Assembly (NCBI GenBank): GCA_964597045.1
Contig: CAZQWE010000002.1
Location: 181,175-245,174 of the forward strand
Direction of reading: 5' to 3'
DNA length: 64,000 nucleotides
DNA from: an uncultured Alphaproteobacteria bacterium
GTDB lineage: Bacteria > Pseudomonadota > Alphaproteobacteria > UBA9655
Positions within the stretch are counted from its first letter, which is position 1; each line of letters opens with the position of its first letter. The notes under the pieces are model-generated. The model made no database searches, was not told the DNA's origin, and saw nothing but the letters and a program-made list of their open reading frames with translations. Below are positions 1 through 64,000 of this stretch, piece by piece. Made by a program: the position numbers and the translations under genes.

Positions 1-1
1 A

Positions 2-3000
2 GTAGACGTTATTTCTGCTCTTGGAAGAGTGCCAGAAGAAAGACGTAAAGAGATATCCGAGAGTCTTCTGAAGCATCCCCTGCCTCTTTGTTCTGATACA
101 AACTATATCAATATAATTGAAATGCTCGCTACAACCTCCGATCTAGAAACGTTTACAGCAGCTTCGAAGAACTTATCAAAGATAAAGTTAGAGAATAATC
201 AGCATAAAACGAAAGACGCTTGTGGAAATACAATCGTAAATATCCTTCAAGATTTACTGTTTATTTCAAAAGATCATGCAAAAAAAGCCATGTTCTATAT
301 ATTGGAAGGGCTTATAACATTTAAAAACATTGATGATCTTGAGCGATGTGTAAAACTTTATACGACTGATACCAAGGACCCTAAGAAGGTAACTGGGGCC
401 CTACAATGGGCAAGGCATAAACTAGACCTGCATCCTTCTAATGATGACAGTATTTTTCATACCTTAGATTGTTTATGTCCACTTTCTCCTGCCCACTTTC
501 ACGGAACACTTGTACTCCTAAAGGAGATGGAGAGATCAAAATGGAAATTCCAATGGTCCCCTGAGGATTTCACAAATTTTACGCAAGCCATAAGTGAATT
601 AAATCCTAATGACATGAAACATTCCCTGACTTTTGCCATTAATATTTTTAATGTCAAAGCTTTGGAAGCTAAGGAATTTAAGGGTACAACTTGCGCTCAT
701 ATAATAAGAGGGGTTTCCAAAGTTCCGGAAGGCAAGGAAAAGGAAGCATTTCGAGCCGCACTTAATATTGCAAGTATTGCGAGCCTGCATACAGCGGAAG
801 AAAAAGCTCTAATGGTTGGAAGTTTGCTACCCGTTGCTTTTAAACTTTCTGATGAACGTTCGCATAAAATCCGTGTTTTAATAAACAAAAGATTTATAAG
901 CTCAGTCAACGGTTACGTGCTTCTTGCTAACATGTCCGATGAAAGGTTTAATATTGTCGTAAATACCTTAAGCAGAGGCGAGTCCTCACTAACTGTTGCA
1001 ATTTTTAAAGCCCTTGGATTCGCTGATTTTGTTGGCGGCTTAGACCGCGAAGTCATTTTTCAGCATTTAGTTGAAATACCACCCGAAGGTTTGGAGTCTG
1101 CTCTTTATACAATTGCGACATGTGCAAGAGGCCAGAATTGGTCTCAGGAAGATTATCTAAAAGCGATTCAACTTTATAAACCAAAACTCGCATCTCTTTC
1201 TGATTTTGACCCAATCTTAGAGACCATTTTCCTAGGACAAAAATGCTATATCGAAAGAGCTGAGATAAAAGCTAAATTCTCTAAGGTTCCCCCTTGCCAA
1301 ATAGCAAAATATGTTAATGTGTTTATATCTCTTCTAGGGAAACATGCTTGGACAGGGCAAGAGCAACTCATCGTTCTTGAAAGCCTCTTGAGAACACCTG
1401 CCTATAAAGTTCGTAGAGTTGTGGAAACAGCAGGTCGTTTTGGCACAAATGCTCGAGAACTTGCGGGTTATATCGATGCGTTTTCACCCCTACCCGTTCT
1501 CAGAATGGAACACATTACGGAAACCCTATCAGGTTACGGTTTTGACATCAAAGAGGCGATTCCTGTCTTTGGGAAAAAGCCAATAAATTCAATGACTCGC
1601 ACCCGAGATCTTTGTATGCAACTCTGCAAGGATTTAAATGTTGAACAAAGTCCAGCAAAGGTTTTCAAAGAACTTGCTTATTATGAATCTGAAGGCATAG
1701 AAATATTAGCAAAAGTACTTCCAAATCAAGTTACAGATCTCCAACTTACTGAAGAGAATATAATTAGAATCTTGCAAGATTTACAAAGTGTAAAACCAGA
1801 TTATATTGAGTGTATTTTGTCAGGTGCAAAAAGACTAACAAAGAATAATAGTGAGATGTTTTATCAATTGGCCATTCCTGCGCTAGCTAGCATCAGACCT
1901 CAACTTATGTTATGGGAATCCATTGATGCAGCTTTAGAACTTAGGGGAGAACAACAATGGAAGGTAAGAGAGACTATAGACCTTATAGATGGTTTGGCTT
2001 GGGTTCATGAGTCAAATCGAGAAGCTCTCATTCGATCGGTCAAAAGATATACTCTTGAAAATCCTAATTGTGACCCTTTAAAATTAAATAACTTGGTCCT
2101 GTTTTTAAAAGACATACATAGAGATCGAATTGAAATCGTCTTAAAAACAGGCCTGGCGATAACTCATAATGATGTTAATCAACTGTTCTTTAAACTTGGT
2201 CATGGTTTGGACTTTTTGTCAGATGAGGCTTTAAAAACAGCTGAGGAAATCTGTAAACACCTTAAAATTTCTAAACTGAAGAATTTTAATAATACAACTG
2301 AACTTCTTCTAAATATTCCCGATCATTTACATGAACTTATCCGGCCTGATCTTGCGCCACTTGCTCGATATAAGGGGCAATTTAGGACTATTTGTGAGGT
2401 ACTCCCTTTTTTACCGGAAACACAAATTCAACATTTTTTAAGAGCAGCTAATGGGTCCGCCCTAGGGAACAGAAAGTCTTTTAAAAAGGCCTACTCGGAT
2501 TTTGAGACTATTCTTATCAACCATGCCCTTGTTATGGGAATTGCGGGAAATGAGCCAATAAATGAATTATTTGACCATTGGAGAAATGTCTTAAATAGTG
2601 AAGATCAAGAAAAATCGAGAAAACTCTCAAATTTTATTAGCGAATATGCTGAAGATATGGGTTTCCCCGAAATAGATGAATTGGCTGATCTCGCTCAACG
2701 AGTAGGAATTGTTTTAGCTGAAGATAATGAGGATAGCCCCTACAACATTTACGCGAGACTCAAAGATAAGAGAAATGAAATGATTGATTGGACAAAAATC
2801 CCAACCCTAGACAAGATCGTTGGTAATTGTAATCTCAAGTTCCGCGCTCAAGGTGTTTGGGAACTCTGCAAAGGGATGGATCCTGATTATTCGAAAGTTC
2901 CTCAGATAAGCTCTCAAGATTTTACCGATTTACTCGTTGAACTGCGTGCAAAGTGCCAGAATGACGAATTTAAAGCCAAGATTGATGCTAAACAAAACAT

Positions 3001-3778
3001 AACGACTTTGATCAATCTTGCTTTAGATCCACAATCTTATCTGCAACGCTTACTGCATACACCTCAAAATCATCGTTTGGCTGCTTATTTGCGGTATATT
3101 CTTAAACTGTATAAGGATATCCTTGATACCGACGAGAGAGCGACGACCCTTGCTCAATTCCTCATTTCTGTACAAGGATGTGCTGTCGGTAAGTCAACCG
3201 CGTTTGAAGAAATCTACTTTTCTTTACCTAATACTTACCGCCTACCCTTTAGATGCAAAGAACAAAAATATCCAGCCGACTCAATGAAGGCATTTGAAAC
3301 CTTAAACGATGCTGTCCAAAAGCTAAGTATGGAACAACTCTCTGAAGGTAGTGCCTTTCTTAGGAAAGTTTGCCAAGTAGATTTAGATGATGACATCCAC
3401 GAGAGTGCTCATCAAGTAAAAGTCCTTCGAGGTGTTCTCAATGATTTTGTTGACTGTCCTGGAAAGCTTACATTCGATCTTAATGCTCAGCTCATTTATA
3501 TTCCAATTCTCGAGTCATCTCTCCAAGATTTGCTTATCCTTTATTATGCTGATGGAGATCTCGAGCAAATGATCACATCCCTCCGCAAGAAAGTGAATAG
3601 CGTCATTAAAACAAGCGAAGATAAGGCACTATATAGTCATTTTTCAAAGCTCTTTAATAATGATTTCGAGTGTATGAAGTTTGACGAGGACGATAAATTT
3701 AAAGGCGTGAGCCAAAAGGGTATGATTCGTCTATTGAAAAAGGCAAACATTGTTGAGGAAAAGGAAAGGTTGTTTTAG
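2..3778 (+). CDS. large hypothetical protein, 5'-partial (frame open to the window edge); helical-looking, family not recognised
   Basis: Uninterrupted 3.7 kb ORF. There is no in-frame stop between nt 2 and the listed first codon (GTG at 29), so the N-terminus probably lies upstream of the window. I can assign no catalytic or family motif. Confidence 0.6.
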   Translation, partial: VDVISALGRVPEERRKEISESLLKHPLPLCSDTNYINIIEMLATTSDLETFTAASKNLSKIKLENNQHKTKDACGNTIVNILQDLLFISKDHAKKAMFYILEGLITFKNIDDLERCVKLYTTDTKDPKKVTGALQWARHKLDLHPSNDDSIFHTLDCLCPLSPAHFHGTLVLLKEMERSKWKFQWSPEDFTNFTQAISELNPNDMKHSLTFAINIFNVKALEAKEFKGTTCAHIIRGVSKVPEGKEKEAFRAALNIASIASLHTAEEKALMVGSLLPVAFKLSDERSHKIRVLINKRFISSVNGYVLLANMSDERFNIVVNTLSRGESSLTVAIFKALGFADFVGGLDREVIFQHLVEIPPEGLESALYTIATCARGQNWSQEDYLKAIQLYKPKLASLSDFDPILETIFLGQKCYIERAEIKAKFSKVPPCQIAKYVNVFISLLGKHAWTGQEQLIVLESLLRTPAYKVRRVVETAGRFGTNARELAGYIDAFSPLPVLRMEHITETLSGYGFDIKEAIPVFGKKPINSMTRTRDLCMQLCKDLNVEQSPAKVFKELAYYESEGIEILAKVLPNQVTDLQLTEENIIRILQDLQSVKPDYIECILSGAKRLTKNNSEMFYQLAIPALASIRPQLMLWESIDAALELRGEQQWKVRETIDLIDGLAWVHESNREALIRSVKRYTLENPNCDPLKLNNLVLFLKDIHRDRIEIVLKTGLAITHNDVNQLFFKLGHGLDFLSDEALKTAEEICKHLKISKLKNFNNTTELLLNIPDHLHELIRPDLAPLARYKGQFRTICEVLPFLPETQIQHFLRAANGSALGNRKSFKKAYSDFETILINHALVMGIAGNEPINELFDHWRNVLNSEDQEKSRKLSNFISEYAEDMGFPEIDELADLAQRVGIVLAEDNEDSPYNIYARLKDKRNEMIDWTKIPTLDKIVGNCNLKFRAQGVWELCKGMDPDYSKVPQISSQDFTDLLVELRAKCQNDEFKAKIDAKQNITTLINLALDPQSYLQRLLHTPQNHRLAAYLRYILKLYKDILDTDERATTLAQFLISVQGCAVGKSTAFEEIYFSLPNTYRLPFRCKEQKYPADSMKAFETLNDAVQKLSMEQLSEGSAFLRKVCQVDLDDDIHESAHQVKVLRGVLNDFVDCPGKLTFDLNAQLIYIPILESSLQDLLILYYADGDLEQMITSLRKKVNSVIKTSEDKALYSHFSKLFNNDFECMKFDEDDKFKGVSQKGMIRLLKKANIVEEKERLF

Positions 3779-3812
3779 GTTTAACCTCTCCCACAAGTGG
3801 AGAGGTGAATCC

Positions 3813-4562
3813 TTACCTCGTGCTCTCATTCACAATTTCCCAGAACTCATCCAGGTTGAGGCTCGCGCCTCCCACAAGGAGGCCATCTCCATGGGGGATA
3901 TCAAGGAAGGGCTGTGCATTCTTCGCGTTAATGGATCCCCCGTAAAGAGTTGGAACGAGAGCGCCACCTGTCATCTTTATATTCAATTCATGTTTGATAA
4001 ACCCAAGAACTTCTTCAACTTCTCCAGGTTTTGGAAGTTTACCCGTTCCTATCGCCCACAAGGGCTCATAAGCAATAATGATCTCATGAGGTTGATAGAT
4101 GTGTGGCAAATCTGATTCGATTTGCTGACCAATCACTTCGAGTGTTTTTCCATGATTACGCTCATCCTCCTTCTCGCCTACACAAATAATCGGTCGAATC
4201 CCTGCCTTAACTGCAGCCTCAACTTTTTGATGAATCAGAGCACTGGATTCCTTATGGTGATTTCGCCTTTCACTATGGCCCACAATGACATATTTACACC
4301 CCACATCTTTAAGCTGGGCGATACTGACATCCCCCGTATAAGATCCCTTTTCATCGGGGTGGGCGTCTTGGGCTCCCACCTCAATGGGTGAGTTTTTCAA
4401 TAAATCTACAACCGTTGTGAGGTAAGGATAAGACGGACATAAAATCACATGAGGTAAGGGGCGATCAGCTTTCTGAATGAGTTTTAGAAAACCAGATGCA
4501 AACTTCTGAGCATCTTCTTTCGTCCCATTCATTTTCCAATTTCCAATGATATATTGTTGCAT
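3813..4562 (-). CDS. tpiA: triosephosphate isomerase
   Basis: Motifs IIGNWKMNG, VIVGHSERR and AYEPLWAIGTG. I prefer the ATG at 4562 (MQQYIIGNWKMNG), which has GGAG 7-10 nt upstream, over the ORF-track start at 4607. Confidence 0.95.
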   Translation of the reverse strand: MQQYIIGNWKMNGTKEDAQKFASGFLKLIQKADRPLPHVILCPSYPYLTTVVDLLKNSPIEVGAQDAHPDEKGSYTGDVSIAQLKDVGCKYVIVGHSERRNHHKESSALIHQKVEAAVKAGIRPIICVGEKEDERNHGKTLEVIGQQIESDLPHIYQPHEIIIAYEPLWAIGTGKLPKPGEVEEVLGFIKHELNIKMTGGALVPTLYGGSINAKNAQPFLDIPHGDGLLVGGASLNLDEFWEIVNESTR

Positions 4563-4702
4563 CAATTCACTCCTCTGATATGTGTATCTTTTTTGCCAAT
4601 ATGACACAGGTCAGTCATTTTTGAAGTATATAATACAAAACATATACACATTTGTCAGATATTTCTGTATGATCCAATGAAAATAATAATGGTTAAGGCA
4701 GG

Positions 4703-5713
4703 ATGGCAGAACCAAATATCGAGGATATCCAAGGGCAAGTCAAAGCCGCACAAGAAAGTGCTATGGCTATAGCTCAGCAATTTCAACCTCCTCCTGTACC
4801 GCAAATTCCCTTGCCTCAAGCACCAGTCAGCATGGGTGGTGTATCCATTACAATGGGTAAAGTCTCTCTTCTCGCAACTGCGCTCAGCTTAATGATGCTT
4901 GGCGCACTAACTTTCGTAGGTGGCTTTTTATTTGGAATTTGGTTCGCAGGGCCTACACCTGCCTACACAGCTTATAATTTTCCAACCGTGCCGCAGATGG
5001 TTGTTGCTCCGACGCAACCGCAAACCGTGCAACAAGCCCCTGTTCAAGGTCAACCCGTCGCTCAAACGGTTAGAAGCGGAGCTGATGCAATTGGGTTCGG
5101 GCAAATTGCCTCAAGTCAAGCAAGAAATATAACTCAATCAACTATCACGGGCGTAACTGTTCCAGGAGTTCCTAGCTTTTTAACACCTCTTGTGACATCA
5201 ACTCAATATGCAATTGGCCAGCAACTTGGATACAAAGCACAACAGCAGGTTGGTCAAACTATGAGTCAGCCAGCTGCACCTGTAGCTCAACAACCTCAAG
5301 CTCAACCCCAGATGCAAATGCAACCTCAGCCACAACAGCAGCCCCAATATCAACCTCAACCAACGGCTCAACCGCAAATGCAAGCGCCTGCACAGCCTCA
5401 AGGAATGCCTCTTCCCCAAGCTCCCGCTCCCGTACCAGGAGCCAAAGCAGGTCAGGATGAATTTACAATCCAAGTTGGGGTATTTGCTACCTCTGAAAAT
5501 GCTCAATCATTAGTGGATCAATTAAAAGGTATGAACCATCCCTCACTAATTGTAGAAGGGAAGTCACAAGAGGGAACGCCACTCTATTATGTTCAAAGTG
5601 GCATGTATAAAGATTACACGACCGCAACTCAAGCAGCATCTCAATTTGCATCTCAAAACATGCCAGGTGCTCTTATTGTTAAGGTTTCCCAAAGTCAAAA
5701 GGGTGCTTCATGA
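4703..5713 (+). CDS. SPOR-domain (peptidoglycan-binding) membrane protein with a Gln/Pro-rich linker
   Basis: One TM segment (LLATALSLMMLGALTFVGGFLFGIWF). Long Q/P low-complexity tract. C-terminal FTIQVGVFATSENAQSLVDQLKG...YYVQSGMYKDYTTA is typical of SPOR domains. The stop overlaps the next start (ATGA at 5710-5713). Confidence 0.8.
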   Translation: MAEPNIEDIQGQVKAAQESAMAIAQQFQPPPVPQIPLPQAPVSMGGVSITMGKVSLLATALSLMMLGALTFVGGFLFGIWFAGPTPAYTAYNFPTVPQMVVAPTQPQTVQQAPVQGQPVAQTVRSGADAIGFGQIASSQARNITQSTITGVTVPGVPSFLTPLVTSTQYAIGQQLGYKAQQQVGQTMSQPAAPVAQQPQAQPQMQMQPQPQQQPQYQPQPTAQPQMQAPAQPQGMPLPQAPAPVPGAKAGQDEFTIQVGVFATSENAQSLVDQLKGMNHPSLIVEGKSQEGTPLYYVQSGMYKDYTTATQAASQFASQNMPGALIVKVSQSQKGAS

Positions 5714-6453
5714 AGCTATACAAACAATTCATTGGGATAAACAAAAAGTTACTTCAACCTGTTCTTGCCTCCCTCATTCTTGTTGCATGTTCAGGAGAGC
5801 CAAGACCTGATCTCTCCATAGACTCAGTCTCTATTTATGCTGATCCAGACGCTAATCAGAATTCGGCGATCGCAGTTGATCTTGTTCTTGTTTATGACTT
5901 AGAGCTTGTAAATACCCTCGCTAAGTTATCAGCATCAAAGTACTTTTCAATGTCTAAGCAGTTATTACTTGATAATCCAACAATGCTTGATATTTGGCAT
6001 TGGGAACTCGTCCCTGGTCAAATCGTGGATAATTTCACACCTGACCAAGAGGATGGCGATGCTTTTGCTGCCTTCGTTTTTGCTAATTATATAACGGACG
6101 GAGACCATAGAGTTAAGGTGGCACCTGATGGGGTCATCAAAATTATTCTCATGAAAGATGATCTTAAAAATTATGCTGTCTTTAATGCAACAGATCCTAA
6201 GGTTGGGAAAACTGTTACGGATAAGCCAAACCCATGGGTAGCCGGAGAGGGAGAAGACTCATTTGCAAAAATGAAAAAAGGACCCGTTACAGCCCCGAGC
6301 AAACCCTGCAAGAAAGCGGTTCAACCTCCCGTATGTTGTCCGCCCCCTCAACCCGTATGTTGTCCACCTCCGGTACAGCCTTGTCCAATTTCAAAACAAT
6401 CATTAGCACCCTTACCCCTATTAAAACCATGTCCCAAGAAGAAATTAAGGTGA
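5710..6453 (+). CDS. tssJ: TssJ-like type VI secretion outer-membrane lipoprotein with a Cys/Pro-rich C-terminal tail
   Basis: Lipobox LILVAC after a basic N-terminus. Core resembles TssJ/SciN (PDANQNSAIAVDLVLVYDL...F...WELVPGQ). It sits directly upstream of tssK-L-M. Tail: PPVCCPPPQPVCCPPPVQPCP. Confidence 0.55.
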   Translation: MKLYKQFIGINKKLLQPVLASLILVACSGEPRPDLSIDSVSIYADPDANQNSAIAVDLVLVYDLELVNTLAKLSASKYFSMSKQLLLDNPTMLDIWHWELVPGQIVDNFTPDQEDGDAFAAFVFANYITDGDHRVKVAPDGVIKIILMKDDLKNYAVFNATDPKVGKTVTDKPNPWVAGEGEDSFAKMKKGPVTAPSKPCKKAVQPPVCCPPPQPVCCPPPVQPCPISKQSLAPLPLLKPCPKKKLR

Positions 6454-6457
6454 TCAG

Positions 6458-7810
6458 ATGGCTCAAATAAATACTTATCCAATTCAATGGCATGAAGGCA
6501 TGTTAATGATGCCCCAACATTTCCAAGAATCTGATACCCGTCTCGAGAATCTTGTCACATACTTTGTTTCACATGCTGTCCCCTTCTTTTGGGGAACTAT
6601 TAATATTAAAGTGGATGATGCCTTGTTAACTTCTGGAGTATTCAGACCACTTGAACTTGAAGCTATTATGCCGGACGGCTTACTTATATCAGGCCTTCCT
6701 GAATCTGAAACACCTCTTCAAATTGATTTGGAGCCATTTAGAGATAAACTTCAATCAACGCCTCTTTATATTTATCTTTGCGTTCCTCAGCAAAGAGGTG
6801 CTGATTTAGATATCGTAGGGGATTTGCCAAGGTACCAATCAACTCTTTCTAAAAATGTCGTTGATATGAATACAGGAGACCGCGCTATAGATATTCCACG
6901 CCTTTCTCCCAATCTTTCTCTACAAGTTTCAGATACTCCACCCGCTCATTATGTATGTCTACCACTGGCACAAGTGACTTGTAATGCCAAGAGCTACTCA
7001 CAGACAAATTATATTCCGCCACAATTACAAGTTCCTACAACCTCATCCCTTGGAGATTTGTGCAACCAGCTCACCTTCCGTCTGAGACAGAAGCTTGCCT
7101 ATTTGCAGCAGAAAGTTCAATCCGTCGAGAAGAGAGCAACGCGGGATCCTTTTTTTGAAGAAATCGAAGAGATAAGATTAAAGTTAATCGCCGGTCTTAT
7201 CCCCTTCGAAACAGTTCTTTCTATTGGCAAAGCCCATCCGTTTAGCATTTACCTTGAACTTTGCAGCCTGGCGGGGCTCATTTCCGGCGTAAAGTATGGG
7301 GAAATTCCCCCTCCCTTTGATGCCTACGATCATGATGATTTGAATCAAACCTTTAAGCAAGTCATAGTCTATATAGATAAAGTTTTATCTGAGATTGAAG
7401 AGAGTTACACAGTCATTCCTTTCATACTCACTGAACGTGTCTTTACGTTGCAACTTCAATCTTCCTGGGTTAGTGATCGATTGGTGCTGGGAGCAAGGGC
7501 ACAACCGAGCATGTCTGAAAGTGATCTCCTTGCTTGGATCAAGAACTGCGTCATTGTAACAAGTGAGTTTATTGGTCTCGCAAAGGATAACAGAGTTCTC
7601 GGAGTCCCGCGAAAAATCGTTTCAGAAATTCCAGAAATGAATTTAGTTCCCTCACGGGGAGTTCAATTGTTTGTCATTGATGTGAATCCACAATACATAG
7701 ATCCCAAAGGGGTTCTCTGCTTATTTAACGTATCAGACAATGAGCTGAATCGCCCAACTGAAATTGTGCTTTATAATTCAAATAAAGCCAGTTCAAGAAA
7801 GGGGAGTTAA
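6458..7810 (+). CDS. tssK: type VI secretion baseplate protein TssK
   Basis: N-terminal IQWHEGMLMMPQHFQ is the hallmark TssK/VasE start. Size is 450 aa. Gene context tssJ-K-L-M. Confidence 0.85.
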   Translation: MAQINTYPIQWHEGMLMMPQHFQESDTRLENLVTYFVSHAVPFFWGTINIKVDDALLTSGVFRPLELEAIMPDGLLISGLPESETPLQIDLEPFRDKLQSTPLYIYLCVPQQRGADLDIVGDLPRYQSTLSKNVVDMNTGDRAIDIPRLSPNLSLQVSDTPPAHYVCLPLAQVTCNAKSYSQTNYIPPQLQVPTTSSLGDLCNQLTFRLRQKLAYLQQKVQSVEKRATRDPFFEEIEEIRLKLIAGLIPFETVLSIGKAHPFSIYLELCSLAGLISGVKYGEIPPPFDAYDHDDLNQTFKQVIVYIDKVLSEIEESYTVIPFILTERVFTLQLQSSWVSDRLVLGARAQPSMSESDLLAWIKNCVIVTSEFIGLAKDNRVLGVPRKIVSEIPEMNLVPSRGVQLFVIDVNPQYIDPKGVLCLFNVSDNELNRPTEIVLYNSNKASSRKGS

Positions 7811-7881
7811 CCATTTATTAACTAAATTACGTATAAAATTTTAGAGATTTGTATACAATAAAATAATAATGAAAAACTGTT

Positions 7882-8700
7882 TTGCATGACAGTTTAGAAC
7901 TAAAAAAGGAAAGAGAATCGGTGGCCCGATTTAACAGAGATAACGAGCGTACTACTTTTATTGTGGAATGCTTTGAAGAATTTTACAGGGAAGTACTTAA
8001 GTACAAACAACTTGTGTATTCAAGAGCTTGGGAAAAAGCGAGTGAGGACTCGAGTTCATCACCAGAAGCCATTGCTGAATATATCATTTCAAATTTACAA
8101 AACTATTTAGAGCAACAAGCTAAAACTGTCTCTTATGGTGGTGATAGCTTTGCTGAAAACTATTATGATGAAGCCCAATTCATTATGGTTGCCCTTGCTG
8201 ATGAGGTTTTTCTCTCAATTGATTGGCCAGGCCGCAAATATTGGGAAACCAACTTGCTTGAACAGCGTTTATATAATTCTCATAGCGCAGGACAAACATT
8301 TTTCGACGCGCTTGATGAACTCTTAGAAGCCCAAAACCCCATCAGGATTGATATTGCGAGCTTATACTTGAGTGCCTTAGGTTTAGATTTCCAAGGAAAA
8401 TATCGTCATTTTAGTGATGAGGGTGCTTTGGAGTCCTATCGTAAAAGATTATTCTCCTTTATTAATCGGAGAGAACCCTATTTATTTAAAGTAAAAACCA
8501 CCCTATTTCCTGAAGCCTATTCTCATACGCTCGAAGGAAGTGGAACTAAAGAATTACCCAATTTACGTAATTGGTACTATGTATTTGCTGGTTTAGCTCT
8601 CACCTACTTACTTATTTCATATATAATTTGGTATAGTGCAACATGGGATATTTCGAGGATATTAAACCGAATCATTAGCTATAACACAGGTGGCATCTAG
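7882..8700 (+). CDS. tssL: type VI secretion membrane protein TssL (DotU family)
   Basis: DotU-like core (IMVALADEVFL...W...LLEQRLY...GQTFFDALDELL...SLYLSALGLDFQGKY) followed by a single C-terminal TM (YVFAGLALTYLLISYIIWY). The start is non-ATG (TTG at 7882, or GTG at 7921). Confidence 0.8.
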   Translation: MHDSLELKKERESVARFNRDNERTTFIVECFEEFYREVLKYKQLVYSRAWEKASEDSSSSPEAIAEYIISNLQNYLEQQAKTVSYGGDSFAENYYDEAQFIMVALADEVFLSIDWPGRKYWETNLLEQRLYNSHSAGQTFFDALDELLEAQNPIRIDIASLYLSALGLDFQGKYRHFSDEGALESYRKRLFSFINRREPYLFKVKTTLFPEAYSHTLEGSGTKELPNLRNWYYVFAGLALTYLLISYIIWYSATWDISRILNRIISYNTGGI

Positions 8701-8708
8701 AGGAAATC

Positions 8709-11700
8709 ATGATAAGCGATAATTTAACACGACTTACTTATTTATTTCCTTGGAGTATCATATTCGCGCTTCTGCTTGCCGCGTTATTTGCCTTTATTGG
8801 CATACTTATTTTTAGGCGTTCTATAAAAAAAGCAGAAGAGGGTCCCAAACCTGTAACCCCAAACCCCTTCTTTGAAAAATCAAAAATATTATTAGCCCGA
8901 TATGGTTATGCTGCAACTGATCAATTATCGATATCTTTTACGAAAGCTCTAAAGCTTTTACATAATTATATTGGTGGTTCTGAGTTCCGTTACCAACTCC
9001 CTTGGGTGGTGATGTTAGGTGCGAGCAGTTCTGGCAAAAGTACCCTTTTAGATAATCTTGAAGTTGATCGTCCTATTGGACGCCCTCTTTTTACAGCTGA
9101 AGGTGAAGATAAGCCCCTTTGTGATTGGGCATTTTTTGATCATGGAGTTGTTCTTGATGTCAATGGCAAGCTCGTTATTGATGCCAATCAAGCAAGATCC
9201 GACGAGGCTCTCTGGGATTTATTTCTTAATCTTCTTACAAGTCATCGACCGAAACGACCTGTTGACGGTGTTGTTATTAACATCCCTGTAACAGAGTTAA
9301 TTGGTAAAGAAGCCTTATCCCATGAAGACATCTTGATTCGTGCTGATTATATTTATGAAAAACTTTGGCAAATGCAAAAAACAACAGGTTTAAGAATTCC
9401 TGTTTACTTTGTAATTACAAAATCTGACCTCATCCCAGGTTTTGAGAGTTTTTGTAAGTCCATCCCAAACAATAATAAAACGAATATTTTTGGTTGGTCT
9501 AATGATAAATCAATTGATACTGTCTATGTGACGGATTGGGTTGATGAAGCCTTTTTTACGATCAATGAAGCGCTTTATGTGGCTCAGGAAGAGATTTATG
9601 CAGAGAGTAAAAACATTGATGGACGGGATGGAGTCTTCTTATTTCCCATGGCCTTAAATAAGGTCAGAAGTGGTATAAAGACATATGCAAATCACATCTT
9701 TAAACCTTCTGGATATCATGAGTCCTTTTTCTTCAGAGGCATCTACTTTGTTGGAGATAGCCATATAGAAAGATCAAGAGCGAAATCTCAAGGGATTTCG
9801 CGGTTAGCCGTATCAAAGGAAACTCGGTCCGATTCTAAAAGTAAGAACATCTATTTTATAAGAGATTTATTTGAAAAGAAAATTTTCAGAGAAATAGGTT
9901 TAGCAAGACCCGTATCAAGAGTTCTTTTAGGCAATACTAATTCTCTAAGACTGTTGAAAATTGGAGTCGTTATTGTTTCCATTTTGGGAACTCTTGAGTT
10001 ATTAATTTCCAACTCAAAATTAAATACAGCCAAAGTCAATCTAACACCCGTTCTTAAACAAGTTGAACTCTCCCTTGAGAAGATTCGCGGGCAGAGCGAC
10101 TCGGCAAGTAACAATCGAACATTTTTTTATGATCAGGCTCAAATGCTTTTGAATACAATGGCGCAAGTAAGAGCAAACTCTCTGTCCGCACCCTTTATTC
10201 CTGCTTCTTGGTTTTCGAATATAAATAGCAAAATAAGCTTCGTCATGGGACTTGCCTATGACCAAGTTATACTTAAATCCATGTCAAGCCAATTAGCCTA
10301 TAAAGCGCAGCAACTCGTCGATATCAACACGGTCCTTCCCGTAGCACAGCAGCCTGGGAATGGCATTGACCCTCTTCAAACTACAGAATTTTACCAACTG
10401 CAAAAGTATGTGCTTTCTATGAGAGAACTCGAACTTGCAACCAATAAATTCAATGAATTAGGGCTTGCTTCCAATTTGAAAGATGTCGCTGATATCATTA
10501 AATATCTTTTTGAATTTGACATGCCAGCTGAATTCCTTACCCATGATCTCTATTTTAAGGATGCTCTCGCTAAATCCCATAATAAGCTCTTTGATCTTGA
10601 GTCCTATAGAGAGGATGCATCAATTAAGCTGAATAAGTTATTTGATCAATTTGAAAATGCTGTTTTTGACCCTGTAAGGATGATTCCAGGCCTTGGATTC
10701 CTCATGACAAGTATTAATGCTATTTCAGGCTCCAATTACGGCACAGGAGGAGAAAGTCAAGCAGCTAATGATGTTGACAGCCTCCATCAAGTTTATCAAA
10801 GCCTTCAAGACACAAATAATTCTATAGCTAACCCAGGATTTAGTTGGTTAAACTATGATTATTTTAGTCCGGGCCCCCAATATGAATACGTTATGGGACA
10901 AATTTTTGAGTCAACAGTTTTTTCCGTATCAACATCAGCAGAACTTAAAACTGAAATTGATCAAAATTTTATCGGTTTCAGAAAGAAACTTGCTGAATAC
11001 AAATCGAGCCTCATTGATGGTGGGAATCTGTTTGATGTAGAAAATGGATTAGCCTTAGCTAGACCCTCACTCGGTTCACTTCGTTTACAACAAAACTTAG
11101 CCCTCTTCTTCTCCGAACCATTTATGGCTCGCGCTGAAGATCGCACAATTGTTGTCTCCATCCCCTTAGGATCTACACTCCTTTGGGATACCCTTCGACT
11201 ACAACAAAGTGTTTCTTTAATTAGTTCTTATAACGATTTTATTAATTCACGACTTTTAGGGCTTCCTAAGAATCTTCAACCCATGCTTCAAAAAGTAGCC
11301 CGAGAGAGTCTCGCTAGAAATCTCGTACAACAGATTGCCAACGCTCAAGTTTTAAGCACGGTGAACTTTAGAGAAAATAGCTTTGCACCTGAAGATGCTT
11401 TACTTACGCAAATTCAAAACTACCGTTCATCTGCACCCTTCCTTCAGCAAATTTTATTCTCATTAAATGCGAATAACATTAACGCAGCCTTTAGTACATT
11501 GAAGCAACTTCTTACTAATGAAAACTATAGTCTTTTAACGAAGCTTGATGGTATTTTAAGTGAAGAAGGACCGTATGCCATTAAAATGGATTCTTTCGAG
11601 TGGTGGAAGGGCAATAATATGGCAGCTCTTGAAGCGTATGGAGCAAATACTCTAGCTGAACTAAAGAATTATCTTGATCTTCAAAGAGATCGTATTGCCT

Positions 11701-12905
11701 ATCTTGCCCAAGAGTTTGCAGAACCGGTTGTTTCCTTCTTGGAACTCATTAACTCAGAGGGTATGCATGCTGATCTTCCTCTCATGAACAAATGGGCGGG
11801 TATCATCAATGAGCTGAATGGCTATAAACGCAAAGCGCCAGGAAATGGTCTCACTGAACTTGAATCATATATTTTGAAACCTCTTAATGAAGTAACACTT
11901 GACACCTGTGATAAGTATACCAAGCTGTATAACAATTACACATTAAAAGGCGATTATTTCGTTAATGTGCTTGTTGACTTGGAAGATAAACTCCATAAGC
12001 AGTGTGCAAACCTTTCAGGGTTTGTTTCAGTCGATAACTATACTCAACTGGCTAATTTCTTTAATGCAAACTTAGCAGGGCGTTTCCCCTTTACAGAGGA
12101 AGTCAAAGGGCAAGCAGATGCTTCTCCTGAGGACATAAGAACATTCTTCCAAATGATGGATTCTCAAGCCGCTGGAATAAAAGCCACCTTAAAGCAAGCC
12201 AAAGATTTAGGACCAGCCGGTAAAAAGGCTTTTGTCTTTATTGAGCAAATGGAAGGTGTCCGGAAATTCTTTGGTGGATTCTTGGTTCCAGATTCCTTGT
12301 TACCTTACCCTTCTTACACCTTTGATGTGGCTTTTAGGGTCAATAAACAAAGAGAAGTCAGAGGAAACGAAGTTCTTGATTGGCAAGTTACATCCGGTGG
12401 AACTACTTTTAATATGCGTTCGCCTTCTCATAAATGTGGATGGAAGGTTGGTAACCCTGTTAAAGTAACTTTTAGATGGGCGGCTAACAGTCCACTCCAA
12501 CCCCTTGTTACTGAAGGTTCCTCAGGATTATCTGTTGATGGTGAATATGCTAGCTATTCGTATGGTGGAACATGGGGACTTATTCGTCTCTTAAGAGAGC
12601 ATCAAGCTAAGACTTGTGATTTTGATAACTTAAATGATGATCAGCCAACGACTCTTCGTTTCAATATCCCTTTAACAAATGTAATGTCTGGTACTGGTCT
12701 GTCAAATACAGACCCACTAAAAGCTACAGTCTTTCTCAGATTTGTAACATCACCCGTGCCTAATCCAAAACCAAAGAAGGGTGAAGCTCCTAAAGAGGAA
12801 GAAGAATCCAAAGAAGGTGATCAAACAAAAATCAAAGTCGGCGAACCTGTTGCCCTACCCTTCTTCCCGTTCAATGCCCCTAATATCAAAGGAGCGGCGA
12901 TGTAA
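8709..12905 (+). CDS. tssM: type VI secretion membrane protein TssM (IcmF family), 1398 aa
   Basis: Walker A GASSSGKST (nt 9018-9044). IcmF motif PVYFVITKSDLIPGFESF. N-terminal TM plus a second TM near residue 415. Long periplasmic region. Charged K/E/P tail at the C-terminus. Confidence 0.9.
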   Translation: MISDNLTRLTYLFPWSIIFALLLAALFAFIGILIFRRSIKKAEEGPKPVTPNPFFEKSKILLARYGYAATDQLSISFTKALKLLHNYIGGSEFRYQLPWVVMLGASSSGKSTLLDNLEVDRPIGRPLFTAEGEDKPLCDWAFFDHGVVLDVNGKLVIDANQARSDEALWDLFLNLLTSHRPKRPVDGVVINIPVTELIGKEALSHEDILIRADYIYEKLWQMQKTTGLRIPVYFVITKSDLIPGFESFCKSIPNNNKTNIFGWSNDKSIDTVYVTDWVDEAFFTINEALYVAQEEIYAESKNIDGRDGVFLFPMALNKVRSGIKTYANHIFKPSGYHESFFFRGIYFVGDSHIERSRAKSQGISRLAVSKETRSDSKSKNIYFIRDLFEKKIFREIGLARPVSRVLLGNTNSLRLLKIGVVIVSILGTLELLISNSKLNTAKVNLTPVLKQVELSLEKIRGQSDSASNNRTFFYDQAQMLLNTMAQVRANSLSAPFIPASWFSNINSKISFVMGLAYDQVILKSMSSQLAYKAQQLVDINTVLPVAQQPGNGIDPLQTTEFYQLQKYVLSMRELELATNKFNELGLASNLKDVADIIKYLFEFDMPAEFLTHDLYFKDALAKSHNKLFDLESYREDASIKLNKLFDQFENAVFDPVRMIPGLGFLMTSINAISGSNYGTGGESQAANDVDSLHQVYQSLQDTNNSIANPGFSWLNYDYFSPGPQYEYVMGQIFESTVFSVSTSAELKTEIDQNFIGFRKKLAEYKSSLIDGGNLFDVENGLALARPSLGSLRLQQNLALFFSEPFMARAEDRTIVVSIPLGSTLLWDTLRLQQSVSLISSYNDFINSRLLGLPKNLQPMLQKVARESLARNLVQQIANAQVLSTVNFRENSFAPEDALLTQIQNYRSSAPFLQQILFSLNANNINAAFSTLKQLLTNENYSLLTKLDGILSEEGPYAIKMDSFEWWKGNNMAALEAYGANTLAELKNYLDLQRDRIAYLAQEFAEPVVSFLELINSEGMHADLPLMNKWAGIINELNGYKRKAPGNGLTELESYILKPLNEVTLDTCDKYTKLYNNYTLKGDYFVNVLVDLEDKLHKQCANLSGFVSVDNYTQLANFFNANLAGRFPFTEEVKGQADASPEDIRTFFQMMDSQAAGIKATLKQAKDLGPAGKKAFVFIEQMEGVRKFFGGFLVPDSLLPYPSYTFDVAFRVNKQREVRGNEVLDWQVTSGGTTFNMRSPSHKCGWKVGNPVKVTFRWAANSPLQPLVTEGSSGLSVDGEYASYSYGGTWGLIRLLREHQAKTCDFDNLNDDQPTTLRFNIPLTNVMSGTGLSNTDPLKATVFLRFVTSPVPNPKPKKGEAPKEEEESKEGDQTKIKVGEPVALPFFPFNAPNIKGAAM

Positions 12906-13957
12906 TGGCCTTTAATAACAACCTCTCCCTCTTCTTTGAATCCATATCAGATAACCCACCTTGTGGACCATCGCTCAGGTATTCAGAAACTTATGATAAA
13001 ATTAAAAATGCAAGACATGAGGAAGATGATCGGCTCGCTCAAGGTATCTGGAAAAGTGAAGTTAAAAAGGCCGATTGGGATATGGTGGACAGACTCTGTC
13101 GGGATACTCTTCAAACGAAATCAAAGGATTTGCAAATTGCCGCATGGCTAACTGAAGCCTGGCTCCACCTTGAAGGAATGGGAGGATTAACCCAAGGGTT
13201 AGAGCTCATTCTTGAGCTCACTAAAACCTATTGGGATAATATTCACCCTCAGATTGATCAAGGCAGCTTCGATTTGAGAATTGTCCCTTATGAATGGATC
13301 AACACGAGACTTAGTGAAGAAATTCAGTTTGTAAAGATTACCATGCCAGCAGCTCGAACAACCCTTCCCTATCATTTAGTCGACTATAATGACGCCAATC
13401 GACATGTTATTTCCGGAAAAAAAGATGGTGAACTTCCGACAGGTAAACCTTCGCTTTCTAAAATAACAACAAGCATTGAACAAACTCCAGCTGCTTTCTA
13501 TCAATCAATAGATGAGAATTGTAAGAAGGCCTTAGCTTTGATAGAGAACATTGAAGAACTCCTTCATGAAAAACTGGTCGGAGATACCCCTAGTTTTTAC
13601 CGAATAAAAGAAAAGATAAGCATCGTTCAACGCTTTGCCCAGCACATTCTTGCTGAAAGAGGTGAAAAAATGGCAGCCCTACACCCCACTCCAGAAGCGC
13701 CCACTAAAGAACCAACTTCCAAAAAGAAAACCCCTGGCCCAATTGACAGTCGTGACCAAGCTTATGCCATGCTTGGTGAAATTGCCTCTTATCTTGAAAA
13801 GATTGAACCCCATAGTCCAACCCCCTATTTGATTCGTCGCTCCATTACATGGGGTAGCATGACTCTCAGTGAAGTCTTTGCTGATGCCACAGCGAATGGG
13901 AAGGACCTATCGCTTATACTTGATATTCTGGATGTAAAGAAAGAAAATCAGCACTAA
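12905..13957 (+). CDS. tssA: type VI secretion protein TssA (ImpA N-terminal domain family)
   Basis: ImpA_N signature PCGPSLRYSETYDKIKNARHEEDD...ADWDMV...SKDLQIAAWLTEAW...GGL..GLELI. C-terminal EPHSPTPYLIRRSITWG motif. One-nt overlap with the tssM stop. Confidence 0.8.
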   Translation: MAFNNNLSLFFESISDNPPCGPSLRYSETYDKIKNARHEEDDRLAQGIWKSEVKKADWDMVDRLCRDTLQTKSKDLQIAAWLTEAWLHLEGMGGLTQGLELILELTKTYWDNIHPQIDQGSFDLRIVPYEWINTRLSEEIQFVKITMPAARTTLPYHLVDYNDANRHVISGKKDGELPTGKPSLSKITTSIEQTPAAFYQSIDENCKKALALIENIEELLHEKLVGDTPSFYRIKEKISIVQRFAQHILAERGEKMAALHPTPEAPTKEPTSKKKTPGPIDSRDQAYAMLGEIASYLEKIEPHSPTPYLIRRSITWGSMTLSEVFADATANGKDLSLILDILDVKKENQH

Positions 13958-14045
13958 GCCTTAAGAATCGTCATTGTGAAGATTGCACTTGTTTTTTAAT
14001 TATTAGTATTTATATTTATAAATATTAATTTTTTTGGTGCGCATT

Positions 14046-16796
14046 ATGAAATATATTTACCCTTTGCTCTTCTCAACAATATTGTTTTTACGCCATGATG
14101 CTTTAGCTATGAACGATAACAATAATAATACTAAATATTCTGATGAAGATCCAATTCATCAACAAAGGAGAAAAGCAAGTGAAGACTTTTCAAAAGAAGT
14201 ACAAGAAAAATCTGATGTTCTTTTAAAAGCTGCCGATTCATTATTGAAGGATTCAGAGGACAATAAGCTTAAAGCTGCTATTGAAAAATGTAAAAAAGAG
14301 ATTTGCAGCTATCGTGAGAGTACTGTCAAGTCAACAATAGCTACTCGAGATAATAAACCTGTACTCCCCTTCTACGATCCCCATTTTGTAGATTTTGTTT
14401 CCTTCCATTTTTATCGTCAAGAAATCATAAATTTAGCTACAAGGTATAATAAAGGTTCTACGGAATATATTTTTTTTTATAAAACTTTTAATTATTTTAA
14501 TTTAATCGCGCAACATTTATCCGATCTACAAAAATTTTATTTACTAAATATTACACCTACAAAAAATAGTGCCCCATCTGATCCTTCAGCAAGAACTCCT
14601 ATGCATATAAATTCAAAGCATCTTTGGGAGAGAATTATAAAACTGAAGACCTTCTCATTGTCTTGTATTGAAGCAACTAACGTAGATAAACTTGATATAC
14701 CTTTAAATATGAAGGTTTATTTTAATGTCTGTTTTAAGGAAATGAAAGAAGAGTTAAATAATATTTGTTCTGATTGTCCCCTACAAATCGATGATATCAT
14801 CAATTCCAATAATGAAGAAAATCTTCAAACCTTTGATTCTTTGGTTTTTGAAAATTTTGATATAGTCAATAGTATGACTTCTTTTCTTTGTGGACATACT
14901 GGAATAGAACTTCTAAGTGCAACTAAACAACTTAGGTGGGTTTATCCTCTCAATTTTGATTTCTATAATGATGATAAAAAAGTTAAAGGTAGGGATAAAC
15001 TTACTAAGGATCAAATTGCCCCTAACATACCTATATTTGATGAAATGTGGAAAGATATTGTATGGAAATCTGATGATAAATCAAATACTGGCATTTCTTG
15101 GTTAAATCATTTAGAAGAAATTGATAATCCACAAGCGAATTTGCATGAAATAAAAACTTACGGTCAAGAATTTTTTACGGAATTCGAAGCAAGTTACCAA
15201 GATGTATGGAAAGCTCGTAAGGCTGTTGAAAAATCGCCCTTAAATGAAAAAGATAAAGCGATCGCCCTTAATATTCTGAAACAATCATTTGACTCTATGT
15301 CGAAGCACGGGGGGGCCATCAAGAGAGATGTTAATCAAGGGATCATAACAACTAGAGATGATGTTAATAGAATTACTTTTATCCCATATTGTAAACAGTA
15401 TCATCTTAGAAAGGCCTTGCACGAATTGCTTGCAAATAAAGAATATGAAACCATTCATGATGCAGTGAATAAGGCCCTCGATGCAATGGGTGTATTTGAA
15501 AGACACTTTTTACATCAAAACAATTTTCTTATTGATAACTTAGAGATTAAAGAGGGAGCTAAAATAGATGGGATTCAACGATATTGTATCACTTTCAATC
15601 CACGCAAAGCTCTCGTTAATTTAAAAATAAGAGCTCGGCAGTTAGAACTTATTGCCAGTTCTATTAATTTAGAACGCTTAAAGTTACCAGATGATTATAA
15701 GGCTCAAATTGCTGGCAAACAAAAGCTCCTAAGACAAGAACTTAAAAACCTTTTAAAAAATAATGAAATCAATAAAGTGATGAAGGCCCCACTATGGAAA
15801 ACACTTGATGTGGATTTATCCGGAGATTTAAAAGGTGTTACATTTGGAATACCTGATATGTTGATTACAAATGAAGAGCTTATAAGAAATGCATCTATTG
15901 CCTTTTTAAACCCCCTCATGATCACATTTGTTATGAATAACAATCAAATAATTTCGTTAACAAAGGATCAAATTGAAGAAAACCTTCCCTTATGGGATTC
16001 AATGTGTCTTAATTTCCAAGATAAGAAAACCGCTGTTACGGGAAACCAAAAACCTTCAGCAAATAAAGGAAAAAGTAAAAAGAAAGGAAGAAAGAAACAA
16101 GTAGTAATAGAAAAAAAGAAAAATAATATAGTTGTTCCTATTACAACTATTGTTCAACAAGATGAAAAACCTATTGTTGAGCAACCTAGCTTCGAACCAG
16201 TTACTGCCCCTAATGAACAAAACCTAGAAAAATGTGATAACCCCGCCCCATATAATGCAAAGAAGCAACGAGAAGAGCTTATTCTCTGGCTTAGAGATAT
16301 TTTAAATACTTCTAAGGAAAAGAAGGAGCTCTTTATCGTTTACGACCGTGCTCACTGCTTAGTCCGCCAATTGGACCATCATCCTGAGCTTTTTGATACG
16401 GAAGAATCCTTAAGCCCTCTTCAAGATATTGCGCAAAGACTTTGTGATCAAATATCTCATATTCAAAACAAATCTAAAGTCATAAAGAAGGAAAGAATCG
16501 CTGTGCCCTTTAGAGCTCTTCCCCTTTACTTGTCTTTTATGGAGTCCAGTGTATCCGACCTTGTTGGAATTCGATTTGGCCGTGTGAGAACGCTCTTTGA
16601 AAGTCTTGGCATTAAGATTGATACATCTCGTGCGGGTTCAAGAGTGCATTTTGAGTACGGAAACCATGCCACCTCAATCCATATCCATGATAAGCATGAT
16701 GAGCCGTTAGAAGGCGGCAGAATCTCCTCCCTTCGTAAATTCCTTTGGGAAATTGGATTTACGACTGATGATGGAGATGAAGAGGAATCAAATTGA
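14046..16796 (+). CDS. secreted orphan protein, paralog A: signal peptide, divergent helical body, Lys-rich linker, conserved C-terminal HicA-like module
   Basis: Signal peptide MKYIYPLLFSTILFLRHDALA (the ATG at 14046 is preferred over the TTG at 14034). Full-length collinear similarity to the next gene. The last 105 aa are identical to paralog B. Confidence 0.7.
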   Translation: MKYIYPLLFSTILFLRHDALAMNDNNNNTKYSDEDPIHQQRRKASEDFSKEVQEKSDVLLKAADSLLKDSEDNKLKAAIEKCKKEICSYRESTVKSTIATRDNKPVLPFYDPHFVDFVSFHFYRQEIINLATRYNKGSTEYIFFYKTFNYFNLIAQHLSDLQKFYLLNITPTKNSAPSDPSARTPMHINSKHLWERIIKLKTFSLSCIEATNVDKLDIPLNMKVYFNVCFKEMKEELNNICSDCPLQIDDIINSNNEENLQTFDSLVFENFDIVNSMTSFLCGHTGIELLSATKQLRWVYPLNFDFYNDDKKVKGRDKLTKDQIAPNIPIFDEMWKDIVWKSDDKSNTGISWLNHLEEIDNPQANLHEIKTYGQEFFTEFEASYQDVWKARKAVEKSPLNEKDKAIALNILKQSFDSMSKHGGAIKRDVNQGIITTRDDVNRITFIPYCKQYHLRKALHELLANKEYETIHDAVNKALDAMGVFERHFLHQNNFLIDNLEIKEGAKIDGIQRYCITFNPRKALVNLKIRARQLELIASSINLERLKLPDDYKAQIAGKQKLLRQELKNLLKNNEINKVMKAPLWKTLDVDLSGDLKGVTFGIPDMLITNEELIRNASIAFLNPLMITFVMNNNQIISLTKDQIEENLPLWDSMCLNFQDKKTAVTGNQKPSANKGKSKKKGRKKQVVIEKKKNNIVVPITTIVQQDEKPIVEQPSFEPVTAPNEQNLEKCDNPAPYNAKKQREELILWLRDILNTSKEKKELFIVYDRAHCLVRQLDHHPELFDTEESLSPLQDIAQRLCDQISHIQNKSKVIKKERIAVPFRALPLYLSFMESSVSDLVGIRFGRVRTLFESLGIKIDTSRAGSRVHFEYGNHATSIHIHDKHDEPLEGGRISSLRKFLWEIGFTTDDGDEEESN
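16470..16783 (+). repeat. near-identical 3' tract of paralog A (copy 1 of 2)
   Basis: 16470-16657 is identical to 19231-19418 (188 nt, offset 2761). The next ~125 nt carry 8 substitutions, all synonymous. Confidence 0.9.
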
Positions 16797-16875
16797 AATA
16801 CAGAGGCAATCTCTCCCTTGATTTTTTCATCTAAATATTTATGTATAATAATATAATTATTTTTTGGTGAGCATT

Positions 16876-19557
16876 ATGAAATATATTTATCCTTTCCTTT
16901 TATCAACATTTTTAATTTATTCAAACGATGCCTTCGCAATGAAGGGGAGAAACCCTGTAGAAACTTCGGATCAGAAAAAAGCTAAGAACCAGAATAGATT
17001 AGATGTGTTTCTTCAAGAACTTGAAGAAGGATGTCCTAAATTATTAAAAGAAGCTGAAGCTCTCATTCCCATACTAGGTGAAAGAGAAAGAGAGAGTATC
17101 GAATCTTCAAAAGGGGCAATACAGAAATTCTATGAAAAAACCAAAGATGCTATTCACGCTTGTCGAACTGCTCCTTCTGCTGCTCAGGATCCCTGTTTCG
17201 TATCCTATTTGACTTACTTTCCACTTAGAGAAACCTTAGTTGTTGCAATAAACAAGAACACTCATACAGAAGTACGACAATATTTTTCTAATATGTTTAA
17301 TTATATCAATCAATATGAAGAACATTTAAGCCCTCAGGAGATGTTCTATTTTCTTACACACGTATGTGAAGGCGAGTCCATTCAATGGGATCCAAACTTT
17401 GCTTGGTCGAAAATACTTCAATTAAAAAGATTTTCACTAGCTTGTCTTGAAGCAACTAAATTGGATGATTTAGATATCTCTCGTACTTTCAAACAAGGCT
17501 TTGGCCTCTTTTTTGATAAATTTAAGAAACAATTGAACACCATTCCAGATGACCTCTTAAGTCAGTGTGCAGCAAGAAACCTGAATCCGAGTAATGATAT
17601 CTTAAAATCGATCCAATTGATCAATTCTTTCTTAACGACAGTTTGTGGAATTAGTGCGACTTCTTTACTTCTTACACAAAAACAACCCGAAATATGTTTC
17701 CCTGTAAATCAAATCTTCAATATCGATGGTAAGATGTACCAACTCCCACAAGATGAGATTGCCAGAAATATGACCCGTGCCAAAAACATGTGGAAACATG
17801 TCGTTTGGACTATTGAACCTCTTGAGCAATTTCAATTGTACTTGCAAAATCCATTGAGACAAGAAAAGCCTAAATCTGCTGTTATGCTGAAAAAGTTAAC
17901 TTTAGGTGAAGTATACAAAGCCGAACTCAAGAAGAGCCATGATGATTTATGGCATACTGAAAGAGCCGTGCAGAAAATGGAACTCCCAGTAAAATACAAA
18001 GAAAACGTAAACGCTTTGTTTAGTAAATGCTTTGCATCTATGCGCTATGCCGTCAATGGAATTTACAAAGCTACAACTCATAGTTCTACAAATTTGGAAA
18101 TTGATAGCAGTACTCTGATCCCATATTGCGTCCAATTCCCTCTACGTAAGGGACTGCATGAAGTGCTTGCAACTGAAGACTTATCAGAAATACATGAACA
18201 TGCTCAAAAGGCGTTAGATGCTCTGGGTATTTTTGAGAGGTATTCTTCAAACGAGACTGAGTTCCTTATCAAGAATTTAGACATCCAGCTCACATCGAAT
18301 AAAAATCCATTTGTGCCTGTATATGAAATTCGTTTTAATGCACGTAAAGCCATCGTAAATTTGAGAGCCAAAGCAAGGAACCTATACCTCATAGCTGACC
18401 ATATAAGACTTGATAAACTTCATTTGCCCAAAGAATACGAGTCACGTCTTGCAACTAAGCTTAAGGAAATGAAAGACAAAGTTTTAAAGATAAGTTTCAT
18501 GAAATTCGGAGCCAAGTTCTGGCAAGATCCAGCCTGGAAAACAACTTCTCTTGATCTAGCGTCGGAAAAAACTACAGAGTTTTTGAGAATCCAACCAAAA
18601 CTCCAAGAAATCGTTGGCATTATTAGTGAAGCTACTCCGAATATTTTAAATCCTCTTTTTGTTCCTATCTTTAAGGATGACTATGGCACCTTACTCTTAA
18701 CTCTTGCTGAAGCAACCGAAAGACTCCCCTTATGGGATCAGATGTGTATGTCCATGCCAGTAAATAAACCTGCTTTTAAAGAACCGGTCCAAAAGAAAGA
18801 AGTGAAAAAGAAGAAGAAACAACAACCTGTTAGAACACCACAGCACAAACCTAAGGAAACCAAAAAGGGTTCTTTACTCACACAAGAAACTCCAACGGTA
18901 TTAGAGACTGAACCTGCGCTTCAACCTTCTAAATTAGCAGCGGTTGAACCAGCATCAATCTCTTCAGCTGTACAGCCAAAAACAGAAGTATCAGTCGTGT
19001 CTGAGATTGAAACACCTCAAAAGCCGCGGGAAGAATTGATTGTATGGCTTCAGGATATTATGAAGCAATCAGCAGTCGATAAGGAGAAGTGTTTCCATAT
19101 CTTTGGAAGAGCTTATGCCCTCTCCCGACAATTGTCACAACATCCTGATCTGTTTGAAACGGAGGAATCCTTAAGACCTCTTCAAGATATAGCACAAGGC
19201 CTTTGTGATCAAATGTCTCACATTCAAAAAAAATCTAAAGTCATAAAGAAGGAAAGAATCGCTGTGCCCTTTAGAGCTCTTCCCCTTTACTTGTCTTTTA
19301 TGGAGTCCAGTGTATCCGACCTTGTTGGAATTCGATTTGGCCGTGTGAGAACGCTCTTTGAAAGTCTTGGCATTAAGATTGATACATCTCGTGCGGGTTC
19401 AAGAGTGCATTTTGAGTATGGAAACCATGCAACCTCAATCCATATCCATGATAAGCATGATGAGCCGTTAGAAGGTGGCAGAATCTCCTCACTTCGTAAG
19501 TTCCTATGGGAAATTGGGTTTACGACGGATGATGGAGATGAAGAAGATGATCAGTAA
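16876..19557 (+). CDS. secreted orphan protein, paralog B: signal peptide, divergent helical body, Lys-rich linker, conserved C-terminal HicA-like module
   Basis: Signal peptide MKYIYPFLLSTFLIYSNDAFA (ATG at 16876). The upstream 30 nt also resemble those of paralog A. The duplication period is 2830 nt at the start codons. Confidence 0.7.
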   Translation: MKYIYPFLLSTFLIYSNDAFAMKGRNPVETSDQKKAKNQNRLDVFLQELEEGCPKLLKEAEALIPILGERERESIESSKGAIQKFYEKTKDAIHACRTAPSAAQDPCFVSYLTYFPLRETLVVAINKNTHTEVRQYFSNMFNYINQYEEHLSPQEMFYFLTHVCEGESIQWDPNFAWSKILQLKRFSLACLEATKLDDLDISRTFKQGFGLFFDKFKKQLNTIPDDLLSQCAARNLNPSNDILKSIQLINSFLTTVCGISATSLLLTQKQPEICFPVNQIFNIDGKMYQLPQDEIARNMTRAKNMWKHVVWTIEPLEQFQLYLQNPLRQEKPKSAVMLKKLTLGEVYKAELKKSHDDLWHTERAVQKMELPVKYKENVNALFSKCFASMRYAVNGIYKATTHSSTNLEIDSSTLIPYCVQFPLRKGLHEVLATEDLSEIHEHAQKALDALGIFERYSSNETEFLIKNLDIQLTSNKNPFVPVYEIRFNARKAIVNLRAKARNLYLIADHIRLDKLHLPKEYESRLATKLKEMKDKVLKISFMKFGAKFWQDPAWKTTSLDLASEKTTEFLRIQPKLQEIVGIISEATPNILNPLFVPIFKDDYGTLLLTLAEATERLPLWDQMCMSMPVNKPAFKEPVQKKEVKKKKKQQPVRTPQHKPKETKKGSLLTQETPTVLETEPALQPSKLAAVEPASISSAVQPKTEVSVVSEIETPQKPREELIVWLQDIMKQSAVDKEKCFHIFGRAYALSRQLSQHPDLFETEESLRPLQDIAQGLCDQMSHIQKKSKVIKKERIAVPFRALPLYLSFMESSVSDLVGIRFGRVRTLFESLGIKIDTSRAGSRVHFEYGNHATSIHIHDKHDEPLEGGRISSLRKFLWEIGFTTDDGDEEDDQ
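19231..19544 (+). repeat. near-identical 3' tract of paralog B (copy 2 of 2)
   Basis: Same alignment as 16470-16783. Confidence 0.9.
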
Positions 19558-19620
19558 TCAGGTAAAAATGCGACAACCGTGCAAGTAAAGAGAAACAAAC
19601 AACAAGTGCTCAGCTCTTAT

Positions 19621-19647
19621 TCTGATAACTGATCACTGATTACTGGC
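19621..19647 (+). repeat. dispersed short repeat, copy A (TCTGATAACTGATCACTGATTACTGGC)
   Basis: The same ~24-27 nt motif recurs at 32449-32475 and 53498-53520. This copy contains the hscA stop codon and last three codons on the opposite strand. Confidence 0.7.
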
Positions 19648-21102
19648 GACAGCGGCGGCGGTAACTGCCGCCCGTCTCTCCATATCCTCCCGCCCGTGGC
19701 GTTGGCTTTCAAGAATCATTTGGGAAAGAAGCTCGTCACTTAAGCCATAGGTCGGACGGACTTCGATATGCTGGAAATGACCCGTTGTTTGCTCAATCGC
19801 ACTCACCGTGAGAAGACCTTCCACATCCACGGCAAAGTCAACACGGACGCGGGGCACACCTGCAGGAAGATTCGGAAGTCCTTTGAGTTCAAATTGAGCT
19901 AACGACCTGCAGTCTCCCGCGAACTCCCTCTCCCCTTGAACCACATGAAATATCATTCCCCCTTGCCCATCTTCATGGGTTGTAAACTCTTGGGAAGCCA
20001 AGGCTGGCAAGGGAGCATTCCGATGAATAATCTTCTCAACAAGTCCCCCCATGGTCTCAAGACCGAGTGATAAAGGGGTTACATCCACAAGAAGGGTATC
20101 GGACCCATGAGTTAATGAATGGGCCGAAAGAGCAGCACCGAGTGCCACAGCATGATCAGGATCAATATTACAAAGAGGTTCTTTCTTAAACAAAGCAGCA
20201 ACCTCCTCCCTCACCAAGGGCATCACTGTCATCCCACCGACAAGAACAACGCCTTTAACCTCATCAGGAGTCATGCCTGCATCCCTTAAAACACCTTCTG
20301 TAATCTTAAGGGTTTGTTTAATGAAAGGTGCGGCAATCTCTTCTACAGCTTCCCGTTTGACATGCTCAAATTCATCCCTATCTGACAGAGCTTCCTTAAG
20401 CTCTCTTCCCTTTCGGGTGTCTGTAAATCCGAAGCTTTCCACAATCGCACGATCAATATCATCTCCCCCGAGTGTTAAATCACCGCCTGTTGCCAAGACT
20501 TGAAAAACACCCTTTTCAAGATTGAGCAGAGAGAGATCAAAGGTTCCCCCTCCAAAGTCATACACTGCATAGATTCCTTCAACCCCAGCCTCAAGACCGT
20601 AAGCCAGGGCAGCAGCTGTTGGTTCATTAATTAACCGTAAGACTTTTATGCCAGCGAGAGCTGCCGCTTGCTTTGTTGCAACCCTTGCAGCTTCATCAAA
20701 ATGAGCAGGTACGGTGATCACAGCTGAATCAAAGGAATAAAGATGTTTTAAATGAGCGAGTATATGCCCCGCAACTTCTACAGGCGTAATCCCATAGGAT
20801 CCCATCTGAAACCTTAAAATATCCCCTGGAATAAGGTTATTAAAGTGCTTACAAATGGGATCAGATGGGATTTTGCCCATTAATCTTTTTGTAGAACTTA
20901 GATACTCTCCATGGGGTTCACCCACAACATATCCTGAGTCTAGTAAGCTCAAAATAGAGGGTAAAAGAGGACCTAATATTTGTGGTTTTCCATTAATGAC
21001 TTGCGCCACAACCGAATGGGTTGTCCCGAGATCAATGCCCACAACTTTTTCAAAAGAAGTTTGCGTTTGTCCAGGCTCAGCAATTTGAAGAAGATTTGTC
21101 AT
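19633..21102 (-). CDS. hscA: Fe-S cluster chaperone HscA (Hsp70 family), short form lacking most of the helical lid
   Basis: N-terminus LLQIAEPG...[13 protein letters not shown]. Also [19 protein letters not shown], the substrate-binding domain [17 protein letters not shown], and YGLSDEL. The protein is 489 aa and ends about 30 aa after the start of the lid. Confidence 0.9.
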
Positions 21103-21557
21103 ACCTTTTCTCCAATAGTAATCAATAGGTTACGGACATATGTAAGACGGTAAAGAGCAATCTTAGCTTTTTTGTAATCAGTCTCCTGAAAAGCATTCGT
21201 GAGACTTTCAAGAAGATCTTTTTCTTCATGATGAAGTTCCTTTTTGATATCTTCACCTTCTTCAAGCTTTTCATTCCAAAGCATTACGTCACCTAGATAG
21301 ACAGGATCATGGGACAGAGGTTTTTCACCCGCACTCTTCAGTAAAAACATACCCCGGTTGATGGGATCTTTAAGGATTCCATAAGCTTTATTGGCTTCCC
21401 CTGCCCGCCTCAACACCTCACTTTTGGTGCTCATATCCACACCTACAAAGCGATCGGGATGGGCCGATTTTAACACTTTAAAATAATGTTGATTCAAGAT
21501 CTTAGGATCAATCTCGAAGGTCTTATCTAACCCAAGGGTTTCGTAGGGGTCAAACAT
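21099..21557 (-). CDS. hscB: Fe-S cluster co-chaperone HscB (J-domain)
   Basis: [10 protein letters not shown]...HPDRF J-domain. The start is set at the ATG at 21557. The longer ORF-track N-terminus (to 21791) runs through iscA in another frame. Confidence 0.85.
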
Positions 21558-21876
21558 GGAAGGACTCTCCACAACCGCACCGACCCTTTTCATTTGGATT
21601 ATTAAAAACAAATCCAGAGGAAAGCTTATCTTCCGCATAGTCCATTTCGGATCCAAGGATAAACATAACAGCTTTCGGATCAACGAGAACTTTGACGCCA
21701 TGACTGTCAATGACTTCATCATAAGGCCCCGCCTCATCTGCAAACTCAAGGGTATAGGACAGGCCATTGCATCCTTTAGATTTAATACCAATGCGAATGC
21801 CGAAGGAGGGTTTTCCGCGGCCCTCCAGCAATGCCTTGACGCGCTCTGCTGCTGATTCAGTAAGGGTGAGGATCAT
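21550..21876 (-). CDS. iscA: iron-sulfur cluster assembly protein IscA (HesB family)
   Basis: GCNGLSY ... [10 protein letters not shown]-terminal cysteine motif. 108 aa. Position between iscU and hscB. Confidence 0.9.
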   Translation of the reverse strand: MILTLTESAAERVKALLEGRGKPSFGIRIGIKSKGCNGLSYTLEFADEAGPYDEVIDSHGVKVLVDPKAVMFILGSEMDYAEDKLSSGFVFNNPNEKGRCGCGESFHV

Positions 21877-22253
21877 GCGTGTTTCTCTTTATAATCCTTA
21901 ATGGCAGCCCGAATAGCATCTTCAGCAAGCATTGAACAATGGATTTTCACGGGAGGCAAAGACAGGTGGCGTGCGATTTCTGTATTACGGATTTCCCCCG
22001 CCTCATCCAAAGTCTTACCCTTGATCCATTCTGTAATCAAAGAACTTGAGGCAATGGCTGAGCCGCACCCAAATGTTTTAAATTTTGCATCTTCAATAAC
22101 CCCTTGATCACTCACCTTAATTTGAAGTTTCATGACATCCCCGCATGCAGGAGCTCCTACAAGCCCTGTTCCAACGGATGCGTCCTTAGGATCAAGTGTA
22201 CCCACATTTCTTGGATTTTCATAATGATCAACAACTTTATCTGAATAGGCCAC
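21873..22253 (-). CDS. iscU: Fe-S cluster scaffold IscU
   Basis: YSDKVVDHYENPRNVG, GAPACGDVMKLQI, FKTFGCGSAIASSS and LPPVKIHCSMLA. GTG start at 22253 with GAGAGGAAAG upstream. The longer ORF-track start would overlap iscS. Confidence 0.9.
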   Translation of the reverse strand: MAYSDKVVDHYENPRNVGTLDPKDASVGTGLVGAPACGDVMKLQIKVSDQGVIEDAKFKTFGCGSAIASSSLITEWIKGKTLDEAGEIRNTEIARHLSLPPVKIHCSMLAEDAIRAAIKDYKEKHA

Positions 22254-22267
22254 GATTCTTTCCTCTC

Positions 22268-23482
22268 TTAATGTTCCGCCCACTGAATGGAGCGAATGTC
22301 TATACCTTGACGACTCATCTCCCACAAAGGACTCATGTCACGTAATCGGTTAACTTCCTTAATAATTTTCTGGGCTGCAATATCAACTTCTTCTTCCGTG
22401 GTGAATCGACCAAACCCGATACGGAGCGAGGTATGAGCCATCTCTTCCTCTACACCTAAAGCTCTTAGAACATAGGACGGCTCCAGAGAAGCCGATGTAC
22501 AGGCTGAGCCAGAAGAAACAGCCAGCTCCTTTATTCCCATCATGAGTCCTTCTCCTTCAACATGAGCAAAGCTCAAGTTAAGATTTCCAGGAATCCTCTT
22601 GTTCCCATCCCCATTCAAATAGACTTCGTCTAAAGCCTCTTTGATATGATTATGAAACCTTTCCGCTAAGGTTTTGATTCGTTCTGCTTCAGCTCCCATT
22701 TCTTTTTGGGCAATGGCACACGCTTCTCCTAGGCCAACACAAAGAGGGGGAGATAATGTCCCTGATCGCATTCCACGCTCTTGTCCTCCTCCATTGATGA
22801 GGGATTGCAATCGAATCCGTGGTTTCCGTCGCACATAAAGGGCTCCAATTCCCTTTGGCCCATAAATCTTATGACCAGAAATACTGAGAAGATCTATGTT
22901 CATAGCTTCAACATCAAGAGGAATTTTTCCCACAGCTTGAGCTGCATCCGTATGAAAAAACACCCCTTTTTCGTGGCACATTTTTCCAATCTTTTCAATG
23001 GGTTGAATGACACCAATTTCATTATTAACAACCATAATTGAAACAAGAACTGTCCGATCTGTGATGGCTGCATTCAAGGTTTCTAAATCAATGAGTCCGT
23101 CTTTGTTCACGGGCAAATAGGTTACCTTAAACCCTTCCTGTTCAAGATGGCGACAACTATCGAGCACACACTTATGTTCCGTTGCACACGTTATGATGTG
23201 ATCCTTATCAGCCTTATAAAAGTGAGCCACACCTTTGATGGCTAAGTTATTTGATTCTGTCGCGCCGCTTGTAAAGATGACTTCTCGAGGATCAGCATGA
23301 ATAAGTTCAGCGACCTGAGCTCTTGCCTTCTCGACGGCTTGTTCGGCAACCCAACCAAAGGCATGATTACGAGAATGAGGATTGCCATACTCTTCCGTAA
23401 AATACGGCAACATGGCCTGCAGAACTCTAGGGTCACAAGGTGTTGTGGCTTGATAATCAAGATAAATTGGACGCGAAACCAT
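22268..23482 (-). CDS. iscS: cysteine desulfurase IscS
   Basis: 404 aa class V aminotransferase. [12 protein letters not shown] (PLP lysine) and SSGSACTS active-site loop. C-terminal tail typical of IscS. Confidence 0.9.
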
Positions 23483-24561
23483 TAAGAAACATCCCTCATT
23501 TTTTGAGAACTATAAATCGTCTTCCATGCCTTGATGAAAGCATCGATATCACTTGCTTGTGTTGCCCATCCAAAGCTCACACGAATGGCACATCTTGCTT
23601 CATCATAGGGAACACCCATTGATGTTAAGACATGGGATACTTTCATTTTACCGGATGAACAAGCTGACCCTGCACTAATCGCAATATTTTCAATATCAAA
23701 AGCAATAATTTGCAGTTCCGTTGGAACACCTGGCATCCCAAGGCAAGAGACATGAGGTGTGCGGTGTGCACCACTGCCAAATACCCTCGCTTCAGGGAGA
23801 GAGTTTTCAATATGAGATTGAAAAACTCTTAATCTCTCTTGATCTTCATTAATTGCGACTTTTAAGGCTTCTGTGAAACCGAGGATGAGTGGGGTTGAAA
23901 GTGTTCCTGAACGCATTCCATACTCTTGACCTCCCCCCGGTATTATGGGTTCAAGATGAATATTATCCTTCATGACAATTGCACCAACCCCAACAGGCCC
24001 CCCACACTTGTGTGAGGAAAGCGTCATAAGATCCACATCATAGGTGTCAAATGAAATCGGTACATGGCCCACAGCTTGTGTCGCATCCGTATGAACCGTC
24101 CACCCTTTTGCATGAGCAAGACGTGTAGCTTCTGCCAAAGGTTGTATGACACCAGTCTCATTATTAACGAGCATTACAGAGAGTAAACCAGGCTTTTCAA
24201 AACTGTTTAGAAGCATTTCTAAGGCATCAAGATCCACGATACCCTTTCCATTCACAGGAATAATGTGAGGGTTAGATACAGATTTCTGAACGGAATCGTG
24301 TTCAATCGCTGAAGTCAAAACAGGTAAATTGAGACCTCTTAACGCGAGCACATTCGCTTCCGTTCCACCACCTGTAAAGATGACTCGATCCCCTTTTGTT
24401 ATCTCTAGAATCTGTGCCCTTGCATCATCAATTCGTGATCGTAACCTTCGTCCTAAACCATGCGGGGAGGACGGGTTACCAAGCAAATCTAGAGCATGAA
24501 TGATTGCTTCTTTGGCCTCCGGCCTTAAAGGTGTAGAGGCATTATAATCGAGATATATCAC
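23482..24561 (-). CDS. second cysteine desulfurase (NifS-like paralog)
   Basis: 359 aa. [10 protein letters not shown] (PLP lysine) and SAGSACSSG. One-nt overlap with the iscS start and 4-nt overlap with the iscR stop. This tandem arrangement is known from Rickettsiales. Confidence 0.85.
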
Positions 24562-24980
24562 GACACCCTCCTTTCACATACATCTGATAGGGAAATGCCA
24601 CTCAGATATTGGTGCATCTTTTGTCCTAACCCGGCCCAAAGATCATGGGTTAAACACTTTGCTTTGAGCCCAAGACAACCATTAACTTGTTTTTCGCCAC
24701 AGCGAGTCGTTTTAATGGGCTCGCCAATAGCTTCAAGAATATCCGCAATGCGAATGTCATCTGCCTCTCGCGCCAGCTTATAGCCGCCTTGCTGACCACG
24801 AATACTGGTGACCATGCCATTCTTACGTAAAGTTGAAAAGAGCTGCTCGAGGTATGGAACAGGGAGCGATTGCCTACGGGCAATCTCAGTAATTGCAAGA
24901 GGCTTGTCCTTCCCATAATAGGCGAGGTCAACAAGCGCCATAACCGCATATCTTCCTTTTGTTCCAAGTTTCACAAGCAT
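24558..24980 (-). CDS. iscR: Rrf2-family Fe-S cluster regulator IscR
   Basis: Rrf2 N-terminal wHTH (KGRYAVMALVDLA...ITEIARRQSLPVPYLEQLFSTLRKNGMV). Cys ligands (C...C....C). First gene of the isc operon. Confidence 0.85.
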   Translation of the reverse strand: MLVKLGTKGRYAVMALVDLAYYGKDKPLAITEIARRQSLPVPYLEQLFSTLRKNGMVTSIRGQQGGYKLAREADDIRIADILEAIGEPIKTTRCGEKQVNGCLGLKAKCLTHDLWAGLGQKMHQYLSGISLSDVCERRVS

Positions 24981-25005
24981 CTCCTTTTATATTTATATTT
25001 CTACG

Positions 25006-25030
25006 ATTCCTGACTAAAATAGTCAAGTAT
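25006..25030 (-). promoter_or_regulatory. IscR type-1 operator upstream of iscR
   Basis: ATTCCTGACTAAAATAGTCAAGTAT matches the E. coli type-1 consensus ATASYYGACTRWWWYAGTCRRSTAT at 24 of 25 positions. It lies 26-50 nt upstream of the iscR start codon. Confidence 0.7.
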
Positions 25031-25107
25031 GAAAGACCTTGCTCCTTTGTAAGGAGTCTTTTAAAAAGTAAATTCAACGCCGCATGAAATTTAGAAGGGG
25101 GTTAAGT

Positions 25108-25893
25108 ATGTTACGAATAGCTGTTGCAGGCTGTACAGGACGAATGGGTCGCGTTCTTCTCAAGGAGATTAACCTGAATCCTGAAACAGAAATAGTTGGA
25201 GCCATTACGCGCCCTAAACAACTTCTTGTTGGACAAGACATTGGCCCCCTTATTGGAGAGCCTCCTTTAAATATCCTCATCACAGATATCCCTGAATTGG
25301 CACTTAAGACCGCGCAAGTTCTCATAGACTTTAGTAAGCCTGAGGGGCTTCATTCCCATCTCATGTCAGCCATCAACCACAGAACTCCTTATGTTGTTTG
25401 TATGACGGGAGTGAGTGACGAGCAGTTCAAAAGCTTAGAGGCGGCGTCAAAACAGATCCCTGTTATGGTTGCTCCCAATACGAGCCTAGGCATTGCAGTC
25501 CTTCGTAAGCTTTCACTGGCAGCCGCCGAGGTCTTAGGACCTTCATATGATATCAGTCTTCTAGAAATGCATCATAAGGATAAGACTGATGCCCCCTCAG
25601 GCACAGCCCTTTCGATCGCTAAATCTTTAACGTCACTTGAGTGGCTTAAACATAATAAACCTCCCTACCCCTCCAAATCTCCCCGAGAAAAGGACAGCTT
25701 GGAAATTGCTGTTCTGCGGGGAGGTGGCGTCGCTGCTGATCTTGATGTTCTCTTTAGTGGGGAATCTGAGCTTCTGAAAATCGAACATAGAGCCTTGAAC
25801 CGAAATGTTTTTGCACATGGTGCGATCAAAGCTGCGGAATGGCTCAAGGGTAAACCAACTGGCCTTTATACAATGGATGATGTTGTTTTATGA
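25108..25893 (+). CDS. dapB: 4-hydroxy-tetrahydrodipicolinate reductase
   Basis: MLRIAVAGCTGRMG Rossmann start (ATG at 25108 preceded by AAGGGGG). EMHHKDKTDAPSGTA motif. Confidence 0.9.
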   Translation: MLRIAVAGCTGRMGRVLLKEINLNPETEIVGAITRPKQLLVGQDIGPLIGEPPLNILITDIPELALKTAQVLIDFSKPEGLHSHLMSAINHRTPYVVCMTGVSDEQFKSLEAASKQIPVMVAPNTSLGIAVLRKLSLAAAEVLGPSYDISLLEMHHKDKTDAPSGTALSIAKSLTSLEWLKHNKPPYPSKSPREKDSLEIAVLRGGGVAADLDVLFSGESELLKIEHRALNRNVFAHGAIKAAEWLKGKPTGLYTMDDVVL

Positions 25894-26543
25894 CAAAACT
25901 CATGACGTCTTCCGAAATAGAACGTTTCTTCGAACACCTTGACGCCGCCAATCCTGAACCCAAAGGTGAGCTCTATTCAACAAACACATACACTTTATTG
26001 GTAGCTGTTGTTCTCTCTGCCCAAGCAACCGATAAGGGCGTAAACAAAGCAACACCTGCCTTATTTGCTGTGGCTGACACGCCTCAAAAAATGCTGAATC
26101 TCGGGGAAGAGAATCTTAAAAATTATATCAACACTATAGGTCTCTATAACTCAAAGGGCCGCAATATTATGGGTCTTTCTCAGAAACTCATTGAATCCTT
26201 TGGAGGAGAAGTCCCTTCAAACATAGAAGACTTAATTACCCTGCCTGGAGTTGGGCGTAAAACAGCCAATGTTGTCTTGAATGGCGCCTTTGGAGAGGCC
26301 GTTATCGCCGTTGACACCCACATCTTTAGAGTGTCAAACCGAACTGGTCTTGCGCCGGGCAAAACACCCCATGACGTTGAAAAGCAGCTCATGAAAAGAA
26401 TTCCAGTTAAATGGATTAAACGCGCCCATCATTGGCTTGTTCTTCACGGTCGCTATATTTGCAAGGCAAGACAACCACTGTGTCCAACCTGTCCCGTTCA
26501 AAACGAATGTCATTACCCTTATAAAACAACAGCAAATCCATGA
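25890..26543 (+). CDS. nth: endonuclease III
   Basis: HhH-GPD motif LPGVGRKTANVVL. C-terminal 4Fe-4S cluster loop CKARQPLCPTCPVQNEC. Confidence 0.95.
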   Translation: MTKLMTSSEIERFFEHLDAANPEPKGELYSTNTYTLLVAVVLSAQATDKGVNKATPALFAVADTPQKMLNLGEENLKNYINTIGLYNSKGRNIMGLSQKLIESFGGEVPSNIEDLITLPGVGRKTANVVLNGAFGEAVIAVDTHIFRVSNRTGLAPGKTPHDVEKQLMKRIPVKWIKRAHHWLVLHGRYICKARQPLCPTCPVQNECHYPYKTTANP

Positions 26544-27370
26544 CTCTGCATGAGTGGCGGGACCACATCACCTCTATATTATCACAAGCCTTATTTGAAA
26601 ACGCGAGCCTAGAGGCCAAGTGGTTGCTTGAGGCATTGACACAAAAAAACTGCACCTTAAGCCCCAACTATACCTTATCCTCATCGGAAGAGCTAAAGCT
26701 GAATGAATGGCTTGAGAGACGTCTCAAATCAGAACCACTCTCCCGCATTAAAGGAATCAGAGAGTTTTGGAGCCTTCCCTTTTATATTAATGAACACACA
26801 CTTGATCCGCGTCCTGAGACGGAGCTTATTGTGAAGGCTGTCATTGCGAGGAGTGACGTTCCTACAGAACGTATTCTCGACCTTGGCACTGGATCCGGGT
26901 GCATCCTCATTTCCCTTCTGTACGAGCTTAAAAATGCGACTGGCGTGGGTGTAGATATTAATCAAGGTGCACTTGATATAGCCAAAATAAATGCAAGTCA
27001 GAATGGAGTTAGCGAGCGTATTACATTTGTTCAAAGCAATTGGGGAGACAACCTCAAGGAACAATTCAATATTATTGTCAGTAATCCTCCCTACATCCCA
27101 ACGACCGATATTGAAGAGTTGGAAAAGACTGTGAAGGATTACGATCCCCATCTTGCCTTAGATGGAGGAGCTGACGGTCTTGATTGTTATAGACTTATAG
27201 CTAAAAATATGAAGCATCTCTTGAAGGAAGATGGATTCTTTCTATTTGAGATTGGGCAAGGACAAAGACGCCAAGTTGAAGAGATTTTGAAGCATGAGGG
27301 ATTCGGTAATTTGTTTTCCCTGAAGGATTACAATGGGATAGAGAGAGTCATTGGGGGATTTAGTCAGTGA
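26540..27370 (+). CDS. prmC: release factor glutamine methyltransferase PrmC/HemK
   Basis: SAM motif LDLGTGSGC and catalytic NPPY (SNPPYIP). 4-nt overlap with nth. Confidence 0.9.
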   Translation: MTLHEWRDHITSILSQALFENASLEAKWLLEALTQKNCTLSPNYTLSSSEELKLNEWLERRLKSEPLSRIKGIREFWSLPFYINEHTLDPRPETELIVKAVIARSDVPTERILDLGTGSGCILISLLYELKNATGVGVDINQGALDIAKINASQNGVSERITFVQSNWGDNLKEQFNIIVSNPPYIPTTDIEELEKTVKDYDPHLALDGGADGLDCYRLIAKNMKHLLKEDGFFLFEIGQGQRRQVEEILKHEGFGNLFSLKDYNGIERVIGGFSQ

Positions 27371-27387
27371 GAGTATAATCCAAGGGA

Positions 27388-27413
27388 GTCATCCCCGCTT
27401 TCGCGAGGATGAC
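27388..27413. repeat. GTCATCC...GGATGAC palindromic hairpin (same family as the element at 36561-36658)
   Basis: GTCATCCCCGCTTTCGCGAGGATGAC. A 10 of 11 bp stem with a TTTC loop, 18 nt after the prmC stop. Confidence 0.6.
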
Positions 27414-27526
27414 GCACAGGGGATGGGTTATATATTTTGTCTTATTTACAAACTATATTTATTTTTTTATTGAAATTATATAATTTAATTCTTATATTTT
27501 TTTTATTAATTTAAATTGGTGTAATT

Positions 27527-30500
27527 ATGACATATAAAATCTTTAGAAAATCTGCTCTCCTCTCTGTTGCTGTTATTTCTTTATCCGCACAGTCCCTTCA
27601 GTCAAATGATGATTTTCTCTATGATGCCTTACCAACTGTTCTTAAAGGCAGAATCTCACGATTCCTCTCTCAGGAAGACAATCAGAATTTAACGCTAGTC
27701 TACAAACAAGCAAATAGTATCGTGTCTGTTCAGGAACCTTGGAAACAACTTAAAGCCAACAATATTCAAGCTGATCCCTCGGTTTCAATAACAAACGCTT
27801 GGTTAGGAAAGCTTAGACTACTTGACTATCATATCGCAAAAGAGCTTGCTACAGAAGCTCAAACAAACCTTCAAACAGCTAGCAATGAGTTCGTTACCTT
27901 AAGCGATATGGTGCGGAAGGAACAAAAGGCACAAACTCAAAGAGAAGAAGCCATTTATAAAGAAGATAAGGTTTTTGAGACTAAAGATTTTGAGCGAAGT
28001 CCTGCTTTAGTTCAGTTAGAAACGGATCAGTTTGCATATGAAAGAAAAGTAACTCACCTTCAGTCACAGTTAACTCAACATACCCAAGCTGCAGCACATT
28101 TCTTGGAGCTTGCTTGCGATGTCGGTGATGGTAAAGCAATTGAAATTAAATTCGGATTACTTTTGGCTGAAGATGCACAACGCGCAAGAGATTTTCTAGA
28201 TTCTATGGTCGCTCGTGACTACATGGGAGCATTGAGACTCAAACGAAATGCCCTCCGTTCTGGGACTCAAGGATATGCTCTGAATGTTGAAGAAGCAGCC
28301 AGAATTAATCGCCTACTCATTGACAAAAAATCGCTCGAAGCCCTCTGGCTCAGCCGTGAATATCATCTTCAAGGAAGTGAAGAATGGCGTGCAATTGTTG
28401 ATGAGTCTGCCAAGCGAGGGAATAAAGAAGCGCGATTTGAAAAACTCTCCTGTCAACTTCAAGGACTCAATGGTTACGAGAGAAATCTTGAGGAAGCTGA
28501 AAAAACTTTAGCATCCTTACCTAGTGAGGCTTCAGCTAATCTTATTACCCTAAAATCTTATACCTTAATGAACAATCCTAAATCTGAGGAAAATGACCAG
28601 GCTGTTTGTTTGATCAATGAGTGGTTGGTTGATAAAGGATCTGTTGATGCAAAATACTTACGAATAAAGGGACTTCTTGCAGGGGTATGGGGATATAAGA
28701 AGGATCTTGATAAAGCCAAAGAAGAAATAGATAAGTTTCTACCCCCTAATAATGACGGTTATACACTCGTTTATTCACTCAGAAATATGGAACAAAACCC
28801 TGTTCATGGTAATAACCTCCCGGCAGAATCCCTTCGCTTTTGTATTGACTACCTAATTGAAAAGGGAAGACAGGAGGGAACTTACTTCAAAATCAAGGGA
28901 CTGATTGAAGGAATTGAATCAGGTCTTGGCTTTGAAAAAAACTTAAATCTAGCTCGAGAAATGCTTAGTGAACTTAGACCCGGAACAGAATGGATCCCTT
29001 CGACTATCTTACAAGAATGGCGTATGAATCAACATCTTGTCAACCTACAAGAAGGCATTGAATTTCTTGAAGAGTGTCTCAATCAAGACCAATTTAAGCA
29101 CCTTCAGCGGTGGAATAATAAATTTCAAAGGCACCTCTTAGGCGAGGAAGGACAAGAAATTAATTATGATAACGCTCGAGAAATACTAGCTAAATATCCA
29201 CGGGAAAGTGAAGGTGAGGTTTATGCCTTGCGTCGCCAGTGGTTATCAGATGAGCAAACACCTGAAAAAACTAAGGCTGTTGAGTTCCTGGGCGAGTGGC
29301 TCCTTGAGAGAAACCACTCTGGAATGATTTATGATCTATTGTCTGATAACCTTAAGGGATCAAACGGTTACGAGATCAATCATGCAAAAGCCAAAACCAT
29401 ACTCAAGAGCGTTGGCGGCAAAATTCATTGGCTCCTAGCTGATTTAAAATCAAGTTTGGAATCAATGGAACAAACACCTGATATTATTACATCTAAAGAA
29501 GTACTAGAGGAATGGTTAGAAGAATATGGTGAAGATGGGATTGCCGCATTCAAAAAAGCAAAAAAATTAGCAAAACAAGATCCTAAAGCAGGCCGCAAGT
29601 TTATCAACAAGCTGTATAAGAGAAAGTTTATTGAAGGCTCTGTCTTAAAGATGAAAGGCCTTTCAAAAGGAAAATTTGGCTTCAAAAAAGACGTGCGTGC
29701 TGCACGCAATATCCTTAACGAACTTATGAACGAAAATGAAGCCATTGGCTTGCGTTATAAAGTAAAAGCCCTCGATAAAGGAAAAGTTGGCTATAAAACG
29801 AATCCAAAGAAAGCCCGTAAACTCATTGAAAAAGAAATTGAAAAGAACAAACCACAGACTTGTTTCTATAATGAAAATGTGGCACATCTAAAGCTGACTG
29901 GGGTTGAAAAAGGTATATACGGGTTTAAGAAAAACCCCAAAAAGGCTCGCAAGCTCTTTGAACAATTCCTCCAGGAGGGAAGGCTAATTCCTAATATTGA
30001 TGAAGCATATGCTTTAGCTAAAGGAAAATGGGGATTTAAACGTGACCGTGAGCAAGCACTACAGATCATTGATAAAGCAATTGAGGTAGGCAACCCTCTT
30101 GCCTATTTAGCTAAAATTGAGGTTCTACAAAAAGGAAAGTATGGGTTTAAAAAAAATCCAAAAGCAGCATCAAAACTTGAGCAAGAATTTAAAAAACGTT
30201 TTCAACAAACTTCAGCTTCGACACCAGTAGATATGCAAGTTGATATGCTCCCCCAAGATGATCAAAGTGTGAGATTTCTTGCTTCAATAAGAACTGGTGA
30301 GATGACTCAAGCCATTGAGATTTTGTCCGAAGGGAATAATAAAGTTGGCAGTGTTCCTCACCTCATAGAAGGTTTTAATGAACTAGGGAATGAACTACAT
30401 GCAGACAAGCTAAGAAGCCTTATCGCAAATCGAATTTTAACACTAAAGCCCAATCCTGAGGTCATTGAACGGAACTTTAATCACTTATCTTCGGGACAAG

Positions 30501-30580
30501 CTAAAACGCCAATAAGTTCTTTAGCTTCAGCTTATCGTTTTGCAAGACTGCTAAACTATATACCAGTCGATATGAGATAA
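27527..30580 (+). CDS. secreted Sel1-like repeat protein, 1017 aa
   Basis: Signal peptide (LLSVAVISLSAQSLQS). Many ~36-40 aa units of the type KG.(F/W/Y)G(F/Y)KK(D/N)..KA...L. Five nearly regular units fall in nt 29620-30190. Confidence 0.7.
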   Translation: MTYKIFRKSALLSVAVISLSAQSLQSNDDFLYDALPTVLKGRISRFLSQEDNQNLTLVYKQANSIVSVQEPWKQLKANNIQADPSVSITNAWLGKLRLLDYHIAKELATEAQTNLQTASNEFVTLSDMVRKEQKAQTQREEAIYKEDKVFETKDFERSPALVQLETDQFAYERKVTHLQSQLTQHTQAAAHFLELACDVGDGKAIEIKFGLLLAEDAQRARDFLDSMVARDYMGALRLKRNALRSGTQGYALNVEEAARINRLLIDKKSLEALWLSREYHLQGSEEWRAIVDESAKRGNKEARFEKLSCQLQGLNGYERNLEEAEKTLASLPSEASANLITLKSYTLMNNPKSEENDQAVCLINEWLVDKGSVDAKYLRIKGLLAGVWGYKKDLDKAKEEIDKFLPPNNDGYTLVYSLRNMEQNPVHGNNLPAESLRFCIDYLIEKGRQEGTYFKIKGLIEGIESGLGFEKNLNLAREMLSELRPGTEWIPSTILQEWRMNQHLVNLQEGIEFLEECLNQDQFKHLQRWNNKFQRHLLGEEGQEINYDNAREILAKYPRESEGEVYALRRQWLSDEQTPEKTKAVEFLGEWLLERNHSGMIYDLLSDNLKGSNGYEINHAKAKTILKSVGGKIHWLLADLKSSLESMEQTPDIITSKEVLEEWLEEYGEDGIAAFKKAKKLAKQDPKAGRKFINKLYKRKFIEGSVLKMKGLSKGKFGFKKDVRAARNILNELMNENEAIGLRYKVKALDKGKVGYKTNPKKARKLIEKEIEKNKPQTCFYNENVAHLKLTGVEKGIYGFKKNPKKARKLFEQFLQEGRLIPNIDEAYALAKGKWGFKRDREQALQIIDKAIEVGNPLAYLAKIEVLQKGKYGFKKNPKAASKLEQEFKKRFQQTSASTPVDMQVDMLPQDDQSVRFLASIRTGEMTQAIEILSEGNNKVGSVPHLIEGFNELGNELHADKLRSLIANRILTLKPNPEVIERNFNHLSSGQAKTPISSLASAYRFARLLNYIPVDMR

Positions 30581-30597
30581 ATGGGTGTTAAGGGTAT

Positions 30598-30627
30598 AGA
30601 AAAAAGCGACGTCTTGCGACGCCGCTT
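30598..30627. terminator. bidirectional rho-independent terminator between convergent genes
   Basis: Hairpin AAAGCG-A-CGTC-TTGC-GACG-C-CGCTTT, flanked by an A-run (a T-run for ihfA on the minus strand) and TTT. Confidence 0.6.
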
Positions 30628-30654
30628 TGCCCTCCCAAACTCAATTCCTATAGC

Positions 30655-30957
30655 CTATCTCGCAGATTTCGCTTTTTGAACCTTCTCTCTTAAATACTGA
30701 GAAGGTTTAAAAGCAATCACTCTACGCGCGGTAATCGTTGCTTCCTTGCCGGTTTTGGGGTTACGACCCACACGGCTAGATTTCTTACGAATATTAAATG
30801 ATCCGAAGGAAGAGATTTTAACGAGGCCCTTATCTGATAAGGAAGAAAGCATTGTCTCAAGAGTTGCCTCTAAGAAATCATTGGCTTGATGACGAGGGCA
30901 ATCAACTTCCTTCACAAGGCTGTCAACGATATCTGCTCGCGTTACAGTTCTACTCAT
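30655..30957 (-). CDS. ihfA: integration host factor subunit alpha
   Basis: TVTRADIVDSL..., FGSF...R.GRNPKTGKEATITARRVIAFKPS. 100 aa, HU/IHF family. Confidence 0.85.
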   Translation of the reverse strand: MSRTVTRADIVDSLVKEVDCPRHQANDFLEATLETMLSSLSDKGLVKISSFGSFNIRKKSSRVGRNPKTGKEATITARRVIAFKPSQYLREKVQKAKSAR

Positions 30958-31057
30958 CTCCCGTTTCCCTTATTAATATAATTAACTTCGGTGGTAGTAT
31001 ATCAAAAAATTGGGCAACGTCATAGAGGTAAATTCATTAGGACGCTGCAAATAGAAC

Positions 31058-32329
31058 TCATTGCGAACCTCCCACCACCTCAGCTGCTATTTCTCCATCA
31101 TGGAAATGGATCTTTACTTTTTGCCCTGGAGATGTCTGGGTTTTGGATTGAATGACCGTTCGGTCAAATGTTGTAACGTAGGCAAATCCTCGCTCGAGCG
31201 TACGTGTATAGGAATAGCTTTCAATCAACTGGGAAAGGGCTCCAAACCTTTGCTCAGTCATCTTAAGCCCGTTATCCAAAGCGGGAGTCAGGCGACGAGC
31301 CATATGATCCAGAGTTATCTGAAACTGCCCAATAAGCCTTTTTTCAGAATTAACCGAACGTTCAATTAATTCATCAAGTCTTTGAATTGATTCATCAATC
31401 CAGCTTCCGAGAGGGGGTAAACCCCGCCTCAGTGCATCGAGTCTGCTATCAAGCAAAGAGAACTGATTTTGAATACGACCCGTGAGTTGAGCCCCAAACT
31501 GCATGAGGATTTGAGCCAGCTGCCCACGGACTGGCACAGCAAACTCAGCCGCAGCGGTTGGTGTGGGCGCCCGTTTGTCGGACGCAAAATCAATCAACGT
31601 CACATCCGTCTCGTGCCCCACGGCAGAGATCACAGGTATTTCACTGGCGGCAACTGCCCGCACCACCACTTCTTCATTAAAGGCCCACAGGTCCTCAAGG
31701 CTTCCTCCACCCCTTGCTACGATAAGCAATTCAGGTTTGTCGTCCATTCTGTTAAACCCGCGAACGGCTTCTGCAACCTGAGCTGCTGCCCCTTCGCCTT
31801 GCACCGCGACAGGCCAAAGAATGATGTGGGTTGGGAATCTATCCTCAATCCGGTGGAGCATATCTCGAATGACTGCACCGGTTGGAGACGTCACAATTCC
31901 AATTGTTCTAGGGAGATAAGGAAGGGGTTTCTTTCGAGATTCATCAAATAGCCCTTCCGCCGCCAGCTTTCGCTTGAGCTCTTCCAGAAGCTTCAGAAGT
32001 GCCCCTTCCCCAGCGAGCTCCATAGCATCTACAATGATCTGGTATTTAGAACGCCCAGGATAAGTCGTAAGACGCCCCGTCGCAATCACCTCCATCCCTT
32101 CTTGAGGATTAATGGAAAGGGCGCCGTAACTCCCCCGCCAGCAAACAGCGTCGAGTACAGCATCTTGATCCTTGAGGGCAAAGTATACATGGCCTGAGGT
32201 GTGCTTCTTAAGCCCCGAGATCTCGCCTTTCACACGAACCCGTGAATAGGTGGTCTCCACCATCTTTTTTAAAGCAAGCGAAACTTCAGTTACGGTATAT
32301 TCTGGCAGAGTTGATAGTAATGGTTGCAT
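31058..32329 (-). CDS. xseA: exodeoxyribonuclease VII large subunit
   Basis: N-terminal OB fold (VRVKGEISGLKKHTSGHVYFALKD). Also RIGIVTSPTGAVIRD and ARGGGSLEDLWAFNEE. Confidence 0.9.
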   Translation of the reverse strand: MQPLLSTLPEYTVTEVSLALKKMVETTYSRVRVKGEISGLKKHTSGHVYFALKDQDAVLDAVCWRGSYGALSINPQEGMEVIATGRLTTYPGRSKYQIIVDAMELAGEGALLKLLEELKRKLAAEGLFDESRKKPLPYLPRTIGIVTSPTGAVIRDMLHRIEDRFPTHIILWPVAVQGEGAAAQVAEAVRGFNRMDDKPELLIVARGGGSLEDLWAFNEEVVVRAVAASEIPVISAVGHETDVTLIDFASDKRAPTPTAAAEFAVPVRGQLAQILMQFGAQLTGRIQNQFSLLDSRLDALRRGLPPLGSWIDESIQRLDELIERSVNSEKRLIGQFQITLDHMARRLTPALDNGLKMTEQRFGALSQLIESYSYTRTLERGFAYVTTFDRTVIQSKTQTSPGQKVKIHFHDGEIAAEVVGGSQ

Positions 32330-32448
32330 TCAATGTTCAGTATTTAGTTTCCAGTGTTCAGAAAAGATCGCACAGGAGGTAGCAAAAGTACATGCCTTTC
32401 TTAAAACCACTTAGAGATTATCAAGTTGCTCTCTTAATATTTTTGAAA

Positions 32449-32475
32449 TCTGATCACTTATGACTGATTACTGGC
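32449..32475 (+). repeat. dispersed short repeat, copy B (TCTGATCACTTATGACTGATTACTGGC)
   Basis: Related to 19621-19647 and 53498-53520. It lies 63 nt upstream of the hemA start. Confidence 0.6.
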
Positions 32476-32537
32476 TTGCATCCTGTTCTCATCCCCAGTA
32501 GGTTACATAAAACTTCAAAAAGTGGTTGTGACACTTC

Positions 32538-33749
32538 ATGGATTATGAGGCCTTTTTTAAACAGAAACTCCAAGCCATCAAGGATGAAGGCCGTTATCGT
32601 ATTTTCGCTGATCTTGAGCGTTGTGCAAAAGACTTCCCTTATGCGAATTATTATAATGAAGGAACGCCAAGACGTGTTGTTGTGTGGTGTGCCAATGACT
32701 ACCTTGCTATGGGACAGCATGATAAAGTCTTGGACGCTATGGCAAATGCGATTGGTCGCGTGGGAGCTGGCGCAGGGGGCACACGGAATATCTCAGGAAC
32801 GAACCATTATCATGTTTTGCTCGAGCGAGAAATCGCTGATTTGCATGACAAGGAAGCTGCGCTCATCTTTTCTTCTGGCTATGTCTCGAATGAGGCATCC
32901 ATAAGTTCTCTCGCGACCCATCTCCCCGATTGCATCGTTTTCTCTGATTCCCATAACCATGCCTCTATTATTCAAGGAATTCGGAATAGTAGGGCTCATA
33001 AAGAAATCTTTCATCATAATGATCATAAGCATTTACGGGAGCTTCTTTCCCAGTACCCAAAGGAGCAAGCCAAGCTTATCATTTTTGAGTCCGTCTATTC
33101 CATGGACGGCGACATTGCCCCGATAGAGGCTTTCTGCGACCTTGCTGAAGAATATAATGCACTCACCTTTATAGATGAAGTTCATGCAGTTGGCATGTAC
33201 GGTCATAAGGGTGGAGGAATTGCACAACGGGATAACCAAAGCCATCGCTTGAGCATTATTGAAGGCACGCTTGGAAAAGCTTTTGGTGTCGTGGGTGGTT
33301 ATATTGCTTCATCTGCTGACCTTGTTGACTTTGTCAGAAGCTTTGCTTCCGGTTTTATCTTCACAACATCTATGCCTCCTGCTGTGGCTGCAGCAGCTCT
33401 GGCAAGCATTCAACATTTAAAGATCAGCCAAATTGAGCGGGCACGTCATCAGGAAAGAGTAGATAAAGTTAAGAACCGTTTGAGACAAGCTGGTATCCCC
33501 TTTATGCCCAGCCCTTCCCACATTATCCCTATTTTAGTGCGTGATGCTCATCAATGTAAACTTGCATCTGACAGACTTCTCAAAGAGCACAACATTTATG
33601 TGCAACCTATTAATTATCCCACAGTCCCAAGGGGAACGGAACGCCTTCGGATTACCCCCTCTCCTGTTCATACGGATCAAATGATTGATGATTTGATAGA
33701 CGCTCTCAAAAGTGTGTGGGACCATCATTCCATTGAGTACGCAGCCTAA
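32538..33749 (+). CDS. hemA: 5-aminolevulinate synthase (ALAS)
   Basis: N-terminus [38 protein letters not shown]-lysine region GTLGKAFG. 403 aa alpha-oxoamine synthase, typical of alphaproteobacteria. Confidence 0.9.
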
Positions 33750-34693
33750 TGAAAACCTGCTGGACGATAACCGACGATCTTCCTGGAACAAAAAGCCAAG
33801 TTATTGGACTAGCTGAAGCTATCGGCCTCCCCACGATTCATAAAACATGTAAAAGAAAGTGGCCCTGGGGATGGCTGAGTTTGGACTGGGGTAATCCTCT
33901 CAATCAACTCACAGCTAAAAGCGATCCCTTGAACCCGCCCTGGCCTGATCTTGTCATCAGCTGTGGACGCAGATCAGCCCCTCTCGCCCTTTCAATAAAA
34001 AAACAAAATGGGGGGAAAACTTTTTGTGTTCACATTCAAGATCCGATCATTAATAGGCCTAAGTTTGATTTGATTGTCGCTCCAGAACATGACAATCTGA
34101 CGGGACCTAATGTTATGAGCTCAAAAGGTGCCATTCACAAAATAACCAAAGCAAAGCTTGAAGAAGGCATTCAAGAGTATGGCCATCTGTTTAATGACCT
34201 TCCCCGACCCTATAACACCGTTCTCTTAGGTGGTAACACCAACCGCTATAAGATGACACTAGAGGCCATGAACGAGCTCATAGACGCAATTGTGTTGATC
34301 CAGGAGAAAACAAAAGGAAGTGTTCTTGTCACACCTTCTTTTCGAACACCCTTCAGGGATGTGCTTCGAGATAAGCTTTCCTCTAAACCTAATATTTTCC
34401 TCGCAGATATCGAAAGGCTCAATCCTTATCTAGCGATGCTGGCTTTGGCTGATACCCTTTTTGCAACGGATGATTCCGTCAATATGGTATGTGAAGCTTG
34501 CTATACGGGAAAACCTGTGTACTTGTTATCCCTTAAAGGGCATGGAGACACAAAACCAAAAAAGTTTTTCGCAGGCCTTGTTCACGAAGGAATTCTCCGT
34601 GTTTTTGAAGGAGAGATTGAAAGCTGGACTTATACACCTTTTAATGATACGGAAAGAATTGCTAAGGTTGTACGGGCAAGAATGGAGTTATAA
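33749..34693 (+). CDS. ELM1/DUF1022-family protein (mitochondrial fission ELM1-like, putative glycosyltransferase fold)
   Basis: WTITDDLPGTKSQVIGLAEAIG start and V.IQDP....FDL.V.PEHD motif typical of this family. One-nt overlap with the hemA stop. Confidence 0.7.
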   Translation: MKTCWTITDDLPGTKSQVIGLAEAIGLPTIHKTCKRKWPWGWLSLDWGNPLNQLTAKSDPLNPPWPDLVISCGRRSAPLALSIKKQNGGKTFCVHIQDPIINRPKFDLIVAPEHDNLTGPNVMSSKGAIHKITKAKLEEGIQEYGHLFNDLPRPYNTVLLGGNTNRYKMTLEAMNELIDAIVLIQEKTKGSVLVTPSFRTPFRDVLRDKLSSKPNIFLADIERLNPYLAMLALADTLFATDDSVNMVCEACYTGKPVYLLSLKGHGDTKPKKFFAGLVHEGILRVFEGEIESWTYTPFNDTERIAKVVRARMEL

Positions 34694-34696
34694 CTC

Positions 34697-36550
34697 ATGG
34701 TCTTAAAAATCAAAACATTTGCGAATCAAAAACCTTGTTCTTTCTTTAAGGCACTGGGGCACCCGTTTGTTGCAGATAAATTAGTAGCTCTCAAAAAGAC
34801 AACCATTCAAAATCTGTATGACCCGGAAGGACATCTTGAAGATTTCCTTGCCCTGACAGGACTTCCCGCACCTTCACAAATTTATGTTCAAGCGATTGAA
34901 GCGATAAACCCTCGGACACAGCTGATACCTACGATAAAAGACCATAAGCCTCAAAGCTTATTCATACTGTCCTTTGAGCCGGAAAAACACCTCACCCAGA
35001 TGGGGCATTTGCTCCCTAAGGAGTGCAAAGTTGATAGCTTGAGAAATCTTAAACTCCCAGAGGAAATGCTGACGGATAAAAATAACTATTTATCAGACCT
35101 TAATTTTTCAACAAACTTTGCTTTTTTTAGAGAACAAGACGGCTGGCACACACGGCTCAAAAGTGCAAATTGCTGGGCTAAGTATGGCTCCCAAAATCAA
35201 AAACTTTTCGCTCTCCTTTATGATGAAACAGGTAAGAAATTAGCTGAATGGAATGAGCCTCTACCAACGACTGTGAATAGTATCCTTATTGACAGTCAAG
35301 ATGTGAAGAAACGTTTTAATCTTCCTGAATTTACAGGACAACTCTTTATTCACATTACAGGAACAAAAGGGCACAGTATCGTGAAATATGCTCTAGATAC
35401 TTACAGTGATAGTGGCATGATTTCAGCGACCCATGATGCTAACGCTTGGCCCCCTGAGTATTTCTCAGGCCTTCCCGCTCCACGTGAGGGTGAGACGACC
35501 GTCCTTTGGCTTCAAAACAGTCATCCCGTTCCTGTACCAGCAACAGGGGTTAGCCTCAACCTGATGGGTGAAAGCAAATCTGTCCATTTGAAGCAGGATA
35601 TACCTCCCTTTGGAACACTTGCAATTGATACAAAAGACTATTTTCCTGAGGCGAAGTGGCCTCAACAAATTGAAATCCATGCTGGTCATTACTTTGTCCG
35701 TCCCCGTTATGAAGTCATTAATTCCAAAGGTTACCGCTGTATTGCACACGTCAATGTGCAACGAAGTGACATCAAACCAGACCTGAAGTTTAAGGAAATT
35801 AAGGATAATTTTGGCAAAGGCTATATTCTCCCAGCCCCTATTTTCCCAACAGATGAATTTGACACATGGGTTCTCCCAACACCTATGAACCGGAATTCCA
35901 CATCCTTTCCGCTTAAGGCCATTGTGTATGATAGGGACGGGAATGAGAAGGCAAGCTATTCCTTTGGGAATCTTCCGAGAAACCATTCTACTTCATTGAA
36001 ATTAAACGATATTATTCAACTTGGGTCAGATTATGGTCATGTTGAACTTGTGTACGATTTTGAAGCAGGCCATGATGTAGATGGATGGCTTCATGCCCTT
36101 TTCCGTTATGACCACAAGACTTTACCAGCTCAAGCCGAAACAAGCTTTGGAAGCCATATCTTTAATACTGTGGCAACTTATAAGGGTGAACCTCAATCTT
36201 ATAAAGGACCACCACCGGGCCTCACAACCGGTCTTTTCCTTAGAGTTGATGATGATATTGAGACGTTCTGTCATTTGATTTATCCAACCTCAACACCGTG
36301 GCATAAAACCTCGGATACAACGTTTGTCTTGTATACAAAGGAAGGCAACCCTGTAGCTGAAACCTCCCTCAAGATCCCTGAAAGTGGTTCTCGCAGATGG
36401 GTCTATCAAGAAAGCTTTTCCCCCGGTGACCGTGAGAAAGCAAAAGGAGGATATGTGATCATTCAAGATAAGACCTGCCGTCTCTTTGGCTACCACGGTA
36501 TGCGAACTAAATCCGGCAGTTTAAGTCTCGATCATATGTTTGGGTTTTAA
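34697..36550 (+). CDS. hypothetical protein, 617 aa, unrecognised family, apparently beta-rich with internal module repeats
   Basis: Long ORF starting 3 nt after the ELM1-like stop. Coding-like composition. No family motif recognised. Confidence 0.6.
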   Translation: MVLKIKTFANQKPCSFFKALGHPFVADKLVALKKTTIQNLYDPEGHLEDFLALTGLPAPSQIYVQAIEAINPRTQLIPTIKDHKPQSLFILSFEPEKHLTQMGHLLPKECKVDSLRNLKLPEEMLTDKNNYLSDLNFSTNFAFFREQDGWHTRLKSANCWAKYGSQNQKLFALLYDETGKKLAEWNEPLPTTVNSILIDSQDVKKRFNLPEFTGQLFIHITGTKGHSIVKYALDTYSDSGMISATHDANAWPPEYFSGLPAPREGETTVLWLQNSHPVPVPATGVSLNLMGESKSVHLKQDIPPFGTLAIDTKDYFPEAKWPQQIEIHAGHYFVRPRYEVINSKGYRCIAHVNVQRSDIKPDLKFKEIKDNFGKGYILPAPIFPTDEFDTWVLPTPMNRNSTSFPLKAIVYDRDGNEKASYSFGNLPRNHSTSLKLNDIIQLGSDYGHVELVYDFEAGHDVDGWLHALFRYDHKTLPAQAETSFGSHIFNTVATYKGEPQSYKGPPPGLTTGLFLRVDDDIETFCHLIYPTSTPWHKTSDTTFVLYTKEGNPVAETSLKIPESGSRRWVYQESFSPGDREKAKGGYVIIQDKTCRLFGYHGMRTKSGSLSLDHMFGF

Positions 36551-36560
36551 CCGAGAAGTC

Positions 36561-36658
36561 GTCATTCCTGCGAAAGCAGGAACCTCAGGCAACAGCTTAT
36601 TTCGGTCGCTTGCGACCGACACCCCACCGCATGAGATCCCTGCTTTCGCAGGGATGAC
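36561..36658. repeat. 98-bp compound palindromic (MITE/REP-like) element
   Basis: Terminal inverted repeats GTCATTCCTGCGAAAGCAGGAA (36561-36582) and ATCCCTGCTTTCGCAGGGATGAC (36636-36658). Each is itself a hairpin. A central hairpin TCGGTCGCTTGCGACCGA sits at 36602-36619. A GGGATGAC half-site follows at 36669-36677. Confidence 0.7.
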
Positions 36659-36714
36659 GCTAGCTGGGTGGGATGACACCTTGTCGGGAAAGACTCCTCT
36701 CACACTAATGTCCC

Positions 36715-39594
36715 TTAAAAATTATACCCAAGAGCCAGCATCAGCTCTCCTGACTTCTCGCCACTTCCAACCGCTCCACTAACATCACCGGAAACATAGA
36801 ACCCCCCCTTAAATTCAGTGGTTAACCCAAGGCCCGCTCTGAAGAGATTCCTGACTTTATTATCTCCTCGTATTGTGGCGTTTAAGGATTGGCCCTCAAA
36901 GGCAAAATTAATCTTATGGCCGCTTTTATTTAAGGGCTGCTTTTTAACCCAAGATAACCTTAGTGTTGGGTAGATTAACGTTTCCCCACTTGTAAAAATC
37001 TGTGAAAAGAGAGAACCAAGCTCTGTCCTCAAAAACTGAGCTGTTTTGTTATTGATACGCACATTAATACTTCCAGCCCCTCTCTCTTGGAAAGCCTTCT
37101 CATGAAACGAAGCATATCCAACATTAACGAAAGGTTGAAGAACGGTTGATTGCAACGCAAGAACATATCCTGCTTCCAAATCCGCTGATACATCAAATCC
37201 CCTGTGCTTTCCTTCAGCTGTCCTGCCCAAGAAATTTATGGACCGATGGGTATGATAGCGGGAAGCTCCCCCAAGAGCTTGACCATCAACATATATCCCC
37301 TCTTGGCTCATCCATAAACCGTAAATCCCTCCGTATACATTGCTGACCTTACCCCAGCCCCTATTCTGCAACCAATTGAAGGGTGTATTCATCACACCTC
37401 CCATAAGCCCTAAATATGTATTTTGACAAACCCGAATATCCCCCCCAAGGCTTGTACCATATGTTCTGCTTTTGGTTCCTGCCCTCCCCGACTTTCGTTG
37501 AATTTGACCAAAAGGCTCAAGCCATATATTGGTTTTCCCTACCTGGATATTCTGACTTATAGGGATATGATCTATAATAAGCTTTTCCGTTTGTTGTAAG
37601 GAAAGGACAGGCATAAGCTTCTGCCGCCTTTGAAGAGCATTATAAAATTGATTTTTCAAAAGATTGTTTGGATTACGTTTAATTTGAGAAAATTCTTTTA
37701 AATAATATGTCTCAATCAGTTTGTTTTGCTGATGGTGTACCGCATCTCTTGCCAAATTTGCTTGATCAAATGAAAGAAAACTGAGCTCACGATACACATC
37801 TGGACTCAGTTGATTTAAGGCCTCTCTCATAGACTCAATGCTCTGAAAGGAGATATTCGCCAAGGCATTGATTACCTGATGTAAGTCGGATGTAACAGTC
37901 TTTGCTGCAATGACATCATCTAAATGAGCTGCAATGGGTGCTCTCACAAACATTGAAAAATGACGCTTTGTAATGTCTATTACAATGGAATCCTTTAGGT
38001 ACTTAACCTGAAAATCAAAAATGGATGGAATAATCTTTGTGGCAAACTCCCCCTTCATCCCATTTGTTGCAGATAAGATTGTAAAGTTTTTGTTCGTAAA
38101 GTCTGCAACGTTTCCTGTGGGGTTAATCTTAAGCGTTCCATCTAAGTTTGCTTGCCCTGTAATAATCAACGAATCACTACCCGAAGCACTAACACTCACT
38201 TGATACGTTCCCGTAGCTGCTTGGGTGAAGTTACCATTGATCGTTAAGGATCCTTGGGGTGAGACGAGACCAGCATTGGTGAGGGCTCCTGATGATCCAG
38301 TACCTTGATATGTAGCCCCTGTATTGACATTAACTGGAGAACTTAGCTTACCAGTGTTTACGAGCACCCCATTTTGGGCCGTTGTGGACCCCGTGTAGGT
38401 GTTTACTCCCGAAAGGGTTAAGGCGCCCGTACCATCCTTCATTAGCCCACCAGTGCCACTTATAACGCCGGAAAAGGACATATCTTGATTTAAACCACCT
38501 ACAACTAATGTCTGCGCACCTAAAACAACTGAACCTCCACCATTAAGAGACCCTAAGTTTAGCTCAGGAGTTGCCAATCCCGTAAGGTCAACTGTCGCAG
38601 TAGAGGCATTGCTTATACTCCCCCCATTGGAAGAAGAGTTTCCTACAAATTTAAGAATGCCTATATTATTTAAACTAGCTATACCTGTCGTTGAGCTATC
38701 CGTAAAACTCATGGTTCCGTTATTGACGAGTTTAGAAGCTGAGGCTGATGAATTACCTGAAAATGTCATAGTTCCCTTATTTGTGCATGTGGCATTTTCA
38801 GCCGTAGACGTATCCGTAAAAGTCAGCGTACCGGAATTAAGGATTATCGCATTTTCAGCCCTTGAAGCATTTTGAAAGCTGATCGTTCCACCAGCATTGT
38901 TCGTAATATTTGCAGAGCGGGCAGAAGAATCGTTGAAAAATGTTATGGTGCTTAAATTGGTGATCGTTGAATTTCCAGCATCAGAGTTAACATAAAAACA
39001 AAGAGTCCCTCCTTGGTCGTTTGTAATTGTAGCATTACCCCCAGTAGAATTATTGTTGAATGTCATACTCCCTTTATTATCAACAGCAGCAGTTTGAAGG
39101 TTAGAGAAATCCGTAAGGCCCATTCTACTCCCAAGAGCATTATTATATGTTGTACTTCCTGCATAAGAATTATTAAAGAAAGCAACCGTACCAACATTAT
39201 TCACAACTATATTTGAGCTTGACATGGCATTATTAAGAAATTCAAGCGTACCGTATTGGGATATATTAAATGTTTGAGTACTATTTGAAACATTGAATAT
39301 ACCACCGTGGTTAATACGGAGGAATTGCGGCCCTGTCATAAATATATAGGCAATCGCACCATCAATAAAATTGATTTGCCCAACGCTTGCTAATCCAGAA
39401 AAATATATATGTAAGGGGAGTTGGGTACCAAAATTTGCTATATCATTCTCCCCTGGAACAACACCCGTCGACCAATTAGTCCCTGTATTCCAGTCGGTTG
39501 TTCCTGCCGCCCATGTTGCTTCATTGGCTCTCGCTTGTCCGATGAATAAAATCAAACATAAACTGAATATAATATGGGGCCTACGTTGCCACAT
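36715..39594 (-). CDS. autotransporter (type Va) outer-membrane protein, 959 aa
   Basis: Signal peptide. N-terminal ATWAAGTTDWNTGTNWSTGVVPG. About 20-aa N/T/S/G-rich beta-helix repeats. GTGALTLSGVNTYTGSTT autotransporter-associated repeat. C-terminal beta-barrel ending in ...LALGYNF. Confidence 0.85.
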   Translation of the reverse strand: MWQRRPHIIFSLCLILFIGQARANEATWAAGTTDWNTGTNWSTGVVPGENDIANFGTQLPLHIYFSGLASVGQINFIDGAIAYIFMTGPQFLRINHGGIFNVSNSTQTFNISQYGTLEFLNNAMSSSNIVVNNVGTVAFFNNSYAGSTTYNNALGSRMGLTDFSNLQTAAVDNKGSMTFNNNSTGGNATITNDQGGTLCFYVNSDAGNSTITNLSTITFFNDSSARSANITNNAGGTISFQNASRAENAIILNSGTLTFTDTSTAENATCTNKGTMTFSGNSSASASKLVNNGTMSFTDSSTTGIASLNNIGILKFVGNSSSNGGSISNASTATVDLTGLATPELNLGSLNGGGSVVLGAQTLVVGGLNQDMSFSGVISGTGGLMKDGTGALTLSGVNTYTGSTTAQNGVLVNTGKLSSPVNVNTGATYQGTGSSGALTNAGLVSPQGSLTINGNFTQAATGTYQVSVSASGSDSLIITGQANLDGTLKINPTGNVADFTNKNFTILSATNGMKGEFATKIIPSIFDFQVKYLKDSIVIDITKRHFSMFVRAPIAAHLDDVIAAKTVTSDLHQVINALANISFQSIESMREALNQLSPDVYRELSFLSFDQANLARDAVHHQQNKLIETYYLKEFSQIKRNPNNLLKNQFYNALQRRQKLMPVLSLQQTEKLIIDHIPISQNIQVGKTNIWLEPFGQIQRKSGRAGTKSRTYGTSLGGDIRVCQNTYLGLMGGVMNTPFNWLQNRGWGKVSNVYGGIYGLWMSQEGIYVDGQALGGASRYHTHRSINFLGRTAEGKHRGFDVSADLEAGYVLALQSTVLQPFVNVGYASFHEKAFQERGAGSINVRINNKTAQFLRTELGSLFSQIFTSGETLIYPTLRLSWVKKQPLNKSGHKINFAFEGQSLNATIRGDNKVRNLFRAGLGLTTEFKGGFYVSGDVSGAVGSGEKSGELMLALGYNF

Positions 39595-39662
39595 TAATAA
39601 CCTCCCTTATTAACATTATTAAGAATATATAAAACTTCAAGGGTTTTGGGAAGGAGTGATTC

Positions 39663-39691
39663 TTGACCTTTCTCTTGCAAGCCCTCATAAT
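39663..39691 (+). promoter_or_regulatory. sigma-70-type promoter (TTGACC, 17 nt spacer, CATAAT) placed for a leaderless transcript of the cupin gene
   Basis: The -35 is at 39663-39668 and the -10 at 39686-39691. The ATG at 39698 starts 7 nt after the -10. There is no Shine-Dalgarno sequence in between. Confidence 0.5.
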
Positions 39692-39697
39692 ACTTAA

Positions 39698-40045
39698 ATG
39701 ACAGATATCACATACACCAAGCTGTACACCGGAAATGACGGTAAATCCTATTTTGAAGATATTGTGGTTAATACTCCAAACGAACATCCTTTGGGTATGT
39801 ACTCCGACTTGTTTGCTGTCAAACAATTACTCTTTCGCAAGTCTATTCCTAGCAATTATGACATGCATCCCGCTCTCCAAGAAATGTTCATCGTCTATTT
39901 ATCTGGTGAAGCGGAAGTTGAAGCTAGCGGAGGAGAAACACGGCATTTTAAACCAGGGGATATCCTTCTTGCGATGGATACCCAAGGTGAAGGTCACAGA
40001 TCAACAATTCTTACCGAGGGTAATGCCCTTATTATTGCTCTTTAA
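39698..40045 (+). CDS. small cupin-fold protein
   Basis: 115 aa. FIVYLSGEAEVE...GETRHFKPGDILLAMDTQGEGH resembles cupin motifs. Confidence 0.5.
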   Translation: MTDITYTKLYTGNDGKSYFEDIVVNTPNEHPLGMYSDLFAVKQLLFRKSIPSNYDMHPALQEMFIVYLSGEAEVEASGGETRHFKPGDILLAMDTQGEGHRSTILTEGNALIIAL

Positions 40046-40444
40046 AGCCCGCAAAGCCTTCTCACACATCCCCTGGGGCTTCCACTCACATCCTTCACAA
40101 ACGGCATGGAAAGCATTGAGTGTCATATTCTCTTTGATTGTTTGTTTTGCCTCAGCCCACGTGATTTGATCTCCCGGCTTAAAGCCTAAGACTTGGGTAT
40201 GACGATGATCAAGGGCTTGGACCTTTGCCTCTTCTTCACATCCCCTGCTCGACAGGGAAGGACATGCTCGACAAATGGAGTCGCCTGACGAAATGACATG
40301 AATGTGAGTATTCTCATTGTTCTTTAATTCTTGCACAATATTTGCAAAATTATTCACAAAGGATGAGGAATATCCTTTCCCCTGAAATCCGAGGGTACAG
40401 AGAAAGTGATGGGGTCTAAAGGCAATAATCAATTTTTCTTCCAA
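40001..40444 (-). CDS. DUF1284-family protein (Cys-rich, putative Fe-S binding)
   Basis: FRPHHFLCTLGFQGKGYSSSFVNNF ... GDSICRACP ... C. The 3' end overlaps the cupin gene by 45 nt in convergent orientation. Confidence 0.65.
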   Translation of the reverse strand: MEEKLIIAFRPHHFLCTLGFQGKGYSSSFVNNFANIVQELKNNENTHIHVISSGDSICRACPSLSSRGCEEEAKVQALDHRHTQVLGFKPGDQITWAEAKQTIKENMTLNAFHAVCEGCEWKPQGMCEKALRALKSNNKGITLGKNC

Positions 40445-40980
40445 TACCTAACAATTTGCAAAGCAGAACATAGAATTCCTGCTTTTAAAAATCCTGGAAG
40501 GATAAAGGGCATTAAGCCATGGGTTACAGCTGCATTAAAACCGATGAGCTTGGAAAGCCATATCAGTCCGAAGGTGAAGACAATGCCCGTACCGATCAGG
40601 CATAATACAGCGTCTGCAATCATAGAGTTTAGCTGAAGCTTTTCTTTGAGATATGCCATTAAGGTTGCTGAGACCACAAAGCCAATTAAATAACCTGCTG
40701 TGGGGCCTGAAAGATGCGCAAACCCACTTCCGAAACCTGACAGCACAGGAAGACCTACGCAGGCAAGTCCAAGCCACAGGAGGTGAGCCTCAAACGCCTT
40801 ACGAGGAGAATATGTTAGCCCAATGAGCATGACCGCAACTGTCTGCAAAGTAATGGGAACAGGCTGAACTGGTATTTCAACCTGAGAGCCAGCAAACAAG
40901 AGTGCAACACCGCCAAGAACTATCCAGAAATCTGTGAGAGACTTTGACTTTGCACTTATAACTTGGAATAAATATTGCAT
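40429..40980 (-). CDS. bioY: biotin transporter BioY
   Basis: 183 aa, 5-6 TM. PVPITLQTVAVMLIGL and GPTAGYLIGF motifs. Confidence 0.85.
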   Translation of the reverse strand: MQYLFQVISAKSKSLTDFWIVLGGVALLFAGSQVEIPVQPVPITLQTVAVMLIGLTYSPRKAFEAHLLWLGLACVGLPVLSGFGSGFAHLSGPTAGYLIGFVVSATLMAYLKEKLQLNSMIADAVLCLIGTGIVFTFGLIWLSKLIGFNAAVTHGLMPFILPGFLKAGILCSALQIVRYWKKN

Positions 40981-41625
40981 TTATATCTCCTTTTCGTTTG
41001 AATTTGTTTCAGGAATTTGAGTAGCAATGAGTTTCCAATTCGGATTTGAACTTTTGATAGGTCGAGCAAATGTCCAAATGTCTGTCACCTCAGCATACCG
41101 ATCTGGATCACCTAGGATTACCTTTCCTTTAGCATCTCTGGTTACGAGGCATTGCTCGGAGACGAAACGAATCGTAATTGTCATCTCTCCTTTTTCTTCA
41201 GTTTTCTCAAGAACTTCAGTACTGATAATACGAGCTATATCAACTTCAAGAGATTTTTTTGCTCTCTTTCGTTTGATAATGGCATCTTCAAACGTCTCGA
41301 GAAGAGGGCCATCGAGAAGTTTCTTCAATGCACTTGCGTCACCCGAAGTATAGGCTTGAACAATTTGTCGAAAGGCTTTCGTTGCTCCTTCCAAAAATGT
41401 TGCCTCGTCTTGAGAAACGGCTGCGCCTGGAGTCATCTCTTCTTGTATGTCTTCTTTTTTCCTTTGGGGTTTGACTTGAGGCCTAATGGGGACGACAACG
41501 TCATCCTCTGTCGTTCGACGACGTCGAATGGGCTTATCCTTACTGTGGGTTCCGAGCACAAGCCATAACCTATAGGCGAGAAAACCCGCAAGTGCAGCAA
41601 GAAGGATAATATCTAAAAAAGCCAT
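40981..41625 (-). CDS. Tim44-like domain protein
   Basis: N-terminal TM (LDIILLAALAGFLAYRLW). C-terminal Tim44-type domain (FLEGATKAFRQIVQAYTSGD...L...TFARP....NWKL). Confidence 0.8.
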   Translation of the reverse strand: MAFLDIILLAALAGFLAYRLWLVLGTHSKDKPIRRRRTTEDDVVVPIRPQVKPQRKKEDIQEEMTPGAAVSQDEATFLEGATKAFRQIVQAYTSGDASALKKLLDGPLLETFEDAIIKRKRAKKSLEVDIARIISTEVLEKTEEKGEMTITIRFVSEQCLVTRDAKGKVILGDPDRYAEVTDIWTFARPIKSSNPNWKLIATQIPETNSNEKEI

Positions 41626-41758
41626 TTATTCAGATCCTTTCACCCAGCTACTTATACAGAGGTTTAACACCTTTGTCACCTTTCATTTATTTTTAAATAT
41701 TCATAGTTATTTAATTTATATATGATATAAATTTTACTATTAATTATTGGAGGAGCAA

Positions 41759-42394
41759 ATGAAAATTACATTTATAGGCGCCGGAAACGTGGGCTCAGCA
41801 CTTGCAAATCGTTATGAGCTCTTAGGGCATACAGTTTTCCTCGGAACAAATCATCCAGATTCAATAACCATTCAAAATGCTGTAAAACGCAACCCCAACC
41901 TCAAAGGTCTGACTGTTAAAGAAGGGATTACGCAAGCTGATGTCGTTTTTCTCGCAACTCCCTTTTCCGAAGTTGAGAAAATTCTAATGGAAAATAAATC
42001 TGAACTTAAAGGAAAAATTCTTGTTGATTGCACGAATCCTATTGGTGAGGGAATCAAGCATGCCCTTGAAAGCAGGGAGGCGGCTGCAGAACTTATCCAA
42101 AGACTTGCTCCAGAAGTTAGAGTCGTTAAAGCTTTCAACCATATGACATCGGACATTATGGAAGACAGTAAATTTCCAGATGCAAGTGTCAAGCCTGTTA
42201 TGTTTTATTGTGGAAACGATCAAAGAGCGAAGGAGGTTGTTGGAATACTTATTGAAGAACTTGGATTTGATGCTGTCGACGCAGGTCCCCTCAAAAATAG
42301 CATCCATCTTGAACATATGGCTCTTCTTTATATCAACTTGATCTTTGTAAGCGGTTTTCCCCGCAACATGGCTTTTGCTCTGCTAAAGCGTTAA
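41759..42394 (+). CDS. NAD(P)-binding oxidoreductase (F420-dependent NADP reductase / ProC-like family)
   Basis: MKITFIGAGNVGSALA Rossmann motif. ATG at 41759 with GGAGG 6 nt upstream. Confidence 0.65.
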   Translation: MKITFIGAGNVGSALANRYELLGHTVFLGTNHPDSITIQNAVKRNPNLKGLTVKEGITQADVVFLATPFSEVEKILMENKSELKGKILVDCTNPIGEGIKHALESREAAAELIQRLAPEVRVVKAFNHMTSDIMEDSKFPDASVKPVMFYCGNDQRAKEVVGILIEELGFDAVDAGPLKNSIHLEHMALLYINLIFVSGFPRNMAFALLKR

Positions 42395-42498
42395 TCCATA
42401 AACTAAAGACGCAGTTTACTTTTATAAAGTCGTAAAAACTTCTTGCAATCCAAAGCAAAAAAAGATATATGTACCCTAAATTGGTATAGTTAAAAAGA

Positions 42499-42522
42499 GT
42501 GGGCAGGCGCCCACTTTTTTTT
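42499..42522 (+). terminator. intrinsic terminator-like hairpin plus T8 immediately upstream of rimP
   Basis: GTGGGC-AGGC-GCCCAC followed by TTTTTTTT. It lies 105 nt after the upstream stop and 11 nt before the rimP ATG. Confidence 0.6.
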
Positions 42523-42532
42523 GCTCAACAGA

Positions 42533-43021
42533 ATGGAAAAGATGACACCAGAACAACGCGTGCTTGACATTATCTCCCCTGCCCTGCTTGACCGAGGGTA
42601 TGAGGTTGTGCGCGTGCAACTTCAAGGTGGGGGGAAGAAAATCCTCCAGATTATGATTGAACGCACAGATGGTGCGAACATCAAGGTTGATGACTGCACT
42701 CTTGTTAGTCGCGATGTTTCTATTCTTTTAGATCTAGACGATCCGATCCACGAACCCTATATATTAGAAGTAAGTTCTCCTGGACTTGATCGTCCCCTTA
42801 TTCAAAAAAAGGATTTTGAACGGTTTGCTGGCTCATACATTAAGATTGAGCTCAAGACTCCTCATGAAGGAAGTCGGCGGTTTAAAGGATTATTACTTGG
42901 AATTCAGGGAGATCTTGTGAAAATCGAACTGGAAACCAAAAAGGAAGTTGCAGAGTTTGCCTTTTCTGACATACAAAAGGCTAAGCTCATACCAGATTAT
43001 GAAACTGTGAAATCGAGTTGA
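42533..43021 (+). CDS. rimP: ribosome maturation factor RimP
   Basis: Family pattern (ISPALLDRGYEVVRVQL...LEVSSPGLDRPL) and position upstream of nusA. The start is ambiguous (42521 TTG, 42533 ATG or 42542 ATG). Confidence 0.85.
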   Translation: MEKMTPEQRVLDIISPALLDRGYEVVRVQLQGGGKKILQIMIERTDGANIKVDDCTLVSRDVSILLDLDDPIHEPYILEVSSPGLDRPLIQKKDFERFAGSYIKIELKTPHEGSRRFKGLLLGIQGDLVKIELETKKEVAEFAFSDIQKAKLIPDYETVKSS

Positions 43022-43029
43022 GGATAGAT

Positions 43030-44559
43030 ATGACGGATATAATTACAAGCCCAGGAAGTCGTGAAATACTAGCTGTTGCTGAAACGGTCGCCCGCGAAAA
43101 GGCCATTGAAAAGGACCAGGTCCTTGAAGCCATGGAGCAAGCGATTCAAAAAGCTGGCCGCTCAAAATATGGTTATGAGCATGATATCCGCGCTAAAATA
43201 GATCGCAAAACAGGTGACATTAGTCTGATGCGCTGCAGGGAAGTTGTGGAAGAAGTTGAAAATCCCATAACTCAAATGACCCTTGAAGAAGCGCAAGCCC
43301 TTGATCCAAAACTCAATGTCGGTGACCTGTGGACGGAGCTTCTGCCTCCTATTGATTTCGGTCGAGTCGCTGCCCAAACAGCAAAGCAAGTTATCTTTCA
43401 AAAAGTACGCGATGCTGAACGCCACCGTCAATATGAGGAATACAAAGACCGAATTGATGACATCGTAAGCGGCATTGTGAAGCGCATTGAGTTTGGAAAT
43501 GTGTTTATCGAACTTGGAAAAGCTGAAGCTCTCCTTCGTCGTGATGAGATGATCCCTCGTGAGACCTTCCGTACAGGTGATCGTATTCGTGCCTATATCT
43601 ATGATGTGCGAGAAGAGCCAAGAGGCGCTCAGATTTTTGTATCGCGGAACCGCCCTGAATTTATGGCCAAGCTTTTCGCTCAAGAGGTCCCTGAAATCTA
43701 TGACGGGGTTATAGAAATTAAGGCTGTTGCTCGTGATCCAGGGAGTCGCGCAAAAATTGCAGTCACCTCAGCTGATCCATCACTTGATCCAGTAGGGTCC
43801 TGCGTTGGTATGCGAGGAAGTCGAGTTCAAGCTGTTGTTTCCGAACTGCAAGGTGAAAAAATTGATATTATTCCGTGGTCTGCAAATCCTGCAACCTTTG
43901 TTGTAAATGCTTTGGCGCCTGCAGAAGTCGCGAAGGTCGTCGTTGATGAAGAAAGCCAACGCATTGATGTTGTTGTCCCCGATGAACAACTCAGCCTTGC
44001 CATAGGACGACGTGGCCAAAATGTAAGACTTGCTTCAATGCTTTCAGGATGGAAGATAGATATTCTAACAGAGGCTCAAGAATCTGAAAGACGAACAGAA
44101 GAAGTCAAAACAAGATCAAAACTTTTCGTTGAAGCTTTGGACGTTGATGAAATGATCGCCCATCTTCTCATTAACGAAGGCTTCACAAAGGTCGAGGAAG
44201 TCGCCTACATTGATGTCAGCGAGCTTGCCTCCATTGAAGGCTTTGACAAGGATCTTGCCGAAGAACTCCAAAATCGTGCAAAGACTTACCTTGCTGCTCA
44301 AGAGAGTCGTTTGACAAAACGCATAAAGGAGCTCAAAGTAGAGAAAGATTTATCGTCTCTCAAGGGCGTTGATCTCGATATTCTTGTTACCCTTGGTGAA
44401 AAAGGAATTCTGAAGCTCGATGATCTTGCTGATCTTGCTGGTGATGAGCTCCTTGAGTTGCTCCCAGAAGGACGACTGACAGAAGAGCAAGCTCAAAAAA
44501 TTATTATGGCCGCTCGAGCTCACTGGTTTGAGGGTGAGGATAAATCAACTGGAAAATAG
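43030..44559 (+). CDS. nusA: transcription termination/antitermination factor NusA
   Basis: S1 and KH domains ([46 protein letters not shown]) plus C-terminal acidic repeats. ATG at 43030 with GAGGA upstream. Confidence 0.95.
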
Positions 44560-44564
44560 TAATT

Positions 44565-47000
44565 ATGACAGATAACGACGAGAAAACAGAAGACAAAAAA
44601 CCTTTGACACTCTCTGCTAAGACTCTCACTTTAAAAAAGGGAGCTGATGGTGGACATGTGCGTCAAAGCTTTACTCACGGTCGTTCCAAAACCGTAACGG
44701 TCGAAGTTAAGAAGAAGCGTATTGTTCTTCCTGGACAGCAAAAAGATGAATCAAAAACAGCTGGCAAGCAAACCAGTTCAGCAGGTCTCACCACAAAGGA
44801 AATTGAGGAACGCTTAAAATCTATCCATGGTACGATTAAATCCCAGGCTGATGAATCAGAAAAAGCTCGCTTAGAAGCACTTGCTGAACAAGCAAGGAAA
44901 AAGGAACTTGAAGACCTGGAAAAAATATCAAAAGCTGAGGAAGAGATTCCCTCTCCTGAAACTCCTGGAGCAATCGAACCAGAAGCTCCACTTCCCGTGG
45001 ATACAGCTCACAAGAAGAAAACTGTGTATTCATCCTATGCTGAAGAAGAAGAAGAATCCGCTCGCGGAAAAATGAAAATACCGGTTACAAAAAGAACAGA
45101 ACCGAGAAGACGAGGGGGTAAGTTAACAATCGTTCAAGCCCTCACGAACGATGAAGATAAGCCAACACGAAGTATGGCTGCAATGCGTCGTCTTCGTGAA
45201 AAAAGGAAAATGGCCGGTTTTGAAAAACCACAACAGAAAGTTTTCAGAGAGATCATTCTTCCCGAAGTGATTACGGTTCAGGAACTTGCAAACCGACTTG
45301 CTGAACGTAGTGCAGATGTGATCAAAGAGCTCATGAAAATGGGTGTAATGGCAACCATCAATCAGTCTATTGACGCGGACACAGCTGAACTTATTGCCAC
45401 TGAACTAGGACATCAAGTCAAACGTGTTTCAGAAGCTGATATTGAGGTTGGCCTTCATCTGAAAGAAGAGAATGAATCTTTGATGAAGACACGCCCTCCT
45501 GTCGTAACGATTATGGGACACGTTGATCACGGAAAAACTTCCCTATTAGACGCTCTTCGAAAAACAGATGTGGTTGCAGGAGAAGCTGGTGGTATAACTC
45601 AACACATTGGTGCTTATCAAGTTGTCCTGGGTTCAAAGGATAAAATTACGTTTATCGATACTCCAGGTCACGCAGCTTTTACGGAAATGAGAGCTAGAGG
45701 TGCTAATGTCACAGATATCGTTGTTCTCGTTGTAGCTGCCGATGATGGTGTAAAGGACCAAACGATTGAAGCCATCCATCACGCAAAAGCCGCAGGTGTG
45801 CCGATCATTATTGCCATTAACAAAATCGATAAACCTGAAGCCAACCCTGAACGCGTACGTAACATGTTGATGCAACATGAAATCTACCTTGAAAAGGTGG
45901 GAGGAGATATCCTAGACGTTGAGGTTTCAGCAAAGCAAAATCTTAATCTAGATAAGCTTGAAGAAACGATTCTACTTCAAGCTGAAGTCCTTGATCTAAA
46001 AGCAAATCCAAACAGGGCTGCTGAAGGTGTTGTGATTGAAGCTAAACTTGAACGAGGACGAGGCATAGTGGCAACCGTTTTGGTTCAAAAAGGAACGCTT
46101 AAGGTAGGAGATATCTTCGTTGCAGGAGCTGAGTATGGACGTGTTCGTGCTCTCGTTGATGATCGTGGGAATCAAGTCGAATCAGCTGGCCCTTCTGAAC
46201 CCGTTGAAATCCTTGGATTTAATGGTGCACCTCTTGCCGGAGATGACTTCGTTGTTGTGGAAAATGAAAAGAGAGCTAGTGAAGTCTCTGATTTCAGACA
46301 ACGCCGTGCACGTGAGCTCAAGTCTGTTCTCTCCGCAAGAGGAACTATGGAGCAAATGTTCACCAAGATTTCTGAGGGCGTAGCCTCTGAACTTCCCATT
46401 ATCATCAAATCAGACGTTCAAGGATCTATGGAAGCTATTAGTGGAAGCTTGGGTAAACTCACAACGGAGGAAGTTAAGGTGAATATCCTCCACTCCGCCG
46501 TCGGAGAAATTACAGAAAGCGATGTAACTCTTGCAAAAGCTTCTCATGCCATGATTGTTGGGTTTAACGTACGGGCAAACCCTCAAGCGCGGGAGGCAGC
46601 CCGCAGAGACGGAGTCGATATTCGTTATTATTCAATTATTTACGATGTCGTCGACGATATTAAGGCTGCCCTTGGAGGCTTACTGGCTCCCACTTTACGC
46701 GAAAAATACCTAGGTGCTGCCGCGATTCGCGACGTCTTTAGCATTTCAAAAGTAGGTAAAGTTGCAGGATGTATGGTTACTGAAGGTCTTGTCAAGAGAG
46801 GAGCCAAGGTTAGGCTTCTACGTGATAATGTTGTTATTCATGAAGGAAGCCTCAAAACCCTCAAGCGCTTCAAGGACGAAGTTAAGGAAGTCCGAGAAGG
46901 ATACGAGTGTGGTATGGCCTTTGAAAACTATAATGATATCAAAGAAGGCGATACCATTGAGTGCTTTGAAATTGAGGAAATTTCACGGACACTTGATTAA
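44565..47000 (+). CDS. infB: translation initiation factor IF-2
   Basis: G-domain [17 protein letters not shown] and NKID. 811 aa. Follows nusA. Confidence 0.95.
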
Positions 47001-47380
47001 TGGTTAAAGGAAAACTGCCAAGTCAACGCCAACTCCGGGTTGGAGAAGAAATCCGTCATATTTTGGCGGAAGTTCTCTCACGTGGTCATACAGGAGAGAA
47101 AATCCTAGATAATACCTCAATTACTGTCACTGAGGTCCGTATTAGCCCTGATTTGCAAAATGCGACTGTTTATGTTCTTCCCCTTGGTGGTTTGCACACA
47201 CCTGAGATTCTTGCCGCATTTAAGGAAAAATCTGGATATTTCAGGAAGGAAGTGGGGCGTAAGCTAACCACACGAGTGACCCCTCGCCTTGTCTTTAAAG
47301 CCGACGAATCCTTTGACGAAGCAGATCGGATTGAGAAGTTACTCAAATCTCCAAAGGTAAGGAAAGATCTAGGGAATTAA
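47000..47380 (+). CDS. rbfA: ribosome-binding factor A
   Basis: RQLRVGEEIRHILAEVL...ITVTEVRISPDLQNATVYV. One-nt overlap with the infB stop. Confidence 0.9.
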   Translation: MVKGKLPSQRQLRVGEEIRHILAEVLSRGHTGEKILDNTSITVTEVRISPDLQNATVYVLPLGGLHTPEILAAFKEKSGYFRKEVGRKLTTRVTPRLVFKADESFDEADRIEKLLKSPKVRKDLGN

Positions 47381-47526
47381 GCGTCATTGCTACGTCGCTC
47401 CACCTATCGCAATAACCTTAATTATGTAATAATTTTACCACACACAAGATCAACATTATAACACTTGACTTTAACTATTAAAAAAGCAAAGTTACGGTGC
47501 TCGGCCCACGTTAATACTAAGGATCA

Positions 47527-48951
47527 ATGAGACAAAGTTCACTTAAGCTCATAACCATAATACTTTGCCTTGTATTGGCGTATGGTGTCGCAGTGTATGT
47601 TGCCTTTAACGATCCTTTTAACTCGTCTGAAGAAATTGCGACAGATTCAACTATACTCACGGACACATCGTCAGACGAGCTTACAGTGACCGATGAAGGG
47701 CCCTATGATGAGACCCTCACCATCACCCAAGGAGACACCCTCGCAAGCATTCTGAGTCGTTTAGGGATCCCTTCTGGGCAAGCGAAGGAAGCCATCGACG
47801 CCCTCTCAAAAGTCTTTAACCCTAAGGACTTAAAAGCCGATCAAGAAGTCTATGTGATTTATGATAATCAACAAGAAGGCGATGGGTATGACTTAAAGTT
47901 CCTTCGTATCCGCGCAGATTTGGAACATGACGTTGAGCTGGTTCGAGCGGGCGGCGGAACCTTTCAAGCTACAAAATACAAGAAAGAGCTCAAACATGAG
48001 TATGCAGTTATTGAGGGAGCCATCAAAATCAGCTTATATGCTGATGCGTTGAAGGCAGGTGCCTCACCTAAGATGCTTTATGATATGATCAAGGCCTTTA
48101 GCTACGATATTGACTTCCAACGGGATATCCAGCCGGGAACCACCTTTTCCCTCTTCTACGACACTTATAAGGACGAAGAGAGTGGTCTTGAGCGGCCAGG
48201 GGAACTTCTCTCTGCTAAACTTGTCATTGATGGAAAAACATATGAAATTTATCGTTTTCAACCTCCAGGGGGGGTGCCTAGCTATTATACAGGGACAGGT
48301 GAAGCTGTGCGAAAGGCATTAATGCGGACCCCCATCGATGGAGCCCGGCTTTCCTCAGGTTTTGGAAATCGTAAACACCCCATTCTAGGCTACACAAAAA
48401 TGCACAAAGGCGTTGACTTTTCTGCTCCTAAAGGAACACCGATTATGGCTGCTGGTGATGGAGTCGTCGAAAAATGCAGTCCCTATAGTTCATACGGTAA
48501 TTACGTTTGTATTCGCCATAGCGGGAATACGAAAACAGCTTACGCACACCTTAGCCGCTTTGGGAAAATCAAAGCAGGATCTAAAGTTCGACAGGGTCAA
48601 GTCATAGGGTATGTGGGAGCAACTGGACGGGCAACGGGCCCCCACCTTCACTTTGAAGTCATTCAGAACGGAAAGCATGTGAATCCTCAAAAGATTACCC
48701 AGCTTTCAAGTTCTAAGCTGACAGGATCTGCCCTTACTTCCTTTAAGTCAAATATGGTGCGAATTGAAAGTTTAAGGCAAACAAAGATAGCTCAGGCCAA
48801 TCAACTTCAGTCTGTGGAACTCATTAAGACTGAGACTGATGAAAATATATTAGTTAAAGCGCAACGACATGCGAAACAGAATAAAACACCTTCTCTCATT
48901 TTGAATAAATGCAAACAATTACCCAACACAATGAAGATAAATAAAATTTAA
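47527..48951 (+). CDS. M23-family peptidoglycan endopeptidase with N-terminal TM and a LysM/OapA-like segment
   Basis: HKGVDFSAPKGTPIMAAGDGVV ... GATGRATGPHLHFEV. Confidence 0.85.
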   Translation: MRQSSLKLITIILCLVLAYGVAVYVAFNDPFNSSEEIATDSTILTDTSSDELTVTDEGPYDETLTITQGDTLASILSRLGIPSGQAKEAIDALSKVFNPKDLKADQEVYVIYDNQQEGDGYDLKFLRIRADLEHDVELVRAGGGTFQATKYKKELKHEYAVIEGAIKISLYADALKAGASPKMLYDMIKAFSYDIDFQRDIQPGTTFSLFYDTYKDEESGLERPGELLSAKLVIDGKTYEIYRFQPPGGVPSYYTGTGEAVRKALMRTPIDGARLSSGFGNRKHPILGYTKMHKGVDFSAPKGTPIMAAGDGVVEKCSPYSSYGNYVCIRHSGNTKTAYAHLSRFGKIKAGSKVRQGQVIGYVGATGRATGPHLHFEVIQNGKHVNPQKITQLSSSKLTGSALTSFKSNMVRIESLRQTKIAQANQLQSVELIKTETDENILVKAQRHAKQNKTPSLILNKCKQLPNTMKINKI

Positions 48952-48972
48952 CAAGCTTCTCAGGGAGACCCT

Positions 48973-49953
48973 ATGATTAAAGCCTATAATTTTAAAAATA
49001 AAGCCTTAACACCACTGAAATTAATAGATTTAAAAGATCTTAAAAAGGCCATATGGATCGATCTCATCTCACCTACAGAAGAAGAAAAGCTATATATTGA
49101 AAATGAATTCGAAGTTCAATTGCCCACCACCGAAGAATTACATGAAATAGAAATTTCGAGTCGCTTTTACCAACATAATCATACTTTATATGGAACGATA
49201 ACGAACATTACAAAGGCCAATACAGATCATCCAGAAGCTCATCTTGTCATGTTCATTTTACAAGGACACTATCTTATCTCGCTAAGATATAGCGAAAGTG
49301 TTTCTTTAGATACGGTTTTTTCTAGTGAAAAATTTACCTCGACCCATCCCCAGCAGGGTAGTTTTCTGTTGAGCCTCCTTCTTGATACCGTGACAGAGCA
49401 ACTGGCTGATATTTTAGAATACGCAACCCATAATATCGAAGAGGTAGCTCATTCAATCTTTAAATATAATTATCAGCCAGATGGTACTTCTAAAATTGGC
49501 ATACCCAATTTTAAAACTATTATTACACAGATTGGAAGAAACGAAGATCTTCTTTCAAAGTCAAGAGAGGGCCTATTTACTCTAACCCGCATGCTGGATT
49601 TTTGTTTACAATCTTCATTTTATGAAAAAGATGAAGATCAAAAACCATTGCATATTATTACAGGTGACGTAAAGCATCTGATTGAACACGGCAACTTTCT
49701 TTCTCAGAAATTGACGTTTTTATTAGATACTACATTGGGTTTAATTAATATTGAACAAAGCGCAATCATAAAGATCGTCTCAGTCGCAGCCGTTGTTTTC
49801 CTCCCCCCTACCCTTGTCGCGAGCGTCTATGGAATGAACTTTCGTCATATGCCTGAACTCGAGTGGATGCTGGGATATCCTTTTGCTATTTTCTTGATGA
49901 TTCTCGCAGGATTTCTCCCTTATAAACTTTTTAAATATAAGGGATGGTTGTAA
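48973..49953 (+). CDS. corA: CorA-family magnesium/cobalt transporter
   Basis: YGMNF signature between two C-terminal TM helices. 326 aa. Confidence 0.85.
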   Translation: MIKAYNFKNKALTPLKLIDLKDLKKAIWIDLISPTEEEKLYIENEFEVQLPTTEELHEIEISSRFYQHNHTLYGTITNITKANTDHPEAHLVMFILQGHYLISLRYSESVSLDTVFSSEKFTSTHPQQGSFLLSLLLDTVTEQLADILEYATHNIEEVAHSIFKYNYQPDGTSKIGIPNFKTIITQIGRNEDLLSKSREGLFTLTRMLDFCLQSSFYEKDEDQKPLHIITGDVKHLIEHGNFLSQKLTFLLDTTLGLINIEQSAIIKIVSVAAVVFLPPTLVASVYGMNFRHMPELEWMLGYPFAIFLMILAGFLPYKLFKYKGWL

Positions 49954-50007
49954 ACTGAAAAGGTTTAAACTACCATCAGCTTAGTTCTATTTTGTAAGGA
50001 GGGTATC

Positions 50008-51582
50008 ATGCGTAACTTTGCTGTTGTTTATCATATTCTATTGAGCCTCACACTTTTACAACCAGCAGCATATGCAGGTAAATCTAATGAAGATGACACC
50101 AATGAAAAAGGTAAGCGGGAAAGAAAAAATTCAAAAGACATAAATCCAAAAGGCGAAAAAAAAAGTAAATCATCCTTAAAACGTTCCAACAGTTCTACTA
50201 CAAAGAACCCTGACCTTGAAAAGCTTATATTAAGTACAGCTAGTATTGAGACGATCCGTAAAGGAACACGAGAGGTTTGGGGAGAAGAATTAAAGGAGTT
50301 AATTAAACTGGCTCGAAAGGGGAATACAGAAGCGGCTGGGAAAATTGGTGTCACGTGCTACGCTCTTTGCAGATATACCGTTAGTACTTATGAAACTCAA
50401 GCGGACCTCATCGAAGATGATGAGTGCGCTGAATTAGCCTTTAAATGGTTGACTTATGCTCACGAAAAAGGCGATCAATGCTTTAAAGTTGAGCTTGGCT
50501 TTTGTCATTTACTCGGGACTGGTCAAGTCTTTGAAGATTCTTTTACGGCCCTCAAATTGTTTAAGGATCTTCCCACAATTGAATATATGCTTGATCCAGA
50601 AAGAGAATTGAAAAGACGCCTGTTATTGGCTGAGTCAGGTTTCGATCGTTTCATTATTTTTAATGAAAAAAAGGAGACTCAAGCATTACAGTATCTACCC
50701 GCAGCTGCAAAGACCTCCAACGTTGCCAAGTGCCTTCTTGCAAATCGAATGTTGGGAACTGACAAGACAAATGAAGGAATTGAGATTCTTATAAATCTTC
50801 AACACCATGTAAAAAATCCTCTCGCTCAATGGCTATTGGGACGTGCATACCTCATGAGCATAGGCGTAAAGGGAAGCTTCCAGGAGGGAATGAAATGGGC
50901 CTTTGAAGCAGCAAGGAATGGGAACCCTAAGGCCATGGTGTTTATGAATACCTCATATCCTTCAACTCAAAAGACTACTCAGAAGACAAGCACCCTCCCC
51001 CGTACACTCAGGGTTATGACGGAGATGTTGCAAAGCTTCACCAATAAGCTTTACTATTTTGAAGAAAATCAAATACTTTTAACTTTTAGTGATGAAGTTA
51101 CTTCCCTCCTCACCGATTTAAAAAAGGCTCCTCCGGGACTTTGGATCAGTTGTTTACAAGCTCTAGATAAAATGAAGCAAGCCCTAAATAAATCACCAGA
51201 TCCTTCATTTCTTTATGAGTGTAAGGGAACACTGACTTGGGGCGAGGCTAATGTGAGTCTTGCGAAGAGATTTGATGCCTTTCTCCCTACTATTGATAAA
51301 AGGTTCGAGGAAGTCTTTGCTATTATTGAGGCTAGCATTAAGGAACTTGAATCAAAGGAAGCTAGCAAACGAATAGAAAGTGAAAGTGCAAAAGAATGGA
51401 GAGCCAAAAGAGAGCTTACAAGCGAGGCAAATCAATTAAAGAAGAAGTTGGTGAGAATGAATAATATCCTTCTTAATTTGAAAACTTTTCTAGGAGAGAT
51501 AAAAGGGTTCAAAGAAACAACCCAAGAAGATAGGAATAGTGAGTTTTTATTACACTATCCCTTTTTTCAGAAGATGGAATAG
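50008..51582 (+). CDS. secreted protein with a K/S-rich N-terminal region and Sel1-like repeats
   Basis: Signal peptide (LLSLTLLQPAAYA). Sel1-like units (ARKGNTEAAGKIG, AHEKGDQCFKVELGFCHLLGTG, AARNGNPKAMVFM). C-terminal coiled-coil-like K/E region. Confidence 0.55.
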   Translation: MRNFAVVYHILLSLTLLQPAAYAGKSNEDDTNEKGKRERKNSKDINPKGEKKSKSSLKRSNSSTTKNPDLEKLILSTASIETIRKGTREVWGEELKELIKLARKGNTEAAGKIGVTCYALCRYTVSTYETQADLIEDDECAELAFKWLTYAHEKGDQCFKVELGFCHLLGTGQVFEDSFTALKLFKDLPTIEYMLDPERELKRRLLLAESGFDRFIIFNEKKETQALQYLPAAAKTSNVAKCLLANRMLGTDKTNEGIEILINLQHHVKNPLAQWLLGRAYLMSIGVKGSFQEGMKWAFEAARNGNPKAMVFMNTSYPSTQKTTQKTSTLPRTLRVMTEMLQSFTNKLYYFEENQILLTFSDEVTSLLTDLKKAPPGLWISCLQALDKMKQALNKSPDPSFLYECKGTLTWGEANVSLAKRFDAFLPTIDKRFEEVFAIIEASIKELESKEASKRIESESAKEWRAKRELTSEANQLKKKLVRMNNILLNLKTFLGEIKGFKETTQEDRNSEFLLHYPFFQKME

Positions 51583-51598
51583 TTTTTAAAAACTATTC
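51577..51598. repeat. perfect 22-bp palindrome containing the stop codons of both convergent genes
   Basis: GAATAGTTTTTAAAAACTATTC. TAG at 51580-51582 (+ gene) and CTA at 51593-51595 (- gene) sit symmetrically within it. Confidence 0.8.
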
Positions 51599-51988
51599 TT
51601 CTTTCGCCATCAAAAGAAAATTCCAATTCGTGTTTGCAATTTCATGGTCAAGCTGCTCAAGTTCAAAATCAAGCAGAGCTAGAGTCTCATCCTCTAAGAT
51701 TAATAAATTTATGTCAAAATCTTCATCAAGTGTAACCATAGGAGCATTATCTTCTTGATCCTCATCCTCTCCCTCAGACGAGTCTAAAGGTTTGCTCGCT
51801 TTGCTTGATTCAAATTCGAAATCGAATAGCCCTAATTCATCCCATGAGTCACGAAGTCTTTTCCTCTGTGTCTCTTCAACTTCGCCCGTTAATTTCACCC
51901 TTCCACAAATACCTCCATCAGAGATACACAGAAAAAGAGAAAGGGCTATGATTGAGGAATAACTTTTATTAAAAGACAACAATTTCAT
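51593..51988 (-). CDS. small acidic secreted or lipid-anchored hypothetical protein
   Basis: Hydrophobic N-terminus (IIALSLFLCISDGG). D/E-rich remainder. No family recognised. Confidence 0.4.
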   Translation of the reverse strand: MKLLSFNKSYSSIIALSLFLCISDGGICGRVKLTGEVEETQRKRLRDSWDELGLFDFEFESSKASKPLDSSEGEDEDQEDNAPMVTLDEDFDINLLILEDETLALLDFELEQLDHEIANTNWNFLLMAKEE

Positions 51989-52111
51989 AATAACCAAACC
52001 ACAGTAATAACAACTATATCTTAATTAATATTTATTTTTATTATTTCAATATTTTGTAAAATATATTTTTGATATTACGAAATATAAGAAATAATATTTA
52101 TTAAATATACA

Positions 52112-52140
52112 TTGCAAATGTTGGATGCCTTTGTTATACT
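52112..52140 (+). promoter_or_regulatory. sigma-70-type promoter of the vapBC-like operon (TTGCAA, 17 nt spacer, TATACT)
   Basis: The -35 is at 52112-52117 and the -10 at 52135-52140. It is followed by CTAGA-CAA-TCTAG (52145-52157) and AGGAGG (52165-52170) before the ATG at 52176. Confidence 0.55.
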
Positions 52141-52175
52141 AAATCTAGACAATCTAGCTATATTAGGAGGATTCT

Positions 52176-52415
52176 ATGAACTGGTTATTAGCAGAAGCAA
52201 AAAATCGTTTTAGTGAAGTCGTTACCTTAGCACTTACATCTGGACCACAACGGGTGCAGCGTCGTGATAAAGCTGTCATTATTTTAGCTGAAGAAGAGTA
52301 TCAACAGCTTACGGGTGAACGCTCCCGCTTTTTGGATTTTCTAATGCAAGGGCCTTCCCTTACAGGTTTGGACATTAGCAGAGATAAAAGCTCTATGAGG
52401 GATGTTGATCTATGA
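52176..52415 (+). CDS. type II antitoxin (Phd/YefM family)
   Basis: WLLAEAKNRFSEVV...GPQRVQRRDKAVIILAEEEYQQL is the classic Phd/YefM N-terminus. ATGA overlap with the PIN toxin gene. Confidence 0.75.
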   Translation: MNWLLAEAKNRFSEVVTLALTSGPQRVQRRDKAVIILAEEEYQQLTGERSRFLDFLMQGPSLTGLDISRDKSSMRDVDL

Positions 52416-52837
52416 AGTTATTGATCGATACATGCATCGTTTCTGAACTACGCAAACCGCACATCGATCATCACTTAAAGGATGCTTTAACTCCCTTTCA
52501 AGATTCAGATCTTTTCTTAAGCGTTATTACAATTGGTGAAATAGCAAAAGGTATTACACTCCTAAATGAGAGTCAAAAAAAGAAGGACCTAACAAATTGG
52601 CTCAATGCCTTAGAACATCAATATTCAGATCGAATTTTACCGATTAATAGAGAAATTACTTTTCTTTGGGGTGAAATGACAGCACGTGCACAAAGGAACG
52701 GATACACGATTCCTGCAAGTGATGGCTTAATTGCAGCCACAGCCCTCTCTAATGGACTACATCTATTAACAAGAAACACAAAAGATTTTAAAGAAACGGG
52801 CGTCTTTTTGTTCGAATTAGGAAAGACAGTTAACTAA
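52412..52837 (+). CDS. vapC: type II toxin VapC (PIN-domain ribonuclease)
   Basis: LIDTCIVSELRKP (first acidic residue). The SDGLIAATAL and LLTRNTKDF motifs are typical of VapC/FitB. Confidence 0.85.
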   Translation: MKLLIDTCIVSELRKPHIDHHLKDALTPFQDSDLFLSVITIGEIAKGITLLNESQKKKDLTNWLNALEHQYSDRILPINREITFLWGEMTARAQRNGYTIPASDGLIAATALSNGLHLLTRNTKDFKETGVFLFELGKTVN

Positions 52838-52900
52838 GGTGTGAACTTTTAATGTTTGCCAAAATATGTTACATTTATAAAAAAAGGGAGATAATTGATC

Positions 52901-53155
52901 ATGAAAAAATTTCAAATTATAGGCTTAATTGCTTTTACAGTCTGTACAGTTAGTTCGTTCGCAGCAGAAGCAACAATAAGAAATTGTGCAACCGTACTTG
53001 AAGATTGTCGCAAGATCACTTTAGACAAGAACTGTGACTGTTCGAAAACCTGTCAAAGTGCTATTGCGTTATGTAAACTTGAAGAAAAAGAAAACAAACT
53101 ACATGAAGCGGAGGCGCTCCTGCTTCAATGTAATATTTACTGTCCAACGAAATAA
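52901..53155 (+). CDS. small secreted 8-cysteine protein, paralog 1
   Basis: Signal peptide (IIGLIAFTVCTVSSFAAEA). The mature ~60 aa share C-x-TVL-x2-C-R...C-x-C...C...A-I-x-L-C...HEAEALL-x-QC-x3-CPT with the next ORF. Confidence 0.6.
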   Translation: MKKFQIIGLIAFTVCTVSSFAAEATIRNCATVLEDCRKITLDKNCDCSKTCQSAIALCKLEEKENKLHEAEALLLQCNIYCPTK

Positions 53156-53187
53156 AAACAACATTAACGAGAATGAGGATAAATAAA

Positions 53188-53439
53188 ATGAAAAATCCAC
53201 TTAAAATGAGTTCAGTTTTCTTGGGTTTATTCCTATGCCCAGCATTTGCTGTAGGCCCAACTTGTGAAACTGTGCTTGATAATTGTCGAACCACTGTCTC
53301 TACAAAGCACTGTCATTGCACAGATATTTGTGTGAAAGCCATTACTTTATGCGAAAATGAAAAAAAGTTGGATAAAAAACACGAAGCAGAAGCTTTATTG
53401 GACCAATGTAAAGTGAATTGTCCAACCGGTAATCAGTAA
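53188..53439 (+). CDS. small secreted 8-cysteine protein, paralog 2
   Basis: Signal peptide (SSVFLGLFLCPAFA). Same cysteine framework as paralog 1. ATG at 53188 is preceded by GAGGA. Confidence 0.6.
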   Translation: MKNPLKMSSVFLGLFLCPAFAVGPTCETVLDNCRTTVSTKHCHCTDICVKAITLCENEKKLDKKHEAEALLDQCKVNCPTGNQ

Positions 53440-53481
53440 AATGTAACTGCAGGCGTAAAAAAATAATAAAGAATATATTCT

Positions 53482-53496
53482 GCGCCCGTAGGGCGC
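53482..53496. terminator. GC hairpin (GCGCCC-GTA-GGGCGC) between the Cys-rich genes and tRNA-Glu
   Basis: Perfect 6-bp GC stem. T/A-rich flanks on both strands. It could terminate either transcription direction. Confidence 0.4.
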
Positions 53497-53497
53497 T

Positions 53498-53520
53498 TCT
53501 GATAACTGATAACTGATTAC
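53498..53520 (+). repeat. dispersed short repeat, copy C (TCTGATAACTGATAACTGATTAC)
   Basis: One mismatch to copy A over 23 nt. Like copy A it is followed by GCGAC. It lies 16 nt beyond the tRNA-Glu 3' end. Confidence 0.7.
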
Positions 53521-53535
53521 GCGACGAAGGCCGCA

Positions 53536-53611
53536 TGGCGTCCCCTACGGGATTCGAACCCGTGTTGCTGCCGTGAAAGGGCAGTGTCCTAGGCCTCTAG
53601 ACGAAGGGGAC
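53536..53611 (-). tRNA. tRNA-Glu (anticodon UUC), CCA encoded
   Basis: The reverse complement GTCCCCTTCGTCTAGAGGCCTAGGACACTGCCCTTTCACGGCAGCAACACGGGTTCGAATCCCGTAGGGGACGCCA folds by hand. Acceptor stem is 7 bp, D stem GUCU/GGAC, anticodon stem CUGCC/GGCAG with loop CUUUCAC, and T stem ACGGG/CCCGU with loop UUCGAAU. Confidence 0.95.
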
Positions 53612-53733
53612 AGTGAGCCTCTTTTTACTCGCACTCCTAAGAGAAAGCAAGAAATAAATTTTTGCTTCTGACTATTCCTTAAGCTAACTCCATGCTAAAC
53701 TTTTATTATTAATAGACGATTAAGGAGAGAAAC

Positions 53734-54525
53734 ATGGAACAAGAACTTGCAGAGTTTTCAACACATTACGCAGTGACCCTTGTGCTTTTGGCTATCCTCT
53801 TCATCATTATTTTGAGGAGCTTTCGCATTCTTTGGGAATACGAACGAGGCGTTGTTTTCATGTTGGGGCGGTTTTGGAAGGTAAAAGGACCGGGACTCAT
53901 CCTCGTCTTTCCTATCATTCAAACAATGACACGTGTTGATTTACGCCTCATTGTCTTAGATATTCCAACTCAAGAGGTTATCACTCGCGATAACGTTTCT
54001 CTTCAGGTAAATGCTGTCTTGTATTTCCTCGTTGTTGATGCTCAAAAGGCAATCATTAACGTTGAAGATTTCTTTGAGGCCACAAGCCAATTGGCTCAAA
54101 CAACTCTCCGTTCTGTTCTGGGGCAGCATGAGCTCGATACCATTCTTGCTGAACGAGACAAACTCAATGCTTCTCTTCAGAAAATTCTGGATGATCAAAC
54201 GGAAACATGGGGTATTAAGGTACGCAATGTGGAGATTAAGCAAGTTGACATTAATGAGAGCATGATCCGTGCTATCGCTAAACAAGCCGAGGCTGAGCGT
54301 GAAAGACGGGCTAAAGTCATCCATGCAGAGGGTGAACTTCAAGCTTCAGAGAAGCTTTCTCAAGCGGCTAATGTGCTTTCTAAAGAGCCCCAATCCATGG
54401 TTCTTAGGTATCTTCAAACTTTGGGTATGATTGCTGAGGAAAACAATTCAACCATTGTGTTCCCTTTGCCTGTTGAGCTGCTGCCAATGATGGAGCATTT
54501 GACAAAAGGTAAAGGCAAGGCTTAA
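53734..54525 (+). CDS. SPFH/band-7 (stomatin-like, slipin) membrane protein
   Basis: N-terminal TM. EYERGVVFMLGRF...GPGL. Also RDNV.L.VNAVLYF and a coiled-coil AEAERERRAKVIHAEGE. Confidence 0.85.
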   Translation: MEQELAEFSTHYAVTLVLLAILFIIILRSFRILWEYERGVVFMLGRFWKVKGPGLILVFPIIQTMTRVDLRLIVLDIPTQEVITRDNVSLQVNAVLYFLVVDAQKAIINVEDFFEATSQLAQTTLRSVLGQHELDTILAERDKLNASLQKILDDQTETWGIKVRNVEIKQVDINESMIRAIAKQAEAERERRAKVIHAEGELQASEKLSQAANVLSKEPQSMVLRYLQTLGMIAEENNSTIVFPLPVELLPMMEHLTKGKGKA

Positions 54526-54532
54526 TTAACTC

Positions 54533-55801
54533 TTACCGCATAAATGCTGGGATATGTTCGCCAAAGCCGATTTCTGGCTGGAAGGGTTCCTGTGGTGTTT
54601 CTTGTCTTTGCGTTTTCTTAGGATGTTGGGTTTTATGTGGCTTTGATTTAACCGTTGTTTCTTTACTCTCAGTCACCAATGGATACTCCTCTATCGTCTT
54701 ATTCAGTGTTTTAAAAATTGAATCTAGAAATTTTGCTTCAGGGGGAGAAACAAAGGTAAAGGCCTTACCGACCTTACCCGCCCTTCCCGTTCGCCCAATC
54801 CTGTGAATATAATCTTCAGGATTATGGGGAACATGGAAGTTAATGACGGCTGGAAGATCTTCAACATCAAGACCGCGAGCCGCAACATCGCTAGCAATTA
54901 ATACATCGATTGTGCTGTCTTTAAACGCTTTGAGAGTCTCGTTTCGAGCACTTTGAGTGAGATCACCATGTAATGCGCCGGTTTTAAAGCCATGCTTTTT
55001 CATAGAGGTATAAACAACATCAACTTCACGCTTCCGGTTACAAAATACAATGGCTTGGTGAAGGTTTTCTTTAATCAAGAGAGTACGTAAGGCTTCCCGC
55101 TTATCCTTTTCCATGACTCTGACAATGAACTGCTCGATATTGACGGCAGCATCTGTTGGTTTTGAAATCGTAATTTCTTCTGGATTCTTTAGAAACTGCT
55201 GGGTGAGGTGTCGGATAGGAGGAGGCATGGTTGCTGAGAAAAGAGCTGTTTGATGCGGCGGAAGGACGGAAGCAATGCGTTCAATATCAGGTATAAAACC
55301 CATATCAAGCATCCGGTCAGCTTCATCTATCACAAACATCTTAACGTCATTCAGCAAGATTTTTCCACGATCATATAAGTCCAGAAGACGACCAGGCGTC
55401 ACGATAAGGACGTCAACACCCTTCGCGAGCTTCTTCTCTTGATCTGAAAAGGATTCACCACCAATAAGGAGAGCTACTGAGAAATTATGATATTTGCCAT
55501 AGGTTGCAAAATCTTGCTCAACTTGTGCAGCAAGCTCACGTGTGGGCTCTACAATCAGGGAACGGGGCATCCTTGCTTTGGCTCGCCCACGGGAAAGAAG
55601 ATCGAGTAGGGGAAGAATAAAAGACGCTGTCTTACCCGAACCTGTTTGGGCCAAGGCAATAACATCTCTTCCTTCTAAAAGTAAAGGAATCGTTTGACTT
55701 TGAATCGGTGTTGGAGTCTCGTACCCTACATCTTCAATGGCTTGAAGAGTGCTTGTATTTAACCCTAACTCTTTAAATGACATTACTTTCATACTGCTCA
55801 A
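54533..55801 (-). CDS. rhlE: DEAD-box ATP-dependent RNA helicase (RhlE-like)
   Basis: Q motif. AQTGSGKT, PTRELA, DEADRMLDMGF, SAT, ARGLD and HRIGRTGRAG motifs. Confidence 0.85.
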   Translation of the reverse strand: MSSMKVMSFKELGLNTSTLQAIEDVGYETPTPIQSQTIPLLLEGRDVIALAQTGSGKTASFILPLLDLLSRGRAKARMPRSLIVEPTRELAAQVEQDFATYGKYHNFSVALLIGGESFSDQEKKLAKGVDVLIVTPGRLLDLYDRGKILLNDVKMFVIDEADRMLDMGFIPDIERIASVLPPHQTALFSATMPPPIRHLTQQFLKNPEEITISKPTDAAVNIEQFIVRVMEKDKREALRTLLIKENLHQAIVFCNRKREVDVVYTSMKKHGFKTGALHGDLTQSARNETLKAFKDSTIDVLIASDVAARGLDVEDLPAVINFHVPHNPEDYIHRIGRTGRAGKVGKAFTFVSPPEAKFLDSIFKTLNKTIEEYPLVTESKETTVKSKPHKTQHPKKTQRQETPQEPFQPEIGFGEHIPAFMR

Positions 55802-55972
55802 ATAAGTATTTATAGACCATTCTTAAAGACCTAACTTAAAAAAAAGTCAAATCGTTCGTTTTAAAAACTGTGTTCGACATCAAGAAAGTGCGTCTTTTGA
55901 GAAACAGATTTATCTTGAGAAGAAGTCAAGCAACTGATAAACAATAATAAATTTTCTTGAGGAGTTCAAACC

Positions 55973-56281
55973 ATGAAACTATTCTATGTTACCCTAAACA
56001 CAGAGGAAGAAGTTAAAAAAATCAGTTTAGATTTACTTGAACGACGTGTAGCCGTTTGTACAAATTGGTGGCCCATCAATTGTCTTTACAGATGGGAAGG
56101 GGAAATCAAACAAGAGCAAGAGTTTGTCATGATTGTAAAAACACAAGAAGACAAGAGAGAAGAAATAGAGAAAATCTTGAGTAGCCATATAACTTATACA
56201 AATTTTATTGCTGAAATTGATGTGAACTCAGTGAATGAAAAGTTTGCTTCATGGCTTAATACTGAAGTAAAGGATGCCTAA
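55973..56281 (+). CDS. cutA: divalent-cation tolerance protein CutA
   Basis: 102 aa. VAVCTNWWP.....YRWEGEI...E..MIVKT pattern. Confidence 0.8.
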   Translation: MKLFYVTLNTEEEVKKISLDLLERRVAVCTNWWPINCLYRWEGEIKQEQEFVMIVKTQEDKREEIEKILSSHITYTNFIAEIDVNSVNEKFASWLNTEVKDA

Positions 56282-56771
56282 ATTTAAGATGTTGAAAATT
56301 TTTTTATGTTTATTTGTCCTCAATAACTCTTACAATATGGTTATGGCAAAGGAAGTTGAAGCTATCGATTTAATACTTATTGAAAAAAGCAAACGGCTGA
56401 TGAGTGTTTTTCATAATAATAAACTGATAAAAACATATAAAATTGCTTTGGGGTTCTCTCCCATCGGACATAAAACCAAAGAAGGAGATGGAAAAACGCC
56501 GGAAGGGAATTACTTTATTGCGGGTAAAAATCAGGCCAGCAAGTTTCATTTATCATTAAAGATTTCCTACCCAAATGAAAAGGATTGTAAGGCTTCAGCA
56601 AACCCTGGAGGAGACATTATGATCCACGGACTCAAACCAACTTTTTCATGGCTTGGTTGTCTGCATACCTTTATGGATTGGACAAAGGGTTGTGTGGCTG
56701 TTACCAATGAGGAAATTACTGAGATATTTAATGCCACACCCATTGGGACAAGAGTTGAACTCAGACCATAG
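56274..56771 (+). CDS. L,D-transpeptidase-fold protein (YkuD domain, YafK-like)
   Basis: Signal peptide. IDLILIEKSKRLMSVF...YKIALGFSPIGHKTKEGDGKTPEGNYFI...IMIHG...DWTKGCVAVTNEEI. The 5' end overlaps cutA by 8 nt. Confidence 0.8.
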   Translation: MPKFKMLKIFLCLFVLNNSYNMVMAKEVEAIDLILIEKSKRLMSVFHNNKLIKTYKIALGFSPIGHKTKEGDGKTPEGNYFIAGKNQASKFHLSLKISYPNEKDCKASANPGGDIMIHGLKPTFSWLGCLHTFMDWTKGCVAVTNEEITEIFNATPIGTRVELRP

Positions 56772-56893
56772 CTCCTAAGAGCTAGAAAATCCCTCACTTC
56801 TTTTACTCTATTATTATTGATTTTATTGTTTTTTTATAGTATAATTATTATGTGAAATGTGAGATAAATGTTAATAAGTTGTTAGAGATTTAA

Positions 56894-58948
56894 ATGATTC
56901 GATATTTGCTAACTATTCTTCCATTATTATCTTCAGCTGCCACAGCAGGTGTCGTTGTTAAAGGGTTACCGAACTTAAGTGAAAATGATAAAAGAGAAGT
57001 GTTTCGCACCCTCATTAAAAGAAAGCATGATCTTGAAAAATCAGATGAAATAAATGCTGATTTAAAAAAAAGTCTTCCTGGAAAGAATGTTGAAGCTTAT
57101 TGGGTACCTGACACTTTGTATCAAACAGTGCAGGCTTATTTTGATGTGGAAGGAATAGGCGATTATCATGAAGGGATGATTAAGCACTTAAAGTCAGGAA
57201 CAACCCCTCAGGTTTGGAAAAAAATGAAGGAAGAAAAAGCTTTCTTGATGCACGGCACTTTCCCAACCCGTCTTGAAGATTTTGAAAATTCGACCCCATC
57301 AATTGTTAAAGATTGGGCACGTTTTAATGAGGAAATCGATAAAAGACTCAAACAATTCGGTTATTCAGTAAACAATCCTCATACAGTTTTAGATAGAATT
57401 ATTGAAGAAGGAGATAAATTTAACCGCCTTGAAAAAAGAATAACTCCGAGTGATCTACGGAAACAAAAAGAGCACTTAAAAAAGAATGTAAATTTTCTAA
57501 AACATGCTTTAACTGTGGAAGTTGAAGCCCACAAAGCTGGGAAATTGCTTTTATGGAGATATGCACAAGCCCTTCCAAATAACATTCCTGACCTTCCCTA
57601 TGAAATAAAGCCCGGAGATATTCATGTAACCTTAAAGAGCCCACTCAAATTTCATGCAGCTGTTGCGGATAGAATTTCCTACGCCAACCGTCTCCTCGAG
57701 GGTTACTTTGGTGATGGAGTAATCTCAGAACAACCGTATAGCCGATTTACAGCACCCGCTTGCACTTTTTCATTTCTGGCAAATGATTTGAGTATTATGG
57801 GTAAGGGCCAGAAAATTAAAGATGCTATTGTTTACTCTCTTGCTGTGAATCCAGAAGAATTACATGATTTATATGAAAAAAGTTATCTTTATTACCCAAG
57901 AGCACATATGCCTCAGCATTCAGGATTGTATGGAGCTGGTGAAGCTTTTCATGCTAGTTGGCTTTTAAATACTCAAGACCCAGAGAACACCAAAAAATGG
58001 TTGTCTTTAATGAGCAGTGATGCCCTTCAAGTTCATTACATTAACAATGCAATACAAGAGGATTTTAAAGGCAATGCAGATACTGCAAGGTTAAAGAAGA
58101 TCTATGCTGATTTTCTAGAGCTTACGAGTAAACAGTCCTTGGTAAAACGTCTAGGTATAGAGTGGACTCCCAATGTACAATCCGTTCAAGACCAAGGAAA
58201 TGGAGCTTTCAAAATTACAACAAAGATGAATCAGAACGCTGATTATCAAGCTGAATCTAAAAGAATACCCGTAACACCTGGTCAGAAAATTGCAGTGAAA
58301 TATAAAGTAAACGTCATAGATGGAGTTATTTCACTTGGATTTTTAAAGACAAACCGTGGTGGCTGGTATGGTAAGGAACTTATCTTAGACAAAGTAGGAC
58401 TTCACGAAGGAATTTACGAATGTGAAGTACCTGAAGGAGAAAAACTGACCTCTCTTGTCTTAAGAGATTATCACTTACCGAATAACCCGGGAAATTCAAC
58501 CTTTGTTGTACAGGATTTAGATATACTTGAAGAAGCGAATGCTAAAACTTCCTTTGTAGAACGTTTAGATATGAAGTGGACTCCCAATGTACAATCACGG
58601 GAAGACCAAGGAAATGGAGCCATCAAAGTTAAAACAAAGGCAAATCAGAGCGCTGATTATCAAGCTGAATCTAAAAGAATCAATGTAACACCAGGACATA
58701 AAATTAGAGTAAAATATAAACTGAACGTCATGAAGGGCGTTATTTCACTTGGATTTTTAAATACAAACCGTAATGGCTGGTATGGAAACGAACTGCTCTT
58801 AAAAGAAGGAAGTCACGAAGGTGTTTACGAAAGTGAAGTACCCCCAGGAGAAAAGGTGACTTCACTTGTCTTACGTGATTACCATTTACCGGACAATCCC
58901 GGGGATTCAACCTTTGTTGTAGAAGATTTAGAATTTGATGACAAATGA
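56894..58948 (+). CDS. secreted hypothetical protein, 684 aa, with a tandemly duplicated 138-aa C-terminal domain
   Basis: Signal peptide (LLTILPLLSSAATAG). Two copies of WTPNVQS..DQGNGA.K..TK.NQ.ADYQAESKRI.VTPG.KI.VKYK.NV..GVISLGFL.TNR.GWYG...HEG.YE.EVP.GEK.TSLVLRDYHLP.NPG.STFVV.DL. The period is 414 nt. Confidence 0.65.
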   Translation: MIRYLLTILPLLSSAATAGVVVKGLPNLSENDKREVFRTLIKRKHDLEKSDEINADLKKSLPGKNVEAYWVPDTLYQTVQAYFDVEGIGDYHEGMIKHLKSGTTPQVWKKMKEEKAFLMHGTFPTRLEDFENSTPSIVKDWARFNEEIDKRLKQFGYSVNNPHTVLDRIIEEGDKFNRLEKRITPSDLRKQKEHLKKNVNFLKHALTVEVEAHKAGKLLLWRYAQALPNNIPDLPYEIKPGDIHVTLKSPLKFHAAVADRISYANRLLEGYFGDGVISEQPYSRFTAPACTFSFLANDLSIMGKGQKIKDAIVYSLAVNPEELHDLYEKSYLYYPRAHMPQHSGLYGAGEAFHASWLLNTQDPENTKKWLSLMSSDALQVHYINNAIQEDFKGNADTARLKKIYADFLELTSKQSLVKRLGIEWTPNVQSVQDQGNGAFKITTKMNQNADYQAESKRIPVTPGQKIAVKYKVNVIDGVISLGFLKTNRGGWYGKELILDKVGLHEGIYECEVPEGEKLTSLVLRDYHLPNNPGNSTFVVQDLDILEEANAKTSFVERLDMKWTPNVQSREDQGNGAIKVKTKANQSADYQAESKRINVTPGHKIRVKYKLNVMKGVISLGFLNTNRNGWYGNELLLKEGSHEGVYESEVPPGEKVTSLVLRDYHLPDNPGDSTFVVEDLEFDDK

Positions 58949-58988
58949 GTTAGTTAACCTGAGTTTTGGATAAGCGATAAAAAATTTG

Positions 58989-59041
58989 GTAGGCTAAGCT
59001 CCCTTCTTATTTTTAGAACGTTTAAGAACGGCTTAGCCTAC
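58989..59041. repeat. 11-bp perfect inverted repeat (GTAGGCTAAGC ... GCTTAGCCTAC) with a 31-nt loop between convergent genes
   Basis: Arms at 58989-58999 and 59031-59041. The loop contains a direct repeat AGAACG x2. It may be a bidirectional terminator. Confidence 0.45.
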
Positions 59042-59048
59042 GTTACAT

Positions 59049-59708
59049 TTAAATTTTTTGTGGGAACTTAGCTCGTTGAGGGGCTTTATGAACCATTGTA
59101 TAAGCGTAATCTACACCCATTCCATAGACCCCACTATGTTCTGTTACAATGTTGATAACAGCGTCATACGTTTCCGCATTGGCCCAGTCTCTTTGGTACT
59201 CAAGAAGGACTTGCTGCCATGTGACTGGACAGCATCCGGCTTGGATCATTCGCTGAATGCCCATGTCATGTGCTTCTCGGGTGGTGCCGCCAGAGCAATC
59301 GGTAACAATATAGACTTCATATCCTTCAGCCTTTGCCGTCAAAGCCGGTAAAGCTAAGCAAACTTCTGTCCAAAGACCCGACATGATTAACTTTTTGCGG
59401 CCGGTCTGGCGGACAGCCTTGACAAAGTTTTCATTTTCCATAGCATTCATGGTAGTTCGTTCAATGGGTTGCTGACGTGCAGCATCGAGCAACTCTGGCC
59501 AGACATATCCACTAAAGCTCTCAGTTGCAATGCAACTAAGAATTATAGGGACTTTAAAGATGCTTCCTGTTTTAGCCAGAGCCACAACATTGTTTTTCAA
59601 TAATTGGCAATCGATATTGGTGACTCCAAAAGCCATTTGAGGTTGGTGATCACAAAAAATAATTGCGGAATTTTGGGGATTGAGAAGTTCTTTTTCTGCA
59701 AATGACAT
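59049..59708 (-). CDS. isochorismatase-family hydrolase (YcaC-like)
   Basis: Collinear similarity to E. coli YcaC as I recall it (DHQ...NNV.AL...F..P.IL....NENFVKAV..TGRKKLI..G..TEVC.A.PAL.A...G..V..VTD.SG...R..QAG......E..RDW). Confidence 0.8.
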   Translation of the reverse strand: MSFAEKELLNPQNSAIIFCDHQPQMAFGVTNIDCQLLKNNVVALAKTGSIFKVPIILSCIATESFSGYVWPELLDAARQQPIERTTMNAMENENFVKAVRQTGRKKLIMSGLWTEVCLALPALTAKAEGYEVYIVTDCSGGTTREAHDMGIQRMIQAGCCPVTWQQVLLEYQRDWANAETYDAVINIVTEHSGVYGMGVDYAYTMVHKAPQRAKFPQKI

Positions 59709-59775
59709 GATGTCCTCCTTAAGTGTTTATGCCTTTACAGTATTGAAAAAAAAAATTAAAATTTTATTAATGTAA

Positions 59776-60237
59776 TTAACCTTTTTGTCTCATGAGCCTC
59801 CCCTTTTCGCGCTCCCAGTCACGAGCCTTTTCAACTGTACGTTTGTCAGCCTTTTTCTTACCCGATGCAAGACCAAGCTCAACTTTCGCAATACCTCGCA
59901 CATTGAAATATAAGGAAACAGGGACAAGCGTCATCCCCTTCTTCCGAATGGAAGCTAAAAGCTTGTTGAGTTCGCGCCTGCGAAGCAATAACTTCCGAGG
60001 CCTGCGGGGTTCATGGTTAAAGAGACTCGCTTCATTATAAATGGGAATATAAGCATTAATAAGAAAGAGCTCCTCTCCTTCAGCGGAAGCATAGGATTCA
60101 GCGATACTGCCCTCCCCTGCCCGCAAAGATTTGACTTCACTACCCACAAGGACAATCCCTGCTTCGATTGTCTCTTCGATATAGTAATCGAATCGCGCCC
60201 TTTTATTAACAGCTATGACTTTTCTTTTGGAAGTCAT
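59776..60237 (-). CDS. smpB: SsrA-binding protein SmpB
   Basis: [29 protein letters not shown], plus a basic C-terminal tail. Confidence 0.95.
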
Positions 60238-61133
60238 TGCTCCCTCACGGCTCGAATGGGTTTTAACAGCCCCAGGTGCTCAAGAGCTTTTTCAATGGCT
60301 TCCTGTGTCGAAAGTTTGAGAGGAGCAAAGGGAAGTCTCGTTTCAAGAGACACACCGTGAACTAAAGCCATTGCAAATTTAATAGGTGCTGGATTCGTCT
60401 CAAGGGCAAGGGCAGCCAGAAAAGGATACATAGCAATCCATTGGGCATTAAAGGATATAAGATCATTCGTCTCCCATGCCTTCATTAAATTGACAAATAG
60501 ATGGGGTGCCACATTTGAGGCAACCATAAAACCACCATGACCACCCATCGCCAAGTGAGCTGCAAAAGGGTCATCATTTCCTGCAAGAAGGGAAACTTTG
60601 TCTCCAAGTTGACACTTTAGAGCTGATATTCGTTGAAGACCTAGACCTGACTCCTTGTAACCCCTAATATTTTTAAAGGAAGCAAGGGAAACAAGAGTGT
60701 CAAAAGATATGTCAACTCCCGTACGGGTTGGATTATTGTAGACGACAATTGGAATATCAATGGCATCATTGATCATTTTAAAATGCTGATAAAGACTTTC
60801 TTGAGACGGCTTTACATACCAGGGTGTCATCACAAGAACCGCATCAGCGCCTGCTTTCTGAGCGTATTGGCTTTGTCGAATTGTTTGTTCTGTGGTGATC
60901 GCTCCTGTACCAACAATAAGCTGAGCTCTACCCTTACATACCTTAACACAGGTAGCAATAATCTGATGTTGCTCTGGATCAGAGAGGGTAATGAACTCAC
61001 CTGTCGTTCCACAAGGAACAACACCCTTCATGCCAGCTTCAATTTGAAAATTTACGAGTTCTGCTAGTTTTTTTTCATCTACCTTCCCGCCTGCAAATGG
61101 TGTAATGATTGCAGTATAAACGCCTTTTAACAT
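60234..61133 (-). CDS. dapA: 4-hydroxy-tetrahydrodipicolinate synthase
   Basis: [27 protein letters not shown] and the active-site Lys region (IRGYKES). 4-nt overlap with smpB. Confidence 0.9.
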
Positions 61134-61160
61134 GATAAGTTCTCCAATAGGGATTAAATA

Positions 61161-63107
61161 ATGATGAACATACCTCTCTTTGATAAGCTCTACAAGGGTT
61201 TCTCACTAACATTGTTTCTTACTTCAAGCCTTTACGCAGTAACCCCTTCTCAAGAATTAGCTTCATGTAAATCAGCTTTACTCGCCCAACTCAATGAACA
61301 AAAGCGACTTCCCGTCAAGGGTTGCCCTGTTTCTCAAAAACTTATCCTATGGCTGGGAACCTTAAGAGATCCCTCACAGTTTTCACCCCAGGAATTGACT
61401 AGCTTTTTTAACTCTCATCAAGAATGGCCTCAACATGCAAAGCTTTGCGGAAAAGCTGAAGAAGTCATTGCACAGAGAGGTACGGCGTCCGAAATTCTCA
61501 ATTGGTTTGGAAAGAATCCTCCCCAAACACCAGAAGGTGTTATGGCCTATGCCAAGACCTTAAGGTCTCAAAAGCAAGTGGAAAAAGCCAATAAAGTGAT
61601 TTCAACAGCTTGGCGAACCATGGATCTTTCCAAGGCGGATGAAAAAAAGATCTTGAGTTTATTTGGTCATTTTCTTCAAGAAAAGGATCATATCGCTAGA
61701 GTTCAATATCTCTTATGGAATGAGGATGTGGAGGCGGCCAAACGCAACCTAAACCATGTTCCCGTCTCCATTCGTAAAATTGCTGAAGCCAGGATTGCGT
61801 TTTTGGGGGGAAGACCTGATGCTCTTCAAAAAATGAAAGCGCTGCCAGCAAATTCTCAACTAGATGAGGGACTGTTGTATGAGGCAACCAAATGGCACAG
61901 AAAGAAAGGAAACTTTCAAGATGCGGCTAATATCCTGATCAAAACATCTTCAAGCACCGCTCATGCTGACAAATGGTGGAAAGAAAGAAATTATATTGCC
62001 CGCGAATTCATGGGAATGAAAAAGTATACGACGGCCCATGATGTCATTAAAAAGAACGGACTCACGCCAGATACGGATAGTTATTCAGATGCCAAATGGC
62101 TTATGGGTTGGCTCGATTTGCGTTTTCGAAAAAACCCAAATGAGGCCCGACAACACTTTGAATCCATGTTTTCAAACGTTGAGGGAGCTATTAGCAAAGC
62201 TCGTGCAGCCTATTGGGTGGGCCGTGTTTATGAAGCTCAAGGCAACCTTACCATGGCAACTAAATGGTATAAGCAAGGAGCGCATTACAAAACCACTTAT
62301 TATGGTCAATTAGCGGCAGCTAAAATCAAAGAACCTGCTTACCCAGCGCTTGCCTCAAATACAGCTTCTTCTGATGAGAAAAAACGCTTTGATAACAAGG
62401 AACTTGTTAAAGCCGCTTATATCCTCAAGGGACTAGGGGCCCCCGCAAAACATGAGCTCAACAAGTTTCTTCTCCAAATTGGAGCTCAAGCAAAGACAAA
62501 AAGTGAGCGAGAGTTATCGGTTCATTTGGCTCATGCCCTTGCCCCAAAAGACGTTGTGTGGGCTGCAAAAAAGGCAGGTTATGCTGAACCTGTTCTTCTG
62601 AGGAAAGCCTTCCCAACCTATGCTATTCCAAAGAGAGGACAAACGGTCCCCGAAGAAGCTTTTGTTATGGCGGTGATTTATCAGGAAACACGGTTTGACC
62701 CCTCAGCTATCAGCTCAGCAGGAGCCATGGGACTTATGCAACTTCTTCCAGAAACCGCGTCGCATGAAGCAAAACGACTTGGTGTCAAGAATAGCAAAAA
62801 CATGTTGCTAAACCCTCAGCATAATCTGTTCCTTGGAACAGCTCATCTCTCCCGAATGCTCAACAATTTTGATAATTCATATCTCCTAACAGCAATTGCT
62901 TACAATGCAGGACCAAACGTTGCCAGACGGTGGGTTAAGGAGCTCGGCGATCCTCGAAGTGGGAAAGTCGATATCATCGACTGGGTCGAACTCATACCCT
63001 ACTATGAAACGCGAAACTATGTCATGCGAGTGCTTGAAAACGTCACGAACTACCGCAGTTTGCAAGGGAAGCCAAAACAAACACTCGTTCAGGATTTGAA
63101 GCGTTAA
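61161..63107 (+). CDS. slt: soluble lytic murein transglycosylase (Slt family)
   Basis: Signal peptide and a superhelical N-terminal region. Catalytic motif IYQETRFDPSAISSAGAMGLMQLLP ... AYNAGP. Confidence 0.85.
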   Translation: MMNIPLFDKLYKGFSLTLFLTSSLYAVTPSQELASCKSALLAQLNEQKRLPVKGCPVSQKLILWLGTLRDPSQFSPQELTSFFNSHQEWPQHAKLCGKAEEVIAQRGTASEILNWFGKNPPQTPEGVMAYAKTLRSQKQVEKANKVISTAWRTMDLSKADEKKILSLFGHFLQEKDHIARVQYLLWNEDVEAAKRNLNHVPVSIRKIAEARIAFLGGRPDALQKMKALPANSQLDEGLLYEATKWHRKKGNFQDAANILIKTSSSTAHADKWWKERNYIAREFMGMKKYTTAHDVIKKNGLTPDTDSYSDAKWLMGWLDLRFRKNPNEARQHFESMFSNVEGAISKARAAYWVGRVYEAQGNLTMATKWYKQGAHYKTTYYGQLAAAKIKEPAYPALASNTASSDEKKRFDNKELVKAAYILKGLGAPAKHELNKFLLQIGAQAKTKSERELSVHLAHALAPKDVVWAAKKAGYAEPVLLRKAFPTYAIPKRGQTVPEEAFVMAVIYQETRFDPSAISSAGAMGLMQLLPETASHEAKRLGVKNSKNMLLNPQHNLFLGTAHLSRMLNNFDNSYLLTAIAYNAGPNVARRWVKELGDPRSGKVDIIDWVELIPYYETRNYVMRVLENVTNYRSLQGKPKQTLVQDLKR

Positions 63108-63168
63108 CGAATATTTAGATAATTCTATATTAGTATTTCTTCTTAAACACTTTGACAGGAGAAATACA

Positions 63169-63585
63169 ATGAATAAAATTCTATGCACATCTTTTGTTTT
63201 GGGAGCATTTGTCTCGTATACAGCACAGGCAACAACCCTTGGCCCTGCCATGCCAAAGAATTTATCACCACAGATTATTGAAGCACGTGGTGGTCATGGG
63301 GGTGGAGGTTTTCACGGAGGTGGCCCAGTTGCTGAAAACCCTCATGCTATTGAGCAAAACAACCAACGCACCTTTGAAAACTCAGAAAAGAGCGCACAAA
63401 CAATTAAAAATAATGACCAAAAAGCAATGGGTCAACAAAACACAAACATTTATAATAAATCTAATAATCCAAATGTAAATGTTAACCGCAACCCATATTG
63501 GACTGGATATGGTTACGATGGAGCTCCTGCTGTCGGTCAATACTGTTGGACGGATGCGGCTGGCGTGAGTCATTGCAATTATTAA
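63169..63585 (+). CDS. small secreted Gly/His- and Asn-rich hypothetical protein
   Basis: Signal peptide (SFVLGAFVSYTAQA). GGHGGGGFHGGG tract. N-rich middle. C-terminal C-x11-C-NY. Confidence 0.5.
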   Translation: MNKILCTSFVLGAFVSYTAQATTLGPAMPKNLSPQIIEARGGHGGGGFHGGGPVAENPHAIEQNNQRTFENSEKSAQTIKNNDQKAMGQQNTNIYNKSNNPNVNVNRNPYWTGYGYDGAPAVGQYCWTDAAGVSHCNY

Positions 63586-63693
63586 ATCAATAGGAAAATA
63601 TTCAATCCTATTGAGAATGCAGCCAGATTTTTAACTTGCTTTATAAGAAAGTATCATCTAATATTCCAATGTATTTATGTATTGGAGTATAAG

Positions 63694-63984
63694 ATGGTAT
63701 TTATGCGTAAAGTTCTTCCCCTCACCGGGATTGTGTTCAGTTTGGCTTTTGTTCCGACAGCACACGCCAAAAGCAGATTTAACTTTTCCTTGAACATTGG
63801 ACCACAGCCTTATCCTGTGTATGCACCTTATCCCGTTTACCAACCTTATTACCCAGCGCCTATGTATGCCGTACCTGCACCAGTGCCTGTTCCATATCCT
63901 ATATATAATCGAGGATACTCCCGTATGGTTTGCTCATACGACTATTGGGGAAATCCCTACAACTGCTTCTATGAATATTATTGA
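63694..63984 (+). CDS. small secreted Pro/Tyr-rich hypothetical protein
   Basis: Signal peptide (LPLTGIVFSLAFVPTAHA). PYPVY-type repeats. C-terminal C-x11-C-FYEYY. ATG at 63694 lies 6 nt after GGAG. Confidence 0.5.
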   Translation: MVFMRKVLPLTGIVFSLAFVPTAHAKSRFNFSLNIGPQPYPVYAPYPVYQPYYPAPMYAVPAPVPVPYPIYNRGYSRMVCSYDYWGNPYNCFYEYY

Positions 63985-64000
63985 ATGAGGCATCCACCTT

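What the first reader, a model, noticed from the sequence alone, without database searches (positions are those of the whole stretch)
4703..13957. Stand-alone T6SS membrane-complex/anchor block (SPOR gene plus tssJ-K-L-M-A) with no contractile-machine genes in view
Six consecutive same-strand ORFs have overlaps or gaps of at most 8 nt, except one 71-nt gap. They carry hand-recognisable signatures. TssJ has the lipobox LVAC. TssK starts IQWHEGMLMMPQHFQ. TssL has a DotU core plus a C-terminal TM. TssM/IcmF is 1398 aa with Walker A GASSSGKST and ITKSDLIPGF. TssA has an ImpA_N domain. Nothing resembling tssB, tssC, hcp, vgrG, PAAR, tssE/F/G or clpV occurs in the 4.7 kb upstream or the 50 kb downstream. 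Three explanations are possible. The system may be split across the genome. This may be a reduced or repurposed envelope-spanning module. Or the missing parts may be too divergent to recognise. In what looks like a reduced intracellular alphaproteobacterium, any of these would be worth characterising.
Basis: partly seen in the sequence, partly recalled or inferred. Interest (0 to 1): 0.7.

Follow-up and report, generated by a model that had tools for sequence, protein, structure and literature searches.

The report
One piece of a scattered T6SS
This six-gene block is the envelope-anchoring operon of a type VI secretion system whose other genes are known to sit at separate places in the genomes of Holosporales-type intracellular bacteria, so it is a real but already described arrangement.

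Summary
Six tightly packed + strand ORFs at 4703-13957 encode a SPOR-domain membrane protein, a TssJ-like lipoprotein, TssK, TssL, TssM and TssA. No other T6SS core gene is detectable in the 64 kb window or in 5.3 kb further upstream.

It is not a stand-alone or repurposed module. The closest relatives are uncultured Holosporales-like alphaproteobacterial MAGs; named ones are Bealeia, Caedibacter/Paracaedimonas and Odyssella. Midha et al. [quoted passage not shown]

My comparison of 78 related loci agrees:
- Members from other phyla and from free-living alphaproteobacteria carry one contiguous tssJ-K-L-M-A-B-C-hcp-E-F-G(-clpV) cluster.
- All 15 loci of the window's clade end at tssA.

I could not locate tssBC in the window's own organism, so the split is inferred by analogy.

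Two modest additions:
- The SPOR gene immediately upstream of tssJ is conserved from Azospirillum to Holosporales, which suggests a peptidoglycan anchor.
- A divergent TssJ is present, although a recent review says it is lacking.

Low interest.

The parts
4608..4702 (.). Divergent intergenic region between tpiA (-) and the SPOR gene (+). Presumed promoter region of the six-gene operon.
   Evidence: Inference only. It holds one + strand and one - strand sigma-70-like match, but the scan as a whole found no more than chance (27 sites against 24.1 expected). The tpiA(-)|SPOR(+) junction is conserved in 14 of 15 clade loci.
4703..5713 (+). Bitopic inner-membrane protein with a C-terminal SPOR (peptidoglycan-binding) domain and a Q/P-rich linker. 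Proposed peptidoglycan anchor of the membrane complex.
   Evidence: PF05036 E 1.2e-12 at residues 253-325. One TM at about 51-72. 4-nt overlap with tssJ. A SPOR ORF lies immediately upstream of tssJ in 15 clade loci, in 8 more distant Holosporales-like loci and in Azospirillum brasilense.
5710..6453 (+). Divergent TssJ-like outer-membrane lipoprotein (lipobox LVAC, Cys27) with a Cys/Pro-rich C-terminal tail.
   Evidence: No Pfam or NCBIfam hit. 39% identity (E 4e-18) to the ORF upstream of tssK in complete cluster L006. The lipobox Cys is invariant in the 15-sequence alignment. PF12790 SciN is hit by only 2 of 15 homologues, at E 0.01. Foldseek top 7 PDB hits are TssJ structures: 4a1r, 6ixh_A, 3zhn, 3rx9 (prob 0.82-0.98), from a pLDDT-53 model.
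6458..7810 (+). TssK, the baseplate subunit that docks the baseplate onto the membrane complex.
   Evidence: PF05936 E 4.7e-42. TIGR03353 E 2.3e-62, 211 bits against a 100-bit cut-off.
7882..8700 (+). TssL (DotU family), short form. Tail-anchored, with no peptidoglycan-binding extension.
   Evidence: PF09850 E 2.4e-25. TM at 234-252 of 272 residues. No OmpA or SPOR domain found.
8709..12905 (+). TssM/IcmF, 1398 aa. N-terminal TM(s), cytoplasmic Walker A NTPase domain, TM at 415-438, then a roughly 960-aa periplasmic region that is helical with a C-terminal beta domain.
   Evidence: PF14331 E 3.1e-48. TIGR03348 matches only profile positions 79-499. Periplasmic part: no Pfam hit even at E 10 and no PDB sequence hit. 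AF2 model pLDDT 82. The whole-domain Foldseek search was uninformative. The precomputed domain list is the same (PF14331 only) for all 120 homologues listed, including P0112, whose locus is a complete cluster.
12905..13957 (+). TssA, which caps and coordinates tube and sheath polymerisation.
   Evidence: PF06812 ImpA_N E 9.4e-38. TIGR03363 E 1.5e-80, 271 bits against a 161-bit cut-off, full length.

Best explanation
The block is one operon of a dispersed but otherwise ordinary contractile type VI secretion system of an uncultured Holosporales-like intracellular alphaproteobacterium.

What it encodes:
- The envelope-spanning membrane complex: TssJ lipoprotein, TssL and TssM.
- TssK, the adaptor that docks the baseplate onto that complex.
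- TssA, the cap protein that coordinates tube and sheath growth.
- A lineage-conserved accessory: a bitopic SPOR-domain protein.

Proposed role of the SPOR protein. It most likely ties the complex to peptidoglycan. In other systems that role falls to the OmpA-like extension of TssL or to TagL. The TssL here is the short, extension-less form.

Where the rest is. The sheath, tube, spike and remaining baseplate genes (tssBC-hcp, tssE, tssFG, vgrG) are expected at other loci of the same genome, as published for related families. The ancestral state is a single cluster, or two divergent arms as in Azospirillum. Genome rearrangement in the endosymbiont lineage scattered the arms but kept this operon intact.

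Shown: gene identities, operon-like packing, conservation of the block and of its boundaries, contiguous clusters in outgroups, and separate tssB-tssC-hcp loci in related MAGs.

Inferred: the other loci exist in this particular organism; the six genes form a single transcript; the SPOR protein acts as an anchor.
For: - Family assignments.
- Homologues: the best TssM homologues are Holosporales-like MAGs, Ca. Bealeia (43%), Paracaedimonas/Caedibacter (32%) and Odyssella (30%).
[quoted passage not shown] In Ca. Bodocaedibacter, CPBP_00933 (lipoprotein) to CPBP_00936 (TssK, TssL, TssM) are listed consecutively, with CPBP_00937 following, and the paper's RNA-seq shows them transcribed.
- Review PMC11909080: the T6SS is conserved in almost all Holosporineae genomes.
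- Local tblastn map of 78 loci. Nine loci from Thermoanaerobaculia/Acidobacteriota, Desulfobacteraceae, Nitrospinota and two alphaproteobacterial MAGs carry a contiguous run from tssL-tssM-tssA through tssB-C-hcp-E-F-G (clpV seen in seven). tssJ and tssK upstream were detected in six of them; the three Nitrospinota loci gave no hit for either. All 15 loci of the window's clade (TssM 47-69% identical) have SPOR-tssJ-K-L-M-A and no further T6SS gene in the 5-9 kb held downstream.
- Azospirillum brasilense p1 has SLT-SPOR-SPOR-tssJ-K-L-M-A as one arm. The other arm, divergent and about 6 kb away, is tssB-C-E-F-G-clpV-vgrG.
- Separate tssB-tssC-hcp(-tssE) loci flanked by housekeeping genes occur in related alphaproteobacterial MAGs (L087, L171-L176, L177).
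- Precedent for the SPOR role: 14 DotU/TssL homologues carry a C-terminal SPOR fusion (PMC3326028).
Against: - I did not find tssB, tssC, hcp, vgrG or tssEFG of the window's own organism. Its NCBI contig (296,649 bp) is not in the look-up index. The species is not among the GTDB representatives. The one metagenome scan was saturated by a universal TssC motif.
- None of the MAGs with separate tssBC loci could be tied to the window's clade.
- The periplasmic two-thirds of TssM has no detectable similarity to the canonical IcmF periplasmic domains. This is true of the whole subtype, including complete clusters.
- The TssJ assignment rests on a low-confidence model.
- The promoter and terminator scans are no better than chance, so the single-operon claim rests on gene spacing alone.
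Confidence: 0.85

Rival explanations
1. A truly reduced or repurposed envelope module. This lineage has lost sheath, tube and spike everywhere in the genome and keeps SPOR-TssJ-K-L-M-A for another purpose, such as a static envelope conduit or anchor.
For: No contractile gene in 64 kb plus 5.3 kb. The organism's own tssBC was not found by any route I had. Holospora shows that the T6SS can be lost in this order (PMC11909080).
Against: - TssK and TssA have no known role without a baseplate and a sheath.
- The same isolated block is the published norm in relatives that do carry tssBC, hcp, vgrG and tssEFG elsewhere.
Confidence: 0.05
2. A decaying relic. The other loci are gone and this operon is a not-yet-eroded remnant on its way to pseudogenisation.
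For: Reduced endosymbiont genomes do shed systems piecemeal. A neighbouring gene, tpiA, is called as two fragments in the JGI assembly of the same locus.
Against: - All six ORFs are intact, including the 1398-aa tssM.
- The proteins of the block recur at 99-100% identity (exact matches for the SPOR and TssA proteins) in assemblies of four independent samples.
- All six are conserved as full-length genes across 15 clade loci at 30-68% protein identity.
Confidence: 0.05
3. The missing parts are present in the window but too divergent to recognise, for example hidden in the large unannotated ORFs next to the block (1249/1336, 920 and 897 aa).
For: Several large ORFs without any Pfam or NCBIfam hit flank the block. 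Hcp is divergent in some relatives: the 188-aa ORF after tssC has no Pfam hit in L087 and L177.
Against: - TssC is 62-85% and TssB 43-71% identical across phyla within this subtype. tblastn with them finds nothing in the window.
- The 920-aa and 897-aa ORFs are absent from every related locus and have no PDB sequence match.
- Their sizes do not fit any core component.
Confidence: 0.03
4. An ordinary contiguous T6SS locus cut by the window edge.
For: The window starts only 4.7 kb upstream of the block.
Against: - The same locus on JGI contig Ga0370205_000066 shows an ABC-F ATPase, two zf-UBP proteins and an LRR protein upstream.
- Housekeeping tpiA on the opposite strand bounds the block in 14 of 15 clade loci.
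- In contiguous clusters of this subtype, tssB follows tssA directly. Here tssA is followed by unrelated genes for 50 kb.
Confidence: 0.02

Closest known systems
tssJ-like/tssK/tssL/tssM/tssA locus (CPBP_00933 onward) of Ca. Bodocaedibacter vickermanii, and the dispersed T6SS of Bodocaedibacteraceae, Paracaedibacteraceae and Caedimonadaceae (Midha et al. 2021, PMC8163844)
   Same: Same gene order: lipoprotein-TssK-TssL-TssM, with tssA following. Same isolation from tssBC-hcp, tssFG and vgrG. Same kind of host-dependent Holosporales-type bacterium. Transcribed in Bodocaedibacter.
   Different: The window's organism belongs to a different, undescribed clade. Its TssM is only 26% identical to that of UBA6184, the MAG the paper uses as the comparison genome for Bodocaedibacter. 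The SPOR gene is part of the block here, whereas the only SPOR protein that search found in the Bodocaedibacter supplementary tables is CPBP_00644, elsewhere in the genome. The other three loci were not located for this organism.
T6SS cluster on Azospirillum brasilense MTCC4039 replicon p1 (NZ_CP032346.1, locus L170)
   Same: Same subtype: TssK 34.5% identical, E 1e-79. SPOR gene(s) lie directly upstream of tssJ-K-L-M-A as one arm.
   Different: Free-living bacterium. The second arm, tssB-C-E-F-G-clpV-vgrG, lies divergently about 6 kb away, so the system is in one place. There are two SPOR genes plus an SLT lytic-transglycosylase gene upstream.
Contiguous tssJ-K-L-M-A-B-C-hcp-E-F-G-clpV clusters of Thermoanaerobaculia/Acidobacteriota, Desulfobacteraceae and alphaproteobacterial MAGs, with the tssL-onward equivalent in Nitrospinota (L006, L042-L044, L060, L064, L069, L080, L086)
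   Same: Homologous TssK/L/M/A (26-44% identity) and, in six of the nine loci, a homologous TssJ-like ORF. The homologues listed, which include P0112 of complete cluster L006, share the unusual TssM in which only PF14331 is recognised.
   Different: All core genes are contiguous. The three I checked (L006, L042, L060) have no SPOR gene upstream of tssJ.
Peptidoglycan anchoring of the T6SS membrane complex by the OmpA-like extension of TssL or by TagL (established knowledge), and DotU-SPOR fusion proteins (PMC3326028)
   Same: A peptidoglycan-binding domain is attached to, or encoded with, the TssL/TssM inner-membrane part. SPOR has already been seen fused to 14 DotU homologues.
   Different: Here SPOR is on a separate bitopic protein encoded first in the operon. 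No interaction with TssL or TssM has been shown. The anchoring role is inferred from conserved gene linkage.
TssJ-TssL-TssM membrane core complex of enteroaggregative E. coli (PDB 6ixh, 3rx9, 4y7o)
   Same: Lipoprotein, tail-anchored DotU protein and three-TM Walker A protein with a large periplasmic domain. The TssJ model's best PDB matches include 6ixh_A, 3rx9 and 4y7o_D.
   Different: The TssM periplasmic region is about 960 aa and unrecognisable by sequence. The window's TssJ misses the SciN Pfam model and carries a Cys/Pro-rich tail.

Membership tests
T6SS baseplate subunit TssK | Full-length match to TIGR03353 / PF05936 above the curated cut-off | tested here: met
   TIGR03353 211.5 bits (cut-off 100), E 2.3e-62. 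PF05936 E 4.7e-42.
T6SS TssL (DotU family) | DotU cytoplasmic domain followed by a single C-terminal TM anchor | tested here: met
   PF09850 89.8 bits (cut-off 27). TM at 234-252 of 272. TIGR03349 scores 80.1 bits, just below its 89.95 cut-off.
T6SS TssM (IcmF family) | N-terminal TM segments, cytoplasmic Walker A NTPase / IcmF-related_N domain, third TM | tested here: met
   PF14331 164.8 bits. GASSSGKST at 104-112. TM at 6-35 and 415-438.
T6SS TssM (IcmF family) | Periplasmic IcmF-related and IcmF C-terminal (TssJ-binding) domains recognisable by the family models | tested here: not met
   TIGR03348 covers only profile positions 79-499 and scores 210 against a 388-bit cut-off. Residues 501-1398 have no Pfam hit at E 10. 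No PDB sequence hit. Foldseek with the whole 959-aa model (pLDDT 82) gave only non-specific helical matches. The precomputed domain list is likewise PF14331 only for all 120 homologues listed, including P0112 of a complete cluster, so this is a subtype trait rather than decay.
T6SS lipoprotein TssJ (SciN/VasD) | Signal peptide with lipobox cysteine; gene next to tssK/tssL/tssM | tested here: met
   LVAC with Cys27, an invariant column in the 15-homologue alignment. The gene is always directly upstream of tssK.
T6SS lipoprotein TssJ (SciN/VasD) | Match to PF12790, or a transthyretin-like TssJ fold | tested here: inconclusive
   The window protein has no PF12790 hit. Two of 15 homologues hit it at E 0.01. 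hhalign against one Rahnella TssJ: E 0.011, probability 3.7%. Single-sequence AF2 model pLDDT 53, yet the top 7 Foldseek PDB hits are TssJ structures, prob 0.82-0.98, TM about 0.4.
T6SS TssA | ImpA_N domain and full-length match to a TssA equivalog model | tested here: met
   TIGR03363 271.5 bits (cut-off 160.85) over residues 6-338. PF06812 E 9.4e-38.
Complete contractile T6SS (13 core components) | tssB, tssC, hcp, vgrG, tssE, tssF, tssG (and clpV) present with the membrane complex | tested here: not met
   None is present in the window or in 5.3 kb upstream. Presence elsewhere in the genome could not be tested with these tools.
Dispersed Holosporales T6SS (Midha et al. 2021) | tssK-tssL-tssM-tssA contiguous and separated from the other core loci; Holosporales-type organism | tested here: met
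   Block boundaries as published. The relatives are Holosporales-like. All 15 clade loci end at tssA.
Dispersed Holosporales T6SS (Midha et al. 2021) | [tssB-tssC-hcp], [tssG-tssF] and [ywqK-vgrG] loci elsewhere in the same genome | not testable with these tools
   The genome is not in the GTDB representative set. Its NCBI contig is not in the look-up index.
Dot/Icm type IVB secretion (IcmF/DotU as accessory pair) | IcmF and DotU accompanied by dot/icm genes and lacking TssK, TssA and TssJ | tested here: not met
   TssK, TssA and a TssJ-like gene flank TssL and TssM. No Dot/Icm family appears among the window ORFs scanned.
SPOR-domain peptidoglycan-binding proteins | PF05036 above the gathering score, exported or periplasmic location | tested here: met
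   48.4 bits (cut-off 21) at residues 253-325. A single TM at about 51-72 precedes it. The periplasmic orientation is inferred.

The most novel reading that the evidence does not exclude
In this particular lineage the sheath, tube and spike genes are absent from the whole genome. The conserved SPOR-TssJ-K-L-M-A operon then works without a contractile apparatus, as a repurposed envelope-spanning module. My evidence does not exclude this, only because I could not search the rest of the genome.
Probability: 0.04. Interest if true: 0.75.

Novelty: new member of a known kind. Interest (0 to 1): 0.2.

Why it matters
It matters little as a discovery. It is a further instance, in an undescribed clade of Holosporales-like symbionts, of a T6SS whose genes are scattered over the genome, and that pattern is already published.

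Two points are useful for annotation:
- A divergent TssJ lipoprotein sits in the canonical place upstream of tssK, both across these symbionts and in the complete clusters of the same subtype. The reported 'missing TssJ' of the Holosporineae T6SS (PMC11909080) is therefore probably a detection failure.
- A SPOR-domain membrane protein encoded directly before tssJ is conserved from Azospirillum to Holosporales. It is a reasonable candidate for the peptidoglycan anchor of this subtype, whose TssL lacks the usual anchoring extension. Azospirillum is culturable, so the idea could be tested there.

Tried and rejected
1. Exact-protein look-ups to extend the locus. TssK, the first ORF and the Slt protein were not on record. 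TssA, SPOR and TssM reached only short Logan contigs and one JGI contig.

2. Genome-collection scan with the first ORF: nothing found, so the species is not a GTDB representative.

3. Three routes to the organism's own TssC:
   - A homologue search seeded with a Thermoanaerobaculia TssC returned only Acidobacteria.
   - A search seeded with the TssC of alphaproteobacterial MAG L038 returned 120 Holosporales-type TssCs. None was traceable to the window's samples.
   - A metagenome scan with a hand-built TssC pseudo-query was saturated, because the tool chose the universal motif ITDRREKE.

4. I first assumed that TssC P0368 came from the genomes of L020 and L021. The look-up showed it comes from MKSY01 (bacterium 43-37) and JAFKFD01, so that link was dropped. 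TssM P0005 did not come from MKSY01 either.

5. Profile search of the TssJ family against PDB sequences: nothing relevant.

7. Foldseek with the whole TssM periplasmic model: uninformative.

8. Promoter and terminator scans: no better than chance.

9. Rejected readings: Dot/Icm IcmF/DotU pair, locus cut by the window edge, hidden divergent core genes (see rivals).


Full report
**Observation.** Profile searches assign five of them firmly:
- SPOR domain: PF05036, E 1.2e-12.
- TssK: TIGR03353 at 211 bits against a 100-bit cut-off.
- TssL: DotU PF09850, E 2.4e-25.
- TssM: IcmF-related_N PF14331, E 3.1e-48.
- TssA: TIGR03363 at 271 bits against a 161-bit cut-off.

A hydropathy scan gives the expected topologies. 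The SPOR protein has one TM at about 51-72. TssL has one C-terminal TM at 234-252. TssM has TM segments at 6-35 and 415-438, which bracket the Walker A domain (GASSSGKST at 104-112).

**The TssJ candidate.** The 247-aa ORF at 5710-6453 has no Pfam or NCBIfam hit. Three lines of evidence still point to TssJ:
- It is 39% identical (E 4e-18) to the small ORF directly upstream of tssK in a complete Thermoanaerobaculia T6SS cluster.
- Every homologue in the same position carries a lipobox, and the cysteine is invariant in the alignment.
- The model is poor (single sequence, pLDDT 53), yet its seven best PDB matches are solved TssJ structures: 4a1r, 6ixh_A, 3zhn and 3rx9, with probabilities of 0.82-0.98.

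Sequence-level support is weak. Only 2 of 15 homologues hit PF12790, at E 0.01. I call it a probable, divergent TssJ.

**Nothing else from a T6SS is in view.** Pfam on the remaining candidate coding ORFs of 100 aa or more finds housekeeping genes: the isc operon, dapB, nth, prmC, xseA, nusA-infB-rbfA, smpB, dapA and others. It also finds an autotransporter and a few repeat proteins, but no T6SS family. tblastn of the whole window with TssB, TssC, Hcp, TssE, TssF, TssG and ClpV from a complete cluster of the same subtype finds nothing. The same holds for TssB, TssC and the Hcp-like protein of an alphaproteobacterial relative, and for a Rahnella VgrG. This test has good power, because TssC of this subtype is 62-85% identical across phyla. 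The same locus occurs on JGI contig Ga0370205_000066. There the 5.3 kb upstream of the window start hold the start of the first ORF (really 1336 aa), a small ORF, an ABC-F ATPase, two zf-UBP proteins and an LRR protein. The locus is therefore not cut by the window edge.

**Whose genome.** The best TssM homologues (47-69% identical) are unnamed alphaproteobacterial MAGs. Named relatives are Ca. Bealeia paramacronuclearis (43%), Ca. Paracaedimonas/Caedibacter acanthamoebae (32%), Caedimonas and Ca. Odyssella (30%). These are Holosporales, obligate symbionts of protists. GC of about 41% and eukaryote-like domains nearby (zf-UBP, LRR, Sel1) fit.

**What is known.** Midha et al. 2021 (PMC8163844) describe the T6SS of Ca. 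Bodocaedibacter vickermanii. [quoted passage not shown] Their expression table lists CPBP_00933 (membrane lipoprotein), 00934 TssK, 00935 TssL and 00936 TssM as consecutive genes, followed by 00937, and RNA-seq shows them transcribed. A 2025 review calls the T6SS conserved in almost all Holosporineae genomes except Holospora, and 'probably non-standard' for apparently lacking TssJ and Hcp (PMC11909080). The finding is thus the published arrangement, seen in a new lineage.

**Comparative check.** A scan of one genome per GTDB species with a TssM alignment gave 78 loci with 10-kb flanks. I mapped them by local tblastn.
- Nine loci carry a contiguous run from tssL-tssM-tssA through tssB-C-hcp-E-F-G, with clpV seen in seven. 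They come from Thermoanaerobaculia/Acidobacteriota, Desulfobacteraceae, Nitrospinota, one alphaproteobacterial MAG and one Rhodospirillales MAG. tssJ and tssK were detected upstream in six of them; the three Nitrospinota loci gave no hit for either.
- All 15 loci of the window's clade have SPOR-tssJ-K-L-M-A and no further T6SS gene in the 5-9 kb available downstream. In 14 of them tpiA on the opposite strand bounds the block upstream.
- The flanks beyond the block are shuffled. The isc operon lies upstream of tpiA in L011 and L014 but downstream of tssA, inverted, in the window. ELM1 and the aminotransferase follow tssA directly in L008 but lie 18.5 kb away in the window.
- One alphaproteobacterial MAG (L038) is intermediate, with an inverted tssB-C-E about 3 kb after tssA.
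- Separate tssB-tssC-hcp(-tssE) loci flanked by housekeeping genes occur in related MAGs (L087, L171-L176, L177).

The simplest history is an ancestral single cluster broken up by rearrangement in the symbiont lineage, with this operon kept whole.

**The SPOR gene.** It overlaps tssJ by 4 nt, and tight spacing is conserved. An ORF with a SPOR domain ends between 4 nt inside and 15 nt before tssJ in nine further loci:
- the clade member L008, by its called genes;
- Caedibacter acanthamoebae;
- seven other Holosporales-like MAGs.

In Azospirillum brasilense MTCC4039 p1, two SPOR ORFs preceded by an SLT lytic-transglycosylase ORF lead into tssJ-K-L-M-A. The other arm, tssB-C-E-F-G-clpV-vgrG, lies divergently about 6 kb away. 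The three contiguous clusters outside this group that I checked have no SPOR gene there. TssL here is the short form without a peptidoglycan-binding extension. SPOR has also been seen fused to 14 DotU homologues (PMC3326028). I therefore propose that the SPOR protein anchors the membrane complex to peptidoglycan. This is an inference from gene linkage and domain content, not a demonstrated function.

**TssM.** Only the N-terminal third matches known models. Residues 501-1398 have no Pfam hit at E 10 and no PDB sequence match. An AlphaFold model built on 32 homologues is confident (pLDDT 82). It shows a long helical region and a C-terminal beta domain, the general layout expected of TssM, but Foldseek with the whole model gave only non-specific helical matches. 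All 120 homologues listed, including one from a complete cluster, likewise have PF14331 as their only precomputed domain. This is a trait of the subtype, not a sign of decay.

**What I could not do.** I did not find tssBC, hcp, vgrG or tssEFG of the window's own organism.
- Its species is not in the GTDB representative collection.
- Its 296,649-bp NCBI contig is not in the look-up index.
- The homologue searches returned TssCs from other organisms.
- The single metagenome scan was saturated by a universal TssC motif.

The split is therefore inferred from the literature and from conserved block boundaries in 15 related genomes.

**Verdict.** The arrangement is already published, so this is a new member of a known kind and of low interest. 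The residual novel reading, a lineage that truly lacks the contractile part, has a probability of about 4%.

Noticed in passing
window 14034-16796 and 16864-19557 (+): Two paralogous large ORFs (920 and 897 aa, 30-33% identical to each other) lie directly downstream of tssA on the same strand. They have no Pfam, NCBIfam or PDB sequence match and no counterpart in any of the 78 related loci. The first sits in a GC trough: 31% at 14-16 kb, against about 41% elsewhere. Possibly lineage-specific effector candidates or a recent insertion.
   Followed up: partly
window 29-3778 (+); L003 1-9077: The first ORF is really 1336 aa and starts upstream of the window. It has no known domain and is only 95% identical between the window and the JGI copy, while the neighbouring genes are 99-100% identical. 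Just upstream lie two small zf-UBP (eukaryotic ubiquitin-binding zinc finger) proteins and an LRR_5 protein. This looks like a patch of host-interaction candidates.
   Followed up: partly
window 3813-4607 (-); L003 9112-9860: tpiA is one intact ORF in the window but is called as two fragments (82 and 170 aa) in the JGI assembly of the same locus. This is either an assembly frameshift or strain-level pseudogenisation.
   Followed up: no
window 14000-34700 compared with L008, L011, L014, L020: Gene order around the conserved block is shuffled between clade members. ELM1 and an aminotransferase follow tssA directly in L008 but are 18.5 kb away and inverted here. The isc operon is upstream of tpiA in L011 and L014 but downstream of tssA and inverted here.
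   Followed up: partly
window 10026-12902 (TssM residues 440-1398): The roughly 960-aa periplasmic part of TssM is unrecognisable to Pfam and to PDB sequence searches, yet it models confidently (pLDDT 82) as a helical region plus a C-terminal beta domain. The whole homologue set listed, including a member from a complete cluster, shares the PF14331-only domain list.
   Followed up: partly
L087 2099-2665, L177 11517-12083, L171 11538-12101: The ORF after tssC is about 188 aa in all three loci. It hits the Hcp Pfam model in one relative (L171) and not in the other two. Hcp may therefore be divergent rather than missing in some Holosporales, which could explain the 'apparent lack' noted in the 2025 review.
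   Followed up: no
L170 (Azospirillum brasilense p1) 14328-19488: Between the two T6SS arms lie a HAMP-SpoIIE/PP2C phosphatase, an SLT lytic-transglycosylase ORF and two SPOR ORFs. This is a peptidoglycan-related accessory set for the subtype.
   Followed up: partly
window 36715-39594 (-), 50008-51582 (+), 52412-52837 (+): A 959-aa autotransporter with a PATR repeat (type V secretion), a Sel1-repeat protein and a PIN-domain protein lie elsewhere in the window.
   Followed up: no

Follow-up and report, generated by a model that had tools for sequence, protein, structure and literature searches.

The Holosporales form a large group of obligate protist symbionts whose interaction mechanisms are essentially unstudied, and for most of them no secreted molecule is known (PMC11909080). 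[quoted passage not shown] A tssK-tssL-tssM-tssA gene arrangement has been described for Holosporales (PMC8163844).

Concerted evolution of tandem paralogs is familiar from surface-protein and effector families, in which ancient tandem duplicates share short tracts of low synonymous divergence with nested boundaries and dispersed paralogs are left unhomogenized. A variable body followed by a constant C-terminal module of ~170 aa is the layout of several signal-domain families. Effectors of the XVIPCD (Xanthomonas T4SS), T9SS CTD and Bartonella BID types carry such constant C-terminal modules, of 100-170 aa, behind diverse bodies. HicA (PF07927; structures 6g26, 5yrz and 6hpb) is a free cytoplasmic toxin of 60 aa, the conserved catalytic His of which sits in a G-x-H or G-S-H motif. 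The catalytic role of this His has been described, and some polymorphic toxins, namely S8-PTS/BetaH and one Rhs, end in HicA domains (PMC9424270). The latter are large exported multidomain proteins with a variable C-terminus; their HicA ends, which share ~50% identity with toxin-antitoxin HicAs, keep the catalytic His, and the toxin gene is followed by an immunity gene. Here we compare these systems with two adjacent genes, P1 and P2, found in a 64,000-nt stretch of DNA (the window) from an uncultured Alphaproteobacteria bacterium (GCA_964597045.1 CAZQWE010000002.1:181175-245174).

Results

Two adjacent genes with predicted signal peptides

P1 and P2 lie on the same strand and are separated by a spacer of 79 nt:

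14046-16796, + strand: P1, predicted exported paralog, 916 aa counted from ATG
14046-14108, + strand: predicted Sec signal peptide of P1, MKYIYPLLFSTILFLRHDALA followed by M, read from sequence
16876-19557, + strand: P2, predicted exported paralog, 893 aa counted from ATG
16876-16938, + strand: predicted Sec signal peptide of P2, MKYIYPFLLSTFLIYSNDAFA followed by M, read from sequence

Both ORFs are intact, in keeping with the initial annotation, which had read them as tandem genes of ~900 codons at these positions. In the ORF list P2 begins at 16864, an in-frame TTG upstream of its ATG, and a convergent hscA gene adjoins its 3' end. The GC minimum of the window falls in P1 (body GC 0.32, GC3 0.25). 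A scan for promoters and terminators returned as many sites as shuffled sequences or fewer, and was uninformative. The signal-peptide calls come from reading the sequence by eye together with hydrophobicity: both N-termini begin with MKYIYP, as had been pointed out, and appear signal-peptide-like: an MK n-region precedes a hydrophobic core of 13 residues, and an A-x-A cleavage site comes next (ALA and AFA, each followed by M). The similarity noticed earlier just upstream of the two ATGs was also seen here, the start regions being, by eye, ~87% alike between roughly -17 and +36 relative to the ATG, a stretch that spans the TTTTTTGGTG.GCATT-ATG leader and the codons of the MKYIYP signal peptide.

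A related strain, L001, known from a JGI metagenome assembly, carries an ortholog of P1 (P0003) and differs at the position of P2:

16799-19532, + strand: strain-variable slot, comprising the leader of P2 and almost the whole gene, with flanks 99.1-99.4% identical to L001

In L001 this slot holds 1.6 kb coding for an unrelated orphan protein of 535 aa with a signal peptide, a gene for which no relative was found in the window or at the other loci. The position of P2 is therefore a slot that is replaceable between strains.

Gene conversion at the 3' ends

In BLASTP, P1 and P2 align end to end with 39% identity (E = 0), and they are thus collinear paralogs, as proposed. Their bodies are 30-40% identical, whereas the final 105 residues are 100% identical. 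At the DNA level this contrast resolves into a graded region:

16380-16782, + strand: low-divergence 3' region of P1, with successive identities of 87%, 100% and 94% to P2 19141-19543
16470-16657, + strand: 188-nt tract of P1, exact copy of 19231-19418, most recent gene-conversion tract
19231-19418, + strand: 188-nt tract of P2, exact copy of 16470-16657

Identity drops to 57% immediately upstream of 16380. Between the two genes, 12 differences fall in the 90 nt preceding the tract and 8 in the 125 nt that follow it, so that 0 differences in 188 nt stand against 20 in 215 nt of the tract's own flanks (Fisher p = 2.4e-6). All eight downstream differences are synonymous. The exact repeat, the identical terminal residues and the run of synonymous changes had all been reported in the initial annotation and were reproduced here.

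Saturation of synonymous sites in the bodies (pS 0.53-0.86, with pN 0.35-0.55) shows that the duplication itself is an old one. In the tail block that includes the identical tract, pS falls to 0.05 and pN to 0, and in the block just upstream pS is 0.24; block by block, the collapse of divergence is confined to the tail. Given saturated bodies and a tail pS of ~0.05, intrachromosomal gene conversion has homogenized the last ~400 nt of the two neighbouring copies repeatedly, most recently along the 188-nt tract. This bears out the gene-conversion tract suggested earlier, as do the mosaic boundaries of the region. The GC3 of the module (0.34) is close to that of the P2 body (0.32), unlike that of the P1 body (0.25). 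The comparison of the two strains adds two further observations: at two sites P1 of L001 departs from window P1, which there agrees with window P2, and the tail states ACG and GAAGAT are common to P1 of L001 and window P2.

A dispersed third family member, P0005/P0157, has been left unhomogenized, as in other families under concerted evolution, and its module is only 40% identical; identity of the tail is therefore not functionally required. The low synonymous divergence of a short tract, the nested boundaries and the ancient tandem duplicates are likewise those of concerted evolution. While the mechanism is ordinary, what is notable here is that conversion is limited to the 3' module, a second short similar stretch being the 5' leader and signal peptide.

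An exact 188-nt repeat at a spacing of 2.7 kb is near the size of one short read, and the tract could accordingly be an assembly artefact, with the repeat collapsed or chimeric. We regard such an artefact as very improbable. Each ORF is intact and stays in frame, and each copy has its own flanking substitutions (12 upstream and 8 downstream). The independent assembly of L001 has P1 with the same module sequence and no P2 beside it, its P1 3' end being the same, with 2 differences inside the tract. Moreover, the progression of identity from 57% through 87% and 100% to 94% is the usual signature of nested conversion tracts and not of a mis-join. Judged from these sequences, collapse of the tract appears unlikely.

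Purifying selection alone, whether it targeted the protein or some embedded element (RNA or antisense), would in principle yield identity without recombination. It would fit the eight of eight synonymous substitutions in the last 125 nt, as well as the finding that conservation within the family is highest in the module. Yet selection at the protein level leaves synonymous differences, and the block with the tract has a pS of 0.05 where synonymous sites elsewhere are saturated. The RNA fold of the tract is ordinary (z = +1.1), and RNA structure was rejected as the cause; the sole antisense ORF is 48 aa long; and L001 has two substitutions within the tract, one of them non-synonymous. We consider selection without recombination extremely improbable. 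As one component of the pattern selection is real: the C-terminal module is also under purifying selection, with 8 synonymous and 0 non-synonymous differences in the last 125 nt, as the initial annotation had proposed. The bodies of P1 and P2, on the other hand, evolve fast, and between strains dN/dS is 0.42 for P1 as compared with 0.00-0.10 in four tss genes.

A small family with a common architecture

Database searches yielded 32 matches among 1.84 billion representative proteins (~30 representatives), with an architecture common to all. Typical members are 520-710 aa long, and 17 of the 20 full-length ones have an N-terminal hydrophobic stretch. The 90% cluster of P2 has a single member among ~15 billion proteins; a word-indexed homology search with P2 returned P2 itself only, and one with the A3 alignment of the C-terminal module returned two fragments only. 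A profile search of species-representative genome contigs with the P1/P2 alignment gave no match, the source genome included, and that genome therefore seemingly lies outside the species-representative set. Judging from these sequences, the family is small, unannotated and lineage-restricted. A weak tblastn match of the module at 54331-54432 (- strand) falls within a Band_7 gene, in antisense orientation, and was judged to be due to chance.

The carriers are alphaproteobacterial metagenome-assembled genomes (MAGs) with housekeeping orthologs 58-87% identical to those of the window. Their titles say only 'Alphaproteobacteria bacterium', and their placement rests on gene order compared with published descriptions (PMC8163844); on this basis the family hosts are probably Holosporales-like alphaproteobacteria, symbionts of protists.

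The members share a layout of predicted signal peptide, helical core of ~290 aa, disordered Lys-rich linker and C-terminal module of ~170 aa. In P2, and correspondingly in P1, the regions are as follows:

16939-17895, + strand: extra N-terminal core-domain copy of P2, residues ~22-340 (P1 equivalent ~14109-15152)
17902-18750, + strand: family core domain of P2, residues ~343-625 (P1 equivalent ~15159-16010)
18784-19017, + strand: disordered linker of P2, residues ~637-714 (P1 equivalent ~16044-16259)
19024-19530, + strand: C-terminal module of P2, residues ~717-885 (P1 equivalent ~16263-16769)

The core domain is marked by the motifs IPYC.Q..LRK.LHE and L.LP..YE and by a GIQRY-type hairpin. 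It is covered by profile matches in ~20 family members and modelled by AF2 with pLDDT ~85-96. Pfam and NCBIfam gave no match for it, and a Foldseek search of the PDB with the full-length model gave generic helical matches only, with no recognizable solved relative of the core. The extra copy aligns with the core domain of other members in hhalign with a probability of 96.3% (E = 1.8e-9, 240 columns), as against no more than 0.7% for the reversed and 20 shuffled controls, and is helical in the AF2 model of P2 (pLDDT 64-88). Within the family this internal duplication is found in P1 and P2 only. The P2 linker, with pLDDT below 50, has an NLS-like patch rich in Lys and, after it, a stretch rich in Pro, Glu and Ser. 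A K/R patch (at least 6 in 12) is present in 19 of the 20 full-length members, and in ~16 members it lies 190-243 residues ahead of the G-S-R motif of the module.

A C-terminal module resembling the HicA/dsRBD fold

In the AF2 model (pLDDT 90.7) the module begins with three long helices, after which comes an alpha-beta-beta-beta-alpha domain (H111-120, E124-126, E133-138, E141-146 and H157-170). Its invariant positions are G-S-R, present in all 21 aligned members, one His of an H.HD motif, G158 and R164, the invariant His residues sitting on the third strand. In P2 the Arg of G-S-R is R849, and H146 and H148 of the 183-aa alignment sequence correspond to H862 and H864, an offset of 716. The best compact Foldseek matches of the model were HicA structures (6g26_E, TM 0.71, rmsd 2.2 A; 5yrz_B, TM 0.72; rmsd 2.2-2.3 A overall), with E-values that are not significant. 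The predicted topology is that of HicA over ~60 residues, and the G-S-x motif of the module falls at the HicA active-site position.

At the sequence level the Pfam HicA_toxin profile (PF07927) scored 15 bits against the P2 module (E = 0.026), under its gathering cut-off of 27. It gave sub-threshold matches in 8 of the 21 members, with a best E of 0.009 and in register with the model. PDB sequence searches with module profiles returned neither HicA nor anything else meaningful. With hhalign, both E. coli HicA alone and a set of 120 close E. coli-type HicAs aligned to the wrong helices at low probability, the latter set being too narrow for a fair profile. We conclude that the module, as modelled, resembles the HicA/dsRBD fold, and that the relationship at the sequence level is weak.

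The differences from HicA are equally clear. The module has an invariant Arg (G-S-R) where HicA has the catalytic His (G-S-H), and it is the tail of a predicted signal-peptide protein of 520-920 aa instead of a free toxin. It has neither a HicB partner nor a fused HicB domain at the loci examined: ORFs of at least 40 aa between or after P1 and P2 are chance antisense ORFs only, with none that is HicB- or immunity-like, and housekeeping genes flank the family members P0005 and P0006. A secreted fusion like this one is not among the 14 published genetic contexts of HicA.

The modelled fold, together with the HicA-tailed polymorphic toxins already described and the polymorphic toxin systems present in related endosymbionts (PMC8163844), raises the question of whether P1 and P2 are antibacterial proteins of this type, in which a C-terminal HicA-type RNase would kill competitors, with immunity encoded in cis or elsewhere. 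Their polarity, however, is reversed, the tail being constant and the body variable, and the tail is highly divergent from HicA. No immunity or HicB-like ORF stands next to any family member examined, orphan toxin cassettes are absent, the catalytic His is replaced, and PADLOC and NCBIfam gave nothing relevant, with the Pfam matches below threshold. We regard this reading as distinctly improbable. The initial annotation had called the pattern the inverse of classical polymorphic toxins, which holds as a description and misleads as a comparison.

The module might instead be a sorting, secretion or surface-anchoring domain, comparable to XVIPCD or the T9SS CTD and kept identical by a common docking partner. 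The layout of P1 and P2 matches that of signal-domain families, conservation within the family peaks in the module, and some members end in basic tails (RRVGR, RRVR and KKRK). We nevertheless consider such a role unlikely. The module shows no sequence or fold similarity to XVIPCD, T9SS CTD or BID, the genes have no linked secretion system or other candidate partner, and P1 and P2 have predicted Sec signal peptides, unlike those effectors. The module of P0005/P0157 is only 40% identical, gene conversion explains the identity between P1 and P2 without a shared partner, and the polar residues that never vary (R, H, H/D and R) look better suited to a ligand-binding or active site than to a docking surface.

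Position next to type VI secretion genes

P1 and P2 directly follow tssA on the same strand:

6458-13957, + strand: tssK-tssL-tssM-tssA block (Pfam), a neighbour of P1 and P2 only

This position had led to the suggestion that P1 and P2 are candidate cargo or accessory factors of the T6SS, encoded together with the block. Nearly all Holosporineae keep a T6SS, for which no substrates are known (PMC11909080), and the family seems limited to a clade with published relatives that bear this split T6SS (PMC8163844). A wider comparison did not support the suggestion. No TssK, TssL, TssM or TssA homologs were found within +/-10 kb of nine other family loci. Three related metagenome contigs (L012-L014) keep the order TIM-SPOR-orf-TssK-L-M-A, and in the two of them that have sequence past tssA (L013 and L014) unrelated genes directly follow, synteny stopping at the tssA stop codon. 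The near-identical strain L001 carries an unrelated gene in place of P2. Signatures of PAAR, Rhs, MIX, FIX, VgrG, Hcp and the DUF4123/DUF2169 adaptors were not found with Pfam and NCBIfam, and Sec signal peptides, predicted family-wide, would be atypical of T6SS substrates. Effectors usually cluster with vgrG and hcp, which in such genomes are placed at other loci (PMC8163844). A role as T6SS cargo or accessory factors is thus quite unlikely, and the location of P1 and P2 next to tssA looks incidental.

Discussion

We infer, with moderate confidence, that P1 and P2 are tandem duplicates belonging to a fast-evolving, Sec-exported family involved in host interaction, the shared tail of which probably binds nucleic acid. 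The proteins would be exported via Sec, and would work either on the surface of the bacterium or inside the host. Specificity would come from the variable core domains and a common activity from the shared tail, most likely nucleic-acid (RNA) binding and possibly cleavage. The chemistry of the tail would be unlike that of HicA, because an invariant Arg replaces the catalytic His. The Lys-rich patch of the linker could serve as a nuclear-localization or a nucleic-acid-binding element. No route across the outer membrane was identified for P1 and P2.

The release of PRP1 into the Holospora host nucleus offers, by analogy, a possible precedent for periplasmic-to-host delivery of signal-peptide proteins. 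At a broad level PRP1 belongs to the same group of bacteria, and in size it resembles typical family members; the likeness is one of analogy only, and the D5_N motif reported for PRP1 was not found here. A more speculative version of the host-interaction reading, which we put forward tentatively as possible and not as probable, is that the family represents an unrecognized class of host-directed effectors of Holosporales-type symbionts. Such effectors would be released from the periplasm and directed to the host nucleus by the NLS-like patch, where a re-engineered HicA/dsRBD-like tail, with Arg instead of the catalytic His, would act on host RNA by binding or cutting it; host or target specificity would lie in the duplicated, fast-evolving cores.

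The gene-conversion pattern is textbook concerted evolution, and is of value mainly as a clean small example. It also carries a caution: identity of the tail should not be taken as functional constraint, nor adjacency to tssA as functional linkage. A HicA-type fold, as modelled here, on a predicted signal-peptide protein, outside a toxin-antitoxin or defence context, would widen the range of uses known for such a domain. For the symbionts themselves, the finding defines a clade-restricted, multi-copy and fast-evolving family of predicted exported proteins with a confidently modelled tail, which provides concrete candidates for testing.

The tandem pair and its 3′ end

P1 and P2, two paralogous genes for predicted exported proteins, lie side by side next to the tss block:

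14046-16796, same strand as P2: P1, ORF of 916 aa
16876-19557, same strand as P1: P2, ORF of 893 aa counted from the ATG

The two proteins align end to end with 39% identity, and their final 105 residues show no differences (BLASTP). At the DNA level, 16470-16657 equals 19231-19418 exactly over 188 nt (the tract), and an ungapped comparison at a single offset separates four zones.

Identity of P1 to P2 in four zones (P1 coordinates)
Immediately 5′ of 16380: 57%, 13 differences in 30 nt
16380-16469: 87%, 12 differences
16470-16657: 100%, 0 differences
16658-16782: 94%, 8 differences, 8/8 synonymous

The tract has 0 differences in 188 nt, against 20 in the 215 nt of its own flanks (Fisher, p = 2.4e-6). 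By eye, the 5′ ends are similar too, at ~87% from about -17 to +36 around the ATG. The initial annotation, which had described collinear paralogs with an identical 105-residue tail, a 188-nt tract and eight synonymous changes, was accurate, and the sliding dN/dS comparison that it proposed agrees with it. In a codon-aligned Nei-Gojobori scan, the bodies are saturated (pS 0.53-0.86, pN 0.35-0.55); alignment columns 781-840, mainly the low-divergence 3′ sequence 5′ of the tract, give pS 0.24 and pN 0.11, and the next block, which contains most of the tract, gives pS 0.05 and pN 0.

Gene conversion and selection

The identity of the tails results from recent recombination (gene conversion) between the copies, plus purifying selection. 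Selection at the protein level cannot remove synonymous differences, and the collapse of pS therefore requires recent inter-copy recombination. Selection alone was rejected as the cause because synonymous divergence has collapsed too, with no unusual RNA structure in the tract (z = +1.1) and no credible antisense gene found over it. Gene conversion, as proposed initially, is supported by this collapse, by a mosaic pattern in a related strain and by the less similar module of a dispersed paralog; the accompanying claim of purifying selection on the module (the conserved C-terminal part of the family) is borne out by the last 125 nt, where 8/8 changes are synonymous, and by the module being the best conserved part of the family.

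In L001, a related-strain metagenome locus, the P1 ortholog differs from the window P1 at two sites within the tract, exactly where the window P1 equals the window P2, and its extreme 3′ end carries states (ACG, GAAGAT) common to the window P2, unlike the window P1; this is a mosaic pattern. A third, dispersed family member from the same metagenome, P0005, has a module that shares only 40% identity with that of P1/P2, so that module identity is not needed for function and is a by-product of adjacency. A 97% identical copy of P0005, P0157, lies on a 259-kb contig of an NCBI assembly, probably from the window's own genome. The GC3 of the module (0.34) is close to the values for the P2 body (0.32) and for neighbouring genes (0.31-0.36) but not to that of the P1 body (0.25), which weakly suggests that transfer would have run from P2 to P1. 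The sequences argue against an assembly collapse of the repeat, because P1 and P2 are both intact ORFs that carry distinct flanking substitutions, and the L001 P1 has the same module with no P2 nearby.

Architecture of the family

P1 and P2 have no match in Pfam, NCBIfam or PADLOC except a sub-threshold one to HicA_toxin (Pfam). A HMMER search of 1.84 billion cluster representatives with a P1/P2 profile found just 32 proteins with E <= 1e-3, of which 24 reach E <= 1e-10. The members, mostly of 520-710 aa, have a single common architecture: an N-terminal hydrophobic, signal-peptide-like segment (17/20 full-length members); a conserved core of ~290 aa with the motifs IPYC.Q..L.K.LH, GIQRY and L.LP..YK; a disordered linker holding a K/R-rich patch (at least 6 in 12 residues; 19/20 members), usually 190-243 residues N-terminal to the G-S-R motif; and the C-terminal module of ~170 aa. 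The extra length of P1 and P2 comes from a second core copy at residues about 22-340. This extension matches the core domains of other members with a probability of 96.3% (hhalign, E = 1.8e-9, 240 columns); reversed and 20 column-shuffled controls reached at most 0.7%. The full-length AlphaFold model of P2 (mean pLDDT 74.6) is divided as follows:

P2 residues 31-305: helical N-terminal core copy, pLDDT 64-88
P2 residues about 343-625: core domain, pLDDT about 85-96
P2 residues 637-714: disordered linker, pLDDT below 50
P2 residues 717-885: compact C-terminal module

The helical domains have no structural match in the PDB (Foldseek). Family members P0007, P0009, P0015, P0019 and P0020 form a subgroup in which the module is followed by a short basic stretch (...RRVGR, ...IRRVR, ...SSKKRK, ...YMRRR), unlike P1 and P2, whose tails are acidic (TTDDGDEE...); the two kinds of tail may reflect different sorting or partners.

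The C-terminal module and HicA

Modelled alone from 21 family sequences (pLDDT 90.7), the module has three long helices followed by alpha-beta-beta-beta-alpha, and HicA toxins are its only compact, specific structural matches (Foldseek):

6g26_E (HicA): TM 0.71, rmsd 2.2 Å over 62 columns, probability 0.87
5yrz_B (HicA): TM 0.72, rmsd 2.3 Å

The E-values of the HicA matches are not significant, as expected with a 60-residue domain in a 183-residue query. Pfam HicA_toxin matches 8/21 members, in register with the model and all below threshold (best E = 0.009); module profiles found nothing among PDB sequences, and an hhalign comparison with a narrow set of E. coli-type HicAs was also negative. 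As modelled, the module would be HicA/dsRBD-like in fold, short of demonstrated HicA family membership. Its alignment is invariant at G131-S132-R133, H146, G158 and R164, and nearly so at H148 and D149. In HicA, the residue after G-S is the catalytic histidine (PMC9424270); in the family it is always arginine, and any enzymatic chemistry of the module, should it have one, must therefore differ from that of HicA.

No HicB-like or immunity ORF was found beside any member examined. A canonical HicA is ruled out by the sub-threshold score and the missing catalytic His and HicB, and a polymorphic toxin by the reversed polarity (constant tail, variable body), an inversion already noted in the initial annotation, together with the lack of an immunity gene. 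A few polymorphic toxins are reported to end in a HicA domain (PMC9424270), and a survey of HicA domains describes 14 genetic contexts (bioRxiv 10.1101/2023.12.08.570793); none of the contexts in these two reports is a signal-peptide protein with a constant, catalytically altered tail, as in P1 and P2.

Relation to the T6SS and distribution

From their position, P1 and P2 had been put forward as T6SS cargo or accessory factors. The check for linkage to the tss block went against this: at nine further loci of the family (L002-L010, within 10 kb on either side where available), tblastn found no match to TssK, TssL, TssM or TssA, the neighbours being housekeeping genes at differing chromosomal positions. 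In the converse test, a metagenome scan with TssA gave three relatives, L012-L014 (TssA identity 53-58%), in which the entire block TIM-SPOR-orf247-TssK-L-M-A is conserved. In L013 and L014, synteny ends at the tssA stop codon; beyond it, judged from translations, come a small secreted or chance ORF, then a cold-shock-domain protein, EamA-type transporters and SecA, and no family member. The pair thus represents an insertion next to tssA that is specific to this lineage and does not belong to the T6SS locus. Nothing supports their delivery by the T6SS, neither is a recognisable T6SS effector, and the Sec signal predicted across the family argues for another export route. Other genes noted in the window:

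4703-6453: SPOR-domain protein and unannotated 247-aa ORF, immediately upstream of tssK
36715-39594, minus strand: autotransporter, 959 aa, with beta-domain and PATR repeat
29-3778: large ORF, 1249 aa
27527-30580: large ORF, 1017 aa
56894-58948: large ORF, 684 aa

The SPOR protein and the 247-aa ORF, which hold the same position in the three genus-level relatives L012-L014, may be accessory to this non-canonical T6SS, for example in peptidoglycan anchoring or as a TssJ substitute. With the autotransporter, this organism has a type V route to the surface. The three large ORFs have no Pfam match, nothing or far-sub-threshold noise in NCBIfam, and no C-terminal module; they are candidate lineage-specific effector or surface proteins.

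The window carries tssK-tssL-tssM-tssA, and a split T6SS with such a separate block is described as typical of three families of the Holosporales, Bodocaedibacteraceae, Paracaedibacteraceae and Caedimonadaceae (PMC8163844). Among GTDB species representatives, the module pattern occurs at eight loci, seven in MAGs titled 'Alphaproteobacteria bacterium' and one, a weak match, in a SAR324 MAG. Orthologs of window housekeeping genes (58-87% amino-acid identity) on the contigs of L004, L005 and L009 place the family in one clade that includes the window genome. At least one MAG carries the family twice, on separate contigs (L005, L007), and family genes are inserted at differing places relative to a conserved backbone. 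In MAG JAKFXB01 (L009 1668-2120, 2375-6406), the genes immediately downstream of a family member are orthologs (67-87% identity) of those at window 32538-36550, and the window has no family gene at that position.

A replaceable slot between strains

L001 (3300034069 contig 000066, an independent JGI metagenome assembly) has flanks 99.1-99.4% identical to the window. It lacks window 16799-19532, which spans the P2 leader and almost the whole of P2; in this place it has a 1.6-kb segment (L001 12757-14400) that codes for an unrelated orphan protein of 535 aa. The orphan carries a signal peptide of its own (MLKQSAVYVLITLSFLTSSTPILA...), matches nothing in Pfam or NCBIfam and has no relative within the window. 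The swap is clean and runs from one stop codon to the next: one junction is at the P1 stop codon, the other within the final two or three codons of the swapped genes, which have ...ATCAGTAATCAGG in common. Downstream in the window lies a convergent isc/hsc operon with Rrf2 (iscR-type), NifU_N (iscU-type), Fe-S_biosyn (iscA-type), hscB and hscA genes and the following pair:

22268-24561, minus strand: two tandem aminotransferase class V (cysteine desulfurase-type) genes

The interval from tssA/P1 to hscA behaves like a hot spot of secreted orphan genes. Among about 15 billion proteins, P2 is alone in its 90%-identity cluster. The split of P1 and P2 long predates that of the two strains, which leaves two histories for P2: loss and replacement in L001, or import into the window strain.

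Comparison of P1 in the window with its L001 ortholog gives a dN/dS of 0.42 (6 synonymous and 10 non-synonymous changes), against 0.00-0.10 for the four tss genes and 0-0.26 for housekeeping genes with any changes. Divergence is very uneven along the stretch: the prmC-like methyltransferase gene (26540-27370) has pS 0.09 and 15 non-synonymous changes, tssM/tssA have pS about 0.04, dapB and nth have one change each, and the SPOR gene and orf247 have none. This unevenness looks like a mosaic of recombination imports.

Proposed history and role

An old tandem duplication of a gene already possessing two core domains was followed by rapid divergence of the bodies, by repeated short gene-conversion events limited to the 3′ module and perhaps also the 5′ leader and signal peptide, by purifying selection acting on the module, and by cassette turnover between strains. 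The proteins may be exported via Sec and act at the surface or in a host, their tails would have a common nucleic-acid-binding or nucleic-acid-processing activity, and the lysine-rich patch could be an NLS or a nucleic-acid-binding element. Concerted evolution of the tails is in itself an ordinary phenomenon; what is new here is an unannotated, clade-restricted, predicted-exported family whose core domain is new and whose tail is HicA-like. The turnover of the slot and the elevated dN/dS of P1 fit accessory host-interaction or surface genes.

Follow-up and report, generated by a model that had tools for sequence, protein, structure and literature searches.

A HicA-like domain of the GSR subtype at the C terminus of two tandem, apparently exported alphaproteobacterial proteins

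Two tandem genes share a C-terminal module

The window, by which we mean the entire 64,000-nucleotide stretch of uncultured alphaproteobacterial DNA that was analysed, contains a tssK–tssL–tssM–tssA block in which tssA ends at position 13957. On the same strand, from 14034–14046, begins the first of two tandem paralogous genes, both on the + strand, and their products carry the same 65-residue C-terminal module (Table 1). In each protein, an apparent signal peptide is followed by two helical modules, a Lys-rich disordered linker, a helical pre-domain, the HicA-like domain and an acidic tail.

Table 1 Features of the two paralogous genes, in window coordinates
Feature	Paralogue	Position	Strand	Remarks
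Open reading frame	1	14034..16796	+	920 aa counted from TTG 14034
Likely start	1	ATG 14046	+	916 aa (P0002)
Signal-peptide-like segment	1	14046..14108	+	MKYIYPLLFSTILFLRHDALA; putative Sec-type, ALA motif at -3 to -1
Internally duplicated helical module, copy 1	1	14637..15047	+	Residues 202-338 of the 920-aa ORF; repeat family D3
Internally duplicated helical module, copy 2	1	15621..16004	+	Residues 530-657 of the 920-aa ORF
Lys/Arg cluster in disordered linker	1	16062..16121	+	NKGKSKKKGRKKQVVIEKKK
Helical pre-domain	1	16263..16562	+	Conserved, ~100 aa
HicA-superfamily domain	1	16566..16760	+	Predicted alpha-beta-beta-beta-alpha
Open reading frame	2	16864..19557	+	897 aa counted from TTG 16864
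Likely start	2	ATG 16876	+	893 aa (P0001)
Signal-peptide-like segment	2	16876..16938	+	MKYIYPFLLSTFLIYSNDAFA; putative Sec-type, AFA motif at -3 to -1
Disordered linker	2	18766..19017	+	pLDDT below 50; Lys-rich cluster KKEVKKKKKQQPVRTPQHKPKETKKG at its start
Helical pre-domain	2	19024..19323	+	Conserved
HicA-superfamily domain	2	19327..19521	+	Protein sequence identical to the paralogue 1 domain
188-nt tract	1 and 2	16470..16657 = 19231..19418	+	DNA-identical

Overall identity between the two proteins is 39%, with complete identity over the approximately 100 residues that precede the acidic tail. The shared 188-nt tract is likely to be a gene-conversion tract. In the 43 codons that follow it, the paralogues differ at nine sites, all of them synonymous and none non-synonymous. 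Across the wider family described below, identity is 38–59% in the module compared with 18–27% for the whole protein. Because of this contrast and the exclusively synonymous differences, we conclude that the HicA-like domain is under purifying selection. The 60-residue peptide that had drawn attention to the locus in the original prediction is in frame on the + strand: 16572–16760 and 19333–19521 each translate to RFG plus this peptide, which itself begins at 16581 and 19342, and the wider interval 16470–16796 comprises the final 108 residues and the stop codon of the 920-aa ORF.

Signal peptides were called by eye and from hydropathy. Nearly all full-length relatives have an equivalent hydrophobic N-terminal segment, and the pattern of MK..., a hydrophobic core of 12–13 residues and then ALA, AFA or CFA recurs in nearly all members of the family. 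The two copies of the helical module in paralogue 1 match each other (BLASTP E=6e-5); relatives of 535–706 aa have a single copy. The Lys/Arg cluster in the linker of paralogue 1 may, speculatively, resemble a nuclear localisation signal. The pre-domain (consensus WL..I....F.I..KA..L...L..P.LLEQ.Q ... VP..LE..F.YFM.TP) is specific to the family and matched no known family. Pfam detected no domain above threshold in either full-length protein, and a Foldseek search of the full-length model against the PDB returned generic helical noise only. The possibility of a fused HicB upstream of the HicA-like domain was considered and rejected, as the predictions show nothing but helices in this region and no match to HicB turned up there.

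The C-terminal module is related to HicA toxins

The module had been proposed to adopt a HicA/YcfA-type mRNA-interferase fold, and profile searches, profile–profile alignment and structure prediction all bear this out. The direct match of the module to the Pfam HicA_toxin family (PF07927, YcfA-like) scores 16–17 bits (E=0.006–0.011), below the cut-off of 27. This is the sole recurring Pfam family among 25 modules, 11 of which match it (best E=6e-4, all below the gathering score); NCBIfam gave no match to any of the 25. When compared with 38,880 families, the module matches phrog_8887 (E=2.9e-8), as do 24 of the 25 homologous modules, and no other family recurs. The HicA of Burkholderia phage ST79 (gp016, AGK86775.1) is a member of phrog_8887 (E=1.9e-33). 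This protein scores 36.6 bits against Pfam HicA_toxin (cut-off 27) and its gene has a HicB gene (PF05534, 62 bits) directly downstream.

Aligned with hhalign, the module profile matches the ST79 HicA with 94.9% probability (E=4.2e-8) and a set of eight ST79-type HicAs with 94.2% (E=1.1e-7). The motifs L..LGG, GSR[IV].F and a closing helix with R..F....G are in register. ST79-type HicAs are the closest sequence relatives of the module (~31% identity over 65 columns). In each, GSR stands where canonical HicAs have GSH, strand 3 leads into a His-rich turn, and the closing helix bears a conserved Arg and ends in Gly. The loop HRPHPGKEAKRYQV is invariant in the ST79 type, and in the family from the window it reads H-x-H-D-x-x-N-G-x-L-D-G-G-R-I. 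When the module was extended by 20 residues on its upstream side, the alignment did not reach further into the N-terminal extension of ST79-type HicAs. We assign the module to the GSR subtype, of which the ST79 HicA is the type example.

ST79-type HicAs align with canonical HicAs over their full length, GSR against GSH (E=1.6e-4). By contrast, the module profile gave only a non-significant, misregistered 15-column match to five canonical HicAs, and the link to canonical HicA, including all significant sequence similarity, therefore goes via the ST79 type. The motifs come in the same order in both: a helix ending L..G, Gly-Ser preceding strand 2, a turn with a His behind strand 3 and, at the C terminus, a helix that ends in G-hydrophobic. 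The predicted fold is also common to the module and to the canonical HicAs of E. coli (6HPB), B. pseudomallei (6G26/4C26), S. pneumoniae (5YRZ) and Y. pestis (HicA3, 4P78).

Consistent with this, the module is predicted to have a dsRBD-like alpha-beta-beta-beta-alpha fold: the AlphaFold model (pLDDT 83) has a helix at 11–20, strands at 24–26, 33–38 and 41–46 and a helix at 57–69, and the full-length model reproduces these elements. The proposed comparison with HicA structures was favourable, as the top four Foldseek matches among 350,542 PDB chains are all HicA toxins (6g26_E, 6g26_F, 6hpb_A and 5yrz_B), with target-normalised TM-scores of 0.59–0.68, rmsd of 2.4–2.9 Å and E-values of 0.3–0.5, none significant alone. 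Sequence searches of the PDB with a single module or the family profile returned no HicA, the ST79-type profile found no solved structure there, and Foldseek against viral predicted structures (BFVD) gave noise only. Overall, we are highly confident that the module is a genuine, homologous HicA-superfamily domain.

A family confined to uncultured Alphaproteobacteria

Only an exhaustive phmmer search exposed the family, which has about 27 members, all of them from uncultured Alphaproteobacteria and named 'hypothetical protein' in the databases. The homologues come from Alphaproteobacteria MAGs, and every one of them bears the same C-terminal domain. One further phmmer match (P0003) was discarded as a repetitive, glycosyltransferase-like artefact. 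A word-indexed protein search returned nothing for the C-terminal 158 aa and only the protein itself for the full length; scanning GTDB with the full-length protein gave no match, IMG/VR contained no family members, and a metagenome scan added two further loci only. The residues G868-S869-R870, H883, G895 and R901 (920-aa numbering) are invariant family-wide, and H885 and D886 are nearly so.

The tssK-L-M-A arrangement is conserved in Paracaedibacter-like endosymbionts (PMC8163844), and the block in the window matches it. Judged by gene order and GC content alone, the source lineage is probably a member of the Paracaedibacter-like Holosporales, which are intracellular in protists.

No antitoxin gene lies near the family genes

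The hicAB systems combine a small, free-standing cytoplasmic toxin (about 55–100 aa) with an adjacent gene for the cognate HicB antitoxin, and the family departs from them on both counts. Its domain forms the C-terminal 65–75 residues of proteins of 535–920 aa, and no ORF that could encode a HicB adjoins either paralogue. Downstream of paralogue 1 on the + strand lies only paralogue 2, after a gap of 67 bp, and downstream of paralogue 2 lies hscA, on the opposite strand after a gap of 75 bp. At 10 related loci, the family gene stands alone among housekeeping genes and is usually convergent with its downstream neighbour. Searches with HicB by tblastn found none near family genes, in the window or at 16 related loci; a weak match 3 kb from the family gene at locus L007 was rejected, its ORF being unlike HicB. 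The earlier claim that no HicB-like gene is adjacent thus stands. By contrast, ST79-type HicAs are free-standing cytoplasmic proteins of 84 aa, and at their loci a HicB gene lies directly downstream in 47 of 47 cases, whereas the domain in the window sits at the end of a ~900-aa protein. Canonical HicAs have a His in GSH; the module has an Arg there, forms part of a larger, apparently exported protein and lacks an accompanying HicB.

The original prediction also regarded the fusion of such a domain to a ~900-aa protein with a signal peptide as unusual. This was borne out, with the signal peptide apparent. The deployment is unusual but has precedent, because HicA domains have already been reported at the C termini of large secreted polymorphic toxins, namely S8-PTS BetaH toxins and one Rhs toxin (PMC9424270).

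An invariant Arg replaces the canonical catalytic His

Where the original prediction read a GSH motif, the sequence reads GSR, and this Arg is invariant in all 25–29 family members. The His of canonical HicAs is catalytic (His24 of B. pseudomallei HicA and His28 of Y. pestis HicA3; PMC11594946). Because this residue is an Arg here, RNase activity cannot be assumed and the catalytic chemistry is uncertain; we found no experimental data on any GSR-type HicA. We consider an RNA-directed activity of the domain an even call.

Alternative explanations

That a short alpha/beta motif resembles HicA by chance could be argued from the sub-threshold Pfam score, the Foldseek E-values of 0.3–0.5 and the failure of the PDB sequence-profile search to return a HicA. 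However, the resemblance is well beyond chance, because of the phrog_8887 match (E=2.9e-8, recurring in 24 of 25 members, with no other family recurring) and the hhalign result (E=4e-8). The in-register motifs and the fact that the four best PDB chains are all HicA toxins also speak against coincidence, which we regard as extremely improbable. A more substantial alternative is that the HicA-derived domain no longer cleaves RNA. It would instead be a dsRBD-like binder of nucleic acids, RNA among them, or of a partner protein, within an exported or surface-associated scaffold, in which case the protein would be no toxin but a sequestering or adhesin-like factor. The replacement of the canonical catalytic His in every member and the lack of an immunity or antitoxin gene near family genes fit such a role, and domains with the dsRBD fold, to which HicA belongs, often bind without being catalytic (PMC9424270, PMC10865869). 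Nevertheless, free-standing ST79-type HicAs, which count as accepted members of the superfamily, share the GSR motif, and all 47 retain a HicB partner, which implies that they are still toxic. The (nearly) invariant polar residues S, R, H, H, D and R also look like an active site and unlike a simple binding surface. We therefore consider loss of cleavage unlikely, although it is the alternative to which we give most weight.

Two further explanations concern the delivery of the proteins. The position of paralogue 1 right behind the tssK–tssL–tssM–tssA block on the same strand would suit cargo or accessory components of the adjoining type VI secretion system (T6SS), which Paracaedibacter-like symbionts are thought to use on their host (PMC8163844). 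However, at none of the 10 related loci do T6SS genes occur within 10 kb of the family gene, and in the window the linkage amounts to tssA and tssM adjoining the paralogues, with no linkage to vgrG, hcp, PAAR or an adaptor. The paralogues bear apparent Sec-type signal peptides, a feature not normally seen in T6SS substrates, and neither contains the Pfam markers PAAR, VgrG, Hcp, MIX, FIX or Rhs. In addition, tssK-L-M-A is a conserved unit that terminates at tssA (PMC8163844), and we judge this explanation quite improbable. We find it highly unlikely, too, that the paralogues are antibacterial exotoxins used against competing bacteria in the manner of the S8-PTS and Rhs HicA toxins. Those toxins share with the window proteins a C-terminal HicA on a large secreted protein and the exchange of domains between toxin–antitoxin systems and secreted toxins (PMC9424270), and tandem paralogues are common in such systems. 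However, they are Gram-positive proteins with S8 peptidase, BetaH or Rhs trafficking modules and immunity genes, and their HicA domains are ~50% identical to canonical toxin–antitoxin HicAs and keep the catalytic His (PMC9424270). The window proteins have novel N-terminal modules, and Pfam identified no trafficking or pre-toxin domain in them (Rhs, PAAR, LXG, VENN, S8/BetaH and others). No immunity gene lies downstream of either copy or of any relative, the neighbours being the paralogue or housekeeping genes, mostly on the opposite strand. The polymorphic-toxin pattern of a constant N terminus and a variable C terminus is reversed in the family, in which the HicA domain is the conserved part.

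Proposed function

Our preferred reading, to which we give slightly better than even weight, is that the paralogues are exported RNA-targeting effectors with a C-terminal GSR-type HicA domain. Export itself is likely, judging by the N-terminal segments. The protein would cross the inner membrane via Sec in an unfolded state; the producer's cytoplasmic RNA would therefore never be exposed to the domain, and no antitoxin would be needed. Beyond the producer's cytoplasm, the HicA domain would form the effector end, which binds and probably cleaves RNA. Given that the tssK-L-M-A block is typical of protist-dwelling Paracaedibacter-like Holosporales, the eukaryotic host cell would be the likeliest target, although we hold a eukaryotic target only tentatively. 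The conserved Lys-rich cluster may be a nuclear or nucleic-acid targeting element.

A fuller version of this reading, which we put forward as a rather doubtful possibility, is that the proteins are lineage-specific Sec-exported effectors of protist-associated Holosporales-like Alphaproteobacteria that act on host RNA, in which a GSR-type HicA RNase domain, captured from a toxin–antitoxin system and released from its antitoxin, has been combined with an NLS-like basic linker and novel helical targeting modules. They might then contribute to the manipulation or addiction of the host that has been put forward as a strategy of Paracaedibacter-like symbionts, and would be the first HicA-derived effectors directed against a eukaryote.

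Nearly all that is known of HicA concerns a small cytoplasmic toxin restrained by HicB, and the only secreted HicA fusions described are the Gram-positive polymorphic toxins with immunity genes (PMC9424270). What is new here is an unannotated family whose members apparently bear a signal peptide and lack a neighbouring antitoxin or immunity gene, and in which the HicA domain is the most conserved part. If the domain is active, a toxin of a toxin–antitoxin system could be converted to an effector simply through export. The family would also supply a candidate RNase directed at the host in a group of symbionts with hardly any known effectors, and a naturally occurring case in which to examine whether the GSR subtype is still an RNase although it does not have the canonical catalytic His.

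A recent survey distinguished 14 genetic contexts for HicA, none with an exported protein (Gerdes 2024, PMC10865869). Its classes 11–13 are HicA–HicB fusions, and class 14 places HicA on a cytoplasmic SMC ATPase with a proposed role in phage defence (PMC10865869). Like members of classes 11–14, such as SMC–HicA, the window proteins are large, mostly helical, single-gene proteins with a C-terminal HicA (PMC10865869). Those classes have no signal peptide, whereas the window proteins apparently have one and contain no SMC, ATPase or HicB domain; they would constitute a further, fifteenth context for HicA.

HicA identity of the C-terminal module

An expected resemblance of the C-terminal module to Pfam HicA_toxin was recovered in part: this is the sole Pfam family to recur, in 11 of 25 modules (best E=6e-4; E=0.006-0.011 for the window's module), and every match lies under the 27-bit cut-off. 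NCBIfam and PDB sequence searches with the module gave no match. Among the PHROGs phage protein families, phrog_8887 ('toxin') was matched by 24 of the 25 modules, with no other family recurring, and by the window's module with E=2.9e-8 over module residues 7-72. We identified phrog_8887 through tblastn, in which a family member weakly matched an 84-aa product of Burkholderia phage ST79 annotated as 'HicA protein'. This ST79 HicA matches phrog_8887 with E=1.9e-33 and clears the Pfam HicA_toxin cut-off (36.6 bits), and the gene that follows it, stop and start overlapping, clears Pfam HicB (62 bits). In hhalign comparisons, the module profile aligned with ST79 HicA over 65 columns (94.9% probability, E=4.2e-8) and with eight diverse ST79-type HicAs from IMG/VR (94.2%, 1.1e-7). 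The ST79-type HicAs in turn aligned over their full length with five canonical HicAs, the sequences of which were checked against the PDB, with GSR opposite GSH (E=1.6e-4); the module compared directly with these five gave no significant match.

AlphaFold models the module (pLDDT 83, pTM 0.68) as a helix, three strands and a helix. As anticipated, its closest structural relatives are HicA proteins: the four best Foldseek matches among 350,542 PDB chains are all HicA toxins (from B. pseudomallei, E. coli and S. pneumoniae), with target-normalised TM-scores of 0.59-0.68, rmsd of 2.4-2.9 A, probabilities of 0.69-0.90 and E values of 0.3-0.5 that are non-significant alone. Sequence homology and the predicted fold together place the module in the HicA superfamily, within the ST79 or GSR subtype, and a chance match to HicA is much less likely.

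Departures from HicA toxins

Mutagenesis has shown that the histidine needed for HicA activity is His24, His28, His23 or His36, depending on the HicA (PMC11594946). Where canonical HicAs carry the catalytic His, the module has an invariant Arg, as do the ST79-type HicAs. The HicA-type fold of the original prediction is upheld by phrog_8887, hhalign and AlphaFold/Foldseek, whereas the catalytic His of GSH is absent. The literature yielded no experimental work on GSR-type HicAs.

The module also differs from HicA toxins in being fused to a large protein and in its lack of a partner. Neither gene has a flanking ORF suitable as HicB, as had been noted, and tblastn with ST79 HicB found no match near any family gene; a weak match 3 kb from the family gene of one locus (L007) was rejected as spurious. 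The ST79-type HicAs, by contrast, have a HicB gene directly downstream at all 47 IMG/VR loci (L016-L062), and do so despite lacking the canonical catalytic His of GSH. In these free-standing 84-aa proteins, the GSR and HRPHPGKEAKRYQV motifs are invariant.

A family of predicted exported proteins

A word-indexed protein search found no homologue of the window proteins. Exhaustive phmmer searches of 1.84 billion representatives recovered 27 real module homologues; one extra match, a repetitive artefact, was discarded. Most homologues are 535-706 aa long with the module at the extreme C-terminus, and those that are shorter are truncated at contig ends. Wherever a source names the homologue, it is called 'hypothetical protein', and all sources that are named are Alphaproteobacteria MAGs. 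When GTDB was scanned with a sub-alignment, 10 loci were located, all 10 in Alphaproteobacteria MAGs, one of which has three copies. Across 25 aligned modules, S32 and R33 (of the GSR motif), G58 and R64 are invariant, and R10, L21, D26, G31, H46, H48, G53, I60 and L63 nearly so; in full-length alignments, G841, S842, R843, H856, G868 and R874 are invariant (893-aa numbering). All members are homologous over the C-terminal ~160 residues, and some over a longer stretch.

Coordinates of the paralogues, their predicted parts and the upstream tss genes
Feature	Position	Strand	Remark
tssK	6458-7810	+
tssL/DotU	7882-8700	+
tssM/IcmF	8709-12905	+
tssA/ImpA	12905-13957	+
Paralogue 1	14034-16796	+	920-aa ORF; likely start, ATG at 14046
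Internally duplicated helical module	14637-15047 and 15621-16004	+	both copies end TKDQI..N.P..D.M
Paralogue 2	16864-19557	+	897-aa ORF; ATG at 16876; 67 bp after paralogue 1
N-terminal hydrophobic helix, signal-peptide-like	paralogue 2 N-terminus		full-length model
Two mostly helical modules	residues 31-305 and 343-625 (893-aa numbering)		full-length model
Disordered stretch	residues 631-714 (893-aa numbering)		full-length model
Helical pre-domain	residues 717-816 (893-aa numbering)		full-length model
Alpha-beta-beta-beta-alpha domain	residues 821-880 (893-aa numbering)		full-length model

The full-length model of paralogue 2 has a mean pLDDT of 71. The helical modules represent an internal duplication (residues 202-338 versus 530-657 of the 920-aa protein; BLASTP E=6e-5); paralogue 2 has the same two-module layout, and only one helical module is present in relatives of ~600 aa. 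These N-terminal modules matched no known family in Pfam and no known fold by Foldseek. The signal-peptide-like N-terminus first proposed for the ~900-aa fusion recurs in nearly all full-length members, in which it ends in ALA, AFA or CFA. Right after the helical module, 23 of 29 aligned members have a stretch dense in Lys/Arg (7-13 of 20 residues). The HicA-like domain is followed by an acidic tail in both paralogues (TTDDGDEEESN, 16761-16793; TTDDGDEEDDQ, 19522-19554), and many relatives have a basic C-terminal tail instead (for example, ...KKFARRVGR, ...QKLIRRVR or ...SSKKRK). Charged C-terminal tails are reminiscent of secretion signals in some type IV systems.

Duplication and gene conversion

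The last 108 residues of the 920-aa ORF are encoded by 16470-16796. The peptides originally assigned to 16572-16760 and 19333-19521 are in frame, and both ranges translate to RFG plus the 60 residues quoted. The paralogues are 39% identical overall, and roughly their last 100 residues before the short acidic tail are identical. Within this region, a 188-nt tract that takes in the helix preceding the HicA-like domain and the first part of that domain is perfectly identical (16470-16657 = 19231-19418), which indicates a likely recent gene conversion. Upstream of the tract, identity decays fast; downstream, only synonymous sites differ. The next 43 codons contain 9 differences, all synonymous, which argues that the module's second half is under purifying selection and not just freshly copied; non-synonymous differences do not reappear until the acidic tail. 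At their 5' ends (14030-14113 and 16860-16943), the paralogues share a direct repeat, 77% identical, that includes the signal-peptide codons as well as the start context TTTTTTGGTG.GCATTATG, so the duplication included the translation-start region.

Proposed function

No part of the protein is more conserved than the HicA domain, which is under purifying selection and by sequence homologous to an RNA-acting toxin. Judged from its N-terminus, the protein would leave the cytoplasm through Sec; export of an unfolded chain would account for no antitoxin being needed. The domain would then act outside the producer as an RNA-binding, probably RNA-cleaving, effector, with the helical modules and basic linker supplying targeting. 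Given the likely lifestyle, the most plausible target would be a eukaryotic host. The main alternative is that the module binds without catalysis, given that it lacks the canonical His; however, all free-standing GSR-type HicAs keep HicB, which argues that the subtype is still toxic.

It is much less likely that the paralogues are T6SS cargo. A compact tssK-tssL-tssM-tssA block (6458-13957, +) lies upstream of paralogue 1 on the same strand, but no T6SS gene occurs within 10 kb of the family gene at 10 related loci, and the adjacency in the window is therefore probably incidental. At these loci, the family gene stands alone, surrounded by unrelated housekeeping genes and in most cases convergent with its next neighbour. 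An antibacterial polymorphic toxin is also much less likely. Zhang and colleagues (PMC9424270) describe S8-PTS toxins of Gram-positive bacteria, and a single Rhs toxin, in which HicA forms the C-terminal toxin domain; these systems have immunity genes, and their HicA domains are closely related (~50% identical) to toxin-antitoxin HicAs. In the window family, too, a HicA domain closes a secreted protein at its C-terminus, export here being predicted; the family differs in its GSR subtype, N-terminal modules, lack of immunity genes and lineage; its HicA domain is the constant part, whereas theirs is the variable part. The 14 HicA genetic contexts of Gerdes (PMC10865869), which include HicA-HicB fusions and an SMC-HicA fusion, contain no signal peptide, in contrast to the signal-peptide-like N-terminus of the window family. 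By homology and predicted fold, the family belongs to the HicA superfamily; it is outside the hicAB toxin-antitoxin family, polymorphic toxin systems and the T6SS effector class, as defined.

Genomic neighbourhood

The tssK-tssL-tssM-tssA unit is described as conserved in three groups of Holosporales that live as endosymbionts in protists (Bodocaedibacteraceae, Paracaedibacteraceae and Caedimonadaceae), and the split T6SS layout has been reported as a conserved trait of Paracaedibacter-like Holosporales endosymbionts (PMC8163844). Among the window ORFs scanned, there was no tssB, tssC, hcp or vgrG. The GC content of the window is about 41%, and that of Ca. Bodocaedibacter 40.6% (PMC8163844). 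The tss block and GC content suggest, without proving, a Paracaedibacter-like lineage.

Downstream of the paralogues, on the opposite strand, is an isc operon (hscA, hscB, iscA, iscU, iscS); an hscA homologue also lies ~3 kb upstream of the family gene at locus L005. At locus L011, ORFs of 403, 318 and 615 aa directly downstream of the family gene (2375-6409) resemble, in ORF sizes alone, a window gene run (32538-36550, +; 403, 314 and 617 aa) that encodes an Aminotran_1_2 protein, an ELM1-like protein and a protein without a Pfam match; the 403-aa ORF of L011 is 5-aminolevulinate synthase-like by eye. The family gene may occupy a loosely conserved chromosomal neighbourhood.

The remaining window contains housekeeping genes, an autotransporter and several large ORFs without a Pfam match. 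Four of the latter, all on the + strand, may encode further lineage-specific proteins: 29-3778 (1249 aa) and 27527-30580 (1017 aa), at a Pfam threshold of 1e-3, and 34697-36550 (617 aa) and 56894-58948 (684 aa), at one of 1e-5. The autotransporter (36715-39594, -; 959 aa) carries a PATR repeat and, at its C-terminus, an Autotransporter beta-domain, so the genome encodes one or more type V secreted proteins in addition to the T6SS. A 524-aa protein (50008-51582, +) carries Sel1 repeats, which are common in host-associated bacteria.
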